Below are positions 1-50,783 of a stretch of DNA of 50,783 bases, piece by piece (position 1 is the first letter of the stretch; each line of letters starts with the position of its first letter). The stretch lies in the NCBI GenBank assembly GCA_964639295.1, contig CAZXDT010000001.1:1-50783 (forward strand). The letters are read 5' to 3'. A program made the position numbers and the translations under genes. Source of the stretch: an uncultured Candidatus Saccharibacteria bacterium (GTDB lineage Bacteria; Patescibacteriota; Saccharimonadia; Saccharimonadales; JALRHH01). Below the pieces are notes generated by a model, which was not told the DNA's origin, made no database searches, and was given only the letters and a program-made list of their open reading frames with translations.

Positions 1-720
1 GTCGTTGATATCATGCTTAACCTCAAGGGTGTACGCTTCCGCGTATTTGGTGGTGAAGCTCAGACTTTACGTATCGTAAAGAAGGGCAAGGGAACTGTAA
101 CTGCTAAAGATATTCAGGTTAACGCTGATGTCGAAATTGTAAACCCAGAACACGTTATCGCTACTATTGACGACGACAAAGCAACACTAGTTATGGACCT
201 CGTTGTTGAAGCAGGCCGTGGCTACCGTACTATTGAAGAAGGCGCATCACGTAAGGCAAGCGATATGATCGCTGTCGATGCAATCTTTACTCCAGTACTA
301 CGTGTACGTTACAAGGTTGAAAACACTCGTGTTGGCCAGATGACCAACCTTGATAAGCTTCACCTTACTGTTGATACAGATGGTTCAATCACTCCACGTG
401 AGGCGTTTGAAGAAGCATCAGCTATCTTGGTTAACCAGTACACAGCACTAGCAGGTCAGACTCGTGTTGAGTCAACTGCTCACACTGTTGCTGGCGATGA
501 CGATGAAGCAGCTGCTGATGGTGACGAAGCTCCAGAACTCATGACTTCTATCGAAGACTTGAACCTGAGCGCTCGTACTACCAACGCTTTGATCAACAAC
601 GAAATCCACACTTTGAAGGACTTGTTCTCTCTCAGCGATGGTGAACTACGTGAACTCAAAGGTTTCGGCAGCAAAGCTCTCGACGAAGTCAAAGAGAAGC
701 TAGCGGAGTTGGAGCTCTAA
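1..720 (+). CDS. rpoA: RNA polymerase alpha subunit, C-terminal part (5' end lies outside the window)
   Basis: The frame is open from nt 1. The translation ends with the alpha-CTD helix-hairpin-helix region (EDLNLSARTTNALINNEIHTLKDL...LKGFGSKALDEVKEKL). It is followed directly by rplQ, as in the conserved rpoA-rplQ pair. Confidence 0.9.
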   Translation, partial: VVDIMLNLKGVRFRVFGGEAQTLRIVKKGKGTVTAKDIQVNADVEIVNPEHVIATIDDDKATLVMDLVVEAGRGYRTIEEGASRKASDMIAVDAIFTPVLRVRYKVENTRVGQMTNLDKLHLTVDTDGSITPREAFEEASAILVNQYTALAGQTRVESTAHTVAGDDDEAAADGDEAPELMTSIEDLNLSARTTNALINNEIHTLKDLFSLSDGELRELKGFGSKALDEVKEKLAELEL

Positions 721-721
721 T

Positions 722-1219
722 ATGCACCGTCACTCATATAAAGGAAGGAAATTCGGCCGCGAACGCGATCAACGACGTGCTCTCATGAAGGGTCTCGCTG
801 ATAGCCTCGTTAAGTACGAATCAATCGAAACTACTTTGCACAAGGCAAAGGAAATCGTTCCTTACGTAGAAAAGTTAATTACAAAGGCTAAGAAGGGTGA
901 TCTTCACAACCGCCGTATGGTGATTGCTGACTTGCAAACAGTCGCAAGCGCACACAAGTTGGTTGACGAAATCGCACCAAAGCTCACAAGCCGCAACAGT
1001 GGTCACCTCCGTGTAGAGCGTACTCGTACTCGTCGTGGTGATAACGCACAGCTTGCACGTGTCAGCTTTGTTGATGACCTCAAGGAAGCACCAGTTGCTA
1101 AGGCCGTGCCTAAGGCTCCAGCACCAGCAAAGGCTGAAAAGCCTGCGGTTGCTAAGAAGCCAGCCGCTAAGCCTGCAGCTAAGAAAGCTCCAGTCAAGAA
1201 AGCCGAGGAGAAGAAATAA
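722..1219 (+). CDS. rplQ: 50S ribosomal protein L17 with a Lys/Ala/Pro-rich C-terminal tail
   Basis: L17-type N-terminus (HRHSYKGRKFGRERDQRRALMKGLADSL). The ATG lies 2 nt after the rpoA stop. Residues 121-165 are a low-complexity AKP-rich tail. Confidence 0.95.
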   Translation: MHRHSYKGRKFGRERDQRRALMKGLADSLVKYESIETTLHKAKEIVPYVEKLITKAKKGDLHNRRMVIADLQTVASAHKLVDEIAPKLTSRNSGHLRVERTRTRRGDNAQLARVSFVDDLKEAPVAKAVPKAPAPAKAEKPAVAKKPAAKPAAKKAPVKKAEEKK

Positions 1220-1659
1220 TGAAAACCTATAGTGCAAAACCCACAGATGTAGAGCGCAAATGGTACGTTATTGACGCTGCCGAAGCTCCACTTGGTCGCC
1301 TCTCTACTCAGGTAGCTACATTGCTAACTGGTAAGGGTAAGACTCAGTTCACAAAGCACATCGACTGCGGTGACTTCGTTATCGTGATCAACACCGACAA
1401 CCTTGTTGTTACCGGCAAGAAGATGGAAGACAAAATGTACTACAAGCACTCTGGTTACCCAGGTGGTTTGAAGGAACTACAGCTTAAGGAAAAGATGGCT
1501 AAAGATTCAACCGAAGTTATCTTTAAGGCTGTACGTGGTATGCTCCCAGTCAACAAATTGCGCGATGGCCGTTTGGCTCGTCTCAAGATTTACCCTGGTA
1601 TGGAACACAATCACGCTCCACAGAAACCAGTGGCTTATTCAGTTAAAGGAGATAAGTAA
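1219..1659 (+). CDS. rplM: 50S ribosomal protein L13
   Basis: KTYSAKPTDVERKWYVIDA...GRLSTQVATLLTGKGK is a typical L13 N-terminus. There is a TAATG overlap with rplQ. Confidence 0.95.
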   Translation: MKTYSAKPTDVERKWYVIDAAEAPLGRLSTQVATLLTGKGKTQFTKHIDCGDFVIVINTDNLVVTGKKMEDKMYYKHSGYPGGLKELQLKEKMAKDSTEVIFKAVRGMLPVNKLRDGRLARLKIYPGMEHNHAPQKPVAYSVKGDK

Positions 1660-1661
1660 TC

Positions 1662-2060
1662 ATGGCTGCACAGAACTATTTCTACGCACTTGGGCGCCGT
1701 AAGAGCGCAACCGCACGTGTACGTTTGCAGTCTGGCAAAGGCAACATTACCATCAACGGTAAGCCTGCAGCTGAGTACTTCGAAAACAGCAAGACTCTGT
1801 TGGCCGAACTCCAGAAACCATTTGCGGTTCTAGAGATCGAAAACAAGTTTGACTGTAGCGTATTAGTAGCTGGTGGCGGTCACGCCGGCCAGGCTGATGC
1901 TTTGCGTCTTGGCATTGCCAAAGCACTCGTTCTATTGAACGAAGACTACAAGTCTACACTACGTCGTGCTGACTTGCTTAGTCGTGACTCACGTGAGCGC
2001 GAACGTAAGAAGTTCGGTCTTAAGTCTGCACGTAAGCAACGCCAGTTTACAAAGCGTTAA
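1662..2060 (+). CDS. rpsI: 30S ribosomal protein S9
   Basis: GGGHAGQADALRLGIAKAL and the C-terminal RDSRERERKKFGLKSARKQRQFTKR are S9 hallmarks. It forms the conserved rplM-rpsI pair. Confidence 0.95.
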   Translation: MAAQNYFYALGRRKSATARVRLQSGKGNITINGKPAAEYFENSKTLLAELQKPFAVLEIENKFDCSVLVAGGGHAGQADALRLGIAKALVLLNEDYKSTLRRADLLSRDSRERERKKFGLKSARKQRQFTKR

Positions 2061-2081
2061 ACAATATTGTGGATCAATCAC

Positions 2082-2104
2082 AGGAGGCTTCGGCCTCCTT
2101 TTTG
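2082..2104 (+). terminator. intrinsic terminator after rpsI
   Basis: AGGAGGC-TTCG-GCCTCCT forms a 7-bp stem followed by TTTT. Confidence 0.8.
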
Positions 2105-2120
2105 GTATAGTGGAGTAAAT

Positions 2121-3092
2121 ATGGGTAAAAAACCAAAGTCAGCAGAAGACAAGATAATACAGAAGAAACAGCAGTGGGTGGAGCGGACTGCTGAGGTTTT
2201 GCATGTTTCTGAGGAGACAGTTGAACATCTGTTGCATGTGCCTAGGCAGCAGAGTATTCGTATCAATACTCTTAAAACTGATGCTAAAACGGCTATAACC
2301 GAGCTTAAGGCCCACGGTTGGCAAGGGCAACCTATAGAGTGGTGTGTAAATGGCTTTACAGTTGAGTCAGATCTTAAGAAGATACGCGATAGTGATTTAG
2401 TGGCTAACGGAGCTGTGTATATACAAAATGCTGCCAGCTGGCTACCTGTTCTGGCACTTGACCCACAACCCGGCGAGTCAATCCTGGACGTTTGTGCTGC
2501 CCCTGGAGGCAAGACAAGCCATATAGCGGCTGTTACGGGTAATAACGCCTACATCACGGCAAATGACAATTCACGCCCCAGACTGGCTAAGATTAGAGCA
2601 AACTTAGACCGTTTAGGTGTAGAAAACATCAAATATACCTTATTTGATGGGATTCACCTGACTCACAAGCTGTATGGCAGGGAATACGACAAGATACTGC
2701 TCGATGCACCCTGTAGTGGCGAGGGCATGATGACATTGGACAATGACAAAGACTTTGCTACCTGGTCAGTTGCACACATTAAGCGTCTACAGCAGTTACA
2801 AAAACGTATCCTAGCGCAGTCCTGGCAACTGCTCGAACCAGGTGGAACCTTAGTGTATAGCACATGTACTATGGCTCCGGAAGAAAACGAAGCCGTGATT
2901 GACTACTTACTACGGCATAACGATGACGTCATGATAGAGCAAATCAAAATGGATCTACCCAACCGAGTAGCCCCAGTTATGTCTTGGAATGGCAAAAACT
3001 TTGACCCATCCCTCAAATTTGCCATGAGACTAATCCCGAGTCCCGAAATAGAAGCCTTCTTTGTTTGCAAATTAGTCAAAACAGTAGTTTAA
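2121..3092 (+). CDS. SAM-dependent RNA cytosine-C5 methyltransferase (NOL1/NOP2/Sun, RsmB/RsmF-like)
   Basis: Motifs DVCAAPGGKTSHIA (SAM binding), LLDAPCSGEGM and YSTCTMAPEENE (the two catalytic Cys motifs). I chose the start at ATG 2121 because the longer TTG 2067 frame would run through the rpsI terminator. Confidence 0.85.
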   Translation: MGKKPKSAEDKIIQKKQQWVERTAEVLHVSEETVEHLLHVPRQQSIRINTLKTDAKTAITELKAHGWQGQPIEWCVNGFTVESDLKKIRDSDLVANGAVYIQNAASWLPVLALDPQPGESILDVCAAPGGKTSHIAAVTGNNAYITANDNSRPRLAKIRANLDRLGVENIKYTLFDGIHLTHKLYGREYDKILLDAPCSGEGMMTLDNDKDFATWSVAHIKRLQQLQKRILAQSWQLLEPGGTLVYSTCTMAPEENEAVIDYLLRHNDDVMIEQIKMDLPNRVAPVMSWNGKNFDPSLKFAMRLIPSPEIEAFFVCKLVKTVV

Positions 3093-3116
3093 TTAGCCGT
3101 ATTAAGGAGTTTAGGC

Positions 3117-3617
3117 ATGTTATACCAACGTGTTTCGTCACCAGAACAGGCCGAAAGTCTATTGTACGAAGCCGGCTCCACCTATTGGGATGGTAATACC
3201 TTAGTTTTTCGCGACATGTACTCTTGGCCAAACCTTGATGCAAGTTATAGTGAAGACCGACCTTATAAGTTGAGCCCACTATTTGGCGTAAAAGGCAAAG
3301 CAGAACATATCTCCAGTTCACGAGCAATACAAACCACACTTTTTGACGGCATACACGTACCGTTAGAGAATAGTGGCTTACTAGTTGTTGTACCGCTTAA
3401 GAGATTTTCCCAAGTAGTTACTAGAGCTTCTTATGCTGAGGTGCGTTATTATCCTCAAAAAGAGATCGATTTTACTGCGGGAGAAATGTGCTTGATGGGT
3501 GCAGCTAGGGCGGTTTATGAAGTGGCGAATGGTGTAAATACCGAAGGTCATGCAGAGCGCTATAACGCTATGTTAGATGCGACAGATGCAAATTGGGCAA
3601 AACGTAATAGCCACTAG
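3117..3617 (+). CDS. hypothetical protein (166 aa)
   Basis: An ORF with a good SD (AAGGAG, 7 nt upstream). No motif recognised. Confidence 0.6.
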   Translation: MLYQRVSSPEQAESLLYEAGSTYWDGNTLVFRDMYSWPNLDASYSEDRPYKLSPLFGVKGKAEHISSSRAIQTTLFDGIHVPLENSGLLVVVPLKRFSQVVTRASYAEVRYYPQKEIDFTAGEMCLMGAARAVYEVANGVNTEGHAERYNAMLDATDANWAKRNSH

Positions 3618-3638
3618 AGTAAAAAGTAATATATAATC

Positions 3639-4676
3639 ATGGCAATGAGTAAACCTGTAATTTTGACCGGACTACGTGCCAATAATGATCTTCATATTGG
3701 TAATTACCTAGGTGCGCTGTTACCTATGATTGATATGGCCAAGCAAAAGGCTGGTAAATACCAAGTTAATTTGTTTGTGCCTGACCTACACAGCTTTACA
3801 ACCCCAATAGATCACGGCACATTGCAAGAAGCTATCATGAACAACCTCCGCGTATACGCAGCGGCAGGCTTACCACTAGATAATGAAAACGTTCACATTT
3901 ACCGCCAAAGCTATGTTTCTGCACACAGTGAGCTAACTTGGATCCTTGATTGCTTCACTGGCATGGGTGAAATGGGTCGTATGACACAGTTCAAGGATAA
4001 ATCAGGCAAGCTTAATGAAGACCGTATTAGCGTAGGACTGTTTAATTACCCAGTACTCATGGCTGCTGATATCCTTTTGTACGGATCAAGTTATGTGCCT
4101 GTTGGCGATGACCAGTCGCAGCACCTCGAGTTTGCACGTGATATTGCGACACGAATGAACAGCCAGTTTAATGAGTTGTTTGTAGTACCAAAAGCAGTCG
4201 CAGAACAACATAAATTCTTTGGCAAGGATCAAGGTCTACGCGTTAAAGACCTGGCAGACCCAAGTAAAAAGATGAGTAAGAGTGATGAAACCGGTAAAGG
4301 TGTAATCTTCCTGACAGATACACCAGATGTAGCGCGTAAGAAGGTTATGAGTGCCACTACAGATAGTATTGGTCAGATTAACTACGACTATGAGAAGCAA
4401 CCTGGTATCAGTAGCCTAATTGATCTTCTTGCATTACTCCAGGGTGTCGACAAACAATCTGTTATTGATAAATATCAAGGTCAAGCAATGTACGGTCCAC
4501 TTAAAACGGAAGTTGCAGACGTTGTCGTTAGCTTCTTGACTGATTTCCAGACCAAACTTGCAAGCGTTGACGATAAAGTTCTTCTTACAAAACTTGAATC
4601 TGATGAAAAGCTCATGAACGAACAAGCCAACGCAACCCTCCTCAAAGTTCAAAAGGCCGTTGGTCTGCGAGCATAA
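3639..4676 (+). CDS. trpS: tryptophan--tRNA ligase
   Basis: Class I HIGH-type motif (NDLHIGNYLGA) and KMSKS (KKMSKSD). At 345 aa the size is typical of TrpRS. Confidence 0.9.
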   Translation: MAMSKPVILTGLRANNDLHIGNYLGALLPMIDMAKQKAGKYQVNLFVPDLHSFTTPIDHGTLQEAIMNNLRVYAAAGLPLDNENVHIYRQSYVSAHSELTWILDCFTGMGEMGRMTQFKDKSGKLNEDRISVGLFNYPVLMAADILLYGSSYVPVGDDQSQHLEFARDIATRMNSQFNELFVVPKAVAEQHKFFGKDQGLRVKDLADPSKKMSKSDETGKGVIFLTDTPDVARKKVMSATTDSIGQINYDYEKQPGISSLIDLLALLQGVDKQSVIDKYQGQAMYGPLKTEVADVVVSFLTDFQTKLASVDDKVLLTKLESDEKLMNEQANATLLKVQKAVGLRA

Positions 4677-5587
4677 TGGCTAATTTGAATATTTCCCGGG
4701 CTGAGCGACTGGATATGCGCGTTATTGCGATGTATCCGGATTTGACGCGGAGTGTCGCATACAAGCTTATTGAAGTTGGCAAGGTGTCAGTAAACGGTAA
4801 AGTTGCTACAAAAGCCGGGCAAAAGCTCAAGCCAGGCGATGACATTGTCGTGGACTATAACCATGAGCTTATGTCAGAGATCCCTTCAATTGAAATCCCT
4901 ACTTTGTACGAGGATGATGACTGTGTGGTTATCGTTAAGCCTATCGGCATCTTGAGCCATAGCAAAGGCGCATTTAACCCAGAGGCTACAGTAGCTTCAT
5001 GGTTGGCCGAACACTTAGTCAAGGCAGGTAAGAAACCACTCTGGATTTTGGAAAAAGACGTAGAGTCTGGAAGCCCAAATAACCCCAGGGCTGGTATAGT
5101 ACACCGACTCGACCGCGCTACCAGTGGTGTTATGATCTGTGCCAAGACACCAGCCGCATTGGCATTTTTACAGAAACAATTTAGCCAACGTAAGTCCAAG
5201 AAAACGTATACAGCGGTGGTAGCTGGTCACCTGAAACCCCAGCATGCAATTATTGATATGCCAATTGAGCGTAATCCAAAGAACCCAAAGACATTCCACG
5301 TCAGTACAAGTGGTAAGCCATCAGTAACTGAGTACGAAGTTATGGCAAGTAGTGATGATTATGACTTGGTTGAGCTAAAGCCCGTAACAGGTCGCACCCA
5401 TCAGCTTCGCGTACACCTTAACCATCAGGGGCATCCAATCGTTGGCGATACCTTCTATAACGGGCCAAAAGCTGATCGATTGTTCTTACATGCGCATGTT
5501 CTAGAAATTACGCTGCCAAACAAGGAACGTAAAATATTTACTGCTCCAATCCCTGAGGAGTTCGATCAACTAATTAAGACGTCATGA
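4676..5587 (+). CDS. RluA/RluD-family pseudouridine synthase with an N-terminal S4 domain
   Basis: HRLDRATSGVMICAKT carries the catalytic Asp motif, and RTHQLRVHL is also present. There is a TAATG overlap with trpS. Confidence 0.85.
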   Translation: MANLNISRAERLDMRVIAMYPDLTRSVAYKLIEVGKVSVNGKVATKAGQKLKPGDDIVVDYNHELMSEIPSIEIPTLYEDDDCVVIVKPIGILSHSKGAFNPEATVASWLAEHLVKAGKKPLWILEKDVESGSPNNPRAGIVHRLDRATSGVMICAKTPAALAFLQKQFSQRKSKKTYTAVVAGHLKPQHAIIDMPIERNPKNPKTFHVSTSGKPSVTEYEVMASSDDYDLVELKPVTGRTHQLRVHLNHQGHPIVGDTFYNGPKADRLFLHAHVLEITLPNKERKIFTAPIPEEFDQLIKTS

Positions 5588-6444
5588 ACGAACTACTTCT
5601 TCACACTAAGACTCGACAATCACTCGAACAAGTAGCTGACAGTGGTGCACATGCAACTTTACTGGTTGGTGAACTCGGGGCTGGTAAACATACCATTGCT
5701 GTAAGTCTTGCTACTCAAATGTTAGGAGTGAATGCTGATAGTGCTCCGTATTTCCTCAACATCGCAGCAGAAGGTAAGAGCATAGGCATTGAACAGGTAC
5801 GAGAACTACAGAAGTTCTTGCAGCTCAAAACTGCTGGATCAGCTAAGACCCGTAGAGTCATAGTAATAGATGATGGGGACACAATGACGGTTGAGGCTCA
5901 GAACGCGCTCCTGAAGCTCCTAGAAGAGTCTCCAGACGACACAGCACTTATTCTGACCGCACATAAGCCACACCAACTCCGTCCAACCATTCATTCCAGA
6001 GTTCAAACGGTTAATGTACTACCTCCGCTTAAAGATGATGTTATTGGATACTTCCTAGGTAAGGGCTTTAACGGAACTGATATTGAACGCGCAATGCTGG
6101 TTAGTAACGGACAGGTCGGCCTCATGACGGCATTACTAGAAGATGCGACGGACCATGTATTGGCAACGCACATCACGACGGCCAAGAAGCTTTATGGCAT
6201 GAGTGCTTTTGAGCGACTCACTAAAGTTGACGAGATTAGCAAAGATAAAGAAACGCTACAAGATCTGTTATTTGCCTGCAAAAGGATATGTGTAGGTGCG
6301 CTTGAACAAGCAGCAATAAAGCAACAAACTACCGCCGTAAAAACCTGGCACAAACAACTGAAGTTAATCGTTAACGCTGAGAGTTCTCTCAAACACAACC
6401 CAAACACGAAACTACTCCTCACTGACCTCTTTGTTAGCATGTGA
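5584..6444 (+). CDS. holB: DNA polymerase III delta' subunit
   Basis: AAA+ clamp-loader layout with a degenerate P-loop (GELGAGKHT), VIVIDDGDTM (Walker B-like) and IHSRVQTV (sensor motif). There is an ATGA overlap with the upstream gene. Confidence 0.7.
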   Translation: MNELLLHTKTRQSLEQVADSGAHATLLVGELGAGKHTIAVSLATQMLGVNADSAPYFLNIAAEGKSIGIEQVRELQKFLQLKTAGSAKTRRVIVIDDGDTMTVEAQNALLKLLEESPDDTALILTAHKPHQLRPTIHSRVQTVNVLPPLKDDVIGYFLGKGFNGTDIERAMLVSNGQVGLMTALLEDATDHVLATHITTAKKLYGMSAFERLTKVDEISKDKETLQDLLFACKRICVGALEQAAIKQQTTAVKTWHKQLKLIVNAESSLKHNPNTKLLLTDLFVSM

Positions 6445-6465
6445 TTATGCTATACTGTATCTCAT

Positions 6466-7125
6466 ATGTATGAACTTGCCTTAGTGGTGGGATTTGGGGT
6501 GTTAGCGTTCCGTGCAGCAGATATTAGGCACGAGAACGCTGATGACATACCCCGAAAAGTTGGTGATAAGATGGGTAAGCTCTGGGATATTGCACACCAG
6601 GGTATGCGCGAGAATCGTTTCCTGCGTGCTGAAAAAGCCCTCCTAACTATCCTTAAGATTGACCAAAAGAACGCCGCTGCCTATAACCGACTCGGTATCT
6701 TATACGCTAAACAAAAAGAGTATAAGGATGCAATTGACTGTTTCGAAATTGCCTCCAGCATCGAGCCTACCTCTTCAAGCCTCCATAACCTTGGTCTTAT
6801 CTATTATGAGACAGAGAACTACCAGAAGGCTGCGACAGCCTTTGAACAGGCCCTAAAGCTTGAGGAAGAGCTTGCAGCTCGTCACATAGCCTACGCTAAG
6901 GTTCAAGAAAAGCTTGGTAACATCAAGCTGATGTTCAATGAGCTAGAACGTGCAGTAGAACTAGAGCCAAACAAAGAAAGCTTTACGTTGCTAAAGAACG
7001 CATATGAGCACAACGGCGAACAGGCAGAAGCAGACCTTATAGAAGAAAAGCTTAAGAAATTCATTGCTCCAACCAGCGTTCCACAAGCAAAACGTATCAA
7101 ACGCCCAAAACGCGTCGTTATCTAA
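6466..7125 (+). CDS. TPR-repeat protein with a possible N-terminal membrane helix
   Basis: At least three 34-aa TPR-like units are present (AAAYNRLGILYAKQKEYKDAIDCFEIASSIEP; SSLHNLGLIYYETENYQKAATAFEQALKLEE; a third follows). The start is uncertain: ATG 6466 has no SD but sits 9 nt after TATACT, and Met36 is an alternative. Confidence 0.7.
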   Translation: MYELALVVGFGVLAFRAADIRHENADDIPRKVGDKMGKLWDIAHQGMRENRFLRAEKALLTILKIDQKNAAAYNRLGILYAKQKEYKDAIDCFEIASSIEPTSSSLHNLGLIYYETENYQKAATAFEQALKLEEELAARHIAYAKVQEKLGNIKLMFNELERAVELEPNKESFTLLKNAYEHNGEQAEADLIEEKLKKFIAPTSVPQAKRIKRPKRVVI

Positions 7126-7157
7126 GTAGCTTAAGGACCTTGCTCAACAGATGACTT

Positions 7158-7177
7158 TTTGGTACACTCTACCGGTA
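7158..7177 (+). promoter_or_regulatory. promoter-like block upstream of tRNA-Thr(TGT)
   Basis: TTTGGTACACTCTACCGGT includes the -10-like TACACT at 7163-7168. It is 18/19 identical to 11810-11828 and sits at the same distance from the mature tRNA 5' end. Confidence 0.55.
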
Positions 7178-7194
7178 CTTTAAAACATAAACGT

Positions 7195-7271
7195 GCCACC
7201 TTAGCTCAGCTGGTTAGAGCAGCTGTTTTGTAAACAGCAGGTCGTCGGTTCGAATCCGACAGGTGGCTCCA
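7195..7271 (+). tRNA. tRNA-Thr (anticodon TGT), CCA encoded
   Basis: Hand-folded cloverleaf: acceptor GCCACCT/AGGTGGC, anticodon stem GCTGT/ACAGC, loop TTTGTAA, T-arm GTCGG-TTCGAAT-CCGAC. Confidence 0.9.
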
Positions 7272-7370
7272 ATCTACACTTTGGTATACATTCTTATTGC
7301 GAGAATACCAAAGTGACCATGAGCTTGAGTTCATGGAGGTGTTCATAGCCGTCAGGAGTGGCGGCAATGT

Positions 7371-7455
7371 GCCGGAATCGTCTAGTGGCAATGACAGGAG
7401 ACTGTAAATCTCCCGCCTTTCGGCTTCGTAGGTTCGAGTCCTACTTCCGGCACCA
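7371..7455 (+). tRNA. tRNA-Tyr (anticodon GTA) with a long variable arm, CCA encoded
   Basis: Acceptor GCCGGAA/TTCCGGC, anticodon stem GGAGA/TCTCC, loop CTGTAAA, a long variable arm and T-arm GTAGG-TTCGAGT-CCTAC. Confidence 0.9.
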
Positions 7456-7462
7456 AATTAAG

Positions 7463-7486
7463 AAGTCGACCACAGGTCGGCTTTTT
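7463..7486 (+). terminator. intrinsic terminator after the tRNA-Thr/tRNA-Tyr pair
   Basis: AGTCGACC-ACA-GGTCGGCT (one G-U pair) followed by TTTTT. Confidence 0.75.
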
Positions 7487-7681
7487 AATTTGTTCCTGTA
7501 AGTCTCGAACCGTACAGCCAAAGGCTGAGGTTCAGTCTTCAAAGCCTCGCGCAGGAGTTTACTCCGAGTAAGGCTGCAGAAGTGCACCGTCCTACTTCTA
7601 TGAGAATCTGGAACGTGTTAACAACATTGTAGGTCTTCATAAACAAAAGCATTTAGGTATAATATACGTATATAGCTGGGG

Positions 7682-9976
7682 ATGCGTATGAAGTTAAGCA
7701 CTGATACGACCCAGGAAGCCTTATGGCTTTCGGGCGGTGGAGAAATGGGCAAGCTTATTCGGGAGAAAGACTGGAGTAAAACTCCTTTTGGTCCGATTGA
7801 GACTTGGCCAGCATCATTACGAACAATGCTGGGCGTAGTGCTTAATAGCCGATTTCCAATGCTCATCTGGTGGGGGCCAGATCTTCTACACCTTTATAAT
7901 GATGCATACACCCCCATCTTAAGGGAAAAGCACCCAGCTTCACTGGGTGCGCCAGCGGCAAAGATATGGGCAGAAGTGTGGGATGTAGCAGGTCCAATGG
8001 CTAGGGGTGTCCAGAATGGTGGCCCGGCAACCTGGACAGAAGATTTGCAGTTATTCATTAAGAGTGGAGATATGGATGAGGAAACATATTTTACCTTCTC
8101 ATACAGTCCTATTATTGGCGAAGATGGCAAAGTCGCTGGTCTGCTCAATACCGTCCGTGAAACTACTAACGAAGTTCTGAACGGACGTAGACTACAGATA
8201 CTTCACGACCTTGCTGCCCGCGCTGGTGACACGAAGTCAGAAGCGGATGCTTATCAGCAATGCATGGAAGTATTGTCCGAGCGCGAATTAGACATTCCGT
8301 TTGCGCTACTATATACAATTAATGATGATAGAACTGCTGCGCAACTTGTTGGCTCTGCTGGTGTAAAGAAATACAAAGGAAAAATAAAAGCTAATAAGAT
8401 ACCACTAGCCCAGAAAGACCCTAGTCAGTGGCCAATCAAAGACGCATTACGCGACTTAGACACCGTGGTTGTGAAAGATTTAGACAAACGGTTTGGCTCG
8501 TTGCCACTTGGAAGCTGGCAAGGAAGACCTACAAAAGCGTTAATCTTGCCTATCATGCATGCAGGCTGGGCTGTACCGGAGACATTCTTGATACTTGGTG
8601 TCAGCCCCCATAGAAAGTTGGATGACAGGAAACGTTACTTTTTCCGTGGAGTTGCTGATCAGGTAGGAGCAGCAATAACTAGTGCACGAGCTTACGAATC
8701 CGAGAAAAAACGTGCAGAGGAGCTTGCCGAACTGGATAGGCTTAAGACAGTGTTCTTTACAAACATTAGTCATGAATTCCGAACGCCACTTACTCTTATG
8801 CTTGGTCCACTTTCAGAAAGTCTTGCTGATGAGTCGTTGTCAAAAGAACGGCTTAGACAGCTAGAGCTTGTTCGACGCAGTACCTATCGGTTACAGCGTC
8901 TAGTTAATAATTTACTAGATTTTTCGAGCCTTGAAGCAGGGACTATGCAGTCATTCTTTCAACCCGTTGAATTGGGTAGCGTGACCGCTGAACTGGCAAG
9001 CTCATTCCATTCTGCTATGGATAGTGGTGGTCTCAAGTTTAAGATCCATTGTCCTCCTCTAAAGAAAAAGGTGTATGTTGACTACGCTGCTTGGGAGAAA
9101 ATTGTGTTTAACCTTATCTCTAACGCCTTAAAGTACACCCTCAAAGGAACGGTAGAAGTGACTTTGCGTGAGAAGGGAAAGTTTGTAGAACTTGAAGTCA
9201 GAGATACTGGCCACGGTATACCATCAACGGAATTACCACATCTTTTTGAAAGATTTCACCGTGTCAGAGGGATAAAATCACGCAGTATAGAAGGCTCAGG
9301 TATCGGTCTAGCTATGACTAATGAGCTTGTTAAGCTACATGGTGGCAAGATTATTGTAAAAAGTTCATACGGCAACGGAACATCGTTCATAGTTATAATC
9401 CCTTCAGGAAAAGCACACCTACCGAAGACTCAGGTTGTTGAAACGGAGGATGATATTGTTAGTACATCTCAGTCTACGGCTATGGCATATCTTGATGAAG
9501 CTCGGAGCTGGACAACCAAACAAACAAGTGACGATATTGAAGCAATAAAGAAGCTACGAACTGTTAAAAGTCGTGCCAATGAGACCATACTGATTGTTGA
9601 TGATAATGCAGATATGCGTGAATATATACGCCGCATTCTAGATGCAAATACCAGTTTGTCAGTAGTCACCGCAACAAACGGCAAGCAGGCTCTCAAAATG
9701 ATTGCCAAACAGATGCCAAGTTTGATCATAACTGACATCATGATGCCGGAGATGGACGGTTTTGAGCTGGTAACCACGATCCGAAAAGATTCTAAGGCAA
9801 CTCAAGTGCCAATCATATTCTTGTCTGCTAGAGCGGGGGAAAAAGAAAGAGTATCTGGTATAGCTGAAGGCGTGGACGACTATCTAGTTAAGCCATTTTC
9901 CCGCGATGAGTTGGTCGCACATGTACTTACCAGGCTTAACCTGACGACACTCAGAAACAAAGGTAAGAGTAAATAA
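7682..9976 (+). CDS. hybrid sensor histidine kinase / response regulator (PAS/GAF-like sensor - HisKA - HATPase - REC)
   Basis: H-box ISHEFRTPLTLMLG, N-box LISNALKYT, G-boxes VRDTGHGIP and GSGIGLAM. The C-terminal receiver carries ILIVDDNADM...ITDIMMPEMDGFEL...VKPF. The exact start Met (7682, 7688 or 7745) is uncertain. Confidence 0.85.
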   Translation: MRMKLSTDTTQEALWLSGGGEMGKLIREKDWSKTPFGPIETWPASLRTMLGVVLNSRFPMLIWWGPDLLHLYNDAYTPILREKHPASLGAPAAKIWAEVWDVAGPMARGVQNGGPATWTEDLQLFIKSGDMDEETYFTFSYSPIIGEDGKVAGLLNTVRETTNEVLNGRRLQILHDLAARAGDTKSEADAYQQCMEVLSERELDIPFALLYTINDDRTAAQLVGSAGVKKYKGKIKANKIPLAQKDPSQWPIKDALRDLDTVVVKDLDKRFGSLPLGSWQGRPTKALILPIMHAGWAVPETFLILGVSPHRKLDDRKRYFFRGVADQVGAAITSARAYESEKKRAEELAELDRLKTVFFTNISHEFRTPLTLMLGPLSESLADESLSKERLRQLELVRRSTYRLQRLVNNLLDFSSLEAGTMQSFFQPVELGSVTAELASSFHSAMDSGGLKFKIHCPPLKKKVYVDYAAWEKIVFNLISNALKYTLKGTVEVTLREKGKFVELEVRDTGHGIPSTELPHLFERFHRVRGIKSRSIEGSGIGLAMTNELVKLHGGKIIVKSSYGNGTSFIVIIPSGKAHLPKTQVVETEDDIVSTSQSTAMAYLDEARSWTTKQTSDDIEAIKKLRTVKSRANETILIVDDNADMREYIRRILDANTSLSVVTATNGKQALKMIAKQMPSLIITDIMMPEMDGFELVTTIRKDSKATQVPIIFLSARAGEKERVSGIAEGVDDYLVKPFSRDELVAHVLTRLNLTTLRNKGKSK

Positions 9977-10059
9977 GTATTTTGTTACTGAATATTGAGA
10001 AACAGTTTTATCTGCATGAGATTTGCTTTACACCCGGTATAAGATCAAACTAGGAAGTG

Positions 10060-11781
10060 ATGCATATCAAAATGAGGGAAAATAAATCATTTGTTAACAA
10101 GAAGAAAGTTAGTGCCGTTTTTCTCTTGATCATACTGGCAATTACCGCGGTAGTGTTGCTGTCTGAAAGACAGAACAAATTTAGAGATGTACTGCATGGC
10201 TATGATTGGTCTTATTTATCTGGTGGTAAAGTAACGCACGAAGGTGTACAAGTAAATCCACTCAACCAAAGCATAATTCACCAAGATGGCTCTAAAGCAC
10301 AGCTAAATCCTCCTGTTAATGTACGGGGACCTCACTTAGCTTTTTCTGGTGACTTTCAAGTAAGAACCATAATGCGTGGTGCTGATGACGGGGCATCTCT
10401 TCAGTTCTACGGACGCGTGCCTGTTGTATATGATGAATGGAGGCAAGAGAAACAGAGTTACAGGATAGATGTTTCTAGTAAGCGGGTTGAAACCCGTGTT
10501 TGGGATGGAGACTCGTCAGTCCCTATGGATATACGGAGCTACAACGTGGATCTTAAAGGTGATGTCTTGTTAGATATAAAACGCTCAAAGGGTCTTATAA
10601 GTGTTAGTACCAATGGAAAGATGCTTGGTTCTATGCCAGACCACAACATCTTTGCCGATGGTAATTTGTGGTTTGGCGCAGATGGTAACGATAAAGGTGA
10701 CGGCTGGCTACTTCGTAACTTGGAGGCACGCGCACTTGGCAAAGACACATTGCAAATTGTTGATTCTCCTGCCCTTGGCGTACCCCATAATGATCCAAGT
10801 TTACTGCGTAACATTGCAGATAAGTTACCTCGGAAATTGCCTATAGGAGTAGCTGTCTCGGCCAACCAGTTGTTTACTGATCAACGCTATCAAGACATCG
10901 CAATGAGCCAATTTAGCTTAGTCACACTCGAAAGCAGCCTCAAGGCACAATTTATTCATCCGGCTCCAAATAAATATAGTTTTACTGATGCGGACAACAT
11001 TGTTGACATGGCCACGGCTAATGGTCAGACAGTTCACGGTCATACTTTGGTTTTTGCAAAGTCTAACCCTTCATGGATTACAGATACGCCTGCAGCTGAG
11101 CTACCTAATGTGATGACAGACCATATTACAAATGTTGTAGGTCACTTTAAGGGTCGTATTAACTCATGGGATGTTGTGAATGAACCTTTATCAGAAAAGG
11201 ATGAGGATTACATGGATGGTGGTTTGGGGCTAAGAACTTCTTTCTGGCAGAAAACTATAGGTGAAAGTTATATCGATAAGGCATTTATTGCTGCAAGAGC
11301 AGCAGATCCATCAGCCAAACTGTATCTCAACGACTATGGCATAGAACATACAGACAAGCGGTGGGATGCGATGTTGGCTCTTGTGCAACGCTTAAAGAGC
11401 CGAGGAGTACCAATTGATGGGGTAGGTTTTGAATCACACGTCTATGATACTAAGGACCGTATTGATCTAGCTGTTTTGCAGTCTCATATACAAGCACTGG
11501 CAAATTTAGGGTTGAGCGTAAGGATTTCGGAGATTGATGTTACGGGCAAGGATCCTGGATTCCAAAGTGAACAATATACCGGAGTATTATCGGTGTGTAT
11601 AAAAGAACCAAACTGCACATCTTATACTACTTGGGGAGTATCAGATTTATATGGTTCAACTACTGTAGCTGACAGATATCCATTGCTACTAGGAACAAGT
11701 CTATTGTGGGATAAAGATATGAAGCCAAAACCAGCAGTTGCTGCTCTACAAAAAACGCTTACTATGAGTCTTGCGCAATAA
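10060..11781 (+). CDS. membrane-anchored glycoside hydrolase family 10 (endo-beta-1,4-xylanase-like) with an N-terminal beta-sandwich-like domain
   Basis: GH10 motifs HGHTLVF, WDVVNEP (acid/base Glu), LYLNDYG and ISEIDV (nucleophile Glu). An N-terminal hydrophobic anchor (VSAVFLLIILAITAVVLL) is present. The start could be GTG 10057, ATG 10060 or ATG 10072. Confidence 0.8.
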   Translation: MHIKMRENKSFVNKKKVSAVFLLIILAITAVVLLSERQNKFRDVLHGYDWSYLSGGKVTHEGVQVNPLNQSIIHQDGSKAQLNPPVNVRGPHLAFSGDFQVRTIMRGADDGASLQFYGRVPVVYDEWRQEKQSYRIDVSSKRVETRVWDGDSSVPMDIRSYNVDLKGDVLLDIKRSKGLISVSTNGKMLGSMPDHNIFADGNLWFGADGNDKGDGWLLRNLEARALGKDTLQIVDSPALGVPHNDPSLLRNIADKLPRKLPIGVAVSANQLFTDQRYQDIAMSQFSLVTLESSLKAQFIHPAPNKYSFTDADNIVDMATANGQTVHGHTLVFAKSNPSWITDTPAAELPNVMTDHITNVVGHFKGRINSWDVVNEPLSEKDEDYMDGGLGLRTSFWQKTIGESYIDKAFIAARAADPSAKLYLNDYGIEHTDKRWDAMLALVQRLKSRGVPIDGVGFESHVYDTKDRIDLAVLQSHIQALANLGLSVRISEIDVTGKDPGFQSEQYTGVLSVCIKEPNCTSYTTWGVSDLYGSTTVADRYPLLLGTSLLWDKDMKPKPAVAALQKTLTMSLAQ

Positions 11782-11809
11782 GAGATAACCCTTGGAATCA
11801 TCTCTGTTA

Positions 11810-11829
11810 TTTGGTACAATCTACCGGTT
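11810..11829 (+). promoter_or_regulatory. promoter-like block upstream of tRNA-Thr(GGT)
   Basis: TTTGGTACAATCTACCGGT includes the -10 TACAAT at 11815-11820. It is a near-duplicate of 7158-7176. Confidence 0.55.
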
Positions 11830-11846
11830 ACAAAGCAAACACATAT

Positions 11847-11921
11847 GCCGTCGTAGCTCAGTGGTAGAGCATCGCCATGGTAAGGCGGGGGTCTCGGGTT
11901 CAAGTCCCGACGACGGCTCCA
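11847..11921 (+). tRNA. tRNA-Thr (anticodon GGT), CCA encoded
   Basis: Acceptor GCCGTCG/CGACGGC, D-stem GCTC/GAGC, anticodon loop ATGGTAA, T-arm TCGGG-TTCAAGT-CCCGA. Confidence 0.9.
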
Positions 11922-12060
11922 GTATTGAAACTTCCTCCGTAATCTGTTAAGATTATTTGGATATCACTACGTGATTACGTCATTGTACTCGTAAAACAGA
12001 AGCAAGCTTCGTTTTCCTCCGTGCAATTCGTATAACATTATTATTTAAAGGTATGGAATA

Positions 12061-12267
12061 ATGGCTAAAAAAGGCGATAAGCGCAAGATTGTAGGATTGG
12101 TTTCTGAGGAAAGTGGTGCACGTCACTACTACACCAAGAAGAACACCCAGAATACGCCAGACAAGCTCGAGCTAAAGAAGTATGACCCTATTCTTCGCAA
12201 GCACGTTCTTTACGTTGAGACTAAGAAGAGTCTTGGACGTAACGAAGTAAAAGCTCGCAAGAAGTAG
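12061..12267 (+). CDS. rpmG: 50S ribosomal protein L33 (Cys-less form)
   Basis: YYTKKNTQNTPDKLELKKYDPILRKHVLYVETK matches the L33 core. The positions of the zinc-ribbon CxxC pairs are not Cys here. Confidence 0.9.
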   Translation: MAKKGDKRKIVGLVSEESGARHYYTKKNTQNTPDKLELKKYDPILRKHVLYVETKKSLGRNEVKARKK

Positions 12268-12287
12268 TTTTACGAAAGCTTACATTA

Positions 12288-12310
12288 ACAGCTCCACCGG
12301 GGCTGTTTTT
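12288..12310. terminator. hairpin terminator between convergent rpmG and the GH15 gene
   Basis: ACAGCTCC-ACC-GGGGCTGT (one G-U pair) followed by TTTTT on the + strand. Confidence 0.65.
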
Positions 12311-12327
12311 CTTTGACAAGCTTCTTG

Positions 12328-14262
12328 TCAGCCTAGTTTCATGACGTCTAGGATGGTATTGGCAAGTTCAGCATGGCTCCATACAAGTGGCGACACCGAT
12401 ATGGATGTGCCATCAGTTGGGTTAACTTGCTCTGCTAATACGCCACTTGATGTAGCATGATCCATCGTCCACGTAATGTATTGTCGAGCTTTATCCATAT
12501 TGCCAGTCCTTGCGTAGTACTGTGCCATCCAGAGTGTGGTTACAAACCATGGGTTACCCAGAAAGGTTGGATTTGATTCAAAATAGTGGTCATTTTCATA
12601 TCTTGGAGTTCCACCCGCTGGACTCTTATCGAGAAGAATATTCTCTACCTGGGTAACTGTCCTTTTGAGATTGTCTGTACTTGTGTGGAGACCAAACATC
12701 ATGACACCATACATACTCGATACGTCTAAAGTATTATCAAAGACTAATGAACCATCCTGTTGCAATAAGAATCCTTTACGAAGCAGCTCACGTTCTGGGT
12801 CAAAGAATATGTCAGAGTTACTAAGAATTTTGTTTGCACTACTTGTCCAATTCGTGGCGTCATCCGGGAAGCCAAACTTCTCTGCAAAGTCGCTCGCAAC
12901 AAGAAGTGCTTGATACACAATTGCAACCGTATAGGTGTTGGTTAAAAATTTCTCTTCCCACAGATCGTAACTAGCATGCGGGAGGCCAGTTTGCTCATCC
13001 GTAAATCCTGATAGGAAGTTGGCGGCAGGCTGTATAAGTGTGTCGTACAAGTTGCGCACAAAGTCCTCGTCATGTGAATGTTCATAATATTCACCAAGCA
13101 TGTAGATAATAGATGCAGTCTCATCTTCTTGAATGGGTAGTTCCTTATGATCTCCATGTAGTAATGGGTGCCAAGTGCTACCAATAGCCCTATCAGGCTG
13201 GTATTTGTGCATTAAATAACCACCAGGTGCTAAAACATCTCTACAGAATTCGAAGAAACGTTTAGGCTCTTCACTATAGCCGAGCCTAATTAATGGCCAC
13301 ATTGCAAACGCACCATCTCGTGGCCAAACGTAACTATAATAGTCACGACCGTAGTTATAAATTGATGAATCAGCTGATGCAATCACGCCACCACGGCGAT
13401 CTGTGTGCACTTTAATGATCATGAGAGACTTTTTAAGTGGTTCTAGGAACTCAGCGTCAAGTCCATGAAGTGTGTTTGCTCCCGTTGCAAGCCATTCGTG
13501 CCAGTGTTGACGAACGGCAGCGAGTCGGTTTGCAAGACCCTCTTTTTTGATTACTGCATGGATCTTTTCTGAGTCAAATTGTGAATCAGACGCTATAATC
13601 CAATAATTAATGACATCTGACTGTCCACCTTCGAGTTGAAGCGTATAGCGCATCACGGAATCCACACCACCGTGCTCTACAGCGCTGCCTGACAACTCTC
13701 CATCTTCTGCATCTTTATACGTTCCTTCTTTGCCTTCGATGCCATAGTTACCTACGGCAAACTGATCAAATGTGGTACCATCCTCGCGTTCACCGTAGAT
13801 CAACAGTGAACAGCGGCCTTTATAATCGAGCAAATAGTTATCGTCGGGTACAAAAAGGGCAGTATCTGCACGTCCGCTTCTGGACACTTGGAAAACTTGA
13901 TGTGTGAAAAGTCGGATTTCACGCTGGTTTTCGGCTTGGTTTCTAACGGTGATCCTACGGCAAAATGTATTTGATTCGTGATCTACAAAATCATTGAAAA
14001 GTAGCTCGACTTGCAGTTTGTCTGACTGCATGCGAATGGCGCTTATTAGAGCATCTGCTTCGAAGTTAACAGTTATGTCCCAAGATCCATCGTCAACCCA
14101 TGAAAAAGTGTTATCTACCCATACACCTATCTTGTGATGGACACTTCGTGCGGTGGTGAGGTTATCGAGCCCAACATAAGGGTAGTAAAAGTCGTGAACT
14201 AACCCTTGCTCACTTAAACCAACCGTTAGAGAGCCGTTTCCGAGCATTACGGGGCGTGCCAT
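12328..14262 (-). CDS. glycoside hydrolase family 15 (glucoamylase/glucodextranase-like)
   Basis: YSYVWPRDGAFAMWPL, GVLAEQVNP and PLVWSHAEL are GH15 catalytic-domain motifs. I set the start at ATG 14262-14260, which overlaps the GH57 stop as TAATG. The longer frame to 14310 would overlap the upstream gene by 49 nt. Confidence 0.85.
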   Translation of the reverse strand: MARPVMLGNGSLTVGLSEQGLVHDFYYPYVGLDNLTTARSVHHKIGVWVDNTFSWVDDGSWDITVNFEADALISAIRMQSDKLQVELLFNDFVDHESNTFCRRITVRNQAENQREIRLFTHQVFQVSRSGRADTALFVPDDNYLLDYKGRCSLLIYGEREDGTTFDQFAVGNYGIEGKEGTYKDAEDGELSGSAVEHGGVDSVMRYTLQLEGGQSDVINYWIIASDSQFDSEKIHAVIKKEGLANRLAAVRQHWHEWLATGANTLHGLDAEFLEPLKKSLMIIKVHTDRRGGVIASADSSIYNYGRDYYSYVWPRDGAFAMWPLIRLGYSEEPKRFFEFCRDVLAPGGYLMHKYQPDRAIGSTWHPLLHGDHKELPIQEDETASIIYMLGEYYEHSHDEDFVRNLYDTLIQPAANFLSGFTDEQTGLPHASYDLWEEKFLTNTYTVAIVYQALLVASDFAEKFGFPDDATNWTSSANKILSNSDIFFDPERELLRKGFLLQQDGSLVFDNTLDVSSMYGVMMFGLHTSTDNLKRTVTQVENILLDKSPAGGTPRYENDHYFESNPTFLGNPWFVTTLWMAQYYARTGNMDKARQYITWTMDHATSSGVLAEQVNPTDGTSISVSPLVWSHAELANTILDVMKLG

Positions 14263-15470
14263 TAGATGGTTACACCTTTCTGCGCTAAACGGAACTGCAC
14301 ATCGTGCCAAGCATTCATGAAGTTCATGTAGGCTTCGTACGGTGTTTCGTAAGGGCTAAAGTAGGCATGAATGTCACCGTCGTTAAACCATTTTGTACAC
14401 ATATAGTAAAAATGGTCAGAAGTCGTGAGTTTGCGCCAGTCATCTATTAGCTGTAGGTCGCCTGATTCCATGACTGGCTTTTGGACATCATAGAGTGCTC
14501 GAATAGCTTCTTGTTGCATAGGATTACCGAGCCAGGCTGACAAATCACGTTCAGTATCTGCCCAAGTTGTAGTGTCAGGCGTATCAACCTTATCTACTGG
14601 TTCATTGGCATCAATAACTTCGCTGACGGTCATAAATGTATTACCTTCTGTCTGGAGCCATTGCTCCGGTAAATGGTGCAGGAAGTCAAAGATACCTGAC
14701 TCACTCCACTGGTGTTCGCCAAAGGTTTCATAGTCCATAAACAAGTTAAAGTTAGTTGCGTCAGTAGTGCCATTGAGCCAGTGAGTGAACTTATCAGCAG
14801 TTAATGGCCATTCAGCCCAGTTCCTGTCACCAAATCGGAAAGCGATATCGTCTGATAGCTTGTAGTTCTTCATGAGCAGCTTGATATTCTCTGTGTACGT
14901 TGGACGATAGACAAAGTTCGGGCTACGCCAACCAAGGACTGGATCCCAACCTTCGGCCAAGATACCCTTGTACCCAGCACGATCAGCCCAGTATGCAAGA
15001 TCATTATTATAACTAAGCTCCGTATTACGGAATACTTTAGGTGTCTGTCCAAACAGTTCTTCTACTTTCTCACGGTGCATTCGTACTTGTGCCTCAAACT
15101 CGGCTTGTGAGTAGAAGAAGGCGAGACTATGGTGGTATGTTTCCCCAACTATCTCAACACGACCAGTTGCTGTCAGCTCCTGGAAAGATTTGAGACTAGC
15201 AGGTGACCACTTCTCAAGTTGCTCTAAAACAGTGCCCGTTATAGACAAGCTTAGCTTAAACTCCGGATGCTTTTCTAATAGTTCAAGCAATTTACGATTA
15301 GTAGGGATGTAGGACTTTTCGGCAACCTTGTGAGCAATGCGCTCATTATTGGTGCGGTCGTCATAAGCCGAGTCAAAGTAATTATGGCGGTTGCCGGCAT
15401 CAAAAATAGTATAGTGACCTATTCGGTATGGTTGATGGACGTGCATGTAGAGGACGATTGCCTTACTCAT
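14262..15470 (-). CDS. glycoside hydrolase family 57 (alpha-amylase / alpha-glucan branching enzyme-like)
   Basis: GH57 regions: MHVHQPYR, GRVEIVGETYHH and FMDYETFGEHQW. There is an ATGA overlap with the upstream glycosyltransferase. Confidence 0.85.
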   Translation of the reverse strand: MSKAIVLYMHVHQPYRIGHYTIFDAGNRHNYFDSAYDDRTNNERIAHKVAEKSYIPTNRKLLELLEKHPEFKLSLSITGTVLEQLEKWSPASLKSFQELTATGRVEIVGETYHHSLAFFYSQAEFEAQVRMHREKVEELFGQTPKVFRNTELSYNNDLAYWADRAGYKGILAEGWDPVLGWRSPNFVYRPTYTENIKLLMKNYKLSDDIAFRFGDRNWAEWPLTADKFTHWLNGTTDATNFNLFMDYETFGEHQWSESGIFDFLHHLPEQWLQTEGNTFMTVSEVIDANEPVDKVDTPDTTTWADTERDLSAWLGNPMQQEAIRALYDVQKPVMESGDLQLIDDWRKLTTSDHFYYMCTKWFNDGDIHAYFSPYETPYEAYMNFMNAWHDVQFRLAQKGVTI

Positions 15471-16672
15471 ACTGCTACTGCCTCTGTGTGGTGTTTATAT
15501 AGCTCGAGTAGACGATCAGCTGCTTTGTTCCAACTCAAGCGCTCGTATTCTTTCAATGAGTTGGTGTGCAATTCATCACGCAGCCCGTCATTTTGAACAA
15601 CCGCTGTGATTTGATTGGCCATTTCGTTTATATCCCAATAATCAACCTTCAGACAGTTAGTTAGTACTTCTGATACACCAGACTGTTTACTGATAAGAGC
15701 TGGTGTACCATATCCAATTGCTTCAAATGGGGTCAAACCAAAAGGTTCAGAAATAGAAGGCATAACGAATAGATCGCCAATTGCGTAGGCATCACGCCAA
15801 GTCTTGCCACGCTGGAAGCCTGTAAAAACAACGTTTCTGCCGATGCCAAGCTCTGCAGCCAGTTCTAGTAGCTCACGGTCTTGTTCACCTGAACCTACGA
15901 ACAAAAATATAGTCTTTGGAGAGCGGGCAATGACCTCTTTTGCTGCCCGCAGTAAGTTGGGTAAACCCTTTTGGATAGTCAAACGCCCCACGTTCACGAC
16001 AATTCGATACCCATGTTGCTTCATTTCTGTAAGGTAATTGTAGACATTTCCGGTATCAAGTGGCTGTACCCCGTCTAGGTCGAAACTATTGTGAATAACC
16101 TCAATCTTATCGGCTGGAATCTTGTAGTCAGCAACGATAGCATCTTTGGTCAGCTGGCTTATAGCTATGATCTTATCAGCCAGCATCATAGACATATATT
16201 CAATTTCACGAACCATTGGGTTGCCGTCATCGCCACCAGCTCTATCGCGCTCGATTGAGTGAACGTGGAGTAATAGTGGCTTGTTGGTTTTTTCCTTAGC
16301 TCGCAGGGCAGCACGGAAGGTTAGCCAATCATGGGCATGAATGACATCAAAATCGGCTAGTTCAACGATACGTTCAACCGCTTGCTCATAAATTGCACTT
16401 TGACCAAAGAGGTCTATTGACTCAATATCACCGTTTGTCTTGATGTACTTGAAGCTGTCGTAGGCGATACCGGCTTTGATGACTGCTTCGACATCCTGTG
16501 GGTGTGCAGCATTAATCCGCATAAATTCAACATCATGTTCGGCCGTGTAGGGTAGGACGAACTCAATATCGGCGCCTTTTTTGGAGAGAGCTTTACAAAG
16601 CTGGTAACATGCAACACCAAGCCCACCACTGTTATGAGGTGGTAATTCCCACCCCAACATGAGTACCTTCAT
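15467..16672 (-). CDS. GT4/GT5-type glycosyltransferase, glycogen(alpha-glucan) synthase-like
   Basis: N-terminus MKVLMLGWELPPHNSGGLGVACYQL and C-terminal EPFGLTPFEAIGYGTP (E-x7-E region). It is the first gene of the GT-GH57-GH15 operon. Confidence 0.75.
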   Translation of the reverse strand: MKVLMLGWELPPHNSGGLGVACYQLCKALSKKGADIEFVLPYTAEHDVEFMRINAAHPQDVEAVIKAGIAYDSFKYIKTNGDIESIDLFGQSAIYEQAVERIVELADFDVIHAHDWLTFRAALRAKEKTNKPLLLHVHSIERDRAGGDDGNPMVREIEYMSMMLADKIIAISQLTKDAIVADYKIPADKIEVIHNSFDLDGVQPLDTGNVYNYLTEMKQHGYRIVVNVGRLTIQKGLPNLLRAAKEVIARSPKTIFLFVGSGEQDRELLELAAELGIGRNVVFTGFQRGKTWRDAYAIGDLFVMPSISEPFGLTPFEAIGYGTPALISKQSGVSEVLTNCLKVDYWDINEMANQITAVVQNDGLRDELHTNSLKEYERLSWNKAADRLLELYKHHTEAVAV

Positions 16673-16794
16673 AACCCTCTTTGTATGCTTATGTTAATTT
16701 CCCTTTATTATAGGGAGGTTACTGAGTAGGCACAACCGTTTTCCCCAGGAAATTTGTAAATTGCAGCTTGTCAAAATCATGATATGCTTAGGTT

Positions 16795-17205
16795 ATGAGT
16801 TCACAACAAAAAATTGTCATCGTAGAAGATGACAAAATGCTCGCTGAAATCTACCAGACCTTGCTTTCTTCAAGTGGTTTTACCGCGCTTGTAGCTAACG
16901 ATGGACGCAGTGGTGCTGATCTGGTCAAGCAAGAACAGCCTGACCTTGTGCTACTGGATATTATGCTACCTGAACTTTCTGGCGATATGGTGCTTTACGA
17001 AATACGCTCGGACGAACGCACTCGTGACACAAAAGTCATTATGCTGACAAACATTAGTGAGACTGAGGCTCCAGAGGGCCTTGATAAGCTCGGATTCTCT
17101 CGTTATATCGTAAAGGCTAATCTTGTGAGTAATGAGCTGCCGGATATTTGTCGCGCAGTTATGGCTGAAACACCTGATCAAAGCGCCGAAGCAGTCGCTC
17201 TCTAA
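16795..17205 (+). CDS. single-domain response regulator (CheY-like receiver only)
   Basis: IVIVEDDKML...DLVLLDIMLPELSG...YIVKAN gives the acidic pocket, the phospho-Asp and the conserved Lys. There is no output domain. TATGCT lies 6 nt before the ATG and there is no SD. Confidence 0.85.
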   Translation: MSSQQKIVIVEDDKMLAEIYQTLLSSSGFTALVANDGRSGADLVKQEQPDLVLLDIMLPELSGDMVLYEIRSDERTRDTKVIMLTNISETEAPEGLDKLGFSRYIVKANLVSNELPDICRAVMAETPDQSAEAVAL

Positions 17206-17209
17206 CACG

Positions 17210-18457
17210 CTAAGCTGCGGCTGGCTGCACTGATAATTGTTTGAGAAGGTATTTACTAACGCCGATGACGCGTTCAAGTCCGTGAACGTGATCAAGATGT
17301 TGTGTTGATAATCCCCCTGAGAGCCTATGCTCATCAGTGCCAATATAGTTTAGAAACTCAATAGATAAACCTTGGGGTTCTATAGTATCTCTTCGAAGTG
17401 TTTCCACTAGACGTCTTACAAGCACCTTTGCCTGAGCGGCGTCTAGAGTTAATTCATGACTAGCAAATAGTTCGATACATGCTTCTTCTAGCTGTATTAG
17501 TTTATCAATTTCTAAAACTGAGATATCATCACTCAGTTCTAGGAATAGAGGTGTAAGTTCTGCTACAAATTCACCCAAAACCTCTGCCGTTTCTACTAGA
17601 TACGGCTCGTTTGGGACTGTAATAGTATCTTCAGTCGCTTCCAGCCCGCCAGGTGACTGGATTTCTGTAAACCAAGTTTGTATGACTTCTGCGAAGCGAG
17701 TGGCTTGGGTGGTTTCTTCTGTCTCCAGGCTAACAGTTAATGGGGTCTCAACTGTTGCATCCACGGGTGATGACTCATCTTGAATACTTATATCTAATGG
17801 AGTATCTAACTCCTCTGCAGTCAACTCCAGTAATGTATCTTCTGTTTCAACTAATGGCTGTATCTCGGTCACTTTTGCTGGAAGAATACTAGTGATCTCT
17901 AATTCGGGAGTTGAGATTGAACTAATTTCATTGACTTTGGTTGGCTCTGTAGCGGACGTTTCTATAGCCTTTTTAGCAGGTGGTTGGTCTATCGTAGGTG
18001 CAGAAGCCTCGGTTAACTCATAGAATGTACGTTCTTGTTGCTGGAATTCTTCTATGTGATTCGATTTCGGTAGCATAACTCTGAGGATGTCATTTTCTAT
18101 GACCAATAGCTCTGCTTCTTTGATTTCAAAAATCTGCTGAACTTTCTTATCTGATACTGTCGGCTCGACCCGGATGTCTTTAGTCAGGACGGCATCTATG
18201 TTATTAGCCTGTTCTGTCTCAATGTGGATGATACTCACTGCATGATTCATAGCAAATTCACCGATCTTACCAGCAAAGGGACATATTCTTGATAATTCCT
18301 TCATATCCAAATGGCCACCTGCTTCGCGAAGGTATTCGACAGCCATTGCAGGTAAGCCAGCAACATCAAACACAATATTCTCACCATTGAAGGTCATTGA
18401 TGCTGTTTCTCCAATCTCAAGTTGAGACTGGTCTATCCCATGTGCCGTTGTGCTCAT
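17210..18457 (-). CDS. hypothetical acidic protein (415 aa) with a Glu/Thr/Pro-rich central region
   Basis: A long ORF with no recognised motif. The central ~150 aa are low-complexity and acidic. Confidence 0.6.
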   Translation of the reverse strand: MSTTAHGIDQSQLEIGETASMTFNGENIVFDVAGLPAMAVEYLREAGGHLDMKELSRICPFAGKIGEFAMNHAVSIIHIETEQANNIDAVLTKDIRVEPTVSDKKVQQIFEIKEAELLVIENDILRVMLPKSNHIEEFQQQERTFYELTEASAPTIDQPPAKKAIETSATEPTKVNEISSISTPELEITSILPAKVTEIQPLVETEDTLLELTAEELDTPLDISIQDESSPVDATVETPLTVSLETEETTQATRFAEVIQTWFTEIQSPGGLEATEDTITVPNEPYLVETAEVLGEFVAELTPLFLELSDDISVLEIDKLIQLEEACIELFASHELTLDAAQAKVLVRRLVETLRRDTIEPQGLSIEFLNYIGTDEHRLSGGLSTQHLDHVHGLERVIGVSKYLLKQLSVQPAAA

Positions 18458-18496
18458 GCTTACATGGTACCGGAGTAGTGGGTTACTACCAAGCCT

Positions 18497-19105
18497 TTAT
18501 CGGGATTGGAGAGCGTCGAGTGCTACTGCCATAGCGGCATAGGTGCGCCAGTCAATGGCTGAATAGGCAGCATCGTCAACTGAGAGTACATAGTGGTCAC
18601 GGAGAAGAGTCGTTTTTTGGTATTTACCAACTATCTCGCCAGTTTTAATGTCTACAAAGTCGAAGTGGTATTTGAATAACATCATTATGATCTCTGCTAG
18701 CTCACCAACTATAGGCACTGCACCTATAAATCGACGAAATATGGCAAGCGGAACGCTACTTTCCTTTACAAGAAGTACCGGGTCACCGTTTGTATCAAGG
18801 ATATTCCAGGTACTGACGAGTAGGGATTTGCCAAATACTTTGCTAAATCCGCCAATCTTCTGACCGTCTGGTGCCTCAACGAAGTAGCGCCCATGTACAT
18901 CGAGCACTTTCTCAGCACGGAATCCAAACACTTCCTCAGTCTTGCTTTCATCACCGTAAAAGGTGACTTTTTCTTTGAAAGCCAATCTCTTCTGCTGTGC
19001 AAACGCAACAGTATCTGTCTTATCACCGTTATTGTCAGTTTTATATACAATGTATTTGTTTACAAAAGCAGTTATTTTTTGCTCAACAATAAGTCGTGGA
19101 ATCAT
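18497..19105 (-). CDS. LURP-one-related / scramblase-like (tubby C-terminal-like) protein, tentative
   Basis: A repetitive beta-strand pattern (KYIVYKTDNNGD..VAFAQQKRLAFKEKVTFYGDE...FGFRAEKVLDVHGRYFVEAPDGQKIG...WNILDTNGDPVLLVKE) is reminiscent of the LOR/YxjI family. The call is by eye only. Confidence 0.4.
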   Translation of the reverse strand: MIPRLIVEQKITAFVNKYIVYKTDNNGDKTDTVAFAQQKRLAFKEKVTFYGDESKTEEVFGFRAEKVLDVHGRYFVEAPDGQKIGGFSKVFGKSLLVSTWNILDTNGDPVLLVKESSVPLAIFRRFIGAVPIVGELAEIIMMLFKYHFDFVDIKTGEIVGKYQKTTLLRDHYVLSVDDAAYSAIDWRTYAAMAVALDALQSR

Positions 19106-19217
19106 GAATGTAGTTTACCATCAGTTTGGTTATCAGAGTAAGGAGTGTAGCTTCATTACTGTTAATTAAGGTACTAGCTATTGACTAATTCAACATAATA
19201 CTGTATAGTAATAATTC

Positions 19218-19646
19218 ATGAAAGACAGTAGAAATAGTGAAGGGGTTATCTCGTACCCAATTTCGACACTTCTTCGTGGCGAAGAAGGACCATGGGTACA
19301 TACCCTTACAACCTTTAGTTACGATAAATCAGATCCATTTGCTGTCAGCACTACTTTTGGTAATGAAACTGATGCGCCAGCAACCTGGACTTGGGCAAGG
19401 GAGTTACTATACAAAGGAGTTGATGAACCGACAGGCGAAGCTGATGTCATAGTCTACCCAGGGAAGCTTGATGATGTTCATGGCCATACTGCAATACACT
19501 TTTCTGGCCCTGAAGGAGAAGTAACCTTATATGCTCGAACAGCACCAGTCGCAGAATTTATAGCACGAACATTGTCACTCGTACCGGTAGAACGCGAATC
19601 AGAAAATCTTGATATTGACACAGTGCTTGCCCAAATCCTTAGCTAA
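19218..19646 (+). CDS. SsgA/SsgB-like protein (SALP family)
   Basis: Whole-length motif agreement with Streptomyces SsgB as I remember it: YDKSDPFAVSTTF, WTWARELLYKG, PTGEADVIVYP, SGPEGE, FIARTLSLVPVERESENLDIDTVLAQIL. Confidence 0.8.
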   Translation: MKDSRNSEGVISYPISTLLRGEEGPWVHTLTTFSYDKSDPFAVSTTFGNETDAPATWTWARELLYKGVDEPTGEADVIVYPGKLDDVHGHTAIHFSGPEGEVTLYARTAPVAEFIARTLSLVPVERESENLDIDTVLAQILS

Positions 19647-19731
19647 TATTAGTTGAACAGCTGCAATCGCAAAATTGTCATGAACATCATAGTATGGTAT
19701 AATAACGATAATCATAAAGGATTGAAGTTAC

Positions 19732-21219
19732 ATGCGTGAGTTTCGCTTAGTAGGTCTTACTGTTTTTTATACGTTTCTTACCATTCTCTTAGCATTGCTA
19801 GGCATAGGCAGTATTACTAAGCTGCAGCAATCACAGTACGAGCTTGCAACAAGTTCAACGACCAAGGCTCCTCTACAAAGTAAAAGTACACTTTCTAGTA
19901 CCGCCAACACAACTGCCACAGCATCGGAAGTAACACCTGCGCCAACTAGCTTAACGTTGGCCGCAAGCGCAACCAATGTTCGGCTACAAGACAAAAGCAC
20001 CCTCTCTGGCGTGTTATCAACAACTGACATCCTCGGATCATCAGTTCCGGTACCTAACAAGCCTGTTGATGTACAGAAGAGTACCAGTAGTGGTGTTTGG
20101 ACGACTGTTGTAAGTGGGGTTACTGACGCTAACGGTGGTTATTCTTTGCCAGTGACTATTGCAAACACATCAGCTGACTATCGTGTTGTATTTGCAGGAG
20201 ATGCTGAATATGCAGCAAGTCAGAGTGCAAGTGTAAAAATTACTGGGTTTGTAGCAACTACCAGGATATATAGGACAGGCCCAACAAGCGTAACTGCAGA
20301 AACCTCTACGACATATGGTGCCCATTTTGAAGTCAATGATTCACGTGTCACTAGTAATCCACCCATTGCTGGGGCAAAAGTTGATGTATATCGTAAGGAT
20401 GCATTCGGGGGAAACTGGAAATTAGTCTCTACAATCGCAACAGCTAGCAATGGAAATATTTCATGGCGTGCCACAGTCAGCACGCCAACGTACTGGAAGT
20501 TGGTCGGTCATAGTACAGCTACGTCAACTTCTGCAAACTCAACAGTTACCAAGCCTACAGTTGTGCCTATAGGCAAGGTGTATAAGTTACCTAGTTCTGC
20601 CCCTAAGCCTACTGCATTGGCTCCTCAACCAGCAGCAGTCGGGACTGGTGCACACCCAGCTGTAAGCAGTATCCCAGACTCAGTCTGGAAAAACATGGTA
20701 GGAAAGTCCTGGCACTCAGGTTGCCCAGTAGGCCGAAGTAAGCTGGCATACATGACAGTCAATTATTGGGGATTCGATGGGTACCGTCACCGTGGCCAGA
20801 TGGTATTTAGGTCTAGCCATAAGAGTGAGTTCGTAGCTGCATTCACACGACTATATAACGATCACATCCCGCTGCATGGCATGTACCTAGTAGATAAGTT
20901 TGGCTATAGCTCACGAACACATGGTGCAGACGACTATGCTTCAATGCAACATGATAATACCTCAGCCTTCAATTGCCGCTGGGTAGATGGCAGACCAGGC
21001 GTAATGTCACCACACTCCTACGGAACGGCTGTCGATATCAACCCTTATGAAAACCCATATCACTCAGCAAAAGGCTGGACGCCTAATTACTGGTGGAGAG
21101 CACACAACTTCCCACCATACACCTGGCGAAGTCATAGTTCACCTGCCGTCCAAGACATGCTCCAGTCCGGCTTCCACTGGACATATGGCAACGAAGACGC
21201 CCAGCACTTCGACACGTAG
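19732..21219 (+). CDS. membrane-anchored M15-family peptidoglycan peptidase with a Ser/Thr-rich linker and two Ig-like repeats
   Basis: An N-terminal TM helix is present. The C-terminal domain carries SPHSYGTAVDINPYENPY (H-x2-G-x-A-x-D zinc motif) and EDAQHFD. Two ~95-aa beta-rich repeats precede it. Confidence 0.75.
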   Translation: MREFRLVGLTVFYTFLTILLALLGIGSITKLQQSQYELATSSTTKAPLQSKSTLSSTANTTATASEVTPAPTSLTLAASATNVRLQDKSTLSGVLSTTDILGSSVPVPNKPVDVQKSTSSGVWTTVVSGVTDANGGYSLPVTIANTSADYRVVFAGDAEYAASQSASVKITGFVATTRIYRTGPTSVTAETSTTYGAHFEVNDSRVTSNPPIAGAKVDVYRKDAFGGNWKLVSTIATASNGNISWRATVSTPTYWKLVGHSTATSTSANSTVTKPTVVPIGKVYKLPSSAPKPTALAPQPAAVGTGAHPAVSSIPDSVWKNMVGKSWHSGCPVGRSKLAYMTVNYWGFDGYRHRGQMVFRSSHKSEFVAAFTRLYNDHIPLHGMYLVDKFGYSSRTHGADDYASMQHDNTSAFNCRWVDGRPGVMSPHSYGTAVDINPYENPYHSAKGWTPNYWWRAHNFPPYTWRSHSSPAVQDMLQSGFHWTYGNEDAQHFDT

Positions 21220-21238
21220 TTCGTAAACTCAAGCAAAT

Positions 21239-21268
21239 AAAAAAGACCAGTCAAGGCTGATCTTTTTT
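21239..21268. terminator. bidirectional hairpin between the M15 gene (+) and tRNA-Trp (-)
   Basis: An A-run, then AGACCAG-TCAAGG-CTGATCT, then a T-run. The stem has a C-A mismatch on the + RNA but a G-U pair on the - RNA. Confidence 0.6.
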
Positions 21269-21271
21269 ATT

Positions 21272-21347
21272 TGGCAGGGGTGCCAGGATTTGAACCCGAG
21301 CTTCAGGTTTTGGAGACCTACGTGCTAACCACTGACACTACACCCCT
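21272..21347 (-). tRNA. tRNA-Trp (anticodon CCA), CCA end encoded
   Basis: The reverse complement folds as acceptor AGGGGTG/CACCCCT, D-stem GTGT/GCAC, anticodon stem TAGGT/ACCTG, loop CTCCAAA and T-loop TTCAAAT. Confidence 0.85.
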
Positions 21348-21431
21348 TGATAATCAAATGTACTTAATTACAGTGTATGTAATTACAAGTGTTAATTCTA
21401 CCGAAAAACACCTATTTTGTCACTGTTTAGA

Positions 21432-22742
21432 CTAACTTTTGGTTTGTGGGTCTACCAACATTCCAAATAGCTCTACGAATATCTGGTCATCAACCCTGTG
21501 ACTAGCAGCTTGTTTGGCGGTTGCCTTAGGGTTAGTTGTCACAACGAGGATTCGTTTGAGCGCCTCGGCTGCGACACCACGAACATTTGGCTGTAATAGT
21601 GCTCTACGTTCAGCTTCTGGTTTTTGTGCATCGCGGCCTTTTTGTACATAGTTACTGAAATTAACCAGATGTGTTAGGGAAAGTCCGTCAGGGCGACGGG
21701 CATCCGGAAATATCTCACGTTGTATGATCGCAATATTAGTACTGTGTCGAGTGGGGTCTTCAAGAAAACTATCAAGTAGATGTTTGACGAATAGCTTCCC
21801 AGTAATTAGGGGTATTTTTTCAGTAGGTTGTGTGTCTTCAATATTATTTTTGAGTCTGGCTAACTTAAGCTTTGCAAAGTGTTTATTAGCGAGTAAGTGG
21901 GGATTGTTGAGTATCGATGATTTTGTGTCTGGCAATAGGAGACCGTGTTCCTCGAAGGGCTGTATGAACTTAGCTATCAACTGTAACTTATCATTGAATG
22001 GAGACAGTACTAAAAGTCTCTTACTTAGACCTTTTTCCAAGGCGTGGATAAGTCGCTTTGACTCATCAAAATCCCTGGATTCGAGAAGCTTTTTTTGCAA
22101 CTCTTGAGCATCAGGGGTAAGTCGCGAGCCATTACCATTTAACAGAAACCTTGATGACAACTCTTTAGCCATAGCTACAGAAGTAGTATTGAGTTGAACT
22201 TTGTAGTCGCCACACCATGCTGTAGTACTCTCTGGCGAGTTTAGGTAATGAGCATTAGTTGCCTGATACCCTTCAGAAAGCGTTATATTAAGTAGCTGCC
22301 ATAAGCTTGTGTTTTTGCGGGATACTTTTGCAAGCTCCCGAATCACTGTTGGTGCATATGCGGGCTTAGATTGGAAAATAGAGCCTGGATATAGCGCATT
22401 AAGTTCTTGCCTTGAGCCAGTGTGCGTGAAGTCACTTGTCATAGAGCTAAGTGTGAAACGTTTACCGCCCCCAAGTGATTCACGAACTATTGCTTCTGCG
22501 GTAAGAGGTTTGTTCGTAAGATCTTGTACGTTTGCGTCCGGGTCAGCATCAACAGTAACCATGACGAGATCAGGCAGACTTTGCGATTCTATGTCTGTTC
22601 GTGTTTGTAATAATACGAAGTTAGGTATACTCCCGATGCCTGTAGTATTGTCGATAAATGCGTGTTTTGCTGTTTGCAGTAATAGTGAAAAATGCTCAGC
22701 ACGCAAAGCTTCATTGTTTGGGGCCTGTGACTCTGACATCAC
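21432..22742 (-). CDS. hypothetical protein (436 aa)
   Basis: A long ORF divergent from the kinase/DUF45 pair. No motif recognised. Confidence 0.6.
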   Translation of the reverse strand: MMSESQAPNNEALRAEHFSLLLQTAKHAFIDNTTGIGSIPNFVLLQTRTDIESQSLPDLVMVTVDADPDANVQDLTNKPLTAEAIVRESLGGGKRFTLSSMTSDFTHTGSRQELNALYPGSIFQSKPAYAPTVIRELAKVSRKNTSLWQLLNITLSEGYQATNAHYLNSPESTTAWCGDYKVQLNTTSVAMAKELSSRFLLNGNGSRLTPDAQELQKKLLESRDFDESKRLIHALEKGLSKRLLVLSPFNDKLQLIAKFIQPFEEHGLLLPDTKSSILNNPHLLANKHFAKLKLARLKNNIEDTQPTEKIPLITGKLFVKHLLDSFLEDPTRHSTNIAIIQREIFPDARRPDGLSLTHLVNFSNYVQKGRDAQKPEAERRALLQPNVRGVAAEALKRILVVTTNPKATAKQAASHRVDDQIFVELFGMLVDPQTKS

Positions 22743-22868
22743 AATATTACAGCACTTTAGACACTCTTTTACAAGTGTTGTGACTATACAGATTCAAGCA
22801 CTGGAACATTTTGATCATATACCGGGCTTTTGCAAAATCATGAAAATTGTTATAGTTTACTGGTATAT

Positions 22869-23531
22869 ATGAGTAAATTGGCTTTGTCTCGACCCACCCT
22901 CATCCTCCTGTATGGTTTTCCTGGAGCAGGTAAGACCTATTTGGCGCGCCAATTGTGTGAAGACATTCAGGCGGCACATGTACAGAGTGACCGTATTCGT
23001 TATGAATTGTTTGAGCAACCTCGTTACGACCGTCAAGAAAACGAGATTGTTGACCATCTGATGCAATACATGACCGAGGAGTTTCTGAACGCAGGTATCA
23101 GTGTGGTGTATGACATTAATGCTATGCGCCTTAGTCAACGACGTGAACTCCGTGATATGGCGCGTAAAAACAAAGTAGATACCATACTTGTATGGCTTCA
23201 AGTTGATGCAGAAAGTGCATTTGCCCGAGTAGCCAAGCGTGACCGCCGCAAAATGGATGATAAATACACACCTTCTATGGATCGTAGTTCATTTGAACAA
23301 CTTGCCAGTGGCATGCAAAACCCAAGTCCCTCAGAGGAATACATGGTTATTAGCGGCAAGCACACCTATCAGACACAGCGAAGCGCAATCCTCAAGAAGC
23401 TATATGACATGGGCCTGACTGTCCCTGGTGATACTGGTGGCCCTAAAATCGTCAAACCTGGTCTTGTAAACTTGGTTCCAAACATGGGCGGCCGTGTTGA
23501 CCCTACTCGTCGCAATATTAATATTCGTTAA
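22869..23531 (+). CDS. P-loop kinase, AAA_33/zeta-toxin-like
   Basis: Walker A LLYGFPGAGKTYLARQL followed by VQSDRIRYELF (Asp-containing substrate motif) and a Walker B-like ILVWLQVD. The start is ATG 22869, and an extended -10 (TGTTATAGT, 22848-22856) lies just upstream. Confidence 0.65.
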   Translation: MSKLALSRPTLILLYGFPGAGKTYLARQLCEDIQAAHVQSDRIRYELFEQPRYDRQENEIVDHLMQYMTEEFLNAGISVVYDINAMRLSQRRELRDMARKNKVDTILVWLQVDAESAFARVAKRDRRKMDDKYTPSMDRSSFEQLASGMQNPSPSEEYMVISGKHTYQTQRSAILKKLYDMGLTVPGDTGGPKIVKPGLVNLVPNMGGRVDPTRRNINIR

Positions 23532-24224
23532 ATGGCTACAAAAACTATTGAGCTAGAAGACATCGGTCCCGTTGTTTTCTATAAACGACGAGGAGCCCGT
23601 AATATTAGGCTCAGCATCACACATACAGGTGAAATCCGTGTTACTTTGCCTTTCTGGGCGCCCTATCAGGCTGGGATTGCTTTTGTTAGATCAAAAGCTG
23701 AATGGATTATTGAACAAAAACCACCCGTGTCGGTCATAGAACAAGGACACCAGGTTGGTAAAGCCCATCACGTAACCTATGAAGCTGGGCAGGGAAGCAC
23801 AGTTTCCACCCGTATAACAGGCAATGAAGTAAGAGTGCTTCTGCCAGTTGGCATCCGTTGGAATAGCCCAGAAGCCCAAAAAGCAGTCCAGACAGTAGGT
23901 ATTAGGGCTTTAAAGAAAGAAGCAAAACGGCTTCTTCCTAGTCGTTTAGAGACACTTGCAGCGCAACACGGGTACGAATACAATTCTGTGGCTGTAAAAC
24001 AGCTAAAAGGCCGCTGGGGCAGCTGTAGCGAACAGAAAGATATTGTCCTGAACTGTTTCCTCATGCAATTGCCTTGGGAATTGATAGATTACGTCTTACT
24101 ACATGAGCTTGCTCATACCCGTGTGATGGCTCACGGCCCAGTATTCTGGGACGAAATGAAGCGCATCAACCCATTGAATGATCGTCTGCGCAAAGCAATA
24201 AAACTGCATAAACCCATACTTTAG
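23532..24224 (+). CDS. DUF45/YgjP-type (M48/WLM-like) zinc metallohydrolase
   Basis: HExxH motif in LLHELAHTRVMAHGPVFW. The ATG follows the kinase stop with zero spacer (TAA|ATG). Confidence 0.75.
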   Translation: MATKTIELEDIGPVVFYKRRGARNIRLSITHTGEIRVTLPFWAPYQAGIAFVRSKAEWIIEQKPPVSVIEQGHQVGKAHHVTYEAGQGSTVSTRITGNEVRVLLPVGIRWNSPEAQKAVQTVGIRALKKEAKRLLPSRLETLAAQHGYEYNSVAVKQLKGRWGSCSEQKDIVLNCFLMQLPWELIDYVLLHELAHTRVMAHGPVFWDEMKRINPLNDRLRKAIKLHKPIL

Positions 24225-24261
24225 GTATCACCTCTATCTTGCTTATGGCATAATTAGATTA

Positions 24262-25365
24262 ATGTCCGGTAAAATTCCTAAAACTACTGCCAAGGATGCT
24301 GAGCTTGAACGCGAGCGTCTAACCAGCCTTATTAACAGTATGGCTGACGGTGTGATTGCTATTGATGAAGCAACAAATATTGTTGTTTATAACGGTGCCG
24401 CACTTAATACCCTAGACGTAAACAGTACGATTACTGGCAAACCTATTGCTCAGATTATGAAGCTGGTAGATAAAAATAATCAGCCAATAGATATTAAGAG
24501 AGAAGTTCTTGCGACCAAAACCCAGTCTACGACCCGCGATTGGAAACTCCAATACCCTGATGAGAGCATGATCAACCTCTATACCAGCATCGCACCCGTA
24601 AAACTCGGCTATGGTCAGCAAGGAATGAGTGGCTATGTGGTACTTATCCGTGATATTACTCGAGAGAAATCACTTGAAGAAGAGCGAGATGAGTTTATTA
24701 GCGTAGTTAGCCATGAACTCCGTACCCCTATTGCAATAGCAGAGGGAAATATTGGCAACGCTGAATTTATTTTAGATAAGACTAAAAATATTGATCAAAT
24801 CAAGGGTGCACTAGCCCAGGCGCATAGTCAGGTTAACTTCCTGAGTGGCATGATCAATGACTTATCTACATTATCTCGTGCAGAGCGAGGTAAACTCGAA
24901 GCTGAGGTTGAGGATATCAATGCACATGATCTTGTTGCAGAACTGGGCAAACTCTACACACCAGATGCAGAGAAAAAGGGGCTCAAACTTCTGACCGAAA
25001 CTGATCCTACACTTGAGTTACTTAAGTCATCACGTTTGTATGTCCGTGAAATCCTTCAGAACTTCGTCACAAACTCGATCAAGTACACAGAAAAAGGTCA
25101 CGTTACCATTGGTGCACACAAGCGTGCAGGAGGCGTGTTATTTACGGTAACTGACACTGGTATCGGTATCAGCAAGGCGGATCAAGAAAAGGTCTTCGAT
25201 AAGTTCTTTCGCTCAGAAGATTTTCGTACTCGCCAGAACAGTGGCACAGGCCTCGGCCTCTATGTAACAATGAAGCTAACTCGTCTTATTCACGCAGAAA
25301 TCAACGTGGAAAGCGAACTCGACAAAGGTTCTACCTTCAGCATCTTCATCCCTAACTTAAGTTAG
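24262..25365 (+). CDS. cytoplasmic PAS-domain sensor histidine kinase
   Basis: PAS-like N-terminus (LINSMADGVIAIDE), H-box VSHELRTPIAIAEG, N-box NFVTNSIKYTEKG, G-boxes VTDTGIGIS and GTGLGLYV. There is no TM segment. Confidence 0.85.
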   Translation: MSGKIPKTTAKDAELERERLTSLINSMADGVIAIDEATNIVVYNGAALNTLDVNSTITGKPIAQIMKLVDKNNQPIDIKREVLATKTQSTTRDWKLQYPDESMINLYTSIAPVKLGYGQQGMSGYVVLIRDITREKSLEEERDEFISVVSHELRTPIAIAEGNIGNAEFILDKTKNIDQIKGALAQAHSQVNFLSGMINDLSTLSRAERGKLEAEVEDINAHDLVAELGKLYTPDAEKKGLKLLTETDPTLELLKSSRLYVREILQNFVTNSIKYTEKGHVTIGAHKRAGGVLFTVTDTGIGISKADQEKVFDKFFRSEDFRTRQNSGTGLGLYVTMKLTRLIHAEINVESELDKGSTFSIFIPNLS

Positions 25366-26843
25366 GCTCTTGGTAGCCGAGGAATAACGTGCATGACTGG
25401 GATACAGATATTCCGGTCTTTCCACTCAATTGCACCAAATTCATACTTAGTCATTGACACCAGCGCTATTACCACTTCTGTCAAGACCTCTATAGGAAGG
25501 TTAAATAGGGCTATTACAATATTAGGGGGACTAGTGAGCTGCACGATGATGACGTGTATCAAAACAAGTAATCCATATGCTACTGCAGACAAGACGATTA
25601 CTAGTTGGTCGGAAGAAATAATCCCATATCCGACCCCAACAAGTGGTCCAAGCAAGAATGTGAGTTCAGCAATGACAAGCAGTATGACGTTTTCCGGCCT
25701 ACGTCTAAGCTGAGGATAACGCATACGTACAGCAGTAGAACGCTGATCTACAAATGTCTTGCGAGTTTGGACGTCTAGTGTATCATCAGATCTAATGAAG
25801 CTATAGTCATTAGTTTTGGTTAGCTCTCGTGCAAAGGATCCTTCCGGGATGATACTGTGACTTACAGCGTTAAAACCACCCAAGTGCTTTAGTGTCTTGC
25901 GTCTAATTAGCCAGCAGGTGCTGAGTACTGCAGGCCGATCAACAAGTTTACGTGGAAGAGCTAGTTCCCACCAGTAACGCATAGGCTGTATAAACGCTCC
26001 AGCGACGCTCCCACTGAGACGACGTGGCAAGACGCTAATCATTTGCTTATCACGCTGCAACATCTCTGTTACCAGCGCTTTTATGGCATGTGGGCCAAAA
26101 CGTACATCTACACCACAAAACAGTACAAAATCGCCGCTAGCCTCCTCGTAGAGCTTCTGATATGCCTGATTCTTGGCCAGCCAACGCTCTGCAGGTTCGT
26201 CCCCTTTTACAAAACGTACGCCGTCTTGAGCAAAACCTTTAATAATCTCTGAAGTCTTTGCTTGTGAGCAGTCGTCTAATACGATTACTTCTAGTTTAGG
26301 GTAATCACTAGCTAGTGCCGTACGAAGGCATTCCTCTAGGTCGATAGTTTCGTTTCGGGCTGGTATGACCAATGAAACTGTCGGTAATTCTCTGTCAGCA
26401 TAAAACGTTGTTCCTTGGCGGTACCGCGTCTTATAGGCGTTACGAATGGTAATTGTGAGTAGTCCAAGCGCAACTACTAATTGGGCAACAGCGGCTATTA
26501 CCGGTAAGTGATCAAACCCAGTGCCAGGTAGTATGCCGATAATAAAAGGCAGTAGCAGCAACTGGAAGGCAATAAAGGCTTGTGAGGTGCGCTTGGTTGC
26601 TTGTCGCAAGTATTCTTCGTGCATTCTTGCCTTAGCGATACGGACTAAATTGATGACCCTTGCAAGGCTTAATAAAGCTAATGTAACACCCAACCAATTA
26701 GGGTATTGGAAAATCAAAACAGAGGTAATTGCCGGAATTAATACTACTAAAGAAACTATGGTAGTTGTGCGGATCTCCCATAACAAACGACTGAACAAGC
26801 CCTGCTCCAGTAAAATAGTGACGAGAAGTGCCCCAATGATCAT
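25362..26843 (-). CDS. polytopic family-2 glycosyltransferase
   Basis: VSLVIPARNETIDLEECL...EVIVLDDCS is the GT2 DxD region. It is flanked by multiple hydrophobic helices at both ends. Confidence 0.75.
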   Translation of the reverse strand: MIIGALLVTILLEQGLFSRLLWEIRTTTIVSLVVLIPAITSVLIFQYPNWLGVTLALLSLARVINLVRIAKARMHEEYLRQATKRTSQAFIAFQLLLLPFIIGILPGTGFDHLPVIAAVAQLVVALGLLTITIRNAYKTRYRQGTTFYADRELPTVSLVIPARNETIDLEECLRTALASDYPKLEVIVLDDCSQAKTSEIIKGFAQDGVRFVKGDEPAERWLAKNQAYQKLYEEASGDFVLFCGVDVRFGPHAIKALVTEMLQRDKQMISVLPRRLSGSVAGAFIQPMRYWWELALPRKLVDRPAVLSTCWLIRRKTLKHLGGFNAVSHSIIPEGSFARELTKTNDYSFIRSDDTLDVQTRKTFVDQRSTAVRMRYPQLRRRPENVILLVIAELTFLLGPLVGVGYGIISSDQLVIVLSAVAYGLLVLIHVIIVQLTSPPNIVIALFNLPIEVLTEVVIALVSMTKYEFGAIEWKDRNICIPVMHVIPRLPRA

Positions 26844-26897
26844 GTCATTAATATATAGTGTTTATGCTTGCTGGACCAGACGATTGTTATATCCTAA

Positions 26898-26926
26898 TTG
26901 ACTGATGAACACAGATGGAGTAGTAT
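26898..26926 (+). promoter_or_regulatory. candidate promoter of secE-nusG
   Basis: TTGACT (26898-26903), a 17-nt spacer, then TAGTAT (26921-26926). Confidence 0.45.
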
Positions 26927-26937
26927 TGACTCATCCG

Positions 26938-26964
26938 GGATCTACTTAAATGGTAGATCTTTTT
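26938..26964 (+). promoter_or_regulatory. terminator-like hairpin inside the secE leader (possible attenuator)
   Basis: GGATCTAC-TTAAATG-GTAGATCT followed by TTTT. It ends 4 nt before the GGGAG SD of secE. Confidence 0.35.
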
Positions 26965-26978
26965 AATTGGGAGTACAC

Positions 26979-27404
26979 ATGGCAGAGAAGTCAGTTAAGC
27001 CGGCCAAGAAGCGCCAGCTCAAGAAAGTCGAAACAGTTCGTGAGCGTGCAGAACGTGGCGAGCTACCTAAAAAGCGTCGCGTTAAAGCAACCGCAGGCAA
27101 GATAAGTAAACCATTCCGCACAGTAGGCAAGTTCATTGCACGTATCAGTAAACCATTTGCGTTTGTACTGATCCCATTCAAGACTCGTCCAGCTCGTTTC
27201 ATTGGCCGTATATTAGTATCTGTTCTATTACTACGATATATTCGTGGAGCATGGAAAGAGGTGCGTCAGGTAGAGTGGCCAACTGCTCGTGAAACCACGC
27301 GTCTTACAATAGCCGTGTTTGTATTCTCTATTGTATTCGGTGTAATTGTTGCAGTAACCGACTATGGCTTGGACAAAATATTTAGAAAGGTATTTATAGA
27401 CTAA
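26979..27404 (+). CDS. secE: preprotein translocase subunit SecE with a long basic N-terminal extension
   Basis: The C-terminal WKEVRQVEWPTARETTRLTIAVFVFSIVFGVIVAVTDYGL is the SecE signature helix. A GGGAG SD precedes ATG 26979. nusG follows it. Confidence 0.85.
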   Translation: MAEKSVKPAKKRQLKKVETVRERAERGELPKKRRVKATAGKISKPFRTVGKFIARISKPFAFVLIPFKTRPARFIGRILVSVLLLRYIRGAWKEVRQVEWPTARETTRLTIAVFVFSIVFGVIVAVTDYGLDKIFRKVFID

Positions 27405-27946
27405 TGACTAAACGATATGACGCGACCAAACAGTGGTACGCAATCCACACTTACAGTGGGTATGAAGAGAAAGTAGCAGAAAGCATCCGCCAGCGTGCAG
27501 ATAGCTTGGATATGGCTGACAAGATTTTCCAGGTTATTGTACCTAAGGAAAAGATGATTGAAGTAAAGAACGGCAAGCGTAAAGTGGTTGAAAAGCGTAT
27601 CTTCCAGGGTTACGTTATGGTTCAGATGAAGATGAGTGAAGATGCATGGTACATCGTACGTAACACACCATCTGTTACTGGATTTGTAGGCAGCGGCTCA
27701 GAACCAACTCCTATCAGCAACGATGAGATCGAAAAGATTATGAAGCGTATGGGCCGCGAAGAGCCTAAGCACAAGATTGACTTTAACATTGGTGAAGTCG
27801 TTAATATTATCGACGGGCCATTTAAGGGCTTTGATGGTTCTATTAACGAGATTGACCCAGCTAAGGGCAAACTTAAGGTACTCGTTAACATGTTTGGTCG
27901 GGAAACCCCTGTCGAACTCGACAGTCTCCAAGTAAAGCGCGTCTAA
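27404..27946 (+). CDS. nusG: transcription termination/antitermination factor NusG
   Basis: NGN domain (WYAIHTYSGYEEKV) and KOW motif (GEVVNIIDGPFKGFDGSINEID). There is a TAATG overlap with secE. Confidence 0.95.
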   Translation: MTKRYDATKQWYAIHTYSGYEEKVAESIRQRADSLDMADKIFQVIVPKEKMIEVKNGKRKVVEKRIFQGYVMVQMKMSEDAWYIVRNTPSVTGFVGSGSEPTPISNDEIEKIMKRMGREEPKHKIDFNIGEVVNIIDGPFKGFDGSINEIDPAKGKLKVLVNMFGRETPVELDSLQVKRV

Positions 27947-27967
27947 TCGTAAGATTTTACACACACT

Positions 27968-27995
27968 AATAACCCTCAGAATTGAGGGTTATTTT
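27968..27995 (+). terminator. intrinsic terminator after nusG
   Basis: An 11-bp perfect stem, AATAACCCTCA-GAAT-TGAGGGTTATT, running into TTTT. Confidence 0.8.
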
Positions 27996-27996
27996 A

Positions 27997-30900
27997 CTAT
28001 TCAGTATCTAGTTGATTCTGGTTTGTTGACCCAGCATTCATATCAGTGAACGTCTTACCACCTCTGAGCCTACGATCGTTCCCGGCGTGGAGTAAGGTTG
28101 ATATGCCCGTAATGGTCGTCGGGTTATCATCGAGAGCAGTTGCAGTGAGAGAATCGTCTAGGGTCATAAACATAAATATATAGCGCGACTTAGTATTTGG
28201 AAGAGTAGATCGTGTACTTAGTGAGGCTGGCGAACCACAGTTAGAACTAACGCCAGCCATACTAAGCGATGAGCCGGGGAAAGAATAGCAAGCAGCACCA
28301 TTGCTGACACTTGAGGAATTAAGAGAGTATCGTGTAATTAATGGCATATCACCCGTACCCGAGGTGGTGGTACTCGCAGTATCAAGCACTCTGGAGTAGT
28401 TTGCCACTCTGCTAGGTAATCTAATTGCTGTAAATTCTGTAGTGGAGGTAATCGCCGGCACGGAAGCAGTTTCACTTGATGCACCACTTATTGCGTATAG
28501 ATATCCATTGGCTATGACTGTTGCCCCATGTTTATGAGCGCCACTGTTATTTGAAGCTGCAGACTGCCATGATAATGTGCCGTCAGATGCTATGTAAGCA
28601 TACCTAACATTACTAGTCGTTATATAACCTGAGGTGCCTGTTGATCCTCCAACCAGGTACAATACTCCATCTGATGCCGCTAAGCCCATTCCCGTTGCGG
28701 AAATACCCGTATAGTTTGTAGTTGCACACCAAGTATTGCTCGTGCCACAGGTATTCCCATCAAGATCACCATTACTGCCAATCTTTGCATACATGCCTGC
28801 GTTAGACATCCCAGTGTACGAGTTCGCACTTGTCACACCTCCAAAAAAGTATATGTAACCGTTGTAGGCTACGGCACTAATCGATGTTTGAGCGGTAAAA
28901 TTAGTTCCTGCAGTAGTGACAGTAGACCAGCTACCAGGGGCACCATTACTCCCCAATAAAGCAAATCGTACATTATTTGTTACGCCACCACTCTGTGTAC
29001 CACCGATTACATACAGACGGTTATCCCAGACAGCCAGACCAGCCCCCCATCTTCCTGTGCCACCATTAAATTGCGAGGTACTCCAAGTGCCAAGTTCACC
29101 TCGGCTTAAACCACTACAGCCACCATCAGTATTAAATCCAGTGCATATGCGTGCGTATTGCATATCTGCGCCATATGTACCTGAGCATGAGGATACGGTA
29201 CCACTTGTACAGCCTCCAGCAACATATAAGTAGCCATTGTATGCTGTTACTGCCTGCCCATACCCAGCAGTCCCGATCGCATTGGATGGGTTTTTCCATG
29301 TACTAGTCTGACCCGGGGTATTTGAAGTCGTGCAGTCAGTAGTAAATTGTGTGTTAAGACTTGTTTCACCAGCGCAGGATTCAACATATGATACGGCGGA
29401 TGATGCGGGGGTTACTACGGTACACGTACCTCCCGTCGTCGCAGTACAACCCCCTACGTTATATATAAATCCATCATATGTCGCCGAACCAGCCATATAC
29501 CTACTGATTGTCTGACCTGTACTTGCCCATGCCGCATTCGTATTTCCCCCGCCAAAGCTACTTATACTATCGATTGGCGCATACTGGCTATCATTAGTAG
29601 CTACGCTACAGGCGCCACTAGATGACGTAGTACATCCTGCTACAATTTGTAAGTTGTCCTTATTAGTAAACAGGGTACTCTGAAACCTATTAGTAGTAAA
29701 TGCAGTTGTAGCACCAAAAGACCCTATGTCACCACTTGCGTAAATAGACGCATACTTGACATCACCGTTGACAGCATCACCACCAACAGCGTATACATAG
29801 CCCCTTGTTGCAATCGCATTAACGAACTCTGGATCATTACCGGCACCGCTAAACGAAAGCGTAGTTGCTGACGTAGTCCATTTTCCTATTGTGCCATCTT
29901 TTCCTATCGCGGCATACTCAACGCTAGTTGTGTAGTTATTACAAAGACTCGCATTATTTGTAGAACAACCAGCGAGTGCATAAATATATCCATTGTATGC
30001 GAAAGTCCCATGACTCATTCGTGTTGTGTTCATAGCAGTAGTCGTGTTCCATGTGGCGGCAGCCATGCTGCCATCAAGATTCAAAGGCATGTATCGAACG
30101 ATGTTTGTTACCCTGTTTACTCCCAAACCATTGTGGCACCAGCCAGCTGATATATTTGTGCAACCACCTGTTATATAGAGGTATCCGTTATATGCTGTGA
30201 ATCCCATCTGGTATAGAATAGTTGCCAGCTTGACTGGTGCAGTTCTTGACCCACATCCAGCACCACCAGTATCAGGACACCAACTAGTAACTCCTTTAGA
30301 ACCGCCTACAGTACAGTTTGTCCCGGCTTGGAAACCGATTGTTTCATTTGACCCAGTGCAGACTGCAGCATACTGAACCCTATCGTACGCAGTACCACCA
30401 CCTTGTGTACCTCCAATCACGTAAATATAGCCGTTATAAGCTACAGCCTTATGGCCGACGACTATTGGAGTGCCTGAAATTGAATTTGTGGCAGTCCAAT
30501 TCGTTAGGGTACCGTTGCTGTTCATTTCCGCCCACTCTACAGCGTTTGTATAACCTGCGACAGTATTACCGCCGATAATAAAAATTAAATTCCCGGAAAT
30601 GGCACTTGCATATTGGCCTCTGTTTGATGATAGACCAGATGTTGTTGAGTTCCAGCTACCCACAGTTCCAGCAGAAATTGGTTTCCTGGCAATAGAGCCC
30701 GCAATTACATCCAGAGTATTACTTTCATCGTAACCATTATTAAATCCTGTGGAACTATTCACAGTAACACTTGGGTCAATAGAGATTGGGTATGAGAGAT
30801 CCTGAAGGTTCTTAGCATTGATTGTCAGTTTGTCATTTTTCAGTTCAAACCAAACTTCAGCTTTGGTCGCTTTATTAGAAGAGTCTATGACAACAGGCCT

Positions 30901-31704
30901 TGGAATAGTAAACCTTAGCTCTTCTGCTTTCTTCTCGGGTTTTTTAAGCCCGCCATCTTTACCTATTTTAGCGGCAATACTCGCTGCTTGGTATTCCTTA
31001 TTTACCGAATATACTCCCACCGAACCATCTTTATTAAGTTGAGCCATCAGAGAGTCGGGTAACTCCAGTTTGTATGCAAAACTCACACCAGATACTTTTT
31101 TAGGTATAACAATATCTTCTTTAATACCATCGTCTTTCAGCGTGTAGATAACCTGGCCTTTATCAAATGGATACACAATCGCACCGTCAATCTGTTTACC
31201 ATTCAACTGTTCAAACTGCGGTTTCATACTGAAGGCAAGTTTGTTAGGTGCGTCATACACTGTCTGACCTTGGGCTGCTTTTTGCCCCAAACTGACGCCA
31301 TAGTATTCACTGCCTCCAATCTTGAGCATATCCCCACTCTGGCCGTTGACTACTCCTCGTGCAGCATCTTGGTTGTACTGAAAAGCTTTGCTTTCTGTAT
31401 CAAATTTGATCTGCTCGCTTAGTGCCTTAGAAGACGCCCCTATAAGTTGTTTAACCTCAGGGGAAATTGCATAACGTTTTGCTTCCAGGTGTTGGGATAG
31501 TTGTATGCTACCAACGAGGGCGACAACAAAGAAGACTACGAGACCTGCTACAGTGAGGGAGGGTTTGAGCCTTGGCCGCCACTTCCTTACAGTTCTAGTA
31601 GGGGTAACCTTTGTATTAGCAATTTTAGGGCGTCTTATAGCAACATCTTGAAAAGAGGCTGGTTTCTTTTTCAAATTACTTCTTAGATCTTTGTTAGATT
31701 GCAT
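27997..31704 (-). CDS. large membrane-anchored surface protein with 12 Kelch-type beta-propeller blades, Cys-rich
   Basis: A basic N-terminus plus one TM helix (LTVAGLVVFFVVALVGSIQL). There are twelve blade signatures of the type YNGY[IL]Y[VI]xGG, and five blades are followed by a G-C-[ST]-x6-C loop. Confidence 0.8.
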   Translation of the reverse strand: MQSNKDLRSNLKKKPASFQDVAIRRPKIANTKVTPTRTVRKWRPRLKPSLTVAGLVVFFVVALVGSIQLSQHLEAKRYAISPEVKQLIGASSKALSEQIKFDTESKAFQYNQDAARGVVNGQSGDMLKIGGSEYYGVSLGQKAAQGQTVYDAPNKLAFSMKPQFEQLNGKQIDGAIVYPFDKGQVIYTLKDDGIKEDIVIPKKVSGVSFAYKLELPDSLMAQLNKDGSVGVYSVNKEYQAASIAAKIGKDGGLKKPEKKAEELRFTIPRPVVIDSSNKATKAEVWFELKNDKLTINAKNLQDLSYPISIDPSVTVNSSTGFNNGYDESNTLDVIAGSIARKPISAGTVGSWNSTTSGLSSNRGQYASAISGNLIFIIGGNTVAGYTNAVEWAEMNSNGTLTNWTATNSISGTPIVVGHKAVAYNGYIYVIGGTQGGGTAYDRVQYAAVCTGSNETIGFQAGTNCTVGGSKGVTSWCPDTGGAGCGSRTAPVKLATILYQMGFTAYNGYLYITGGCTNISAGWCHNGLGVNRVTNIVRYMPLNLDGSMAAATWNTTTAMNTTRMSHGTFAYNGYIYALAGCSTNNASLCNNYTTSVEYAAIGKDGTIGKWTTSATTLSFSGAGNDPEFVNAIATRGYVYAVGGDAVNGDVKYASIYASGDIGSFGATTAFTTNRFQSTLFTNKDNLQIVAGCTTSSSGACSVATNDSQYAPIDSISSFGGGNTNAAWASTGQTISRYMAGSATYDGFIYNVGGCTATTGGTCTVVTPASSAVSYVESCAGETSLNTQFTTDCTTSNTPGQTSTWKNPSNAIGTAGYGQAVTAYNGYLYVAGGCTSGTVSSCSGTYGADMQYARICTGFNTDGGCSGLSRGELGTWSTSQFNGGTGRWGAGLAVWDNRLYVIGGTQSGGVTNNVRFALLGSNGAPGSWSTVTTAGTNFTAQTSISAVAYNGYIYFFGGVTSANSYTGMSNAGMYAKIGSNGDLDGNTCGTSNTWCATTNYTGISATGMGLAASDGVLYLVGGSTGTSGYITTSNVRYAYIASDGTLSWQSAASNNSGAHKHGATVIANGYLYAISGASSETASVPAITSTTEFTAIRLPSRVANYSRVLDTASTTTSGTGDMPLITRYSLNSSSVSNGAACYSFPGSSLSMAGVSSNCGSPASLSTRSTLPNTKSRYIFMFMTLDDSLTATALDDNPTTITGISTLLHAGNDRRLRGGKTFTDMNAGSTNQNQLDTE

Positions 31705-31899
31705 ACCCTCTACTTACCATAAGCATTCATATATAAGTATACTGTTTGCTGTCTCTTTCTTAAAGAGTAGTCATTGCTCAAAAAATCAGCAGATATACCA
31801 TATGTGCTATATCCATAAGCACATACACTGTATGGATGATAAAAGCTTGAGCTTTCAATTCATTGAGTTATAGTCTATTGCAATAACTGTGAGGTTTAT

Positions 31900-32205
31900 G
31901 TGAGTGTAGAGCAAAATATTGAGCCACCCGTACCTAAATTTGATAGCAGACCAATCTTAACTAGCATTAGTATCGAAGAAGTTGGAGAGATTGGGGATCA
32001 CTTCGGTCATCTAAGCCCTCATGAAATAATTGGTAATTTTGTGCTGAAGCCAGAGTGTAAGATCATACTTGCTGATATGCAAATAGGTGCTCTGGAAGCA
32101 TTGCAATTGAGCACAGAACGAGATCAAGTAGAGACCGAAGCATGGGAAGAATGTCGCACACGCGCAGCAAACAATACACCTATTTATGATTCATTGTATA
32201 TATAG
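31900..32205 (+). CDS. hypothetical protein (101 aa, GTG start)
   Basis: An ORF with a GAGG SD 5 nt upstream of the GTG. No motif recognised. Confidence 0.4.
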   Translation: MSVEQNIEPPVPKFDSRPILTSISIEEVGEIGDHFGHLSPHEIIGNFVLKPECKIILADMQIGALEALQLSTERDQVETEAWEECRTRAANNTPIYDSLYI

Positions 32206-32207
32206 AC

Positions 32208-32236
32208 TCGACAATCTGTTAGATGTGTTGTAAAAT
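32208..32236 (+). promoter_or_regulatory. candidate rplK promoter
   Basis: TCGACA (32208-32213), a 17-nt spacer, then TAAAAT (32231-32236). Confidence 0.4.
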
Positions 32237-32330
32237 ACGTCAGTTACGCACGACTTAACACCTCATTACTTGAGGGAGAATACTTAGACAGCTTCAGTTC
32301 TAGGATTCGCAAAATAAGGAGTAAACTCTT

Positions 32331-32759
32331 ATGGCAAAAGCTGTAAAAGCTAATTTAAAGATGAAGATTAAAGGTGGACAAGCGTCAGCAGCTCCTCCAG
32401 TAGGTTCATCTCTTGGTCAGCACGGTGTGAACATGATGGATTTCATCAACCCGTTCAACGAGCAGACTAAGGACAAAATGGGACAGGACGTTACTGTTCA
32501 CATTACTATTTACGAAGACCGCACCATGGACTGGCGCGTTGTGAGTATCCCTACTGACAACCGCATCTTGGCCGAACTTGGTATCAAGAAAGGCTCAGGC
32601 CGCCCAAACAGCGAAAAGATCGCTAAGAAGCTAACTGACGCACAACTGACTAAGATTGCAGAAGAAAAAGCAGTCGACATGAACACTCAGGATATACCTG
32701 CAGTTAAGAAGATGGTCGCTGGAACAGCCCGCTCAATGGGAATCGAGATCGAAGGCTAG
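32331..32759 (+). CDS. rplK: 50S ribosomal protein L11
   Basis: KIKGGQASAAPPVGSSLGQHGVNMMDFINPFNEQT is the L11 N-terminal domain signature. An AAGGAG SD is present. Confidence 0.95.
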   Translation: MAKAVKANLKMKIKGGQASAAPPVGSSLGQHGVNMMDFINPFNEQTKDKMGQDVTVHITIYEDRTMDWRVVSIPTDNRILAELGIKKGSGRPNSEKIAKKLTDAQLTKIAEEKAVDMNTQDIPAVKKMVAGTARSMGIEIEG

Positions 32760-32761
32760 TC

Positions 32762-33013
32762 ATGACCGAACGTCACTTTCCAACTCATGAGGCGATTGAT
32801 GATCAGCTTTATGGCATGCCACTTGACACTGAACTATCTGGAGACGTATATGAGGATACAATGACCGCCCCAGCCCCCGAACCTCATTTGACAGCCCGCG
32901 AGCGTGATCTTTTATTGAACCACGCAGCTGAAATGGAGGATTGGGATACCTTTGACAAATTACAGGCAATAACACCAGATACACCGGATCCAAGAATTAA
33001 TATTGACCAATAG
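32762..33013 (+). CDS. hypothetical small acidic protein (83 aa) between rplK and rplA
   Basis: The ATG lies 2 nt after the rplK stop, and a GAAGG sits 7 nt upstream. The product is acidic and Pro-rich with no recognised motif. Confidence 0.4.
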   Translation: MTERHFPTHEAIDDQLYGMPLDTELSGDVYEDTMTAPAPEPHLTARERDLLLNHAAEMEDWDTFDKLQAITPDTPDPRINIDQ

Positions 33014-33024
33014 TAAATAAGTAA

Positions 33025-33056
33025 TTGTGGGAGGCTGATAGCCGGTTGCACCACAA
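33025..33056 (+). promoter_or_regulatory. structured hairpin abutting the rplA SD; candidate L1 autoregulatory site
   Basis: TTGTGG/CCACAA forms a 6-bp outer stem. Inside is an asymmetric internal loop and an inner GGCT-GAT-AGCC hairpin. The 5' arm reads GTGGGAGGCT. Confidence 0.4.
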
Positions 33057-33068
33057 AGGAGAATAATT

Positions 33069-34049
33069 ATGGCCAAGAGTAAGGCAGATTTGCTTGCAGA
33101 AGCAAAAGAACTCAAGTTAGAAGTAACTACTAAGAACACTATTGCAGAAATCACTGCTGCTATTGAAGCTGCTGGTACAACAGTTGTTGAACCAGTAGAA
33201 GCTACAGAAGTTAAGACTACTAAAGCTGGTAAGCGAAGCGAAAAAGGCCTCAAAGAAGCCGAAGAAAAAGTAGCAAAAGTAGAAGCTCAGGCTCACCGTG
33301 ATGAAGAAAAAGCCGAAGCAGCAGCTAAGCCTAAGCAAGTACAGAATGTAACTACTAAGCTAGAACGTCGTGCTAAGGGTTACCGTAAGTCAACAGAAGC
33401 AGTTGATAAGAACAAGGTATACAGCCTTAAAGAAGCTCTTGATCTTGCTACTAAGACAAGCCACGTTAAGTTTGACGCAACTGTTGAACTACACATTAAC
33501 CTTGGTGTTGACCCACGTCAGGCTGACCAGAACCTCCGTGACACTATTATCTTGCCAGCTGGTACAGGTAAGACTGTCCGCGTTGCTGTACTTGCAGACG
33601 CCGCAGGTGTAGCCGCTGCTAAGAAAGCTGGTGCTGACATTGCTGGTGAGGAAGAATTCCTACAACAGCTGGACGCAGGTAAGTTCGACTTCGACGTACT
33701 CGTAGCTACACCTCAAATGATGGCAAAACTTGGTAAGTATGCACGTGTGCTTGGCCCTAAGGGACTCATGCCTAACCCTAAGAGCGGTACTGTTACAACT
33801 GACGTTGCAAAAGCAGTTACTGAATCTAAGGCTGGTAAGGTTGAGTACCGTGTCGATAGCACTGGTATCGTCCATGTTGGCGTTGGTAAGGTCAGCTTTG
33901 GTGCTGACAAGCTCCACACTAACGTTAAAGCGTTGTTTGCAAGCATTAAGCACAATAAGCCTGCAAGCCTCAAGGCTGCATATGTTAAAGCAATTCACAT
34001 TGCTACAACTATGGGCCCGTCAATCAAAGTTGACACCACAGAAATCTAA
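33069..34049 (+). CDS. rplA: 50S ribosomal protein L1 with a ~95-aa N-terminal extension
   Basis: The core from about residue 98 ([25 protein letters not shown]...[15 protein letters not shown]...[15 protein letters not shown]) is canonical L1. A strong AAGGAG SD lies 7 nt before ATG 33069. Confidence 0.9.
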
Positions 34050-34071
34050 ACCCTAGATTCTGCAAGATATA

Positions 34072-34099
34072 ACGACTCGCTATTTGCGGGTCGTTTTTG
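34072..34099 (+). terminator. intrinsic terminator after rplA
   Basis: ACGACTCGC-TATTT-GCGGGTCGT (9 bp, one G-U pair) followed by TTTTT. Confidence 0.8.
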
Positions 34100-34115
34100 T
34101 TATGCTTATGACTAT

Positions 34116-34367
34116 ATGTGGCAAGATTACGCACTAACACTAGGGCTGATTGTATTTAATCTGGCATTAATCCCGGCAATTTTCTCTAAATACAAACCAC
34201 CACTTATTACTTCTATGCCAACTGTGGTCTTTCAGTATTTGTTTGCGGTCACATTCATTACCTTACACCTCTGGTTTTCAGCTGTTGGTAGTTTCATTAA
34301 CGGCACTCTATGGGGCATACTTGCTTACCAAAAATATAAAGGCAGGTCACGATCTAAGAAAAAATAG
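34116..34367 (+). CDS. small membrane protein (83 aa, about 3 TM helices)
   Basis: Three hydrophobic segments and a basic C-terminal tail. No motif recognised. Confidence 0.5.
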   Translation: MWQDYALTLGLIVFNLALIPAIFSKYKPPLITSMPTVVFQYLFAVTFITLHLWFSAVGSFINGTLWGILAYQKYKGRSRSKKK

Positions 34368-34418
34368 CTCAAAACGATTTATACAAGTACATAAAAGTTC
34401 AGTTGCTACAATAGGATC

Positions 34419-35171
34419 ATGATTATTACAGGATTTGGCGGAGAGATTGGTGCGGGCAAGTCAACGCTCGCACATGAGATCGAACGTTTGGAGCCAGAAA
34501 CCTTTCTTATTGAAAGTTGGCATCCAATTGGTGAAGTTGCCGATGCTTTTCATGAGCATATGCCCGCCCAAACCGGAAAAAATGAAATTGCCTGGCTAAA
34601 CAGGTGGCTAAAGGTACTGCCGACAATCCTTAGCGAGGTCGTTGGTACAGAATCCACTTACTCTCAACTTCGTTTCACTCAGTCTGATGTCGATGAAGAC
34701 TTTCCAAAGTTTGAAAAACTATTACTGCATGCGTCAAATTTGCTTAAAGATCCAGATCTTGCGATGCAAAAAATCACCGAAGATAATAAGAAAACCTACA
34801 GACCAATCCTACAGTGGCTCGGAGGCTACATGGTAAGCGAGGTTGCACCAACAATTTGGTACGACGAGATTGGGAGGCGAGTGGATGCCGCAAAACAAAG
34901 GGGTGCACCACTTGCGATAATTAACGGTGTTCGTTATGCATCAGACTTTAAAAGTGTGCACGCCATAGGTGGGGTAGTTGGTAGGCTAGTACGTCCAGAT
35001 CTTCCCGTTAAGGACGGTAATGACCCGACTGAGCGTGAACGTAATTCATGGAGGCCAGACTTTACTATCATCAATAACAATGAAGTAACAGATCTATTGG
35101 ATTTGGCTCCCATAATACTTGAAGACCTGAAATCAGATAGTATAAAGCCAACCTACATTACTGTAGACTAA
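34419..35171 (+). CDS. P-loop NTPase, dNMP-kinase-like (tentative)
   Basis: N-terminal Walker A MIITGFGGEIGAGKSTLA. TACAAT (34407-34412) lies 6 nt before the ATG and there is no usable SD, so the gene is probably leaderless. Confidence 0.45.
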   Translation: MIITGFGGEIGAGKSTLAHEIERLEPETFLIESWHPIGEVADAFHEHMPAQTGKNEIAWLNRWLKVLPTILSEVVGTESTYSQLRFTQSDVDEDFPKFEKLLLHASNLLKDPDLAMQKITEDNKKTYRPILQWLGGYMVSEVAPTIWYDEIGRRVDAAKQRGAPLAIINGVRYASDFKSVHAIGGVVGRLVRPDLPVKDGNDPTERERNSWRPDFTIINNNEVTDLLDLAPIILEDLKSDSIKPTYITVD

Positions 35172-35188
35172 CGCTCACTAACCTAAGA

Positions 35189-35794
35189 TCATTTCTTCCA
35201 GTCACCAGCGTTGAGGCGGTTACGTGAGCTGGTACGCCACCAATCATGAGGGTTAGATTCTTGCAGTTGTTCGTATATCTTTTTAGCAGTATCGGTATAT
35301 AACTTTTCTGATGCTCGCTTTCGAGTTTCAGCCTTATTTAGTTTAACGGTACTGCCTCGTGCTTCCTGTTCTGCTAGTTCAAAATCAACGTCAAGCGTAT
35401 CAGCGTCTTTTACTATCTTAGACTCAAGTGATTCGCGAGTCTCATACTCTTCCCAAAGTGCAAGAAACTCTTCCTTAATAGCAGTATCCTCTAGTATGTC
35501 CTGGATGGCCATATCCTCACTACGCTCGACATATTGCCTAGAAATATAGTCGACATCTCCGGCACGGCTTTCTGGTATGTCATGTAGCAATGCCAGTTTT
35601 GCGACTTTACCAGTATCAACTTCGCTTGATTCATGTTTCGCAAGTATCATAGCAATCCAAAAAACTCTGTAATGGTGCTCGGCGAGGTTTGCAGCATCAG
35701 TAAAATGAAATCTGCGCCACATCCTGTCTATTAGACGAATGTTACCCATTTCATATAAAAAGTTGATATCCCCAGTAAAGTCTTTTTTAGTCAT
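35189..35794 (-). CDS. HD-domain phosphohydrolase (YfbR-like 5'-deoxynucleotidase type)
   Basis: NLAEHHYRV ... LALLHDIPESRAGDVDY gives the H...HD...D metal-binding pattern. Confidence 0.7.
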   Translation of the reverse strand: MTKKDFTGDINFLYEMGNIRLIDRMWRRFHFTDAANLAEHHYRVFWIAMILAKHESSEVDTGKVAKLALLHDIPESRAGDVDYISRQYVERSEDMAIQDILEDTAIKEEFLALWEEYETRESLESKIVKDADTLDVDFELAEQEARGSTVKLNKAETRKRASEKLYTDTAKKIYEQLQESNPHDWWRTSSRNRLNAGDWKK

Positions 35795-35950
35795 GTTACA
35801 ACTTTAACAGATTTGCTCCTGCGAGGGGATTGTTTTAAGATATTAATAACGAAGATTAATTAAAGGATACTATGCAAGACGACACTACAGCTGACGGCTA
35901 CTACGACGAAGATGATTTAGGCAACGACGAGCTCGACCTGAGCTTCCTTG

Positions 35951-37114
35951 ATGACGACAAGAAGTAATAAACCCTTGCGCATAGGAATAGTTGTTCCGCA
36001 TATCTTTATGCAGGACGCATTATTACCTGACGTGATATTTTCTCCTGCCCAACTGGCACTTAGTCTAGCTGACGGGCTAGGGGGTCTTGGGGCCGAAGTA
36101 CACCTATATACCCCAGGGGCTGTTACCACTTCAGCCAACAACATTACAGCCGACCTAAGCCTGTTCCAGCAAGAGCTAGATGGTAGAGGTGATACCTATA
36201 TTGATCTACTCAAAAAGCACCCAGCGACATTCATTGCACTTGCCAGGCAAATTCACAGCGAACTCATAGCTAAAGCCTTTGCAGCTGCAAACAACAATGA
36301 ACTGGATGTCGTGCATATCTACACCAATGAAGAAGACATTGCTCTGCCATTTGCGCAGTTCTGTGAAAAGCCAGTCGTTTTTACACATCACGACCCGTTT
36401 AACTTCCTCGTACGCTACAAGAATAACTTTCCTAAGTACAAACATCTCAACTGGATTGCACTGTCAGAATCACAAAAAAAGAGCATGCCGGCTGATACAA
36501 ACTGGTTAGCGATCATTCACCATGGGTTACCGGTTAGCCAACTCACACCCATTAAAAACCCAACAAGTGACTACGTGGCCTATCTGGGACGTATTATTGA
36601 GCCAAAAGGCGTGCACTTGGCTATTGCCGCTGTACAAAAATACAATCAACAGAACGATACTCACCTTAAACTAAGGATTGCCGGCAAACATTACTCTGGC
36701 TATGCTAAGGATACTTATTGGGAAGATACTATTAAGCCCCAGCTCGGGCCAGATATTGAATACGTTGGTCACATAGCCACAGACGCTGACAAACAAGCCT
36801 TCTTAGGAAACGCAAAAGCCTTAATCATCCCGTCTATATTTGAAGAGCCGTTTGGCATGGTAATGATTGAATCTTTGGCTTGCGCTACTCCAGTAATTGG
36901 TCTCAACAGTGGCGCAATCAGTGAAGTTATTCAAGATCAAATTACGGGCATACTAGTAGAAAAGTCTGGTGATACTGTGGGAGCCTTAGCAAAGGCAATA
37001 AGCGACATCAACAAAATAGATAGATCAAAGTGCCGCTCTGATTTTGAGGCTCGCTTCACGGACAAAAGAATGTGCCAGGACTACTTATCGGCATACTTAA
37101 AGGTTATAGGATAA
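35951..37114 (+). CDS. family-4 (GT-B) glycosyltransferase
   Basis: C-terminal EPFGMVMIESLACATPVIG (E-x7-E motif) and N-terminal LRIGIVVPH. The start is ATG 35951. Confidence 0.75.
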   Translation: MTTRSNKPLRIGIVVPHIFMQDALLPDVIFSPAQLALSLADGLGGLGAEVHLYTPGAVTTSANNITADLSLFQQELDGRGDTYIDLLKKHPATFIALARQIHSELIAKAFAAANNNELDVVHIYTNEEDIALPFAQFCEKPVVFTHHDPFNFLVRYKNNFPKYKHLNWIALSESQKKSMPADTNWLAIIHHGLPVSQLTPIKNPTSDYVAYLGRIIEPKGVHLAIAAVQKYNQQNDTHLKLRIAGKHYSGYAKDTYWEDTIKPQLGPDIEYVGHIATDADKQAFLGNAKALIIPSIFEEPFGMVMIESLACATPVIGLNSGAISEVIQDQITGILVEKSGDTVGALAKAISDINKIDRSKCRSDFEARFTDKRMCQDYLSAYLKVIG

Positions 37115-37916
37115 CAAGATCTGTTTTGATGTGGGGATGTGACTCATAACCTTCTAGGACAAAGTTCTCTTCGGTGAAGTCATCAATGTTTTTAACATCA
37201 CCAACAATTTTGAGCTTAGGGAACGGATACGGCTTACGTGTTAGTTGTTCTTTTGCGCCGTCAATATGGTTCTTATATAGGTGAGCGTTACCAGCAGAAA
37301 TTATTAGCTCACGAGGCTCTGCACCGATAACATGTGCAACCATGTGTAGTAGTAATGCATACTGGGCAATGTTAAATGGAGCGCCAAGGAAGACGTCCCA
37401 ACTGCGCTGATATAAGTGTAGACGTAATTTACCCTTTGTTAAATCAAACTGGAACATGGTGTGGCACGGTGGCAGACGCATTTCTTTAAGTTCGCCAGCA
37501 TTCCAGGCGTTAACAATGATGCCCTTAGAATCTGGGTTGTTCTTGAGTTCATCAATAGCCCATTGCAATTGGTCAAACTCAGTACCATCAGGTCGTTGCC
37601 AATGACGCCACTGTACGCCATATACACGGCCGAGGTCATTAGAACCTTCATGTAAGAAACCATCCCAGTAGTGAATTTTGTGATCATGCAAATACTTCAC
37701 GTCACTGCTTCCAGAAATAAACCAGAACAGCTCATGCAACAAGATTTTAAATGGCATCTTCTTAGTTGTAAGTAATGGAAAGCCCGCCCGCATGTCAAAA
37801 CGCACTTGGGCGCCAAATATTGATTGAATTCCGTGAATACCACGGGTTGGCTTGCTACGACCATCTTTTAGGATGTCGACCATTAGTTTCAAATATTCAT
37901 ACTCTGGGTGTTTCAT
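37104..37916 (-). CDS. thyA: thymidylate synthase (ThyA type)
   Basis: It aligns without gaps to E. coli ThyA as I recall it: LHELFWF, YGVQWR, LPPCHTMFQF (catalytic Cys), YQRSWDVFLGAPFNIAQY and GNAHLY. Confidence 0.9.
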   Translation of the reverse strand: MKHPEYEYLKLMVDILKDGRSKPTRGIHGIQSIFGAQVRFDMRAGFPLLTTKKMPFKILLHELFWFISGSSDVKYLHDHKIHYWDGFLHEGSNDLGRVYGVQWRHWQRPDGTEFDQLQWAIDELKNNPDSKGIIVNAWNAGELKEMRLPPCHTMFQFDLTKGKLRLHLYQRSWDVFLGAPFNIAQYALLLHMVAHVIGAEPRELIISAGNAHLYKNHIDGAKEQLTRKPYPFPKLKIVGDVKNIDDFTEENFVLEGYESHPHIKTDLVIL

Positions 37917-37977
37917 AACATTATAAGTATACCGCTATATCTAGCTTTTACTCGTCGTAGTTTATACTGCATTTAGT

Positions 37978-38961
37978 ATGGATAAGAAGGTGCTCGACAG
38001 TGCGATGATGGCTTTTGGCTTGGCCAACTGCTCATTTGGTGTGCCTCAAAAGGGCTATAGAAACACCTCTTGGCCTGTAACAACCGAAAAGGGCGAGGTA
38101 TTTAACCTCATCCTCTACAAACGCGAGCCAGAAATTACAGCTATCATAAGGCACGCTAACAGTGCAGGTAAGCTGCTGCAAACTACTCTGCCTGCACGAG
38201 CACCCGTCGACAAGCGTATTCTGCAACTCAAGACTGCCAATACAGTGCGATTTGCTGGACTGTATAACTACTTACCAGGCCACACAATCCCATGGGAGGC
38301 ATATACCATGGATCACCTCAAATTGTTAGGTAAGACGATGAGTGATATGCACGCTGTCTGGAGTAGTAATGGAGTAGGATACCCAGACATAATTGACCAG
38401 CAACAAAAACTTGTTACTAGAATGGAGCAGTATTTTGCTCAGCAGGGTGTCCAAAAAGCTATGCGTGAAAAGTTGCAGATTGCTGACTTTTCACGAGTTT
38501 TCACGAGTTTTCACGAGATACTAACAGCATCAAGGCATATACCAGAGCAGCAGCTATTACACATGGATTTTGTTCGGGGGAATATTCTGTTTGATACGCA
38601 GTCTACGGAACCAGTTATTACGGGAATTATTGACTTCGAAAAGGCTGCACACGGCCCCGTACTATTTGATATCGCACGAACATTGGCATTTCTACTGGTA
38701 GATTGTAAATATAAGTCTGAGGAGAAAGTACGGAAATACTTCTTGAAATCTGGCTATCACAAACGTGGTAAACACCGTCTACAGCTAGTCACGATCAGTA
38801 AGGACGAAGACCTTCTTGAAGAACTAGTAAACCTGTTTCTGGTACATGATTTGTACAAGTTTATGCGCCATAACCCCTATGAGTCCCTAGGCCGTAACGA
38901 ACATTATGTCAGGACACGAGATTTACTTATAAACCGAGGTATCTTAACCTCTGTGGTGTAA
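37978..38961 (+). CDS. APH/choline-kinase-fold small-molecule kinase
   Basis: Brenner motif LLHMDFVRGNILFD and the metal-binding GIIDFEKAAHGP. Confidence 0.7.
   Translation: MDKKVLDSAMMAFGLANCSFGVPQKGYRNTSWPVTTEKGEVFNLILYKREPEITAIIRHANSAGKLLQTTLPARAPVDKRILQLKTANTVRFAGLYNYLPGHTIPWEAYTMDHLKLLGKTMSDMHAVWSSNGVGYPDIIDQQQKLVTRMEQYFAQQGVQKAMREKLQIADFSRVFTSFHEILTASRHIPEQQLLHMDFVRGNILFDTQSTEPVITGIIDFEKAAHGPVLFDIARTLAFLLVDCKYKSEEKVRKYFLKSGYHKRGKHRLQLVTISKDEDLLEELVNLFLVHDLYKFMRHNPYESLGRNEHYVRTRDLLINRGILTSVV
38488..38517 (+). repeat. perfect 3 x 10-bp tandem repeat (TTTTCACGAG) inside the kinase gene
   Basis: Read directly: TTTTCACGAG TTTTCACGAG TTTTCACGAG. The 30 bp are in frame and encode FSRVFTSFHE. 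Confidence 0.95.
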
Positions 38962-39017
38962 AATACTTCGTCACTTCTTACTAACAGATGGTAGAATAGA
39001 GCAAAACGGAGGGTAAT

Positions 39018-39575
39018 ATGAGTTCCAATTGGAAGAAGCGTTTGATTTCACAGAGTGACTTAATGACACTTCATGAAAAACTCAAGGAAAAAGATAAGAA
39101 AATCGTATTTACAGCTGGGTCATGGGATCTGTTACATGTTGGTCAGTGCCGTTATCTGGCAAAGGCAAAAGACGAAGGTGATATCTTAGTTGTTGGCGTT
39201 AGCAGTGATGAAGCAATCCGTAAAGTTAAAGGCCCAAACAAGCCAATCCTCGGCGACAAAATCCGCGCAGAAATGCTTACCCACATCCGTGAAGTAGACT
39301 TTGTGACTATTCTTCCCGAACCAAGTTGTACCCCTACGCTTGGACTACTCAAGCCTGATGTCTACATTACTGTTAAAGAAGACTGGACAGAGAACTACAA
39401 AGAGTCAAAAGAGTATAAGACGGTCATAAAGTATGGTGGTGAGGTACAGGTAGTAGAACGCCAATCAACCACACTTTCAACTACCAAGATTGTGCAACGT
39501 GCAATTGGTGGTCACCTTGGTGAAGTATTCAAAGACTTTGTGGAACTACGCAAAGAACCCCTGAAAGAGAAGTAA
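39018..39575 (+). CDS. cytidylyltransferase-family nucleotidyltransferase (TagD/RfaE-II/CCT-like)
   Basis: KIVFTAGSWDLLHVGQCRYL is an HxGH-type motif with the second His replaced by Gln. GVSSDE and RAEML...VDFV are also present. A GGAGGG SD is present. Confidence 0.75.
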   Translation: MSSNWKKRLISQSDLMTLHEKLKEKDKKIVFTAGSWDLLHVGQCRYLAKAKDEGDILVVGVSSDEAIRKVKGPNKPILGDKIRAEMLTHIREVDFVTILPEPSCTPTLGLLKPDVYITVKEDWTENYKESKEYKTVIKYGGEVQVVERQSTTLSTTKIVQRAIGGHLGEVFKDFVELRKEPLKEK

Positions 39576-40105
39576 TGGAGTTGTCTGCAGAAGACAAGAG
39601 AAAACAGGAACTATACCGTGATGCACGGTATACCGACCAGTACGACGGTATCTGGCAGAACACTGGTAAATGCGTCTTTTGTGATCTAAAGGACAAGTAT
39701 GTCATCTTTGAAGAAAACGGTATGGCCCTGACTATCACCGTGTTTGCGTACATTGATGGGCATATGATGATCATTCCACGCCGACACGTAAGAAGTATCA
39801 AGGAATTGACACCCGTAGAATGGGAAACCGTTCGTAAGATGAGCTATTTGGCTAAAAAACTCATCCGTAAAGCACATGGCGTTAAGGGTATGCAGTTTGT
39901 TCAAAAAGACGGTGCCGATGCACAGAGTACTGTTGAGCACTTACACTTTCACTGCATTCCATTTGACGGGCCTGACCTCAGTACTTGGCATTACCGTAAG
40001 CTTAAGAACACCCCACTAGAAAACGTCGGGCTGTATAAAGCCCAAGCAAAAACCATCGATAAGTTAGATCAAAAGTTTGGTGAAAAATACGGGGAAACCT
40101 CATGA
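39575..40105 (+). CDS. HIT-family nucleotide hydrolase/transferase
   Basis: Histidine triad HLHFHCIP and an N-terminal CVFC motif. There is a TAATG overlap with the upstream gene. Confidence 0.8.
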   Translation: MELSAEDKRKQELYRDARYTDQYDGIWQNTGKCVFCDLKDKYVIFEENGMALTITVFAYIDGHMMIIPRRHVRSIKELTPVEWETVRKMSYLAKKLIRKAHGVKGMQFVQKDGADAQSTVEHLHFHCIPFDGPDLSTWHYRKLKNTPLENVGLYKAQAKTIDKLDQKFGEKYGETS

Positions 40106-41064
40106 CTTTTGATTGGACAGACCTAGCCTTTGGGAGTAAAAAGCCACTTAAAGAGCTAAAAGCTACCTTTATTGTTGCCCCGAGGGATATCTCCATAAAT
40201 CGGCTCAAGCAGCTACTTAAAGAATATCTACCCAAAGGTAATATCGTACTCGGAATATCTAAAGAAAAGCATGTTGTTGGGTTTGAAGATCAACCACAAT
40301 TCAGGATGCTACAACAGAGTGATGTTCAGAACATTGTCGACCAAGTCGCTGCATCTAAAAGTCCAAACAAACTATACACACTCGTATATTCACAGAGAGA
40401 GTTGGCCTATATCTTTGAAAAGGTGTCTTTCCGGGAGGTACTACTGGTGAACGGTTCATGGCACAACTCATTTCATACCACCGCTGCCTTTTATGCACTA
40501 GTAAAAGCTCAAACGCCATTCATGTATGTATCAGCTTTTTGCGATGAAAAGGAAGCAAGAGCATACGAGGTAGCAGCTGATAAACTTATCCCAAAAATCA
40601 CTATTAATAAGCCCAATAAATACACTGAAGCGGAGCTGCTAACTACTACAAACAAAGTTGCTAAAGCATCGTATGACTTCACGTTCCAAATTGGTGTTGT
40701 GTTAGCGAAACAAACTGGCACCACGTACCAATTACTAGATTGGGCGTTTAATAAAGTTGTTCCGTATCAGACCTACGCGATGCTCAATGGCGCCTCAAGG
40801 GAGCAAAACTTCTCACCACCGAATGATCTCAACCACTATGACACCGTACATGCCGAAACAATGCTCGTTATCAATGCCGCACAGCAAGAAACTGACCTAA
40901 GTGGGGCAAGTTTGTTTATCAACGTATTGCCGTGCCCAACGTGTGCACGAATGTTGAGCCAGACCGATATAGCAGAAGTCGTATATACTCAAGATCACTC
41001 GGACGGATACGCTGTTAAAATGCTTGAACAAAGTGGTAAAAAGGTAAGGAGGGTTGTCATATGA
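40102..41064 (+). CDS. dCMP/cytidine deaminase domain fused to an uncharacterised ~185-aa N-terminal domain
   Basis: The C-terminal zinc motifs are HAETMLV and PCPTCARML. The N-terminal half has no recognised motif. There is an ATGA overlap with the HIT gene. Confidence 0.7.
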   Translation: MTFDWTDLAFGSKKPLKELKATFIVAPRDISINRLKQLLKEYLPKGNIVLGISKEKHVVGFEDQPQFRMLQQSDVQNIVDQVAASKSPNKLYTLVYSQRELAYIFEKVSFREVLLVNGSWHNSFHTTAAFYALVKAQTPFMYVSAFCDEKEARAYEVAADKLIPKITINKPNKYTEAELLTTTNKVAKASYDFTFQIGVVLAKQTGTTYQLLDWAFNKVVPYQTYAMLNGASREQNFSPPNDLNHYDTVHAETMLVINAAQQETDLSGASLFINVLPCPTCARMLSQTDIAEVVYTQDHSDGYAVKMLEQSGKKVRRVVI

Positions 41065-41561
41065 ATGTGATTCTAATAGCTGCGATTACGGCTGATGGGT
41101 TTATTGGTAGGTCAAGTGGCCACGCCGCTGACTGGACAAGCAAAGAAGACAAACAGCTGTTTGTAAAAGTCACCAAAGAAGCCGGCACGATAATAATGGG
41201 TTCTAAAACATTTGAAACAATCGGCAGGGCATTACCTGACCGTCGTATGATTGTCCTAACATCTAGGCCGGACGAATACACTGCCGATGACGTAGAGTTC
41301 ACAAACGAACCCCCGAAAATACTTATGACACGCCTAGAATCGGAAGGTATAAAAAGCCTAGTTGTCTGCGGTGGTGCGCAAATCTACCATGCTTTCATGG
41401 AGGCCAACTTGGTGGATGAGTTGTATTTGACGGTTGAGCCAGTCCTATTTGGCACAGGCGTAACACTGTTTGCCGGTGAACTAGATAGTAAGTTGCAACT
41501 TACAGAAACTCAAAAACTAAATGAAAACGTGGTATTACTACGGTACAAAATCTTGCGCTAA
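41061..41561 (+). CDS. dihydrofolate reductase (RibD C-terminal-domain type)
   Basis: MNVILIAAITADGFIG...IIMGSKTFETIG...VVCGGAQIY pattern. There is an ATGA overlap with the deaminase gene. Confidence 0.7.
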   Translation: MNVILIAAITADGFIGRSSGHAADWTSKEDKQLFVKVTKEAGTIIMGSKTFETIGRALPDRRMIVLTSRPDEYTADDVEFTNEPPKILMTRLESEGIKSLVVCGGAQIYHAFMEANLVDELYLTVEPVLFGTGVTLFAGELDSKLQLTETQKLNENVVLLRYKILR

Positions 41562-41618
41562 GCACTTTTGTGTGACTAAATAAGATAAATAACGGGTGGG
41601 CATTAGCAGAGGGGAAAC

Positions 41619-43196
41619 ATGGATACACGGCTAGGCACATTCGTCGTCATAGAAGGAACAGAAGCATCAGGCAAAACTGCTCAGTGCGAACTGTTAGTTG
41701 AACGACTCCGCAAAGAGGGTCACGATGTGTTGTTGCTTGATTTCCCGCAGTACAATCAAGAATCTAGTTTCTTTGTGCGTGAGTACCTAGACGCCAAATA
41801 TGGGCAGCCAGGTACCGTGAGCCCGTACACTACGTCATTATTCTATGCGCTAGACCGCTACCAAGCCGCATCAGCTATTCGTGCTGCACTGGATGCTGGT
41901 AAAGTCGTACTTGCAAACCGTTTTACGGGGTCCAACATGGCACAGCAAGGAACGACCTTTAAACACCCGGAGGAGCGCCGTGGCTTCTTTATTTGGCTGG
42001 ACAACCTAGAGTTCCAGATGCTAGGTATTCCGAGACCCGACAAGTCTCTCGTACTGCGCGCCCAAGCAGAAAATAGTGGCTTCAATTCAGAGATCGGGGA
42101 AGTTTACGACGATTTATGTAACCTATTTCCACGCGATTTTCACCGGATTGATTGTGTTCGTAGCGGTAAACCGCTTTCAGCAGAGCTTATTCAAGATACA
42201 GTGTGGAATACCGTAAAGCCACTGTTATCTCCTGGAAAGAGTACGCAAGGAAATATAGAAAGACTTTCTAGTCAGAAGCCCAAAGAAGACTCTACTGAAG
42301 TCAGTACGTTCTATACGGGTGGGAACTATACATACAATGCTCCTACTACCTTGAGTAGTGATGTAGCTGCCCAGTATCGTGAATCTATGGACGCTATTAC
42401 CTCACTTCATTCTCAGATGCTACCAAGATTAACCCAATATTTATTAACGGTTTCTGGCACACCGGAACAAGCCGTTGATATCTTAGACTCCATACTCCCT
42501 GTGGCAGTAGCTGTTGAAAATGATCATACAATAATCGCACCTGCTACAGAGCCGCTAACAGATGATAAACTCACCTTTAAAAGGCATAGTGATGACTATA
42601 CTCAATCTGTTAGATTGACACGATTCTGGCCAAGAAACGAACTAGATTTAGTCACAGATTTACTGTATCTATCTTCAGAGCTATCAATGGCTGAGGTGGC
42701 ACAAGAGGTGTCTAGATTCTCGTACGCGCAGAAGGAACAAACATTGCTAGCTGGCATAAAAAATGTTCTTAACTCTGATATTGTGGTACCGCTAGATATA
42801 AATTACACCTGGGATCTTTTGACCAGTGTCAAAGAGCAGATTACAACAACTTCTCTTATCCCAGGGCAAACCACGAAACAGGCGTTATCTCCACGTTACG
42901 GATATGATATGCCTGAAAGCATAGAGGATGCCGGCTTGGTTGAAGAGTTCGAGAAGTGTTTTGACATAAGTTTAGAGTTGTATAGTTTATTGCAATCAAA
43001 AGGCTACGAATCAGAAGCCCAGTACGCAACACTCCTCGGCCATAAAACCCGGTGGAAACTAAGCTACGGCCTTCAGGGAGCCGTTAATGCTCAGAAAACT
43101 ATGCATTCAAATAAAATCATACGAGAGATGTTAGAAAAGACTAGGGAAAACCACCCTCTTATTACCCAAGCTATATTACCAACTGAAGAAGTATAG
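41619..43196 (+). CDS. tmk: thymidylate kinase fused to a ~310-aa C-terminal domain (possibly a degenerate ThyX-like domain)
   Basis: The N-terminal 200 aa carry the P-loop VIEGTEASGKT and the DRY motif (YALDRY). The C-terminal part contains YTWDLL...QALSPRYGY and YATLLGHKTRWKLSYGLQG, reminiscent of Thy1-family blocks. Confidence 0.75.
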   Translation: MDTRLGTFVVIEGTEASGKTAQCELLVERLRKEGHDVLLLDFPQYNQESSFFVREYLDAKYGQPGTVSPYTTSLFYALDRYQAASAIRAALDAGKVVLANRFTGSNMAQQGTTFKHPEERRGFFIWLDNLEFQMLGIPRPDKSLVLRAQAENSGFNSEIGEVYDDLCNLFPRDFHRIDCVRSGKPLSAELIQDTVWNTVKPLLSPGKSTQGNIERLSSQKPKEDSTEVSTFYTGGNYTYNAPTTLSSDVAAQYRESMDAITSLHSQMLPRLTQYLLTVSGTPEQAVDILDSILPVAVAVENDHTIIAPATEPLTDDKLTFKRHSDDYTQSVRLTRFWPRNELDLVTDLLYLSSELSMAEVAQEVSRFSYAQKEQTLLAGIKNVLNSDIVVPLDINYTWDLLTSVKEQITTTSLIPGQTTKQALSPRYGYDMPESIEDAGLVEEFEKCFDISLELYSLLQSKGYESEAQYATLLGHKTRWKLSYGLQGAVNAQKTMHSNKIIREMLEKTRENHPLITQAILPTEEV

Positions 43197-43208
43197 CTGC
43201 CAAATATT

Positions 43209-43232
43209 AAAACGCCTCAACAGAGGCGTTTT
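43209..43232. terminator. bidirectional terminator between convergent genes
   Basis: AAAACGCCTC-AACA-GAGGCGTTTT, a 10-bp perfect stem including A/T runs. Confidence 0.8.
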
Positions 43233-43247
43233 AACCGCAGTGTAATT

Positions 43248-43736
43248 CTAGAACGAGCCTACAGCAGATCTAGTTACCATAGAACCGAGTAGCTCTGACG
43301 GTCGGTCTACAACGGCATAACCTTCATAGTATATGCCGAATGGATTGTTGTCGGAGTCACGATCAACTCGTGCACGAATCCCGGCCCCATACTCAGTAAA
43401 TTCGACTTGAATATTACGCGAGTCACCCCCATGTTCCGTAATACTCATGGTAGGGAACTTATTCTGTGTCGCTTCTAGGAACGACTCATGAATTTGTGCA
43501 TGATGAGGATCAGTAATTACAAAGTAGCGATTAAAGGTACCTTCATTGCCCTTAACAAACTCCTGTAAATGCTCCGCGATGCCCATACCTTGCAGTCGAG
43601 CATACTCTTGTGGATCATTTACCAGAAGTTCAGCATTTTGCCTTACTTTCCGTAGCTGCTCCAAATCTTGTTTGATTTCCTCTTTTGTTCGAGGAGGACG
43701 TTCACGTTGGTCTGGTATTATCACCGTTTTTCTCAT
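43248..43736 (-). CDS. hypothetical protein (162 aa)
   Basis: An ORF with no recognised motif. Confidence 0.55.
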   Translation of the reverse strand: MRKTVIIPDQRERPPRTKEEIKQDLEQLRKVRQNAELLVNDPQEYARLQGMGIAEHLQEFVKGNEGTFNRYFVITDPHHAQIHESFLEATQNKFPTMSITEHGGDSRNIQVEFTEYGAGIRARVDRDSDNNPFGIYYEGYAVVDRPSELLGSMVTRSAVGSF

Positions 43737-43865
43737 TTACGCTTACTTTTATACGCTTGTTTTGAAGTAATACAAGATACAATCCAAGGTTTGTAATAAA
43801 CTTGTCTCGATTACGTCGTACTTGGTATAAATGAACAATATATTGATATATGCAGAATCTTTTTC

Positions 43866-44022
43866 AAAAAAATAACTCCAAGGATTTTGGAGCTTATGTT
43901 CTTTGTTTCTGATTGTCTACTTTATCTGAACACGGCTCCAACCTACATTTGCGGCATGCACACAATACCGCAGTAGCGGGTACTGTACTTTGCTGAAATG
44001 TGGTTGTTTGTAGTGTTCACAA
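43866..44022 (-). ncRNA. candidate structured small RNA (unclassified), ~155 nt
   Basis: It is bounded by the promoter at 44056-44029 and a hairpin plus U-run at 43892-43866. The hand fold gives a 7-bp helix and an 11-bp helix stacked as a rod, plus apical hairpins. There is no meaningful ORF on this strand. The 5' end is estimated from the -10 position. Confidence 0.5.
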
Positions 44023-44028
44023 ATATCT

Positions 44029-44056
44029 ATTCTAGGCTATATGTAGTGTGTGTCAA
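44029..44056 (-). promoter_or_regulatory. near-consensus sigma70-type promoter (minus strand)
   Basis: The minus strand reads TTGACA (44056-44051), a 16-nt spacer, then TAGAAT (44034-44029). Confidence 0.55.
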
Positions 44057-44065
44057 CCCGCACCC

Positions 44066-44094
44066 TTGTAAAACTACCTCTTGTTCGGTATAAT
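44066..44094 (+). promoter_or_regulatory. candidate rplJ-rplL promoter
   Basis: TTGTAA (44066-44071), a 17-nt spacer, then TATAAT (44089-44094), preceded by GG as in the GGTATAAT motif. Confidence 0.55.
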
Positions 44095-44288
44095 TATGCC
44101 TAAGTTGCCAAAGACAGCGACGGGTCTTCTGATCTTGATAATGTCGCCTAGGTACAAACATCCTCTTATTGAGCGTTTGAACGTCTTTTCTGGTAACAGA
44201 CAAAGGCGTTTTTGTTTGGCAACGTAATCAGAGATCCATTTGGTCGATAGGACTCTACAACAAAGCTAAATCCATCGAAGGAAACTAC
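44095..44288 (+). promoter_or_regulatory. structured 5' leader of rplJ (candidate L10 leader)
   Basis: A ~195-nt untranslated leader. It has a 9-bp long-range pairing, GTTGCCAAA (44104-44112) with TTTGGCAAC (44215-44223), and an internal GCGAC/GTCGC pairing (44117-44121 with 44143-44147). Confidence 0.45.
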
Positions 44289-44813
44289 ATGGCTTTAACA
44301 AAAGACAAGAAAAACGAAGTTATTGCAGAAGTTGCTGAGTTACTCAGTAACTCTAAGATGACTGTCGTTGCAGCCTACCAGGGTACTCCTGTTAAGGCGA
44401 TGCAGGCATTACGCCGTCAAGGTGCCGAAAATGGCACTAAGCTCAAAGTTGTTAAGAACCGTTTGGTTATCCAGGCTATAAAAGGCCAGAGTAACCTAAA
44501 GGATGTCGAGACTTCAGCGCTTAACGGTATGCTCCTGTACGCCTTCAACAACGAGGACGAGGTAGCTCCTGCTCGTGTATTGGCTGAGTTTGCGAAAACC
44601 CAACCTACACTACAGTTTGTCGGTGCAATTTCTCCAGAAGGTAAGTTCCTTACATCTGACGAAATCTCAGCACTTGCAACATTACCAAGCAAGAACGAGC
44701 TTATCGCTCAAGTTGTTGCAACCCTTCTTTCACCGGTTCACGATGTTACAAGCGGCCTTTCTGGCAACTTGCACGCATTGCTTGACGGTGTAGAAGCTAA
44801 GGCTACGGCCTAA
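44289..44813 (+). CDS. rplJ: 50S ribosomal protein L10
   Basis: The L10 N-terminal pattern (LTKDKKNEVIAEVAELLSNSKMTVVAAYQGTPVKAMQALRR) followed by rplL. Confidence 0.95.
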   Translation: MALTKDKKNEVIAEVAELLSNSKMTVVAAYQGTPVKAMQALRRQGAENGTKLKVVKNRLVIQAIKGQSNLKDVETSALNGMLLYAFNNEDEVAPARVLAEFAKTQPTLQFVGAISPEGKFLTSDEISALATLPSKNELIAQVVATLLSPVHDVTSGLSGNLHALLDGVEAKATA

Positions 44814-44845
44814 TACTAACCCACTATTTCTAAGGAGAATTTGAA

Positions 44846-45220
44846 ATGGCTGACGTAAAGAAATTAGCAGAACAGCTCGTAGGGCTTACTGTTTTAGAAG
44901 TAAATGAACTAAAAACCATCCTTAAGGATGAATACAACATCGAGCCAGCTGCTGCAGCTGTTGCTGTTGCTGGTCCTGCTGCTGCAGCTGGTCCTGCAGA
45001 AGACGCAAAATCTGAATACAATGTTGTCCTCAAGGACGCAGGTGCTCAGAAGGTTGCTGTTATCAAGGCTGTTAAGGACATTACTGGACTTGGCCTTGGT
45101 GAAGCTAAGGCTCTCGTTGACGGTGTTCCATCAACTATCCTTGAAGCTGCTAAGACTGACGACGCAGAAGCTGCTAAGAAAGCTCTTGAAGCTGCTGGCG
45201 CTGTTGCTGAACTCGCTTAG
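44846..45220 (+). CDS. rplL: 50S ribosomal protein L7/L12
   Basis: An Ala-rich hinge and a C-terminal domain with [25 protein letters not shown]...[11 protein letters not shown]. Confidence 0.95.
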
Positions 45221-45249
45221 TTCGAACACGACACAAGTCGTAATACACG

Positions 45250-45279
45250 AATACCGCTCAGAAATGGGCGGTATTTTTA
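45250..45279 (+). terminator. intrinsic terminator after rplL
   Basis: ATACCGC...GCGGTAT forms a 7-bp stem followed by TTTTT. Confidence 0.75.
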
Positions 45280-45413
45280 TTTATCTGAAGAATCAATTAT
45301 CCACAGGTATAGTTCTAATACTTTGACATCAGGGTTATGACATGGTACCGTTAAGCCAGAAGTATGCCCTGAGAGCGCACTACTGGAGTAGAAACAAACG
45401 AGAAAACAATACA

Positions 45414-45923
45414 ATGGCAGACGTACCAGAGAAACAAATCAAACGATTAAAGAGCCTTATCCAAGAGGCGGAGACAAGTTTGGCAGCAGCGAAAGAGTTG
45501 TTGTTGAGTCTTGTTGGTGAAGATTCTACCGTAGCTGCAGCAATGCACGACGACCCAAGTGGTAAGATTATCGAAGGTGTCTTCGATGGTCAGACTATGG
45601 TTGGATCAGACGGGAAGACGTATCCTGTACCTGCTAACTATGCCAGTAAGTCTAAGCTCGTTCAGGGTGATATCCTTAAGCTAACCATCGCTGATGATGG
45701 TGCATTTATGTACAAGCAAATCGGCCCAATTCCACGCAAACAAGTTGTTGGCGTACTTATCCAAGAAAACGGCCACTACTATGTTGACGTGAACACTCAC
45801 AAATACCGTGTACTACTTGCCAGCGTAACCTACTTTAAGGCTAAGCCGGGCGACCAAGTCAGTGTCAACGTCCCTGAGGACGACCAACACGCCGAATGGG
45901 CTGCACTCGAAGCCGCACTCTAA
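45414..45923 (+). CDS. hypothetical protein (169 aa)
   Basis: I chose ATG 45414 (MADVPEKQIK...). The longer 45342 frame adds an implausible basic peptide. No motif recognised. Confidence 0.55.
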   Translation: MADVPEKQIKRLKSLIQEAETSLAAAKELLLSLVGEDSTVAAAMHDDPSGKIIEGVFDGQTMVGSDGKTYPVPANYASKSKLVQGDILKLTIADDGAFMYKQIGPIPRKQVVGVLIQENGHYYVDVNTHKYRVLLASVTYFKAKPGDQVSVNVPEDDQHAEWAALEAAL

Positions 45924-45945
45924 AGCCCCGAAAGGGGCTTTTTTA
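45923..45945 (+). terminator. intrinsic terminator
   Basis: AAGCCCC-GAAA-GGGGCTT followed by TTTTT. Confidence 0.85.
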
Positions 45946-45970
45946 TTAGCCTGATGTACAATGGGGTCAC

Positions 45971-46510
45971 ATGAAGATCACTAAAGCGGACGTGTTTTCA
46001 CCTGCTAATGGAATAAGTCTCATTGGTTTGTCGATGACAATCTGGGGTTCGATTAACATTCATACGCTTGCGGGTGTTTTGATACTTGGTGCCGGTCGAT
46101 TTATAGATCTGTTCGACGGTAAAGTCGCACGTGCGACACATACGAGTCGTTTTGGGGCTGCTGTTGACGCTACATTTGACAAGATAGGCCTGGCATTCTT
46201 AGTGCCAGCTATTTGGATTGCCCACATCGCACCTTACTGGCTATTGATCTATATTCTTGTCCAAAACGCTTTAAATGTAGTCTTTAGTCTGGTTGCGACT
46301 GCAAGGCATGCTAAGCCAACCTCATCTAAATTTGGTAAACATGCAATGTTCTTTCAACAGATTAGCTTAGGGTTTTACGCGCTCGGAAATACGATTAATT
46401 TCAGGCCATTCACAATCCTTGGCCTAATTATCGGTGTAGCAAGTATTTACTGGGCTGCCAGGGCAACTTATGGTTATTTCAAAATGGTTCCCGAAAAGCT
46501 GACTACATAA
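45971..46510 (+). CDS. CDP-alcohol phosphatidyltransferase family protein
   Basis: The signature D-x2-DG-x2-AR-x8-G-x3-D-x3-D is present in RFIDLFDGKVARATHTSRFGAAVDATFDKIG. The protein is polytopic. Confidence 0.85.
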   Translation: MKITKADVFSPANGISLIGLSMTIWGSINIHTLAGVLILGAGRFIDLFDGKVARATHTSRFGAAVDATFDKIGLAFLVPAIWIAHIAPYWLLIYILVQNALNVVFSLVATARHAKPTSSKFGKHAMFFQQISLGFYALGNTINFRPFTILGLIIGVASIYWAARATYGYFKMVPEKLTT

Positions 46511-46553
46511 AAACAACAGACTGCTACGAATTCACAGCGTATACTAATAGGAA

Positions 46554-48035
46554 ATGGGACAGGCACTATATAGAAAGTACCGTTCAAAGTCTCTTGACGA
46601 GATTGTTGGACAACCACACATCACCACAACTTTGAGCAATGCGCTCAAAAACGGGGCGATTAGCCATGCATACCTGTTTACCGGGCCGCGCGGGGTAGGC
46701 AAGACAAGTATCGCCCGTATCTTGGCACATGAAGTTAATGGGTTGCCGTACACCGATGACTCTATTCACTTAGATATTATTGAAATAGACGCAGCCAGCA
46801 ATCGTCGTATTGACGAGATCCGTGAACTCCGTGAACGCGTACATACTGCGCCGACCAGTGCAAAGTACAAGGTCTACATCATTGACGAAGTCCACATGCT
46901 CACAAAAGAAGCCTTCAATGCGCTACTCAAGACCCTCGAGGAACCACCAGCGCACGTTATATTTATCCTGGCCACTACGGAGGCACACAAACTACCAGAG
47001 ACTATTGTTAGCCGCACACAACGCTTCAGCTTCAAACCAGTAGAAGAAAGCCAAGTTATTGATCATTTGCGCTTCATTGCCAAGGAAGAAAGCTCAGATA
47101 TCAGTGACGATGCACTCCAGCTGATTGCTCAGCACGGCGGTGGCAGTTTCCGTGACAGCATCAGCCTCTTAGACCAGGTAAGGGGTCATGGCACCTCCGT
47201 GACACTTGCAGACGTCCAAAACATGCTTGGTATCGCTCCAGACCAGGCAATTGATGAAATGATTAGTATTTTGCAGAATAATGACACTGCAAAATTAGTA
47301 TTAGCCCTACGCTCACTCAGAGAACAAGGTTATCAGGCAGCTCAAGTTGCTAAACAGATTGCCGGGAGATTACGCCAGTATCTTTTAGAGGGCCAAGCGC
47401 CTATCACAACGGAACTTATTACACCTACCTTACAGAAGTTATTAGATGTCCCCACTGCACACGACCCAGAAGCTGCACTTGAGTTGGTTCTGCTTGATGT
47501 TGTACTCTCTCAAAGTCCAAGCAGTATCGTCCCGGTGCCAGTTGTTAACACACCTGAGCCCGCTCAAGAAGCCGCACCACAACCTGAACCAATAGTTGAT
47601 ATTATGCCTGTCCCCGAGCCAGAACCCGTAAAACTGAAGCAAGGGAAGCCTAGGCCTGTTATCAACACTGGCGAGCCTCTTGACGCCAAAGTGTGGGATG
47701 AAGCACTCATGACAATTAAGCAGAAAAATAACACTCTTTACAGTGTTGCACGTATGGCAAAACCTCATATAGAGGGTGATACCATTACACTTACCCTCGG
47801 CTTTGCATTCCATCAAAAGCGCCTTAACGAGACCAAGAATAAGCAGATCATTGCAGACGTCATACAACAGCTTATCGGCAGGCCTATAGCGATCACATGT
47901 ACGCTCGATACAGCTGCGCCTACGGCTCCAGCCAAGGCAATGGCAGTCACACCACCCGTGGCCGCAACAACCACTTCAAATACGGTTTCAACCATAAGCA
48001 ATATCTTCGGTGGCGCCGAAGTGCTAGAATCTTAA
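46554..48035 (+). CDS. dnaX: DNA polymerase III gamma/tau subunit
   Basis: YRKYRSKSLDEIVGQPHI..., Walker A GPRGVGKTS, Walker B YIIDEVHML and the SRTQRF sensor. Confidence 0.95.
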   Translation: MGQALYRKYRSKSLDEIVGQPHITTTLSNALKNGAISHAYLFTGPRGVGKTSIARILAHEVNGLPYTDDSIHLDIIEIDAASNRRIDEIRELRERVHTAPTSAKYKVYIIDEVHMLTKEAFNALLKTLEEPPAHVIFILATTEAHKLPETIVSRTQRFSFKPVEESQVIDHLRFIAKEESSDISDDALQLIAQHGGGSFRDSISLLDQVRGHGTSVTLADVQNMLGIAPDQAIDEMISILQNNDTAKLVLALRSLREQGYQAAQVAKQIAGRLRQYLLEGQAPITTELITPTLQKLLDVPTAHDPEAALELVLLDVVLSQSPSSIVPVPVVNTPEPAQEAAPQPEPIVDIMPVPEPEPVKLKQGKPRPVINTGEPLDAKVWDEALMTIKQKNNTLYSVARMAKPHIEGDTITLTLGFAFHQKRLNETKNKQIIADVIQQLIGRPIAITCTLDTAAPTAPAKAMAVTPPVAATTTSNTVSTISNIFGGAEVLES

Positions 48036-48041
48036 ATAACT

Positions 48042-49415
48042 ATGGACGATATAGGTAACCTACCGGCGGGGGCTAAACTCCCTCCTCAAAACTCCGATGC
48101 AGAAGCAAGTTTGCTTGGTGCAATCCTCATTGATGCCGATGCGATAGTAAAAATCGCCGACGTTGTTCGTCCCGATGACTTTTATGAAGAGCGCCATCGT
48201 CGTATCTACGAAGCAATTCTCAACTTGTACGAAAAACATAGTCCCATTGATGTGCTAACCCTTTCTGATCAATTAAAGGGAAGTGGTTTCCTCGACATGG
48301 CAGGTGGTTCATCTTACCTGACAGAGCTAACTAATTTTGTACCTACGGCTACACACGTTGAACAGTATGCAGATATTGTTTCCCAGAAAGCCCTTAGACG
48401 CCGCCTTATTAAGGCATCGCAAGATATTGTTGGGCTGGGTTACGACGAGGCTAGAAGTCTCCAGGAACTTGTGGAAGAAGCCGAGACCAAGCTGTTTGAA
48501 GTTAGCCAGCGCCACGTCAAGCAAGACATTACCAGTATTGAAACTATTCTTTCTGAGAGCTTTGATCGATTGGATGAGCTACACAAAGATAAAGGCAAGA
48601 TCCGTGGCGTACCAACAGGCTTTAAGGATATGGACAATATCTTGGCTGGACTCCAGAAATCTGACCTTTTTATCCTCGCTGCCCGTCCATCCATGGGTAA
48701 AACGGCATTTTCACTAAACCTTGCACATAACGTCGCAGTTAAGTCTAAGGAAGCCGTACTGGTCTTTAGTTTGGAAATGAGCAAGGAACAGCTGGTTGAC
48801 CGTATGCTATCCATGGAGTCTGGTGTTGATGCCTGGGCACTCCGTACAGGTAACCTAACTGATGCTGACTTTGAAAAAATTGGTCACGCAATGGGAACAT
48901 TATCTGAAGCCCAGATATATATTGACGATTCACCAGGTATTACCGTGAGTGATATGCGAACCAAGGCTCGTCGTGAGGCACACTTACGTCCTATCGGGCT
49001 TATCATTGTCGACTACTTGCAGTTGATGAGTGGTGGTTCACGCTTTGGTGGGGACGGCAACCGCGTCCAGGAAATCTCAGAGATTTCTCGTGGTCTTAAG
49101 GGAATAGCCCGTGAACTAAATGTGCCCGTAATCGCACTGAGTCAGCTAAGCCGTTCGGTTGAAAACCGCAACCCTCAGATTCCTCAGCTATCTGACCTCC
49201 GTGAATCTGGGTCTATTGAGCAAGATGCAGACGTTGTGGCTTTTATTTACCGCGAGGAATACTACAATCCAGAAACTGACCGCAAAAACATGACTGATAT
49301 CTTCATTAAGAAGCATCGTAACGGGCCAACTGGTGCAGTCGAGTTGTACTTCGACCGTGAGAAACAGCGCTTTAGAAGCGTTGATAGTAAGCATACTTCA
49401 ACTCCATTTGACTAA
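48042..49415 (+). CDS. dnaB: replicative DNA helicase DnaB
   Basis: N-terminal PPQNSDAEASLLGAILID, Walker A AARPSMGKTAF, IVDYLQLM and SQLSRSVE motifs. Confidence 0.95.
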   Translation: MDDIGNLPAGAKLPPQNSDAEASLLGAILIDADAIVKIADVVRPDDFYEERHRRIYEAILNLYEKHSPIDVLTLSDQLKGSGFLDMAGGSSYLTELTNFVPTATHVEQYADIVSQKALRRRLIKASQDIVGLGYDEARSLQELVEEAETKLFEVSQRHVKQDITSIETILSESFDRLDELHKDKGKIRGVPTGFKDMDNILAGLQKSDLFILAARPSMGKTAFSLNLAHNVAVKSKEAVLVFSLEMSKEQLVDRMLSMESGVDAWALRTGNLTDADFEKIGHAMGTLSEAQIYIDDSPGITVSDMRTKARREAHLRPIGLIIVDYLQLMSGGSRFGGDGNRVQEISEISRGLKGIARELNVPVIALSQLSRSVENRNPQIPQLSDLRESGSIEQDADVVAFIYREEYYNPETDRKNMTDIFIKKHRNGPTGAVELYFDREKQRFRSVDSKHTSTPFD

Positions 49416-49482
49416 ACTGACCCCATACACCAGCTAGCCTGCTCTAATGCAGAGCATCAGACTCTGCTAGCATCTTGGCCCC

Positions 49483-49560
49483 TTTGGATTTTCTTCTTTA
49501 CGATACGCAGTCACTGTACTTTAGTACGGCTCCTTTACGTTTCGCAGAACAAAATCCAAA
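49483..49560 (+). repeat. 78-nt element closed by a 10-bp inverted repeat, with internal direct repeats and a palindrome
   Basis: TTTGGATTTT (49483-49492) pairs with AAAATCCAAA (49551-49560). Inside are CTTTACGATACGCAG (49496-49510) and CTTTACGTTTCGCAG (49533-49547), flanking CTGTAC-TTTA-GTACGG (49514-49529). Confidence 0.6.
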
Positions 49561-49602
49561 TTGGCTCAAGTGTAGTGGTGTCAGTGATATAATGAACCAA
49601 AG

Positions 49603-50783
49603 ATGGAACGATTTATTAAGGTAACGAGGGTATGGCTCGCAGACAATTGGCGTCTGTGGTTAGTTATTCTTAGTGGAATTGGTGCAGTTAGCTTTTTACT
49701 CCTCTTCAAACTTGGCAGTCTCGTGGGTGGATTATCAGGGGATGAATACGTGCTTCAGCAGTCAATAGCCCAGAATGCTGTCGGAATGCAATCTATTCTT
49801 AGAGAGCCACTATATTTACCGTATAACTTAGCACTTTATGTCATACAACTTGGTCCATTTCACGGGCCAACTGCTATACGTTCTATCGGAGTGCTGTTTG
49901 GGCTGCTTGGTGCAATTGGGTTCTTCTACATTCTCCGTAAGTGGTATACGCTCAGAATGGCAGTATTTGGGACTGTACTGTTTGCTACATCGAGCTGGTT
50001 TTTACATGCTGCTCGTTATGCCGCACCAGAAGCTAGTTATTTACTCCTACCAATACTGATTGCCGGGGTAGTACACATTCAGTCAAAAGCACGCTCACGC
50101 TTAGTGCTTGGTCTAATAATATTACTTGGCTTGCTAACACTCTACATACCGGGGCTTATTTGGTTCTTGTTACCGGCGCTTATTCTGGAACGACGTATCA
50201 TATTACGAAGCCTCAAATTACAACCTATTTGGTATCTGGGAGTTTTAGGTGTAATGACCGCTGTATTGCTTGCTCCTCTTGTGTTGATGGTTGTGTGGCC
50301 ACTTGCGCAAGGTGATGTTTCCGCAAGCATCTTAGGGTTACTAGGGCTTCCAACAAATCTGCCATCACCAGCTGAATTTGCACGGAACATAGGCCATCTA
50401 GTTGCTAATATATTTGCCTACAACACACAAGGCCCTCTGTATGTTGCCGGGCACTTACCATTGCTTGATGCATGTACCGCAGCACTTGTACTCGTGGGCA
50501 TGTACCGATTTACTGTGCACTTTAAGCTTGATAGGACGAAGCTTATTGCTCTTGTCGGAATTCTTGGGGCAGTACTTATTACTTCTGGTGGTCCAGTTTC
50601 AATCGTATTGTTATTGCCATTTTTGTACTTACTCGCAGTAGAGGCAACCAAGTGGCTACTTGATATGTGGTTAAATGTTTTCCCGCGTAACCCATTGGCC
50701 CGGAGCTTTGGTATCAGTATTGTTGTGGTCTTAATTCTTGCAACGAGCTTCTATCATCTCAACCGATACTACTTGGCCTGGGG
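49603..50783 (+). CDS. polytopic membrane protein, GT-C (ArnT/PMT-like) glycosyltransferase candidate; 3' end outside the window
   Basis: This frame is not in the ORF track because no stop is reached. I translated it by hand from ATG 49603 and it stays open to nt 50783 (MERFIKVTRVWLADNWRLWLVILSG...). It has about 10 hydrophobic helices and a first-loop GDEY acidic motif. An extended -10 (TGATATAAT, 49585-49593) lies 9 nt upstream. Confidence 0.6.
   Translation, partial: MERFIKVTRVWLADNWRLWLVILSGIGAVSFLLLFKLGSLVGGLSGDEYVLQQSIAQNAVGMQSILREPLYLPYNLALYVIQLGPFHGPTAIRSIGVLFGLLGAIGFFYILRKWYTLRMAVFGTVLFATSSWFLHAARYAAPEASYLLLPILIAGVVHIQSKARSRLVLGLIILLGLLTLYIPGLIWFLLPALILERRIILRSLKLQPIWYLGVLGVMTAVLLAPLVLMVVWPLAQGDVSASILGLLGLPTNLPSPAEFARNIGHLVANIFAYNTQGPLYVAGHLPLLDACTAALVLVGMYRFTVHFKLDRTKLIALVGILGAVLITSGGPVSIVLLLPFLYLLAVEATKWLLDMWLNVFPRNPLARSFGISIVVVLILATSFYHLNRYYLAW

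Follow-up and report, generated by a model that had tools for sequence, protein, structure and literature searches.

The window analysed here is a stretch of 50,783 nucleotides from an uncultured Saccharibacterium. It carries, at 19218..19646 on the forward strand, an open reading frame (ATG to TAA) for a 142-aa protein of the SsgA-like protein (SALP) family. The gene lies in a small islet between a response regulator (RR) gene and a kinase gene, which comprises the following features:

16795..17205, forward strand: orphan response regulator consisting of a receiver domain only (Pfam Response_reg), conserved left anchor of the islet
17210..18457, reverse strand: p415, acidic 415-aa orphan protein with no Pfam or NCBIfam family
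18497..19105, reverse strand: p202, divergent from the SALP gene, from a family with saccharibacterial members at other loci
19181..19209, forward strand: predicted σ70-type promoter of the SALP gene, TTGACT-17 nt-TATAGT (consensus scan, 10 of 12 matches)
19218..19646, forward strand: SALP gene with an SsgB-type 142-aa product (open reading frame, Pfam SsgA, PDB SsgB matches, AF2 model, Foldseek)
19675..19703, forward strand: predicted own promoter of the M15 peptidase gene, TTGTCA-17-TATAAT (consensus scan, 11 of 12 matches)
19732..21219, forward strand: gene directly 3' of the SALP gene, whose product is anchored in the membrane, has a Ser/Thr-rich region and carries a Peptidase_M15_4 domain at its C-terminus (VanY-like D-Ala-D-Ala carboxypeptidase; Pfam PF13539, 33.4 bits)
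21272..21347, reverse strand: tRNA-Trp(CCA), conserved landmark 3' of the SALP gene within the islet (ARAGORN, Rfam)
21432..22742, reverse strand: p436, orphan protein with no family assigned
22830..23531, forward strand: AAA_33/KTI12-type kinase, conserved right anchor of the islet (orthologues in relatives)

The SALP gene product consists of one SsgA domain (residues 31–127) and a C-terminal helix. It matched the Pfam profile PF04686 (SsgA) with 85.5 bits (E 2.4e-24; curated cut-off 25 bits) over positions 3–98 of the 98 in the profile, and a phmmer search of PDB sequences returned the SsgB proteins of T. fusca (3cm1, E 2.8e-19) and S. coelicolor (6slc, E 1.4e-16). The motif blocks by which the first-pass annotation had recognized an SsgB-like protein are all present in the translation: FSYDKSDPFAVSTTF, WTWARELLYKG, PTGEADVIVYP, SGPEGE and, at the C-terminus, FIARTLSLVPVERESENLDIDTVLAQILS. 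In an alignment of 70 SALP sequences, all eight invariant columns are kept (P40, W57, R61, G67, G73, D76, P81 and E127), as are 12 of the 15 near-invariant ones, the exceptions being the substitutions G75A and G125E and a Y at position 80, where the consensus has W. Identity to the best 150 family matches of an exhaustive search was 31–47%. The sole NCBIfam match was the SsgD equivalog NF052496, and its 73.7 bits are far under the cut-off of 185, which rules out an SsgD orthologue; NCBIfam gave no match at equivalog level to any named Streptomyces paralogue. SsgA, SsgR or further SALP paralogues were found neither in the window nor in the syntenic loci. The protein has no signal peptide or recognizable secretion signal, and the gene sequence found no match in any RNA run.

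The AF2 model of the protein (pLDDT 91.3, pTM 0.83) bore out the expected likeness to the SsgB crystal structures: the best eight Foldseek matches were all SsgB entries (3cm1, 6slc and 6suj; E 3e-12 to 2e-9, TM 0.81–0.87), the next match had E > 1e-3, and whirly proteins were absent from the best 50. The SsgB fold, a β-sheet core with three helices, has been described as ‘whirly-like’ and resembles ssDNA- or guide-RNA-binding whirly proteins (PMC3814722). The HMM match, the invariant residues and the predicted fold leave hardly any doubt that the reading frame encodes a genuine SALP, and its product is modelled as a small protein of the cytoplasm that adopts the whirly-like fold of SsgB. In S. 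coelicolor SsgB (ScSsgB), V115, G118 and E120 form a latch of the α2-α3 loop with R55, and the R55-E120 pair fixes the angle of the last helix (PMC8061694). The counterparts of this pair, R61 and E127, are both kept in the window protein, and so is V122. The near-invariant G118 is replaced by E125; the residue is G in all three other saccharibacterial copies described below. In Streptomyces SsgB, G118V results in misplaced septa, L96P in ScSsgB weakens the SsgB-SsgB and SsgB-SsgA interactions, and SsgB in solution is mainly a monomer (PMC8061694). A mapped FtsZ-binding surface of SsgB was not reported in the literature searched.

The SsgB proteins of T. fusca (3CM1) and S. coelicolor (6SLC/6SUJ), the archetypal SALPs that recruit FtsZ, are likewise single-domain proteins of about 140 aa. 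According to structural alignments, the window copy is 30–34% identical to them; relative to ScSsgB, it carries Y80 for W74, T103 for L96, F41 for Y35 and E125 for G118. Its source is also a different one, a Saccharibacterium and not an actinomycete. The Streptomyces proteins SsgD, SsgA and SsgC-G share the Pfam family with it.

We regard it as practically certain that the SALP is encoded by a Saccharibacterium living in groundwater. The first-pass annotation had taken the genome to be of the CPR/Saccharibacteria type and not actinobacterial; in agreement with this, the DnaB protein of the window is 75–83% identical to those of Saccharimonadales MAGs and the GC content is about 44–45%, staying within 42–48% throughout. 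The SALP gene itself (GC 0.443 vs a window mean of 0.449; GC3 0.294) ranks 17th among the 48 window genes in codon usage. When three groundwater runs were assembled independently, the region came out contiguous and evenly covered. Runs X4 and X5, which by k-mer share had each appeared to hold a relative of about 95%, yielded no diverged allele for dN/dS: X4 proved to contain this very strain at low coverage, and from X5 short fragments alone were obtained.

The −10 element TATAGT (19204–19209) lies 8 nt from the ATG with no Shine-Dalgarno sequence, just as described in the first-pass annotation. A near-consensus −35 element, TTGACT (19181–19186), located 17 nt upstream of the −10 element, was not noted there. 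The short distance to the ATG and the missing Shine-Dalgarno sequence suggest that the SALP mRNA is probably leaderless. A Shine-Dalgarno-like motif is found for just 16 of the 48 window genes; a leaderless promoter of this kind is thus the usual style of the genome and does not mark the SALP gene as foreign. Full amelioration (GC 44%, GC3 29%) together with this native promoter argues against contamination as well as against a recent transfer.

SALPs are textbook examples of actinomycete-specific developmental proteins and serve as taxonomic markers. The confinement to Actinobacteria given in the first-pass annotation is indeed stated in the literature: SALPs, defined as small single-domain proteins of 120–150 aa with 30–50% mutual identity, are said to occur exclusively in actinomycetes and only in morphologically complex ones (PMC2440963, PMC3814722). 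None was reported outside Actinobacteria in the literature searched. This stated distribution is broken by the window genome and by three more Saccharibacteria, and the occurrence outside actinomycetes is no argument against membership of the family in molecular terms. In the exhaustive homologue search (1477 matches), all named matches and all those examined in context, except these four, were actinobacterial. The best named matches (38–42% identity) were from Nocardioidaceae/Propionibacteriales, namely P0006 of Marmoricola, P0009 of Nocardioides and a protein of the Propionibacteriales MAG L098. A word-indexed search with the window SALP alone returned only the self-match; the closest relative, P0244, had been clustered with the query itself at 50% and surfaced solely in the alignment-seeded search. 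SALP pattern scans of 185,579 GTDB species representatives detected none in Saccharibacteria and two actinobacterial loci at most, and those of JGI metagenomes and IMG/VR gave no match. Plasmids also carry SALP genes: 62 such actinobacterial plasmids were found, of which 18 are mobilizable. A phage vector was considered and rejected, as the sole INPHARED match (MT838510.1), although entered as a phage, is a piece of actinobacterial DNA with 70% GC.

A comparison with sister genomes, which the first-pass annotation had proposed as a check, revealed SALP genes at the same locus in three further Saccharibacteria (P0003 in L096, P0002 in L097 and P0244 in L225). The four loci share the order GH15, GH57, GT and RR to the left of the SALP gene and tRNA-Trp, AAA kinase, YgjP, HisK, GT2, SecE and NusG to its right. 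The arrangement RR ... SALP(+) ... tRNA-Trp(−) is identical in each genome open to checking, the tRNA gene being located at 10631–10705 in L096 and 11687–11761 in L225. Orthologues of the RR (74–77% identical) precede the islet in all three relatives, and those of the AAA kinase (76–81%) flank it in L096 and L225. The flanking proteins are 52–97% identical, typically about 80%, whereas the four SALPs share 34–51% identity with each other and 35–44% with actinobacterial SALPs; the SALP is the fastest-diverging of the genes common to the locus. All four reading frames are intact, of family-typical length and with every invariant residue kept, and all four have Y80, G89 and T103, derived residues which are rare in other SALPs. 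Each gene has a predicted TTGAC[T/A/C]-17-[T/C]ATA[G/A]T promoter 6–9 nt 5' of its start codon. In the best NJ tree the four SALPs form a clade of moderate support at most, with a bootstrap of 78% for three of them and 47% for all four, and their nearest neighbours are metagenome proteins; long-branch attraction may be behind this clustering. No SALP was found within 7 kb downstream of the RR in L182, whose slot contains an ISXO2-type transposase, or in the part of the slot sequenced in L183, where the contig ends inside the gene of a 48% identical homologue of the M15 peptidase. A metagenome scan with the single RR protein recovered four orthologous slots, and a GTDB scan with the RR alignment gave, among the matches listed, only paralogous two-component pairs. 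The SALP gene is an accessory gene which evolves much faster than its neighbours.

The content of the islet is different in every genome, no second islet gene accompanies the SALP gene in all four genomes, and a family assignment is lacking for nearly all islet genes. No homologue of p415 is present in the islets of L096, L097 and L225 and none of p436 in the other islets; L096 and L225 have an F420-oxidoreductase-like gene and a membrane protein gene in place of the latter. The p202 protein has 12 saccharibacterial homologues (56–66% identity), none of them encoded beside a SALP or RR gene, and one in Nocardioides dubius (38%). These homologues were dropped as guides to sister loci because their genes are located elsewhere in the respective genomes, and they are therefore uninformative on the SALP slot.

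The SALP genes of the four Saccharibacteria probably go back to one old transfer from Actinobacteria, a direction indicated by the actinobacterial nature of all other matches that are named or were seen in context. Cultured Saccharibacteria are obligate epibionts of Actinobacteria (PMC12102498), and the ancestor of a small lineage within Saccharimonadales would have taken up the gene once from an actinobacterium. The gene would then have acquired the base composition of the recipient and its usual leaderless σ70 promoter, stayed at one site, a small hypervariable islet between the orphan RR and the tRNA-Trp gene, in at least four genomes, and been retained as a fast-evolving accessory gene. 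The suggestion that the gene was host-derived needs refining in this respect: the acquisition would be old, ameliorated and common to a small lineage rather than recent. In the Saccharibacterium, an SsgB-like SALP would mark a position on the envelope, recruiting FtsZ to it or bundling FtsZ there, possibly along with cell-wall enzymes, and would thereby place the septum. We consider such an endogenous role in division or the cell wall only tentatively, at somewhat less than an even chance. It is favoured by the intact reading frame, the lack of a signal peptide, the native promoter and the fold core kept in four diverged genomes. Against it, the accessory and patchy presence is unlike that of core division machinery, the low identity of 34–51% is more readily explained by relaxed constraint, or by adaptation to an external partner that varies, than by binding to FtsZ, which is conserved, and E125 occupies the position of ScSsgB G118, where G118V misplaces septa. 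The whole explanation, an old transfer followed by an SsgB-like role inside the epibiont, is the one we prefer, and it comes close to an even chance without quite reaching it.

Alternatively, the SALP might be a host-directed effector, delivered into the actinobacterial host by, e.g., the Patescibacteria T4SS or another contact-dependent route, which we consider unlikely. It would mimic the host SsgB/SALP network or compete with it, and mislocalized FtsZ or blocked septation would benefit the epibiont. The T4SS of Saccharibacteria is needed for epibiotic growth and is devoid of conjugation components (PMC12102498). An accessory gene in a hypervariable islet which diverges faster than its neighbours shows the pattern typical of host-interaction genes, and the clade-specific T103 occupies the position of ScSsgB L96, where L96P weakens interactions. 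SsgB is genus-specific in sequence, perhaps by co-evolution with its partners (PMC2440963, PMC3814722), and epibionts of different host genera would therefore be expected to hold very different copies. The secreted M15 cell-wall peptidase encoded next to the SALP in the window would suit this role; its gene is, however, unlinked to the SALP gene in the other three genomes. The window protein also lacks any recognizable secretion signal, the literature searched shows no protein translocation from Saccharibacteria to the host and several known hosts of the cultured strains fall in genera described as having no SALP (PMC3814722). That the protein is a mimic stolen from the hosts and sent back to seize control of where FtsZ is placed, so that host division is stalled or redirected during feeding by the epibiont, is rather doubtful, although a copy tuned to each host genus would account for the extreme SALP divergence at a conserved locus.

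A similarly unlikely reading is that the fold was kept and the role in division changed or lost, the gene being a decaying passenger or serving another cytoplasmic use, such as nucleic-acid binding. Rapid divergence, patchy presence and the substitution at the G118 position in the window copy are consistent with it, as are the likeness drawn between SsgB and the nucleic-acid-binding whirly proteins (PMC3814722) and the single SALPs of non-sporulating actinomycetes, which have no established function (PMC2440963). On the other hand, the four reading frames are intact with their invariant residues, the model of the window copy is confident, the strong predicted promoter is conserved and no whirly protein was among the best 50 Foldseek matches. 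Useless genes are usually lost from small genomes, which also counts against a passenger.

Repeated acquisition, with the tRNA-Trp slot as an integration hot spot for different actinobacterial SALPs, is improbable. The mutual identity of the four SALPs is about as low as that to actinobacterial SALPs, the islet content varies per genome, a transposase is present in the L182 slot, and SALP genes reside on plasmids. Nevertheless, orientation, relative position and promoter architecture are alike wherever they could be checked, all four proteins share Y80, G89 and T103 and cluster in the best tree, all four genes are equally ameliorated (loci of 43–48% GC), and no mobile-element genes adjoin the SALP gene in the four loci. 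An artefact (an actinobacterial contaminant, a chimeric assembly or an actinobacterial genome) can be practically dismissed, as no evidence favouring it was found and as the uniform GC content of the window, the SALP GC3 of 29%, the placement of DnaB in Saccharimonadales and the recurrence of the junctions both in the independent assemblies of three runs at even depth and in three unrelated metagenomes all speak against it.

This SALP can be set beside systems already described. Streptomyces SsgB is near-invariant, with at most one residue difference within the genus (PMC3814722), a trait not shared by the saccharibacterial SALPs with their 34–51% identity among neighbours of about 80%. Like Nocardioides, Marmoricola, Kineococcus and Acidothermus, the Saccharibacteria apparently have one SALP per genome and no spore chains; in contrast to the window gene, the single SALPs of these simple actinomycetes are encoded by high-GC genes (68.5% GC in L098) on actinobacterial chromosomes. 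The T4SS of Patescibacteria, which is of the monoderm (Firmicutes/Actinobacteria) type and was acquired across phyla (PMC12102498), is a comparable case of a monoderm/actinobacterial gene fixed in an epibiont chromosome. It is widespread and essential, whereas the SALP is accessory and present in few genomes.

A small, old and domesticated SALP clade in Saccharibacteria breaks the actinomycete-only rule for this family. It represents a probable case of gene flow from the phylum of the actinobacterial hosts to an epibiont lineage, in which a division regulator and not a metabolic gene was passed on. We know of no settled mechanism of division-site placement in ultra-small CPR bacteria, and the SALP offers an entry to septum placement in these cells or else to tampering with host division. 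As highly diverged natural variants of SsgB, these proteins could also help to map the surfaces relevant to FtsZ recruitment.

The ORF of 142 amino acids, running from ATG to TAA, is present as the first-pass annotation described it, and all the SsgB motifs quoted there were found in its translation. Its membership of the SsgA family was confirmed by HMM search: the protein (P0001) matches Pfam PF04686 with 85.5 bits (E 2.4e-24; cut-off 25 bits) over profile positions 3-98 of 98. Among all PDB chains searched with phmmer, the sole match was SsgB (Thermobifida fusca 3cm1, E 2.8e-19; Streptomyces coelicolor 6slc/6suj, E 1.4e-16), and these alignments reach the end of the protein. An alignment of 70 SsgA-like proteins (SALPs) showed that all eight invariant residues (P40, W57, R61, G67, G73, D76, P81 and E127) are kept. 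The same alignment was the input for an AlphaFold2 model (mean pLDDT 91.3, pTM 0.83). The suggested comparison with the SsgB structure gave a clear answer for this predicted model: the best eight Foldseek matches in the PDB were all SsgB chains (E 3e-12 to 2e-9; model TM 0.81-0.87, normalised to target), and the ninth had an E above 1e-3. The only NCBIfam match, the SsgD equivalog, was sub-threshold (73.7 bits vs cut-off 185). The protein is therefore a SALP, SsgB-like in size and shape, but the orthologue of no named Streptomyces paralogue; it has no signal peptide and is, by the model, a folded cytoplasmic protein of SsgB type. When positions analysed in S. coelicolor SsgB (PMC8061694) were transferred via the phmmer PDB alignment, the residue pair R55 and E120, belonging to the latch that fixes the last helix, corresponded to R61 and E127 and was kept, as were W51 (W57), D70 (D76), V115 (V122), P116 (P123) and L97 (L104). 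The changed positions are Y35 (F41), W74 (Y80), L96 (T103), P117 (V124) and G118 (E125).

The gene lies in an islet between two conserved anchors:

16795..17205 (+), orphan response regulator, left anchor
18497-19105 (-), gene of 202 aa, no family assignment
19218-19646 (+), SALP gene
19732-21219 (+), membrane-anchored protein with a long Ser/Thr-rich region and a C-terminal Peptidase_M15_4 domain (VanY-like)
22830..23531 (+), AAA_33 kinase, right anchor

Three other Saccharibacteria contigs carry a SALP: L096 (47.8 kb, 44% GC; P0003), L225 (62.7 kb, 48% GC; P0244) and L097 (P0002). As to whether sister genomes have it at the same locus, it lies between the response regulator and an AAA_33-type kinase in L096 and L225, and L097 ends before the kinase. 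The gene order of L096 is that of the window from the pseudouridine synthase through the Kelch protein of about 1200 aa, the order in L225 is again the same, and that in L097 is glycosyltransferase, response regulator and SALP. The flanking response regulators are 74-77% and the kinases 76-81% identical to those of the window. A tRNA-Trp is found downstream of the SALP gene, on the opposite strand, wherever the sequence extends far enough (window, L096 and L225). The remaining content varies: three orphan genes and the M15 peptidase in the window; a 148-aa orphan, an F420-oxidoreductase-like gene and a membrane protein in L096; LytR-CpsA-Psr, a HIT-like protein and several orphans in L225, where MscS sits between the glycosyltransferase and the response regulator, just outside the anchors; and a Nudix-like gene before the contig end in L097.

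Four more orthologous slots were found in JGI metagenomes. Two are too short to judge, L180 (response regulator 90%; short remaining sequence without a clear ORF) and L181 (88%; a 180-aa membrane protein, then the contig end). There was no SALP within 7 kb after the response regulator of L182 (69%), where an ISXO2-type transposase and a zinc-finger repeat protein are found, nor in L183 (73%) between the response regulator and an M15 peptidase homologue, which follows a membrane protein and in which the contig ends. Since the islet contents vary and these two slots showed no SALP, the islet is hypervariable and the SALP gene in it accessory. The islet of L182 downstream of the response regulator (5600-12596), with its transposase of 299 aa, shows that mobile DNA enters the slot; the zinc-finger protein there has 818 aa and eight DUF4379 treble-clef repeats. 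The M15_4 protein of the window recurs at 48% identity in L183 (about 835-1519). Another contig from run X1 matches the 3' part of its gene on both strands with many differences, so that the same sample contains either a divergent copy of it or an inverted duplication.

The −10 box TATAGT proposed at 19204-19209, 8 nt upstream of the ATG and without an intervening Shine-Dalgarno (SD) sequence, was borne out, and a consensus scan placed a −35 element TTGACT, separated from the −10 box by 17 nt, at 19181-19186 (10/12 matches for both elements). All four saccharibacterial SALP genes have this layout and lack an SD (TTGACA, 17 nt, TATAAT and 6 nt to the ATG in L096; TTGACC, 17 nt, TATAGT and 9 nt in L097; TTGACT, 17 nt, CATAAT and 8 nt to the second ATG in L225). 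The predicted promoter of the SALP gene is strong and native. An SD-like motif precedes only 16 of the 48 window genes, and boxes resembling TATAAT are frequent 5-10 nt 5' of the start codons (e.g. at 3639, 6466, 24262, 37916(-), 37978, 46554 and 48042), so that leaderless transcripts seem to be common in this genome. The arrangement at the SALP gene is its normal style.

In every comparison the SALP was the most diverged shared gene. Its identity is 43% between the window and L096 (flanking proteins 62-97%), 51% between the window and L225 (61-85%), 38% between the window and L097 (77-85%) and 37% between L096 and L225 (core flanking proteins 52-97%). In contrast, SsgB hardly varies within an actinomycete genus and shows 40-50% identity from one genus to another (PMC3814722); relative to their own genomes, the saccharibacterial SALPs thus change faster than SsgB does in actinobacteria. 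The GC content of the gene (0.443) is near the mean of the 48 window genes (0.449), its GC3 (0.294) is the lowest of them (mean 0.408) and its codon-usage likelihood ranks 17th. As it matches the genome composition, and a much higher GC3 would be expected of an actinobacterial gene, the SALP gene is ameliorated and its transfer is old.

The SALP has been retained for long in several small genomes. By analogy with SsgB, it would act within the epibiont as SsgB does in actinomycetes, marking an envelope site, recruiting or bundling FtsZ and perhaps also recruiting cell-wall enzymes. We give this role somewhat less than an even chance, since its patchy presence and fast divergence count against it. 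The main rival, a mimic directed at the host, is unlikely in our estimate. It would fit the life of Saccharibacteria on Actinobacteria and their type IV secretion system, which is essential for epibiotic growth and devoid of conjugation parts (PMC12102498). SsgB is also thought to co-evolve tightly with a partner (PMC2440963), in which case great differences would be expected among copies directed at different host genera. However, the SALP has no secretion signal, and the literature searched shows no delivery of proteins into hosts by Saccharibacteria. As a lesser rival to the SsgB-like role, the long-retained gene might have another function or be slowly decaying, which we likewise consider doubtful.

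Exhaustive searching of 1.84 billion cluster representatives with HMMER yielded 1477 SALP matches at E <=1e-3, none of them, besides the query, above 47% identity. The best two, P0002 (39% identity) and P0003 (42%), have an amino-acid composition of low-GC style and lie on Saccharibacteria-type contigs; P0244 surfaced in an alignment-seeded search. Every named match is actinobacterial (Marmoricola, Nocardioides, Streptomyces, Kitasatospora, Actinocatenispora). The other contexts examined also proved actinobacterial, namely one MAG each of Propionibacteriales and Actinomycetota and loci with 64-70% GC. Organism or context was inspected for a part of the 1477 matches, which may include more non-actinobacterial SALPs beyond the four. 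Many named actinobacterial SALPs occur as paralogue families. From more than 1000 matches, all named ones actinobacterial, against four in one narrow lineage, it follows that the SALP moved from Actinobacteria into Saccharibacteria. SALP genes are carried by 62 actinobacterial plasmids (18 mobilizable), and mobile copies are therefore present in the donor phylum. Searches of INPHARED and IMG/VR revealed no SALP copy on a phage or viral contig. MT838510.1, filed as 'UNVERIFIED: Bacteriophage sp.' from human faeces, was rejected as a phage-borne case: it is a 70% GC fragment with long high-GC ORFs, an ordinary actinobacterial SALP and no obvious phage features.

In a neighbour-joining tree of 271 SALPs (139 columns), the four saccharibacterial proteins form one clade (47% bootstrap), within which P0001 groups with P0244 (66%) and both with P0002 (78%). 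Y80, G89 and T103 occur in all four and each in <10% of other SALPs (70% of which have W at position 80); three of the four share W26, W59, A92 and Y105, each likewise in <10% of others. The clade, the shared derived residues and the shared position suggest a single acquisition by the common ancestor of the four genomes. Repeated acquisition, which concerns the origin and is compatible with the functional readings, finds an opening in the only moderate clade support; we think it quite improbable. The best named SALP matches come from Nocardioidaceae. The neighbouring 202-aa gene has 12 saccharibacterial homologues (56-66% identity), placed elsewhere in those genomes (loci within L083-L095), and one (38%) in the isolate genome of Nocardioides dubius JCM 13008 (L094); it may be a second gene common to Saccharibacteria and Nocardioidaceae.

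The view that the genome is not actinobacterial was upheld. Its DnaB is 75-83% identical to DnaB of about 15 MAGs, vs about 56% to other Patescibacteria and 50% to other phyla. Almost all of the 15 or so MAGs carry the label Saccharibacteria, Saccharimonadales or Saccharimonadia; the title of three is simply "bacterium". The sequence derives from groundwater metagenomes and has 42-48% GC along its full length. The SALP gene and both junctions were recovered in independent assemblies of three runs (L081, L082), with even read depth across the region; these data together rule out contamination, chimerism and an actinobacterial genome, and an artefact is extremely improbable.

From their translations, we take other window genes to be rpoA, rplQ, rplM, rpsI, secE, nusG, rplK, rplA, rplJ, rplL, dnaX and dnaB. 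A 574-aa protein at 10057-11781 (+) combines a 260-aa N-terminal region without a family and a GH10 xylanase domain (278 bits), and adjoins a GH15, GH57 and glycogen-synthase-like cluster (12328-16672); the glycan-handling gene set looks unusually rich for such a small-genome organism. The 1235-aa Kelch-repeat protein (27997-31704 (-)), with an N-terminal membrane anchor and conserved beside nusG in L096 (17898-20432), may be a surface protein. Two extended enzymes lie in the thyA, folA, tmk neighbourhood, one with a dCMP deaminase domain after about 180 residues without a family (40102-41064 (+)), the other with about 400 such residues behind a thymidylate kinase domain (41619-43196 (+)).

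Published accounts describe SALPs as exclusive to actinomycetes (PMC2440963, PMC3814722), and a full-text literature search found no relevant paper on SsgB or SsgA in Saccharibacteria or Patescibacteria. The family itself is already known; what is surprising is where this SALP is located, how it is retained and how it evolves in Saccharibacteria.
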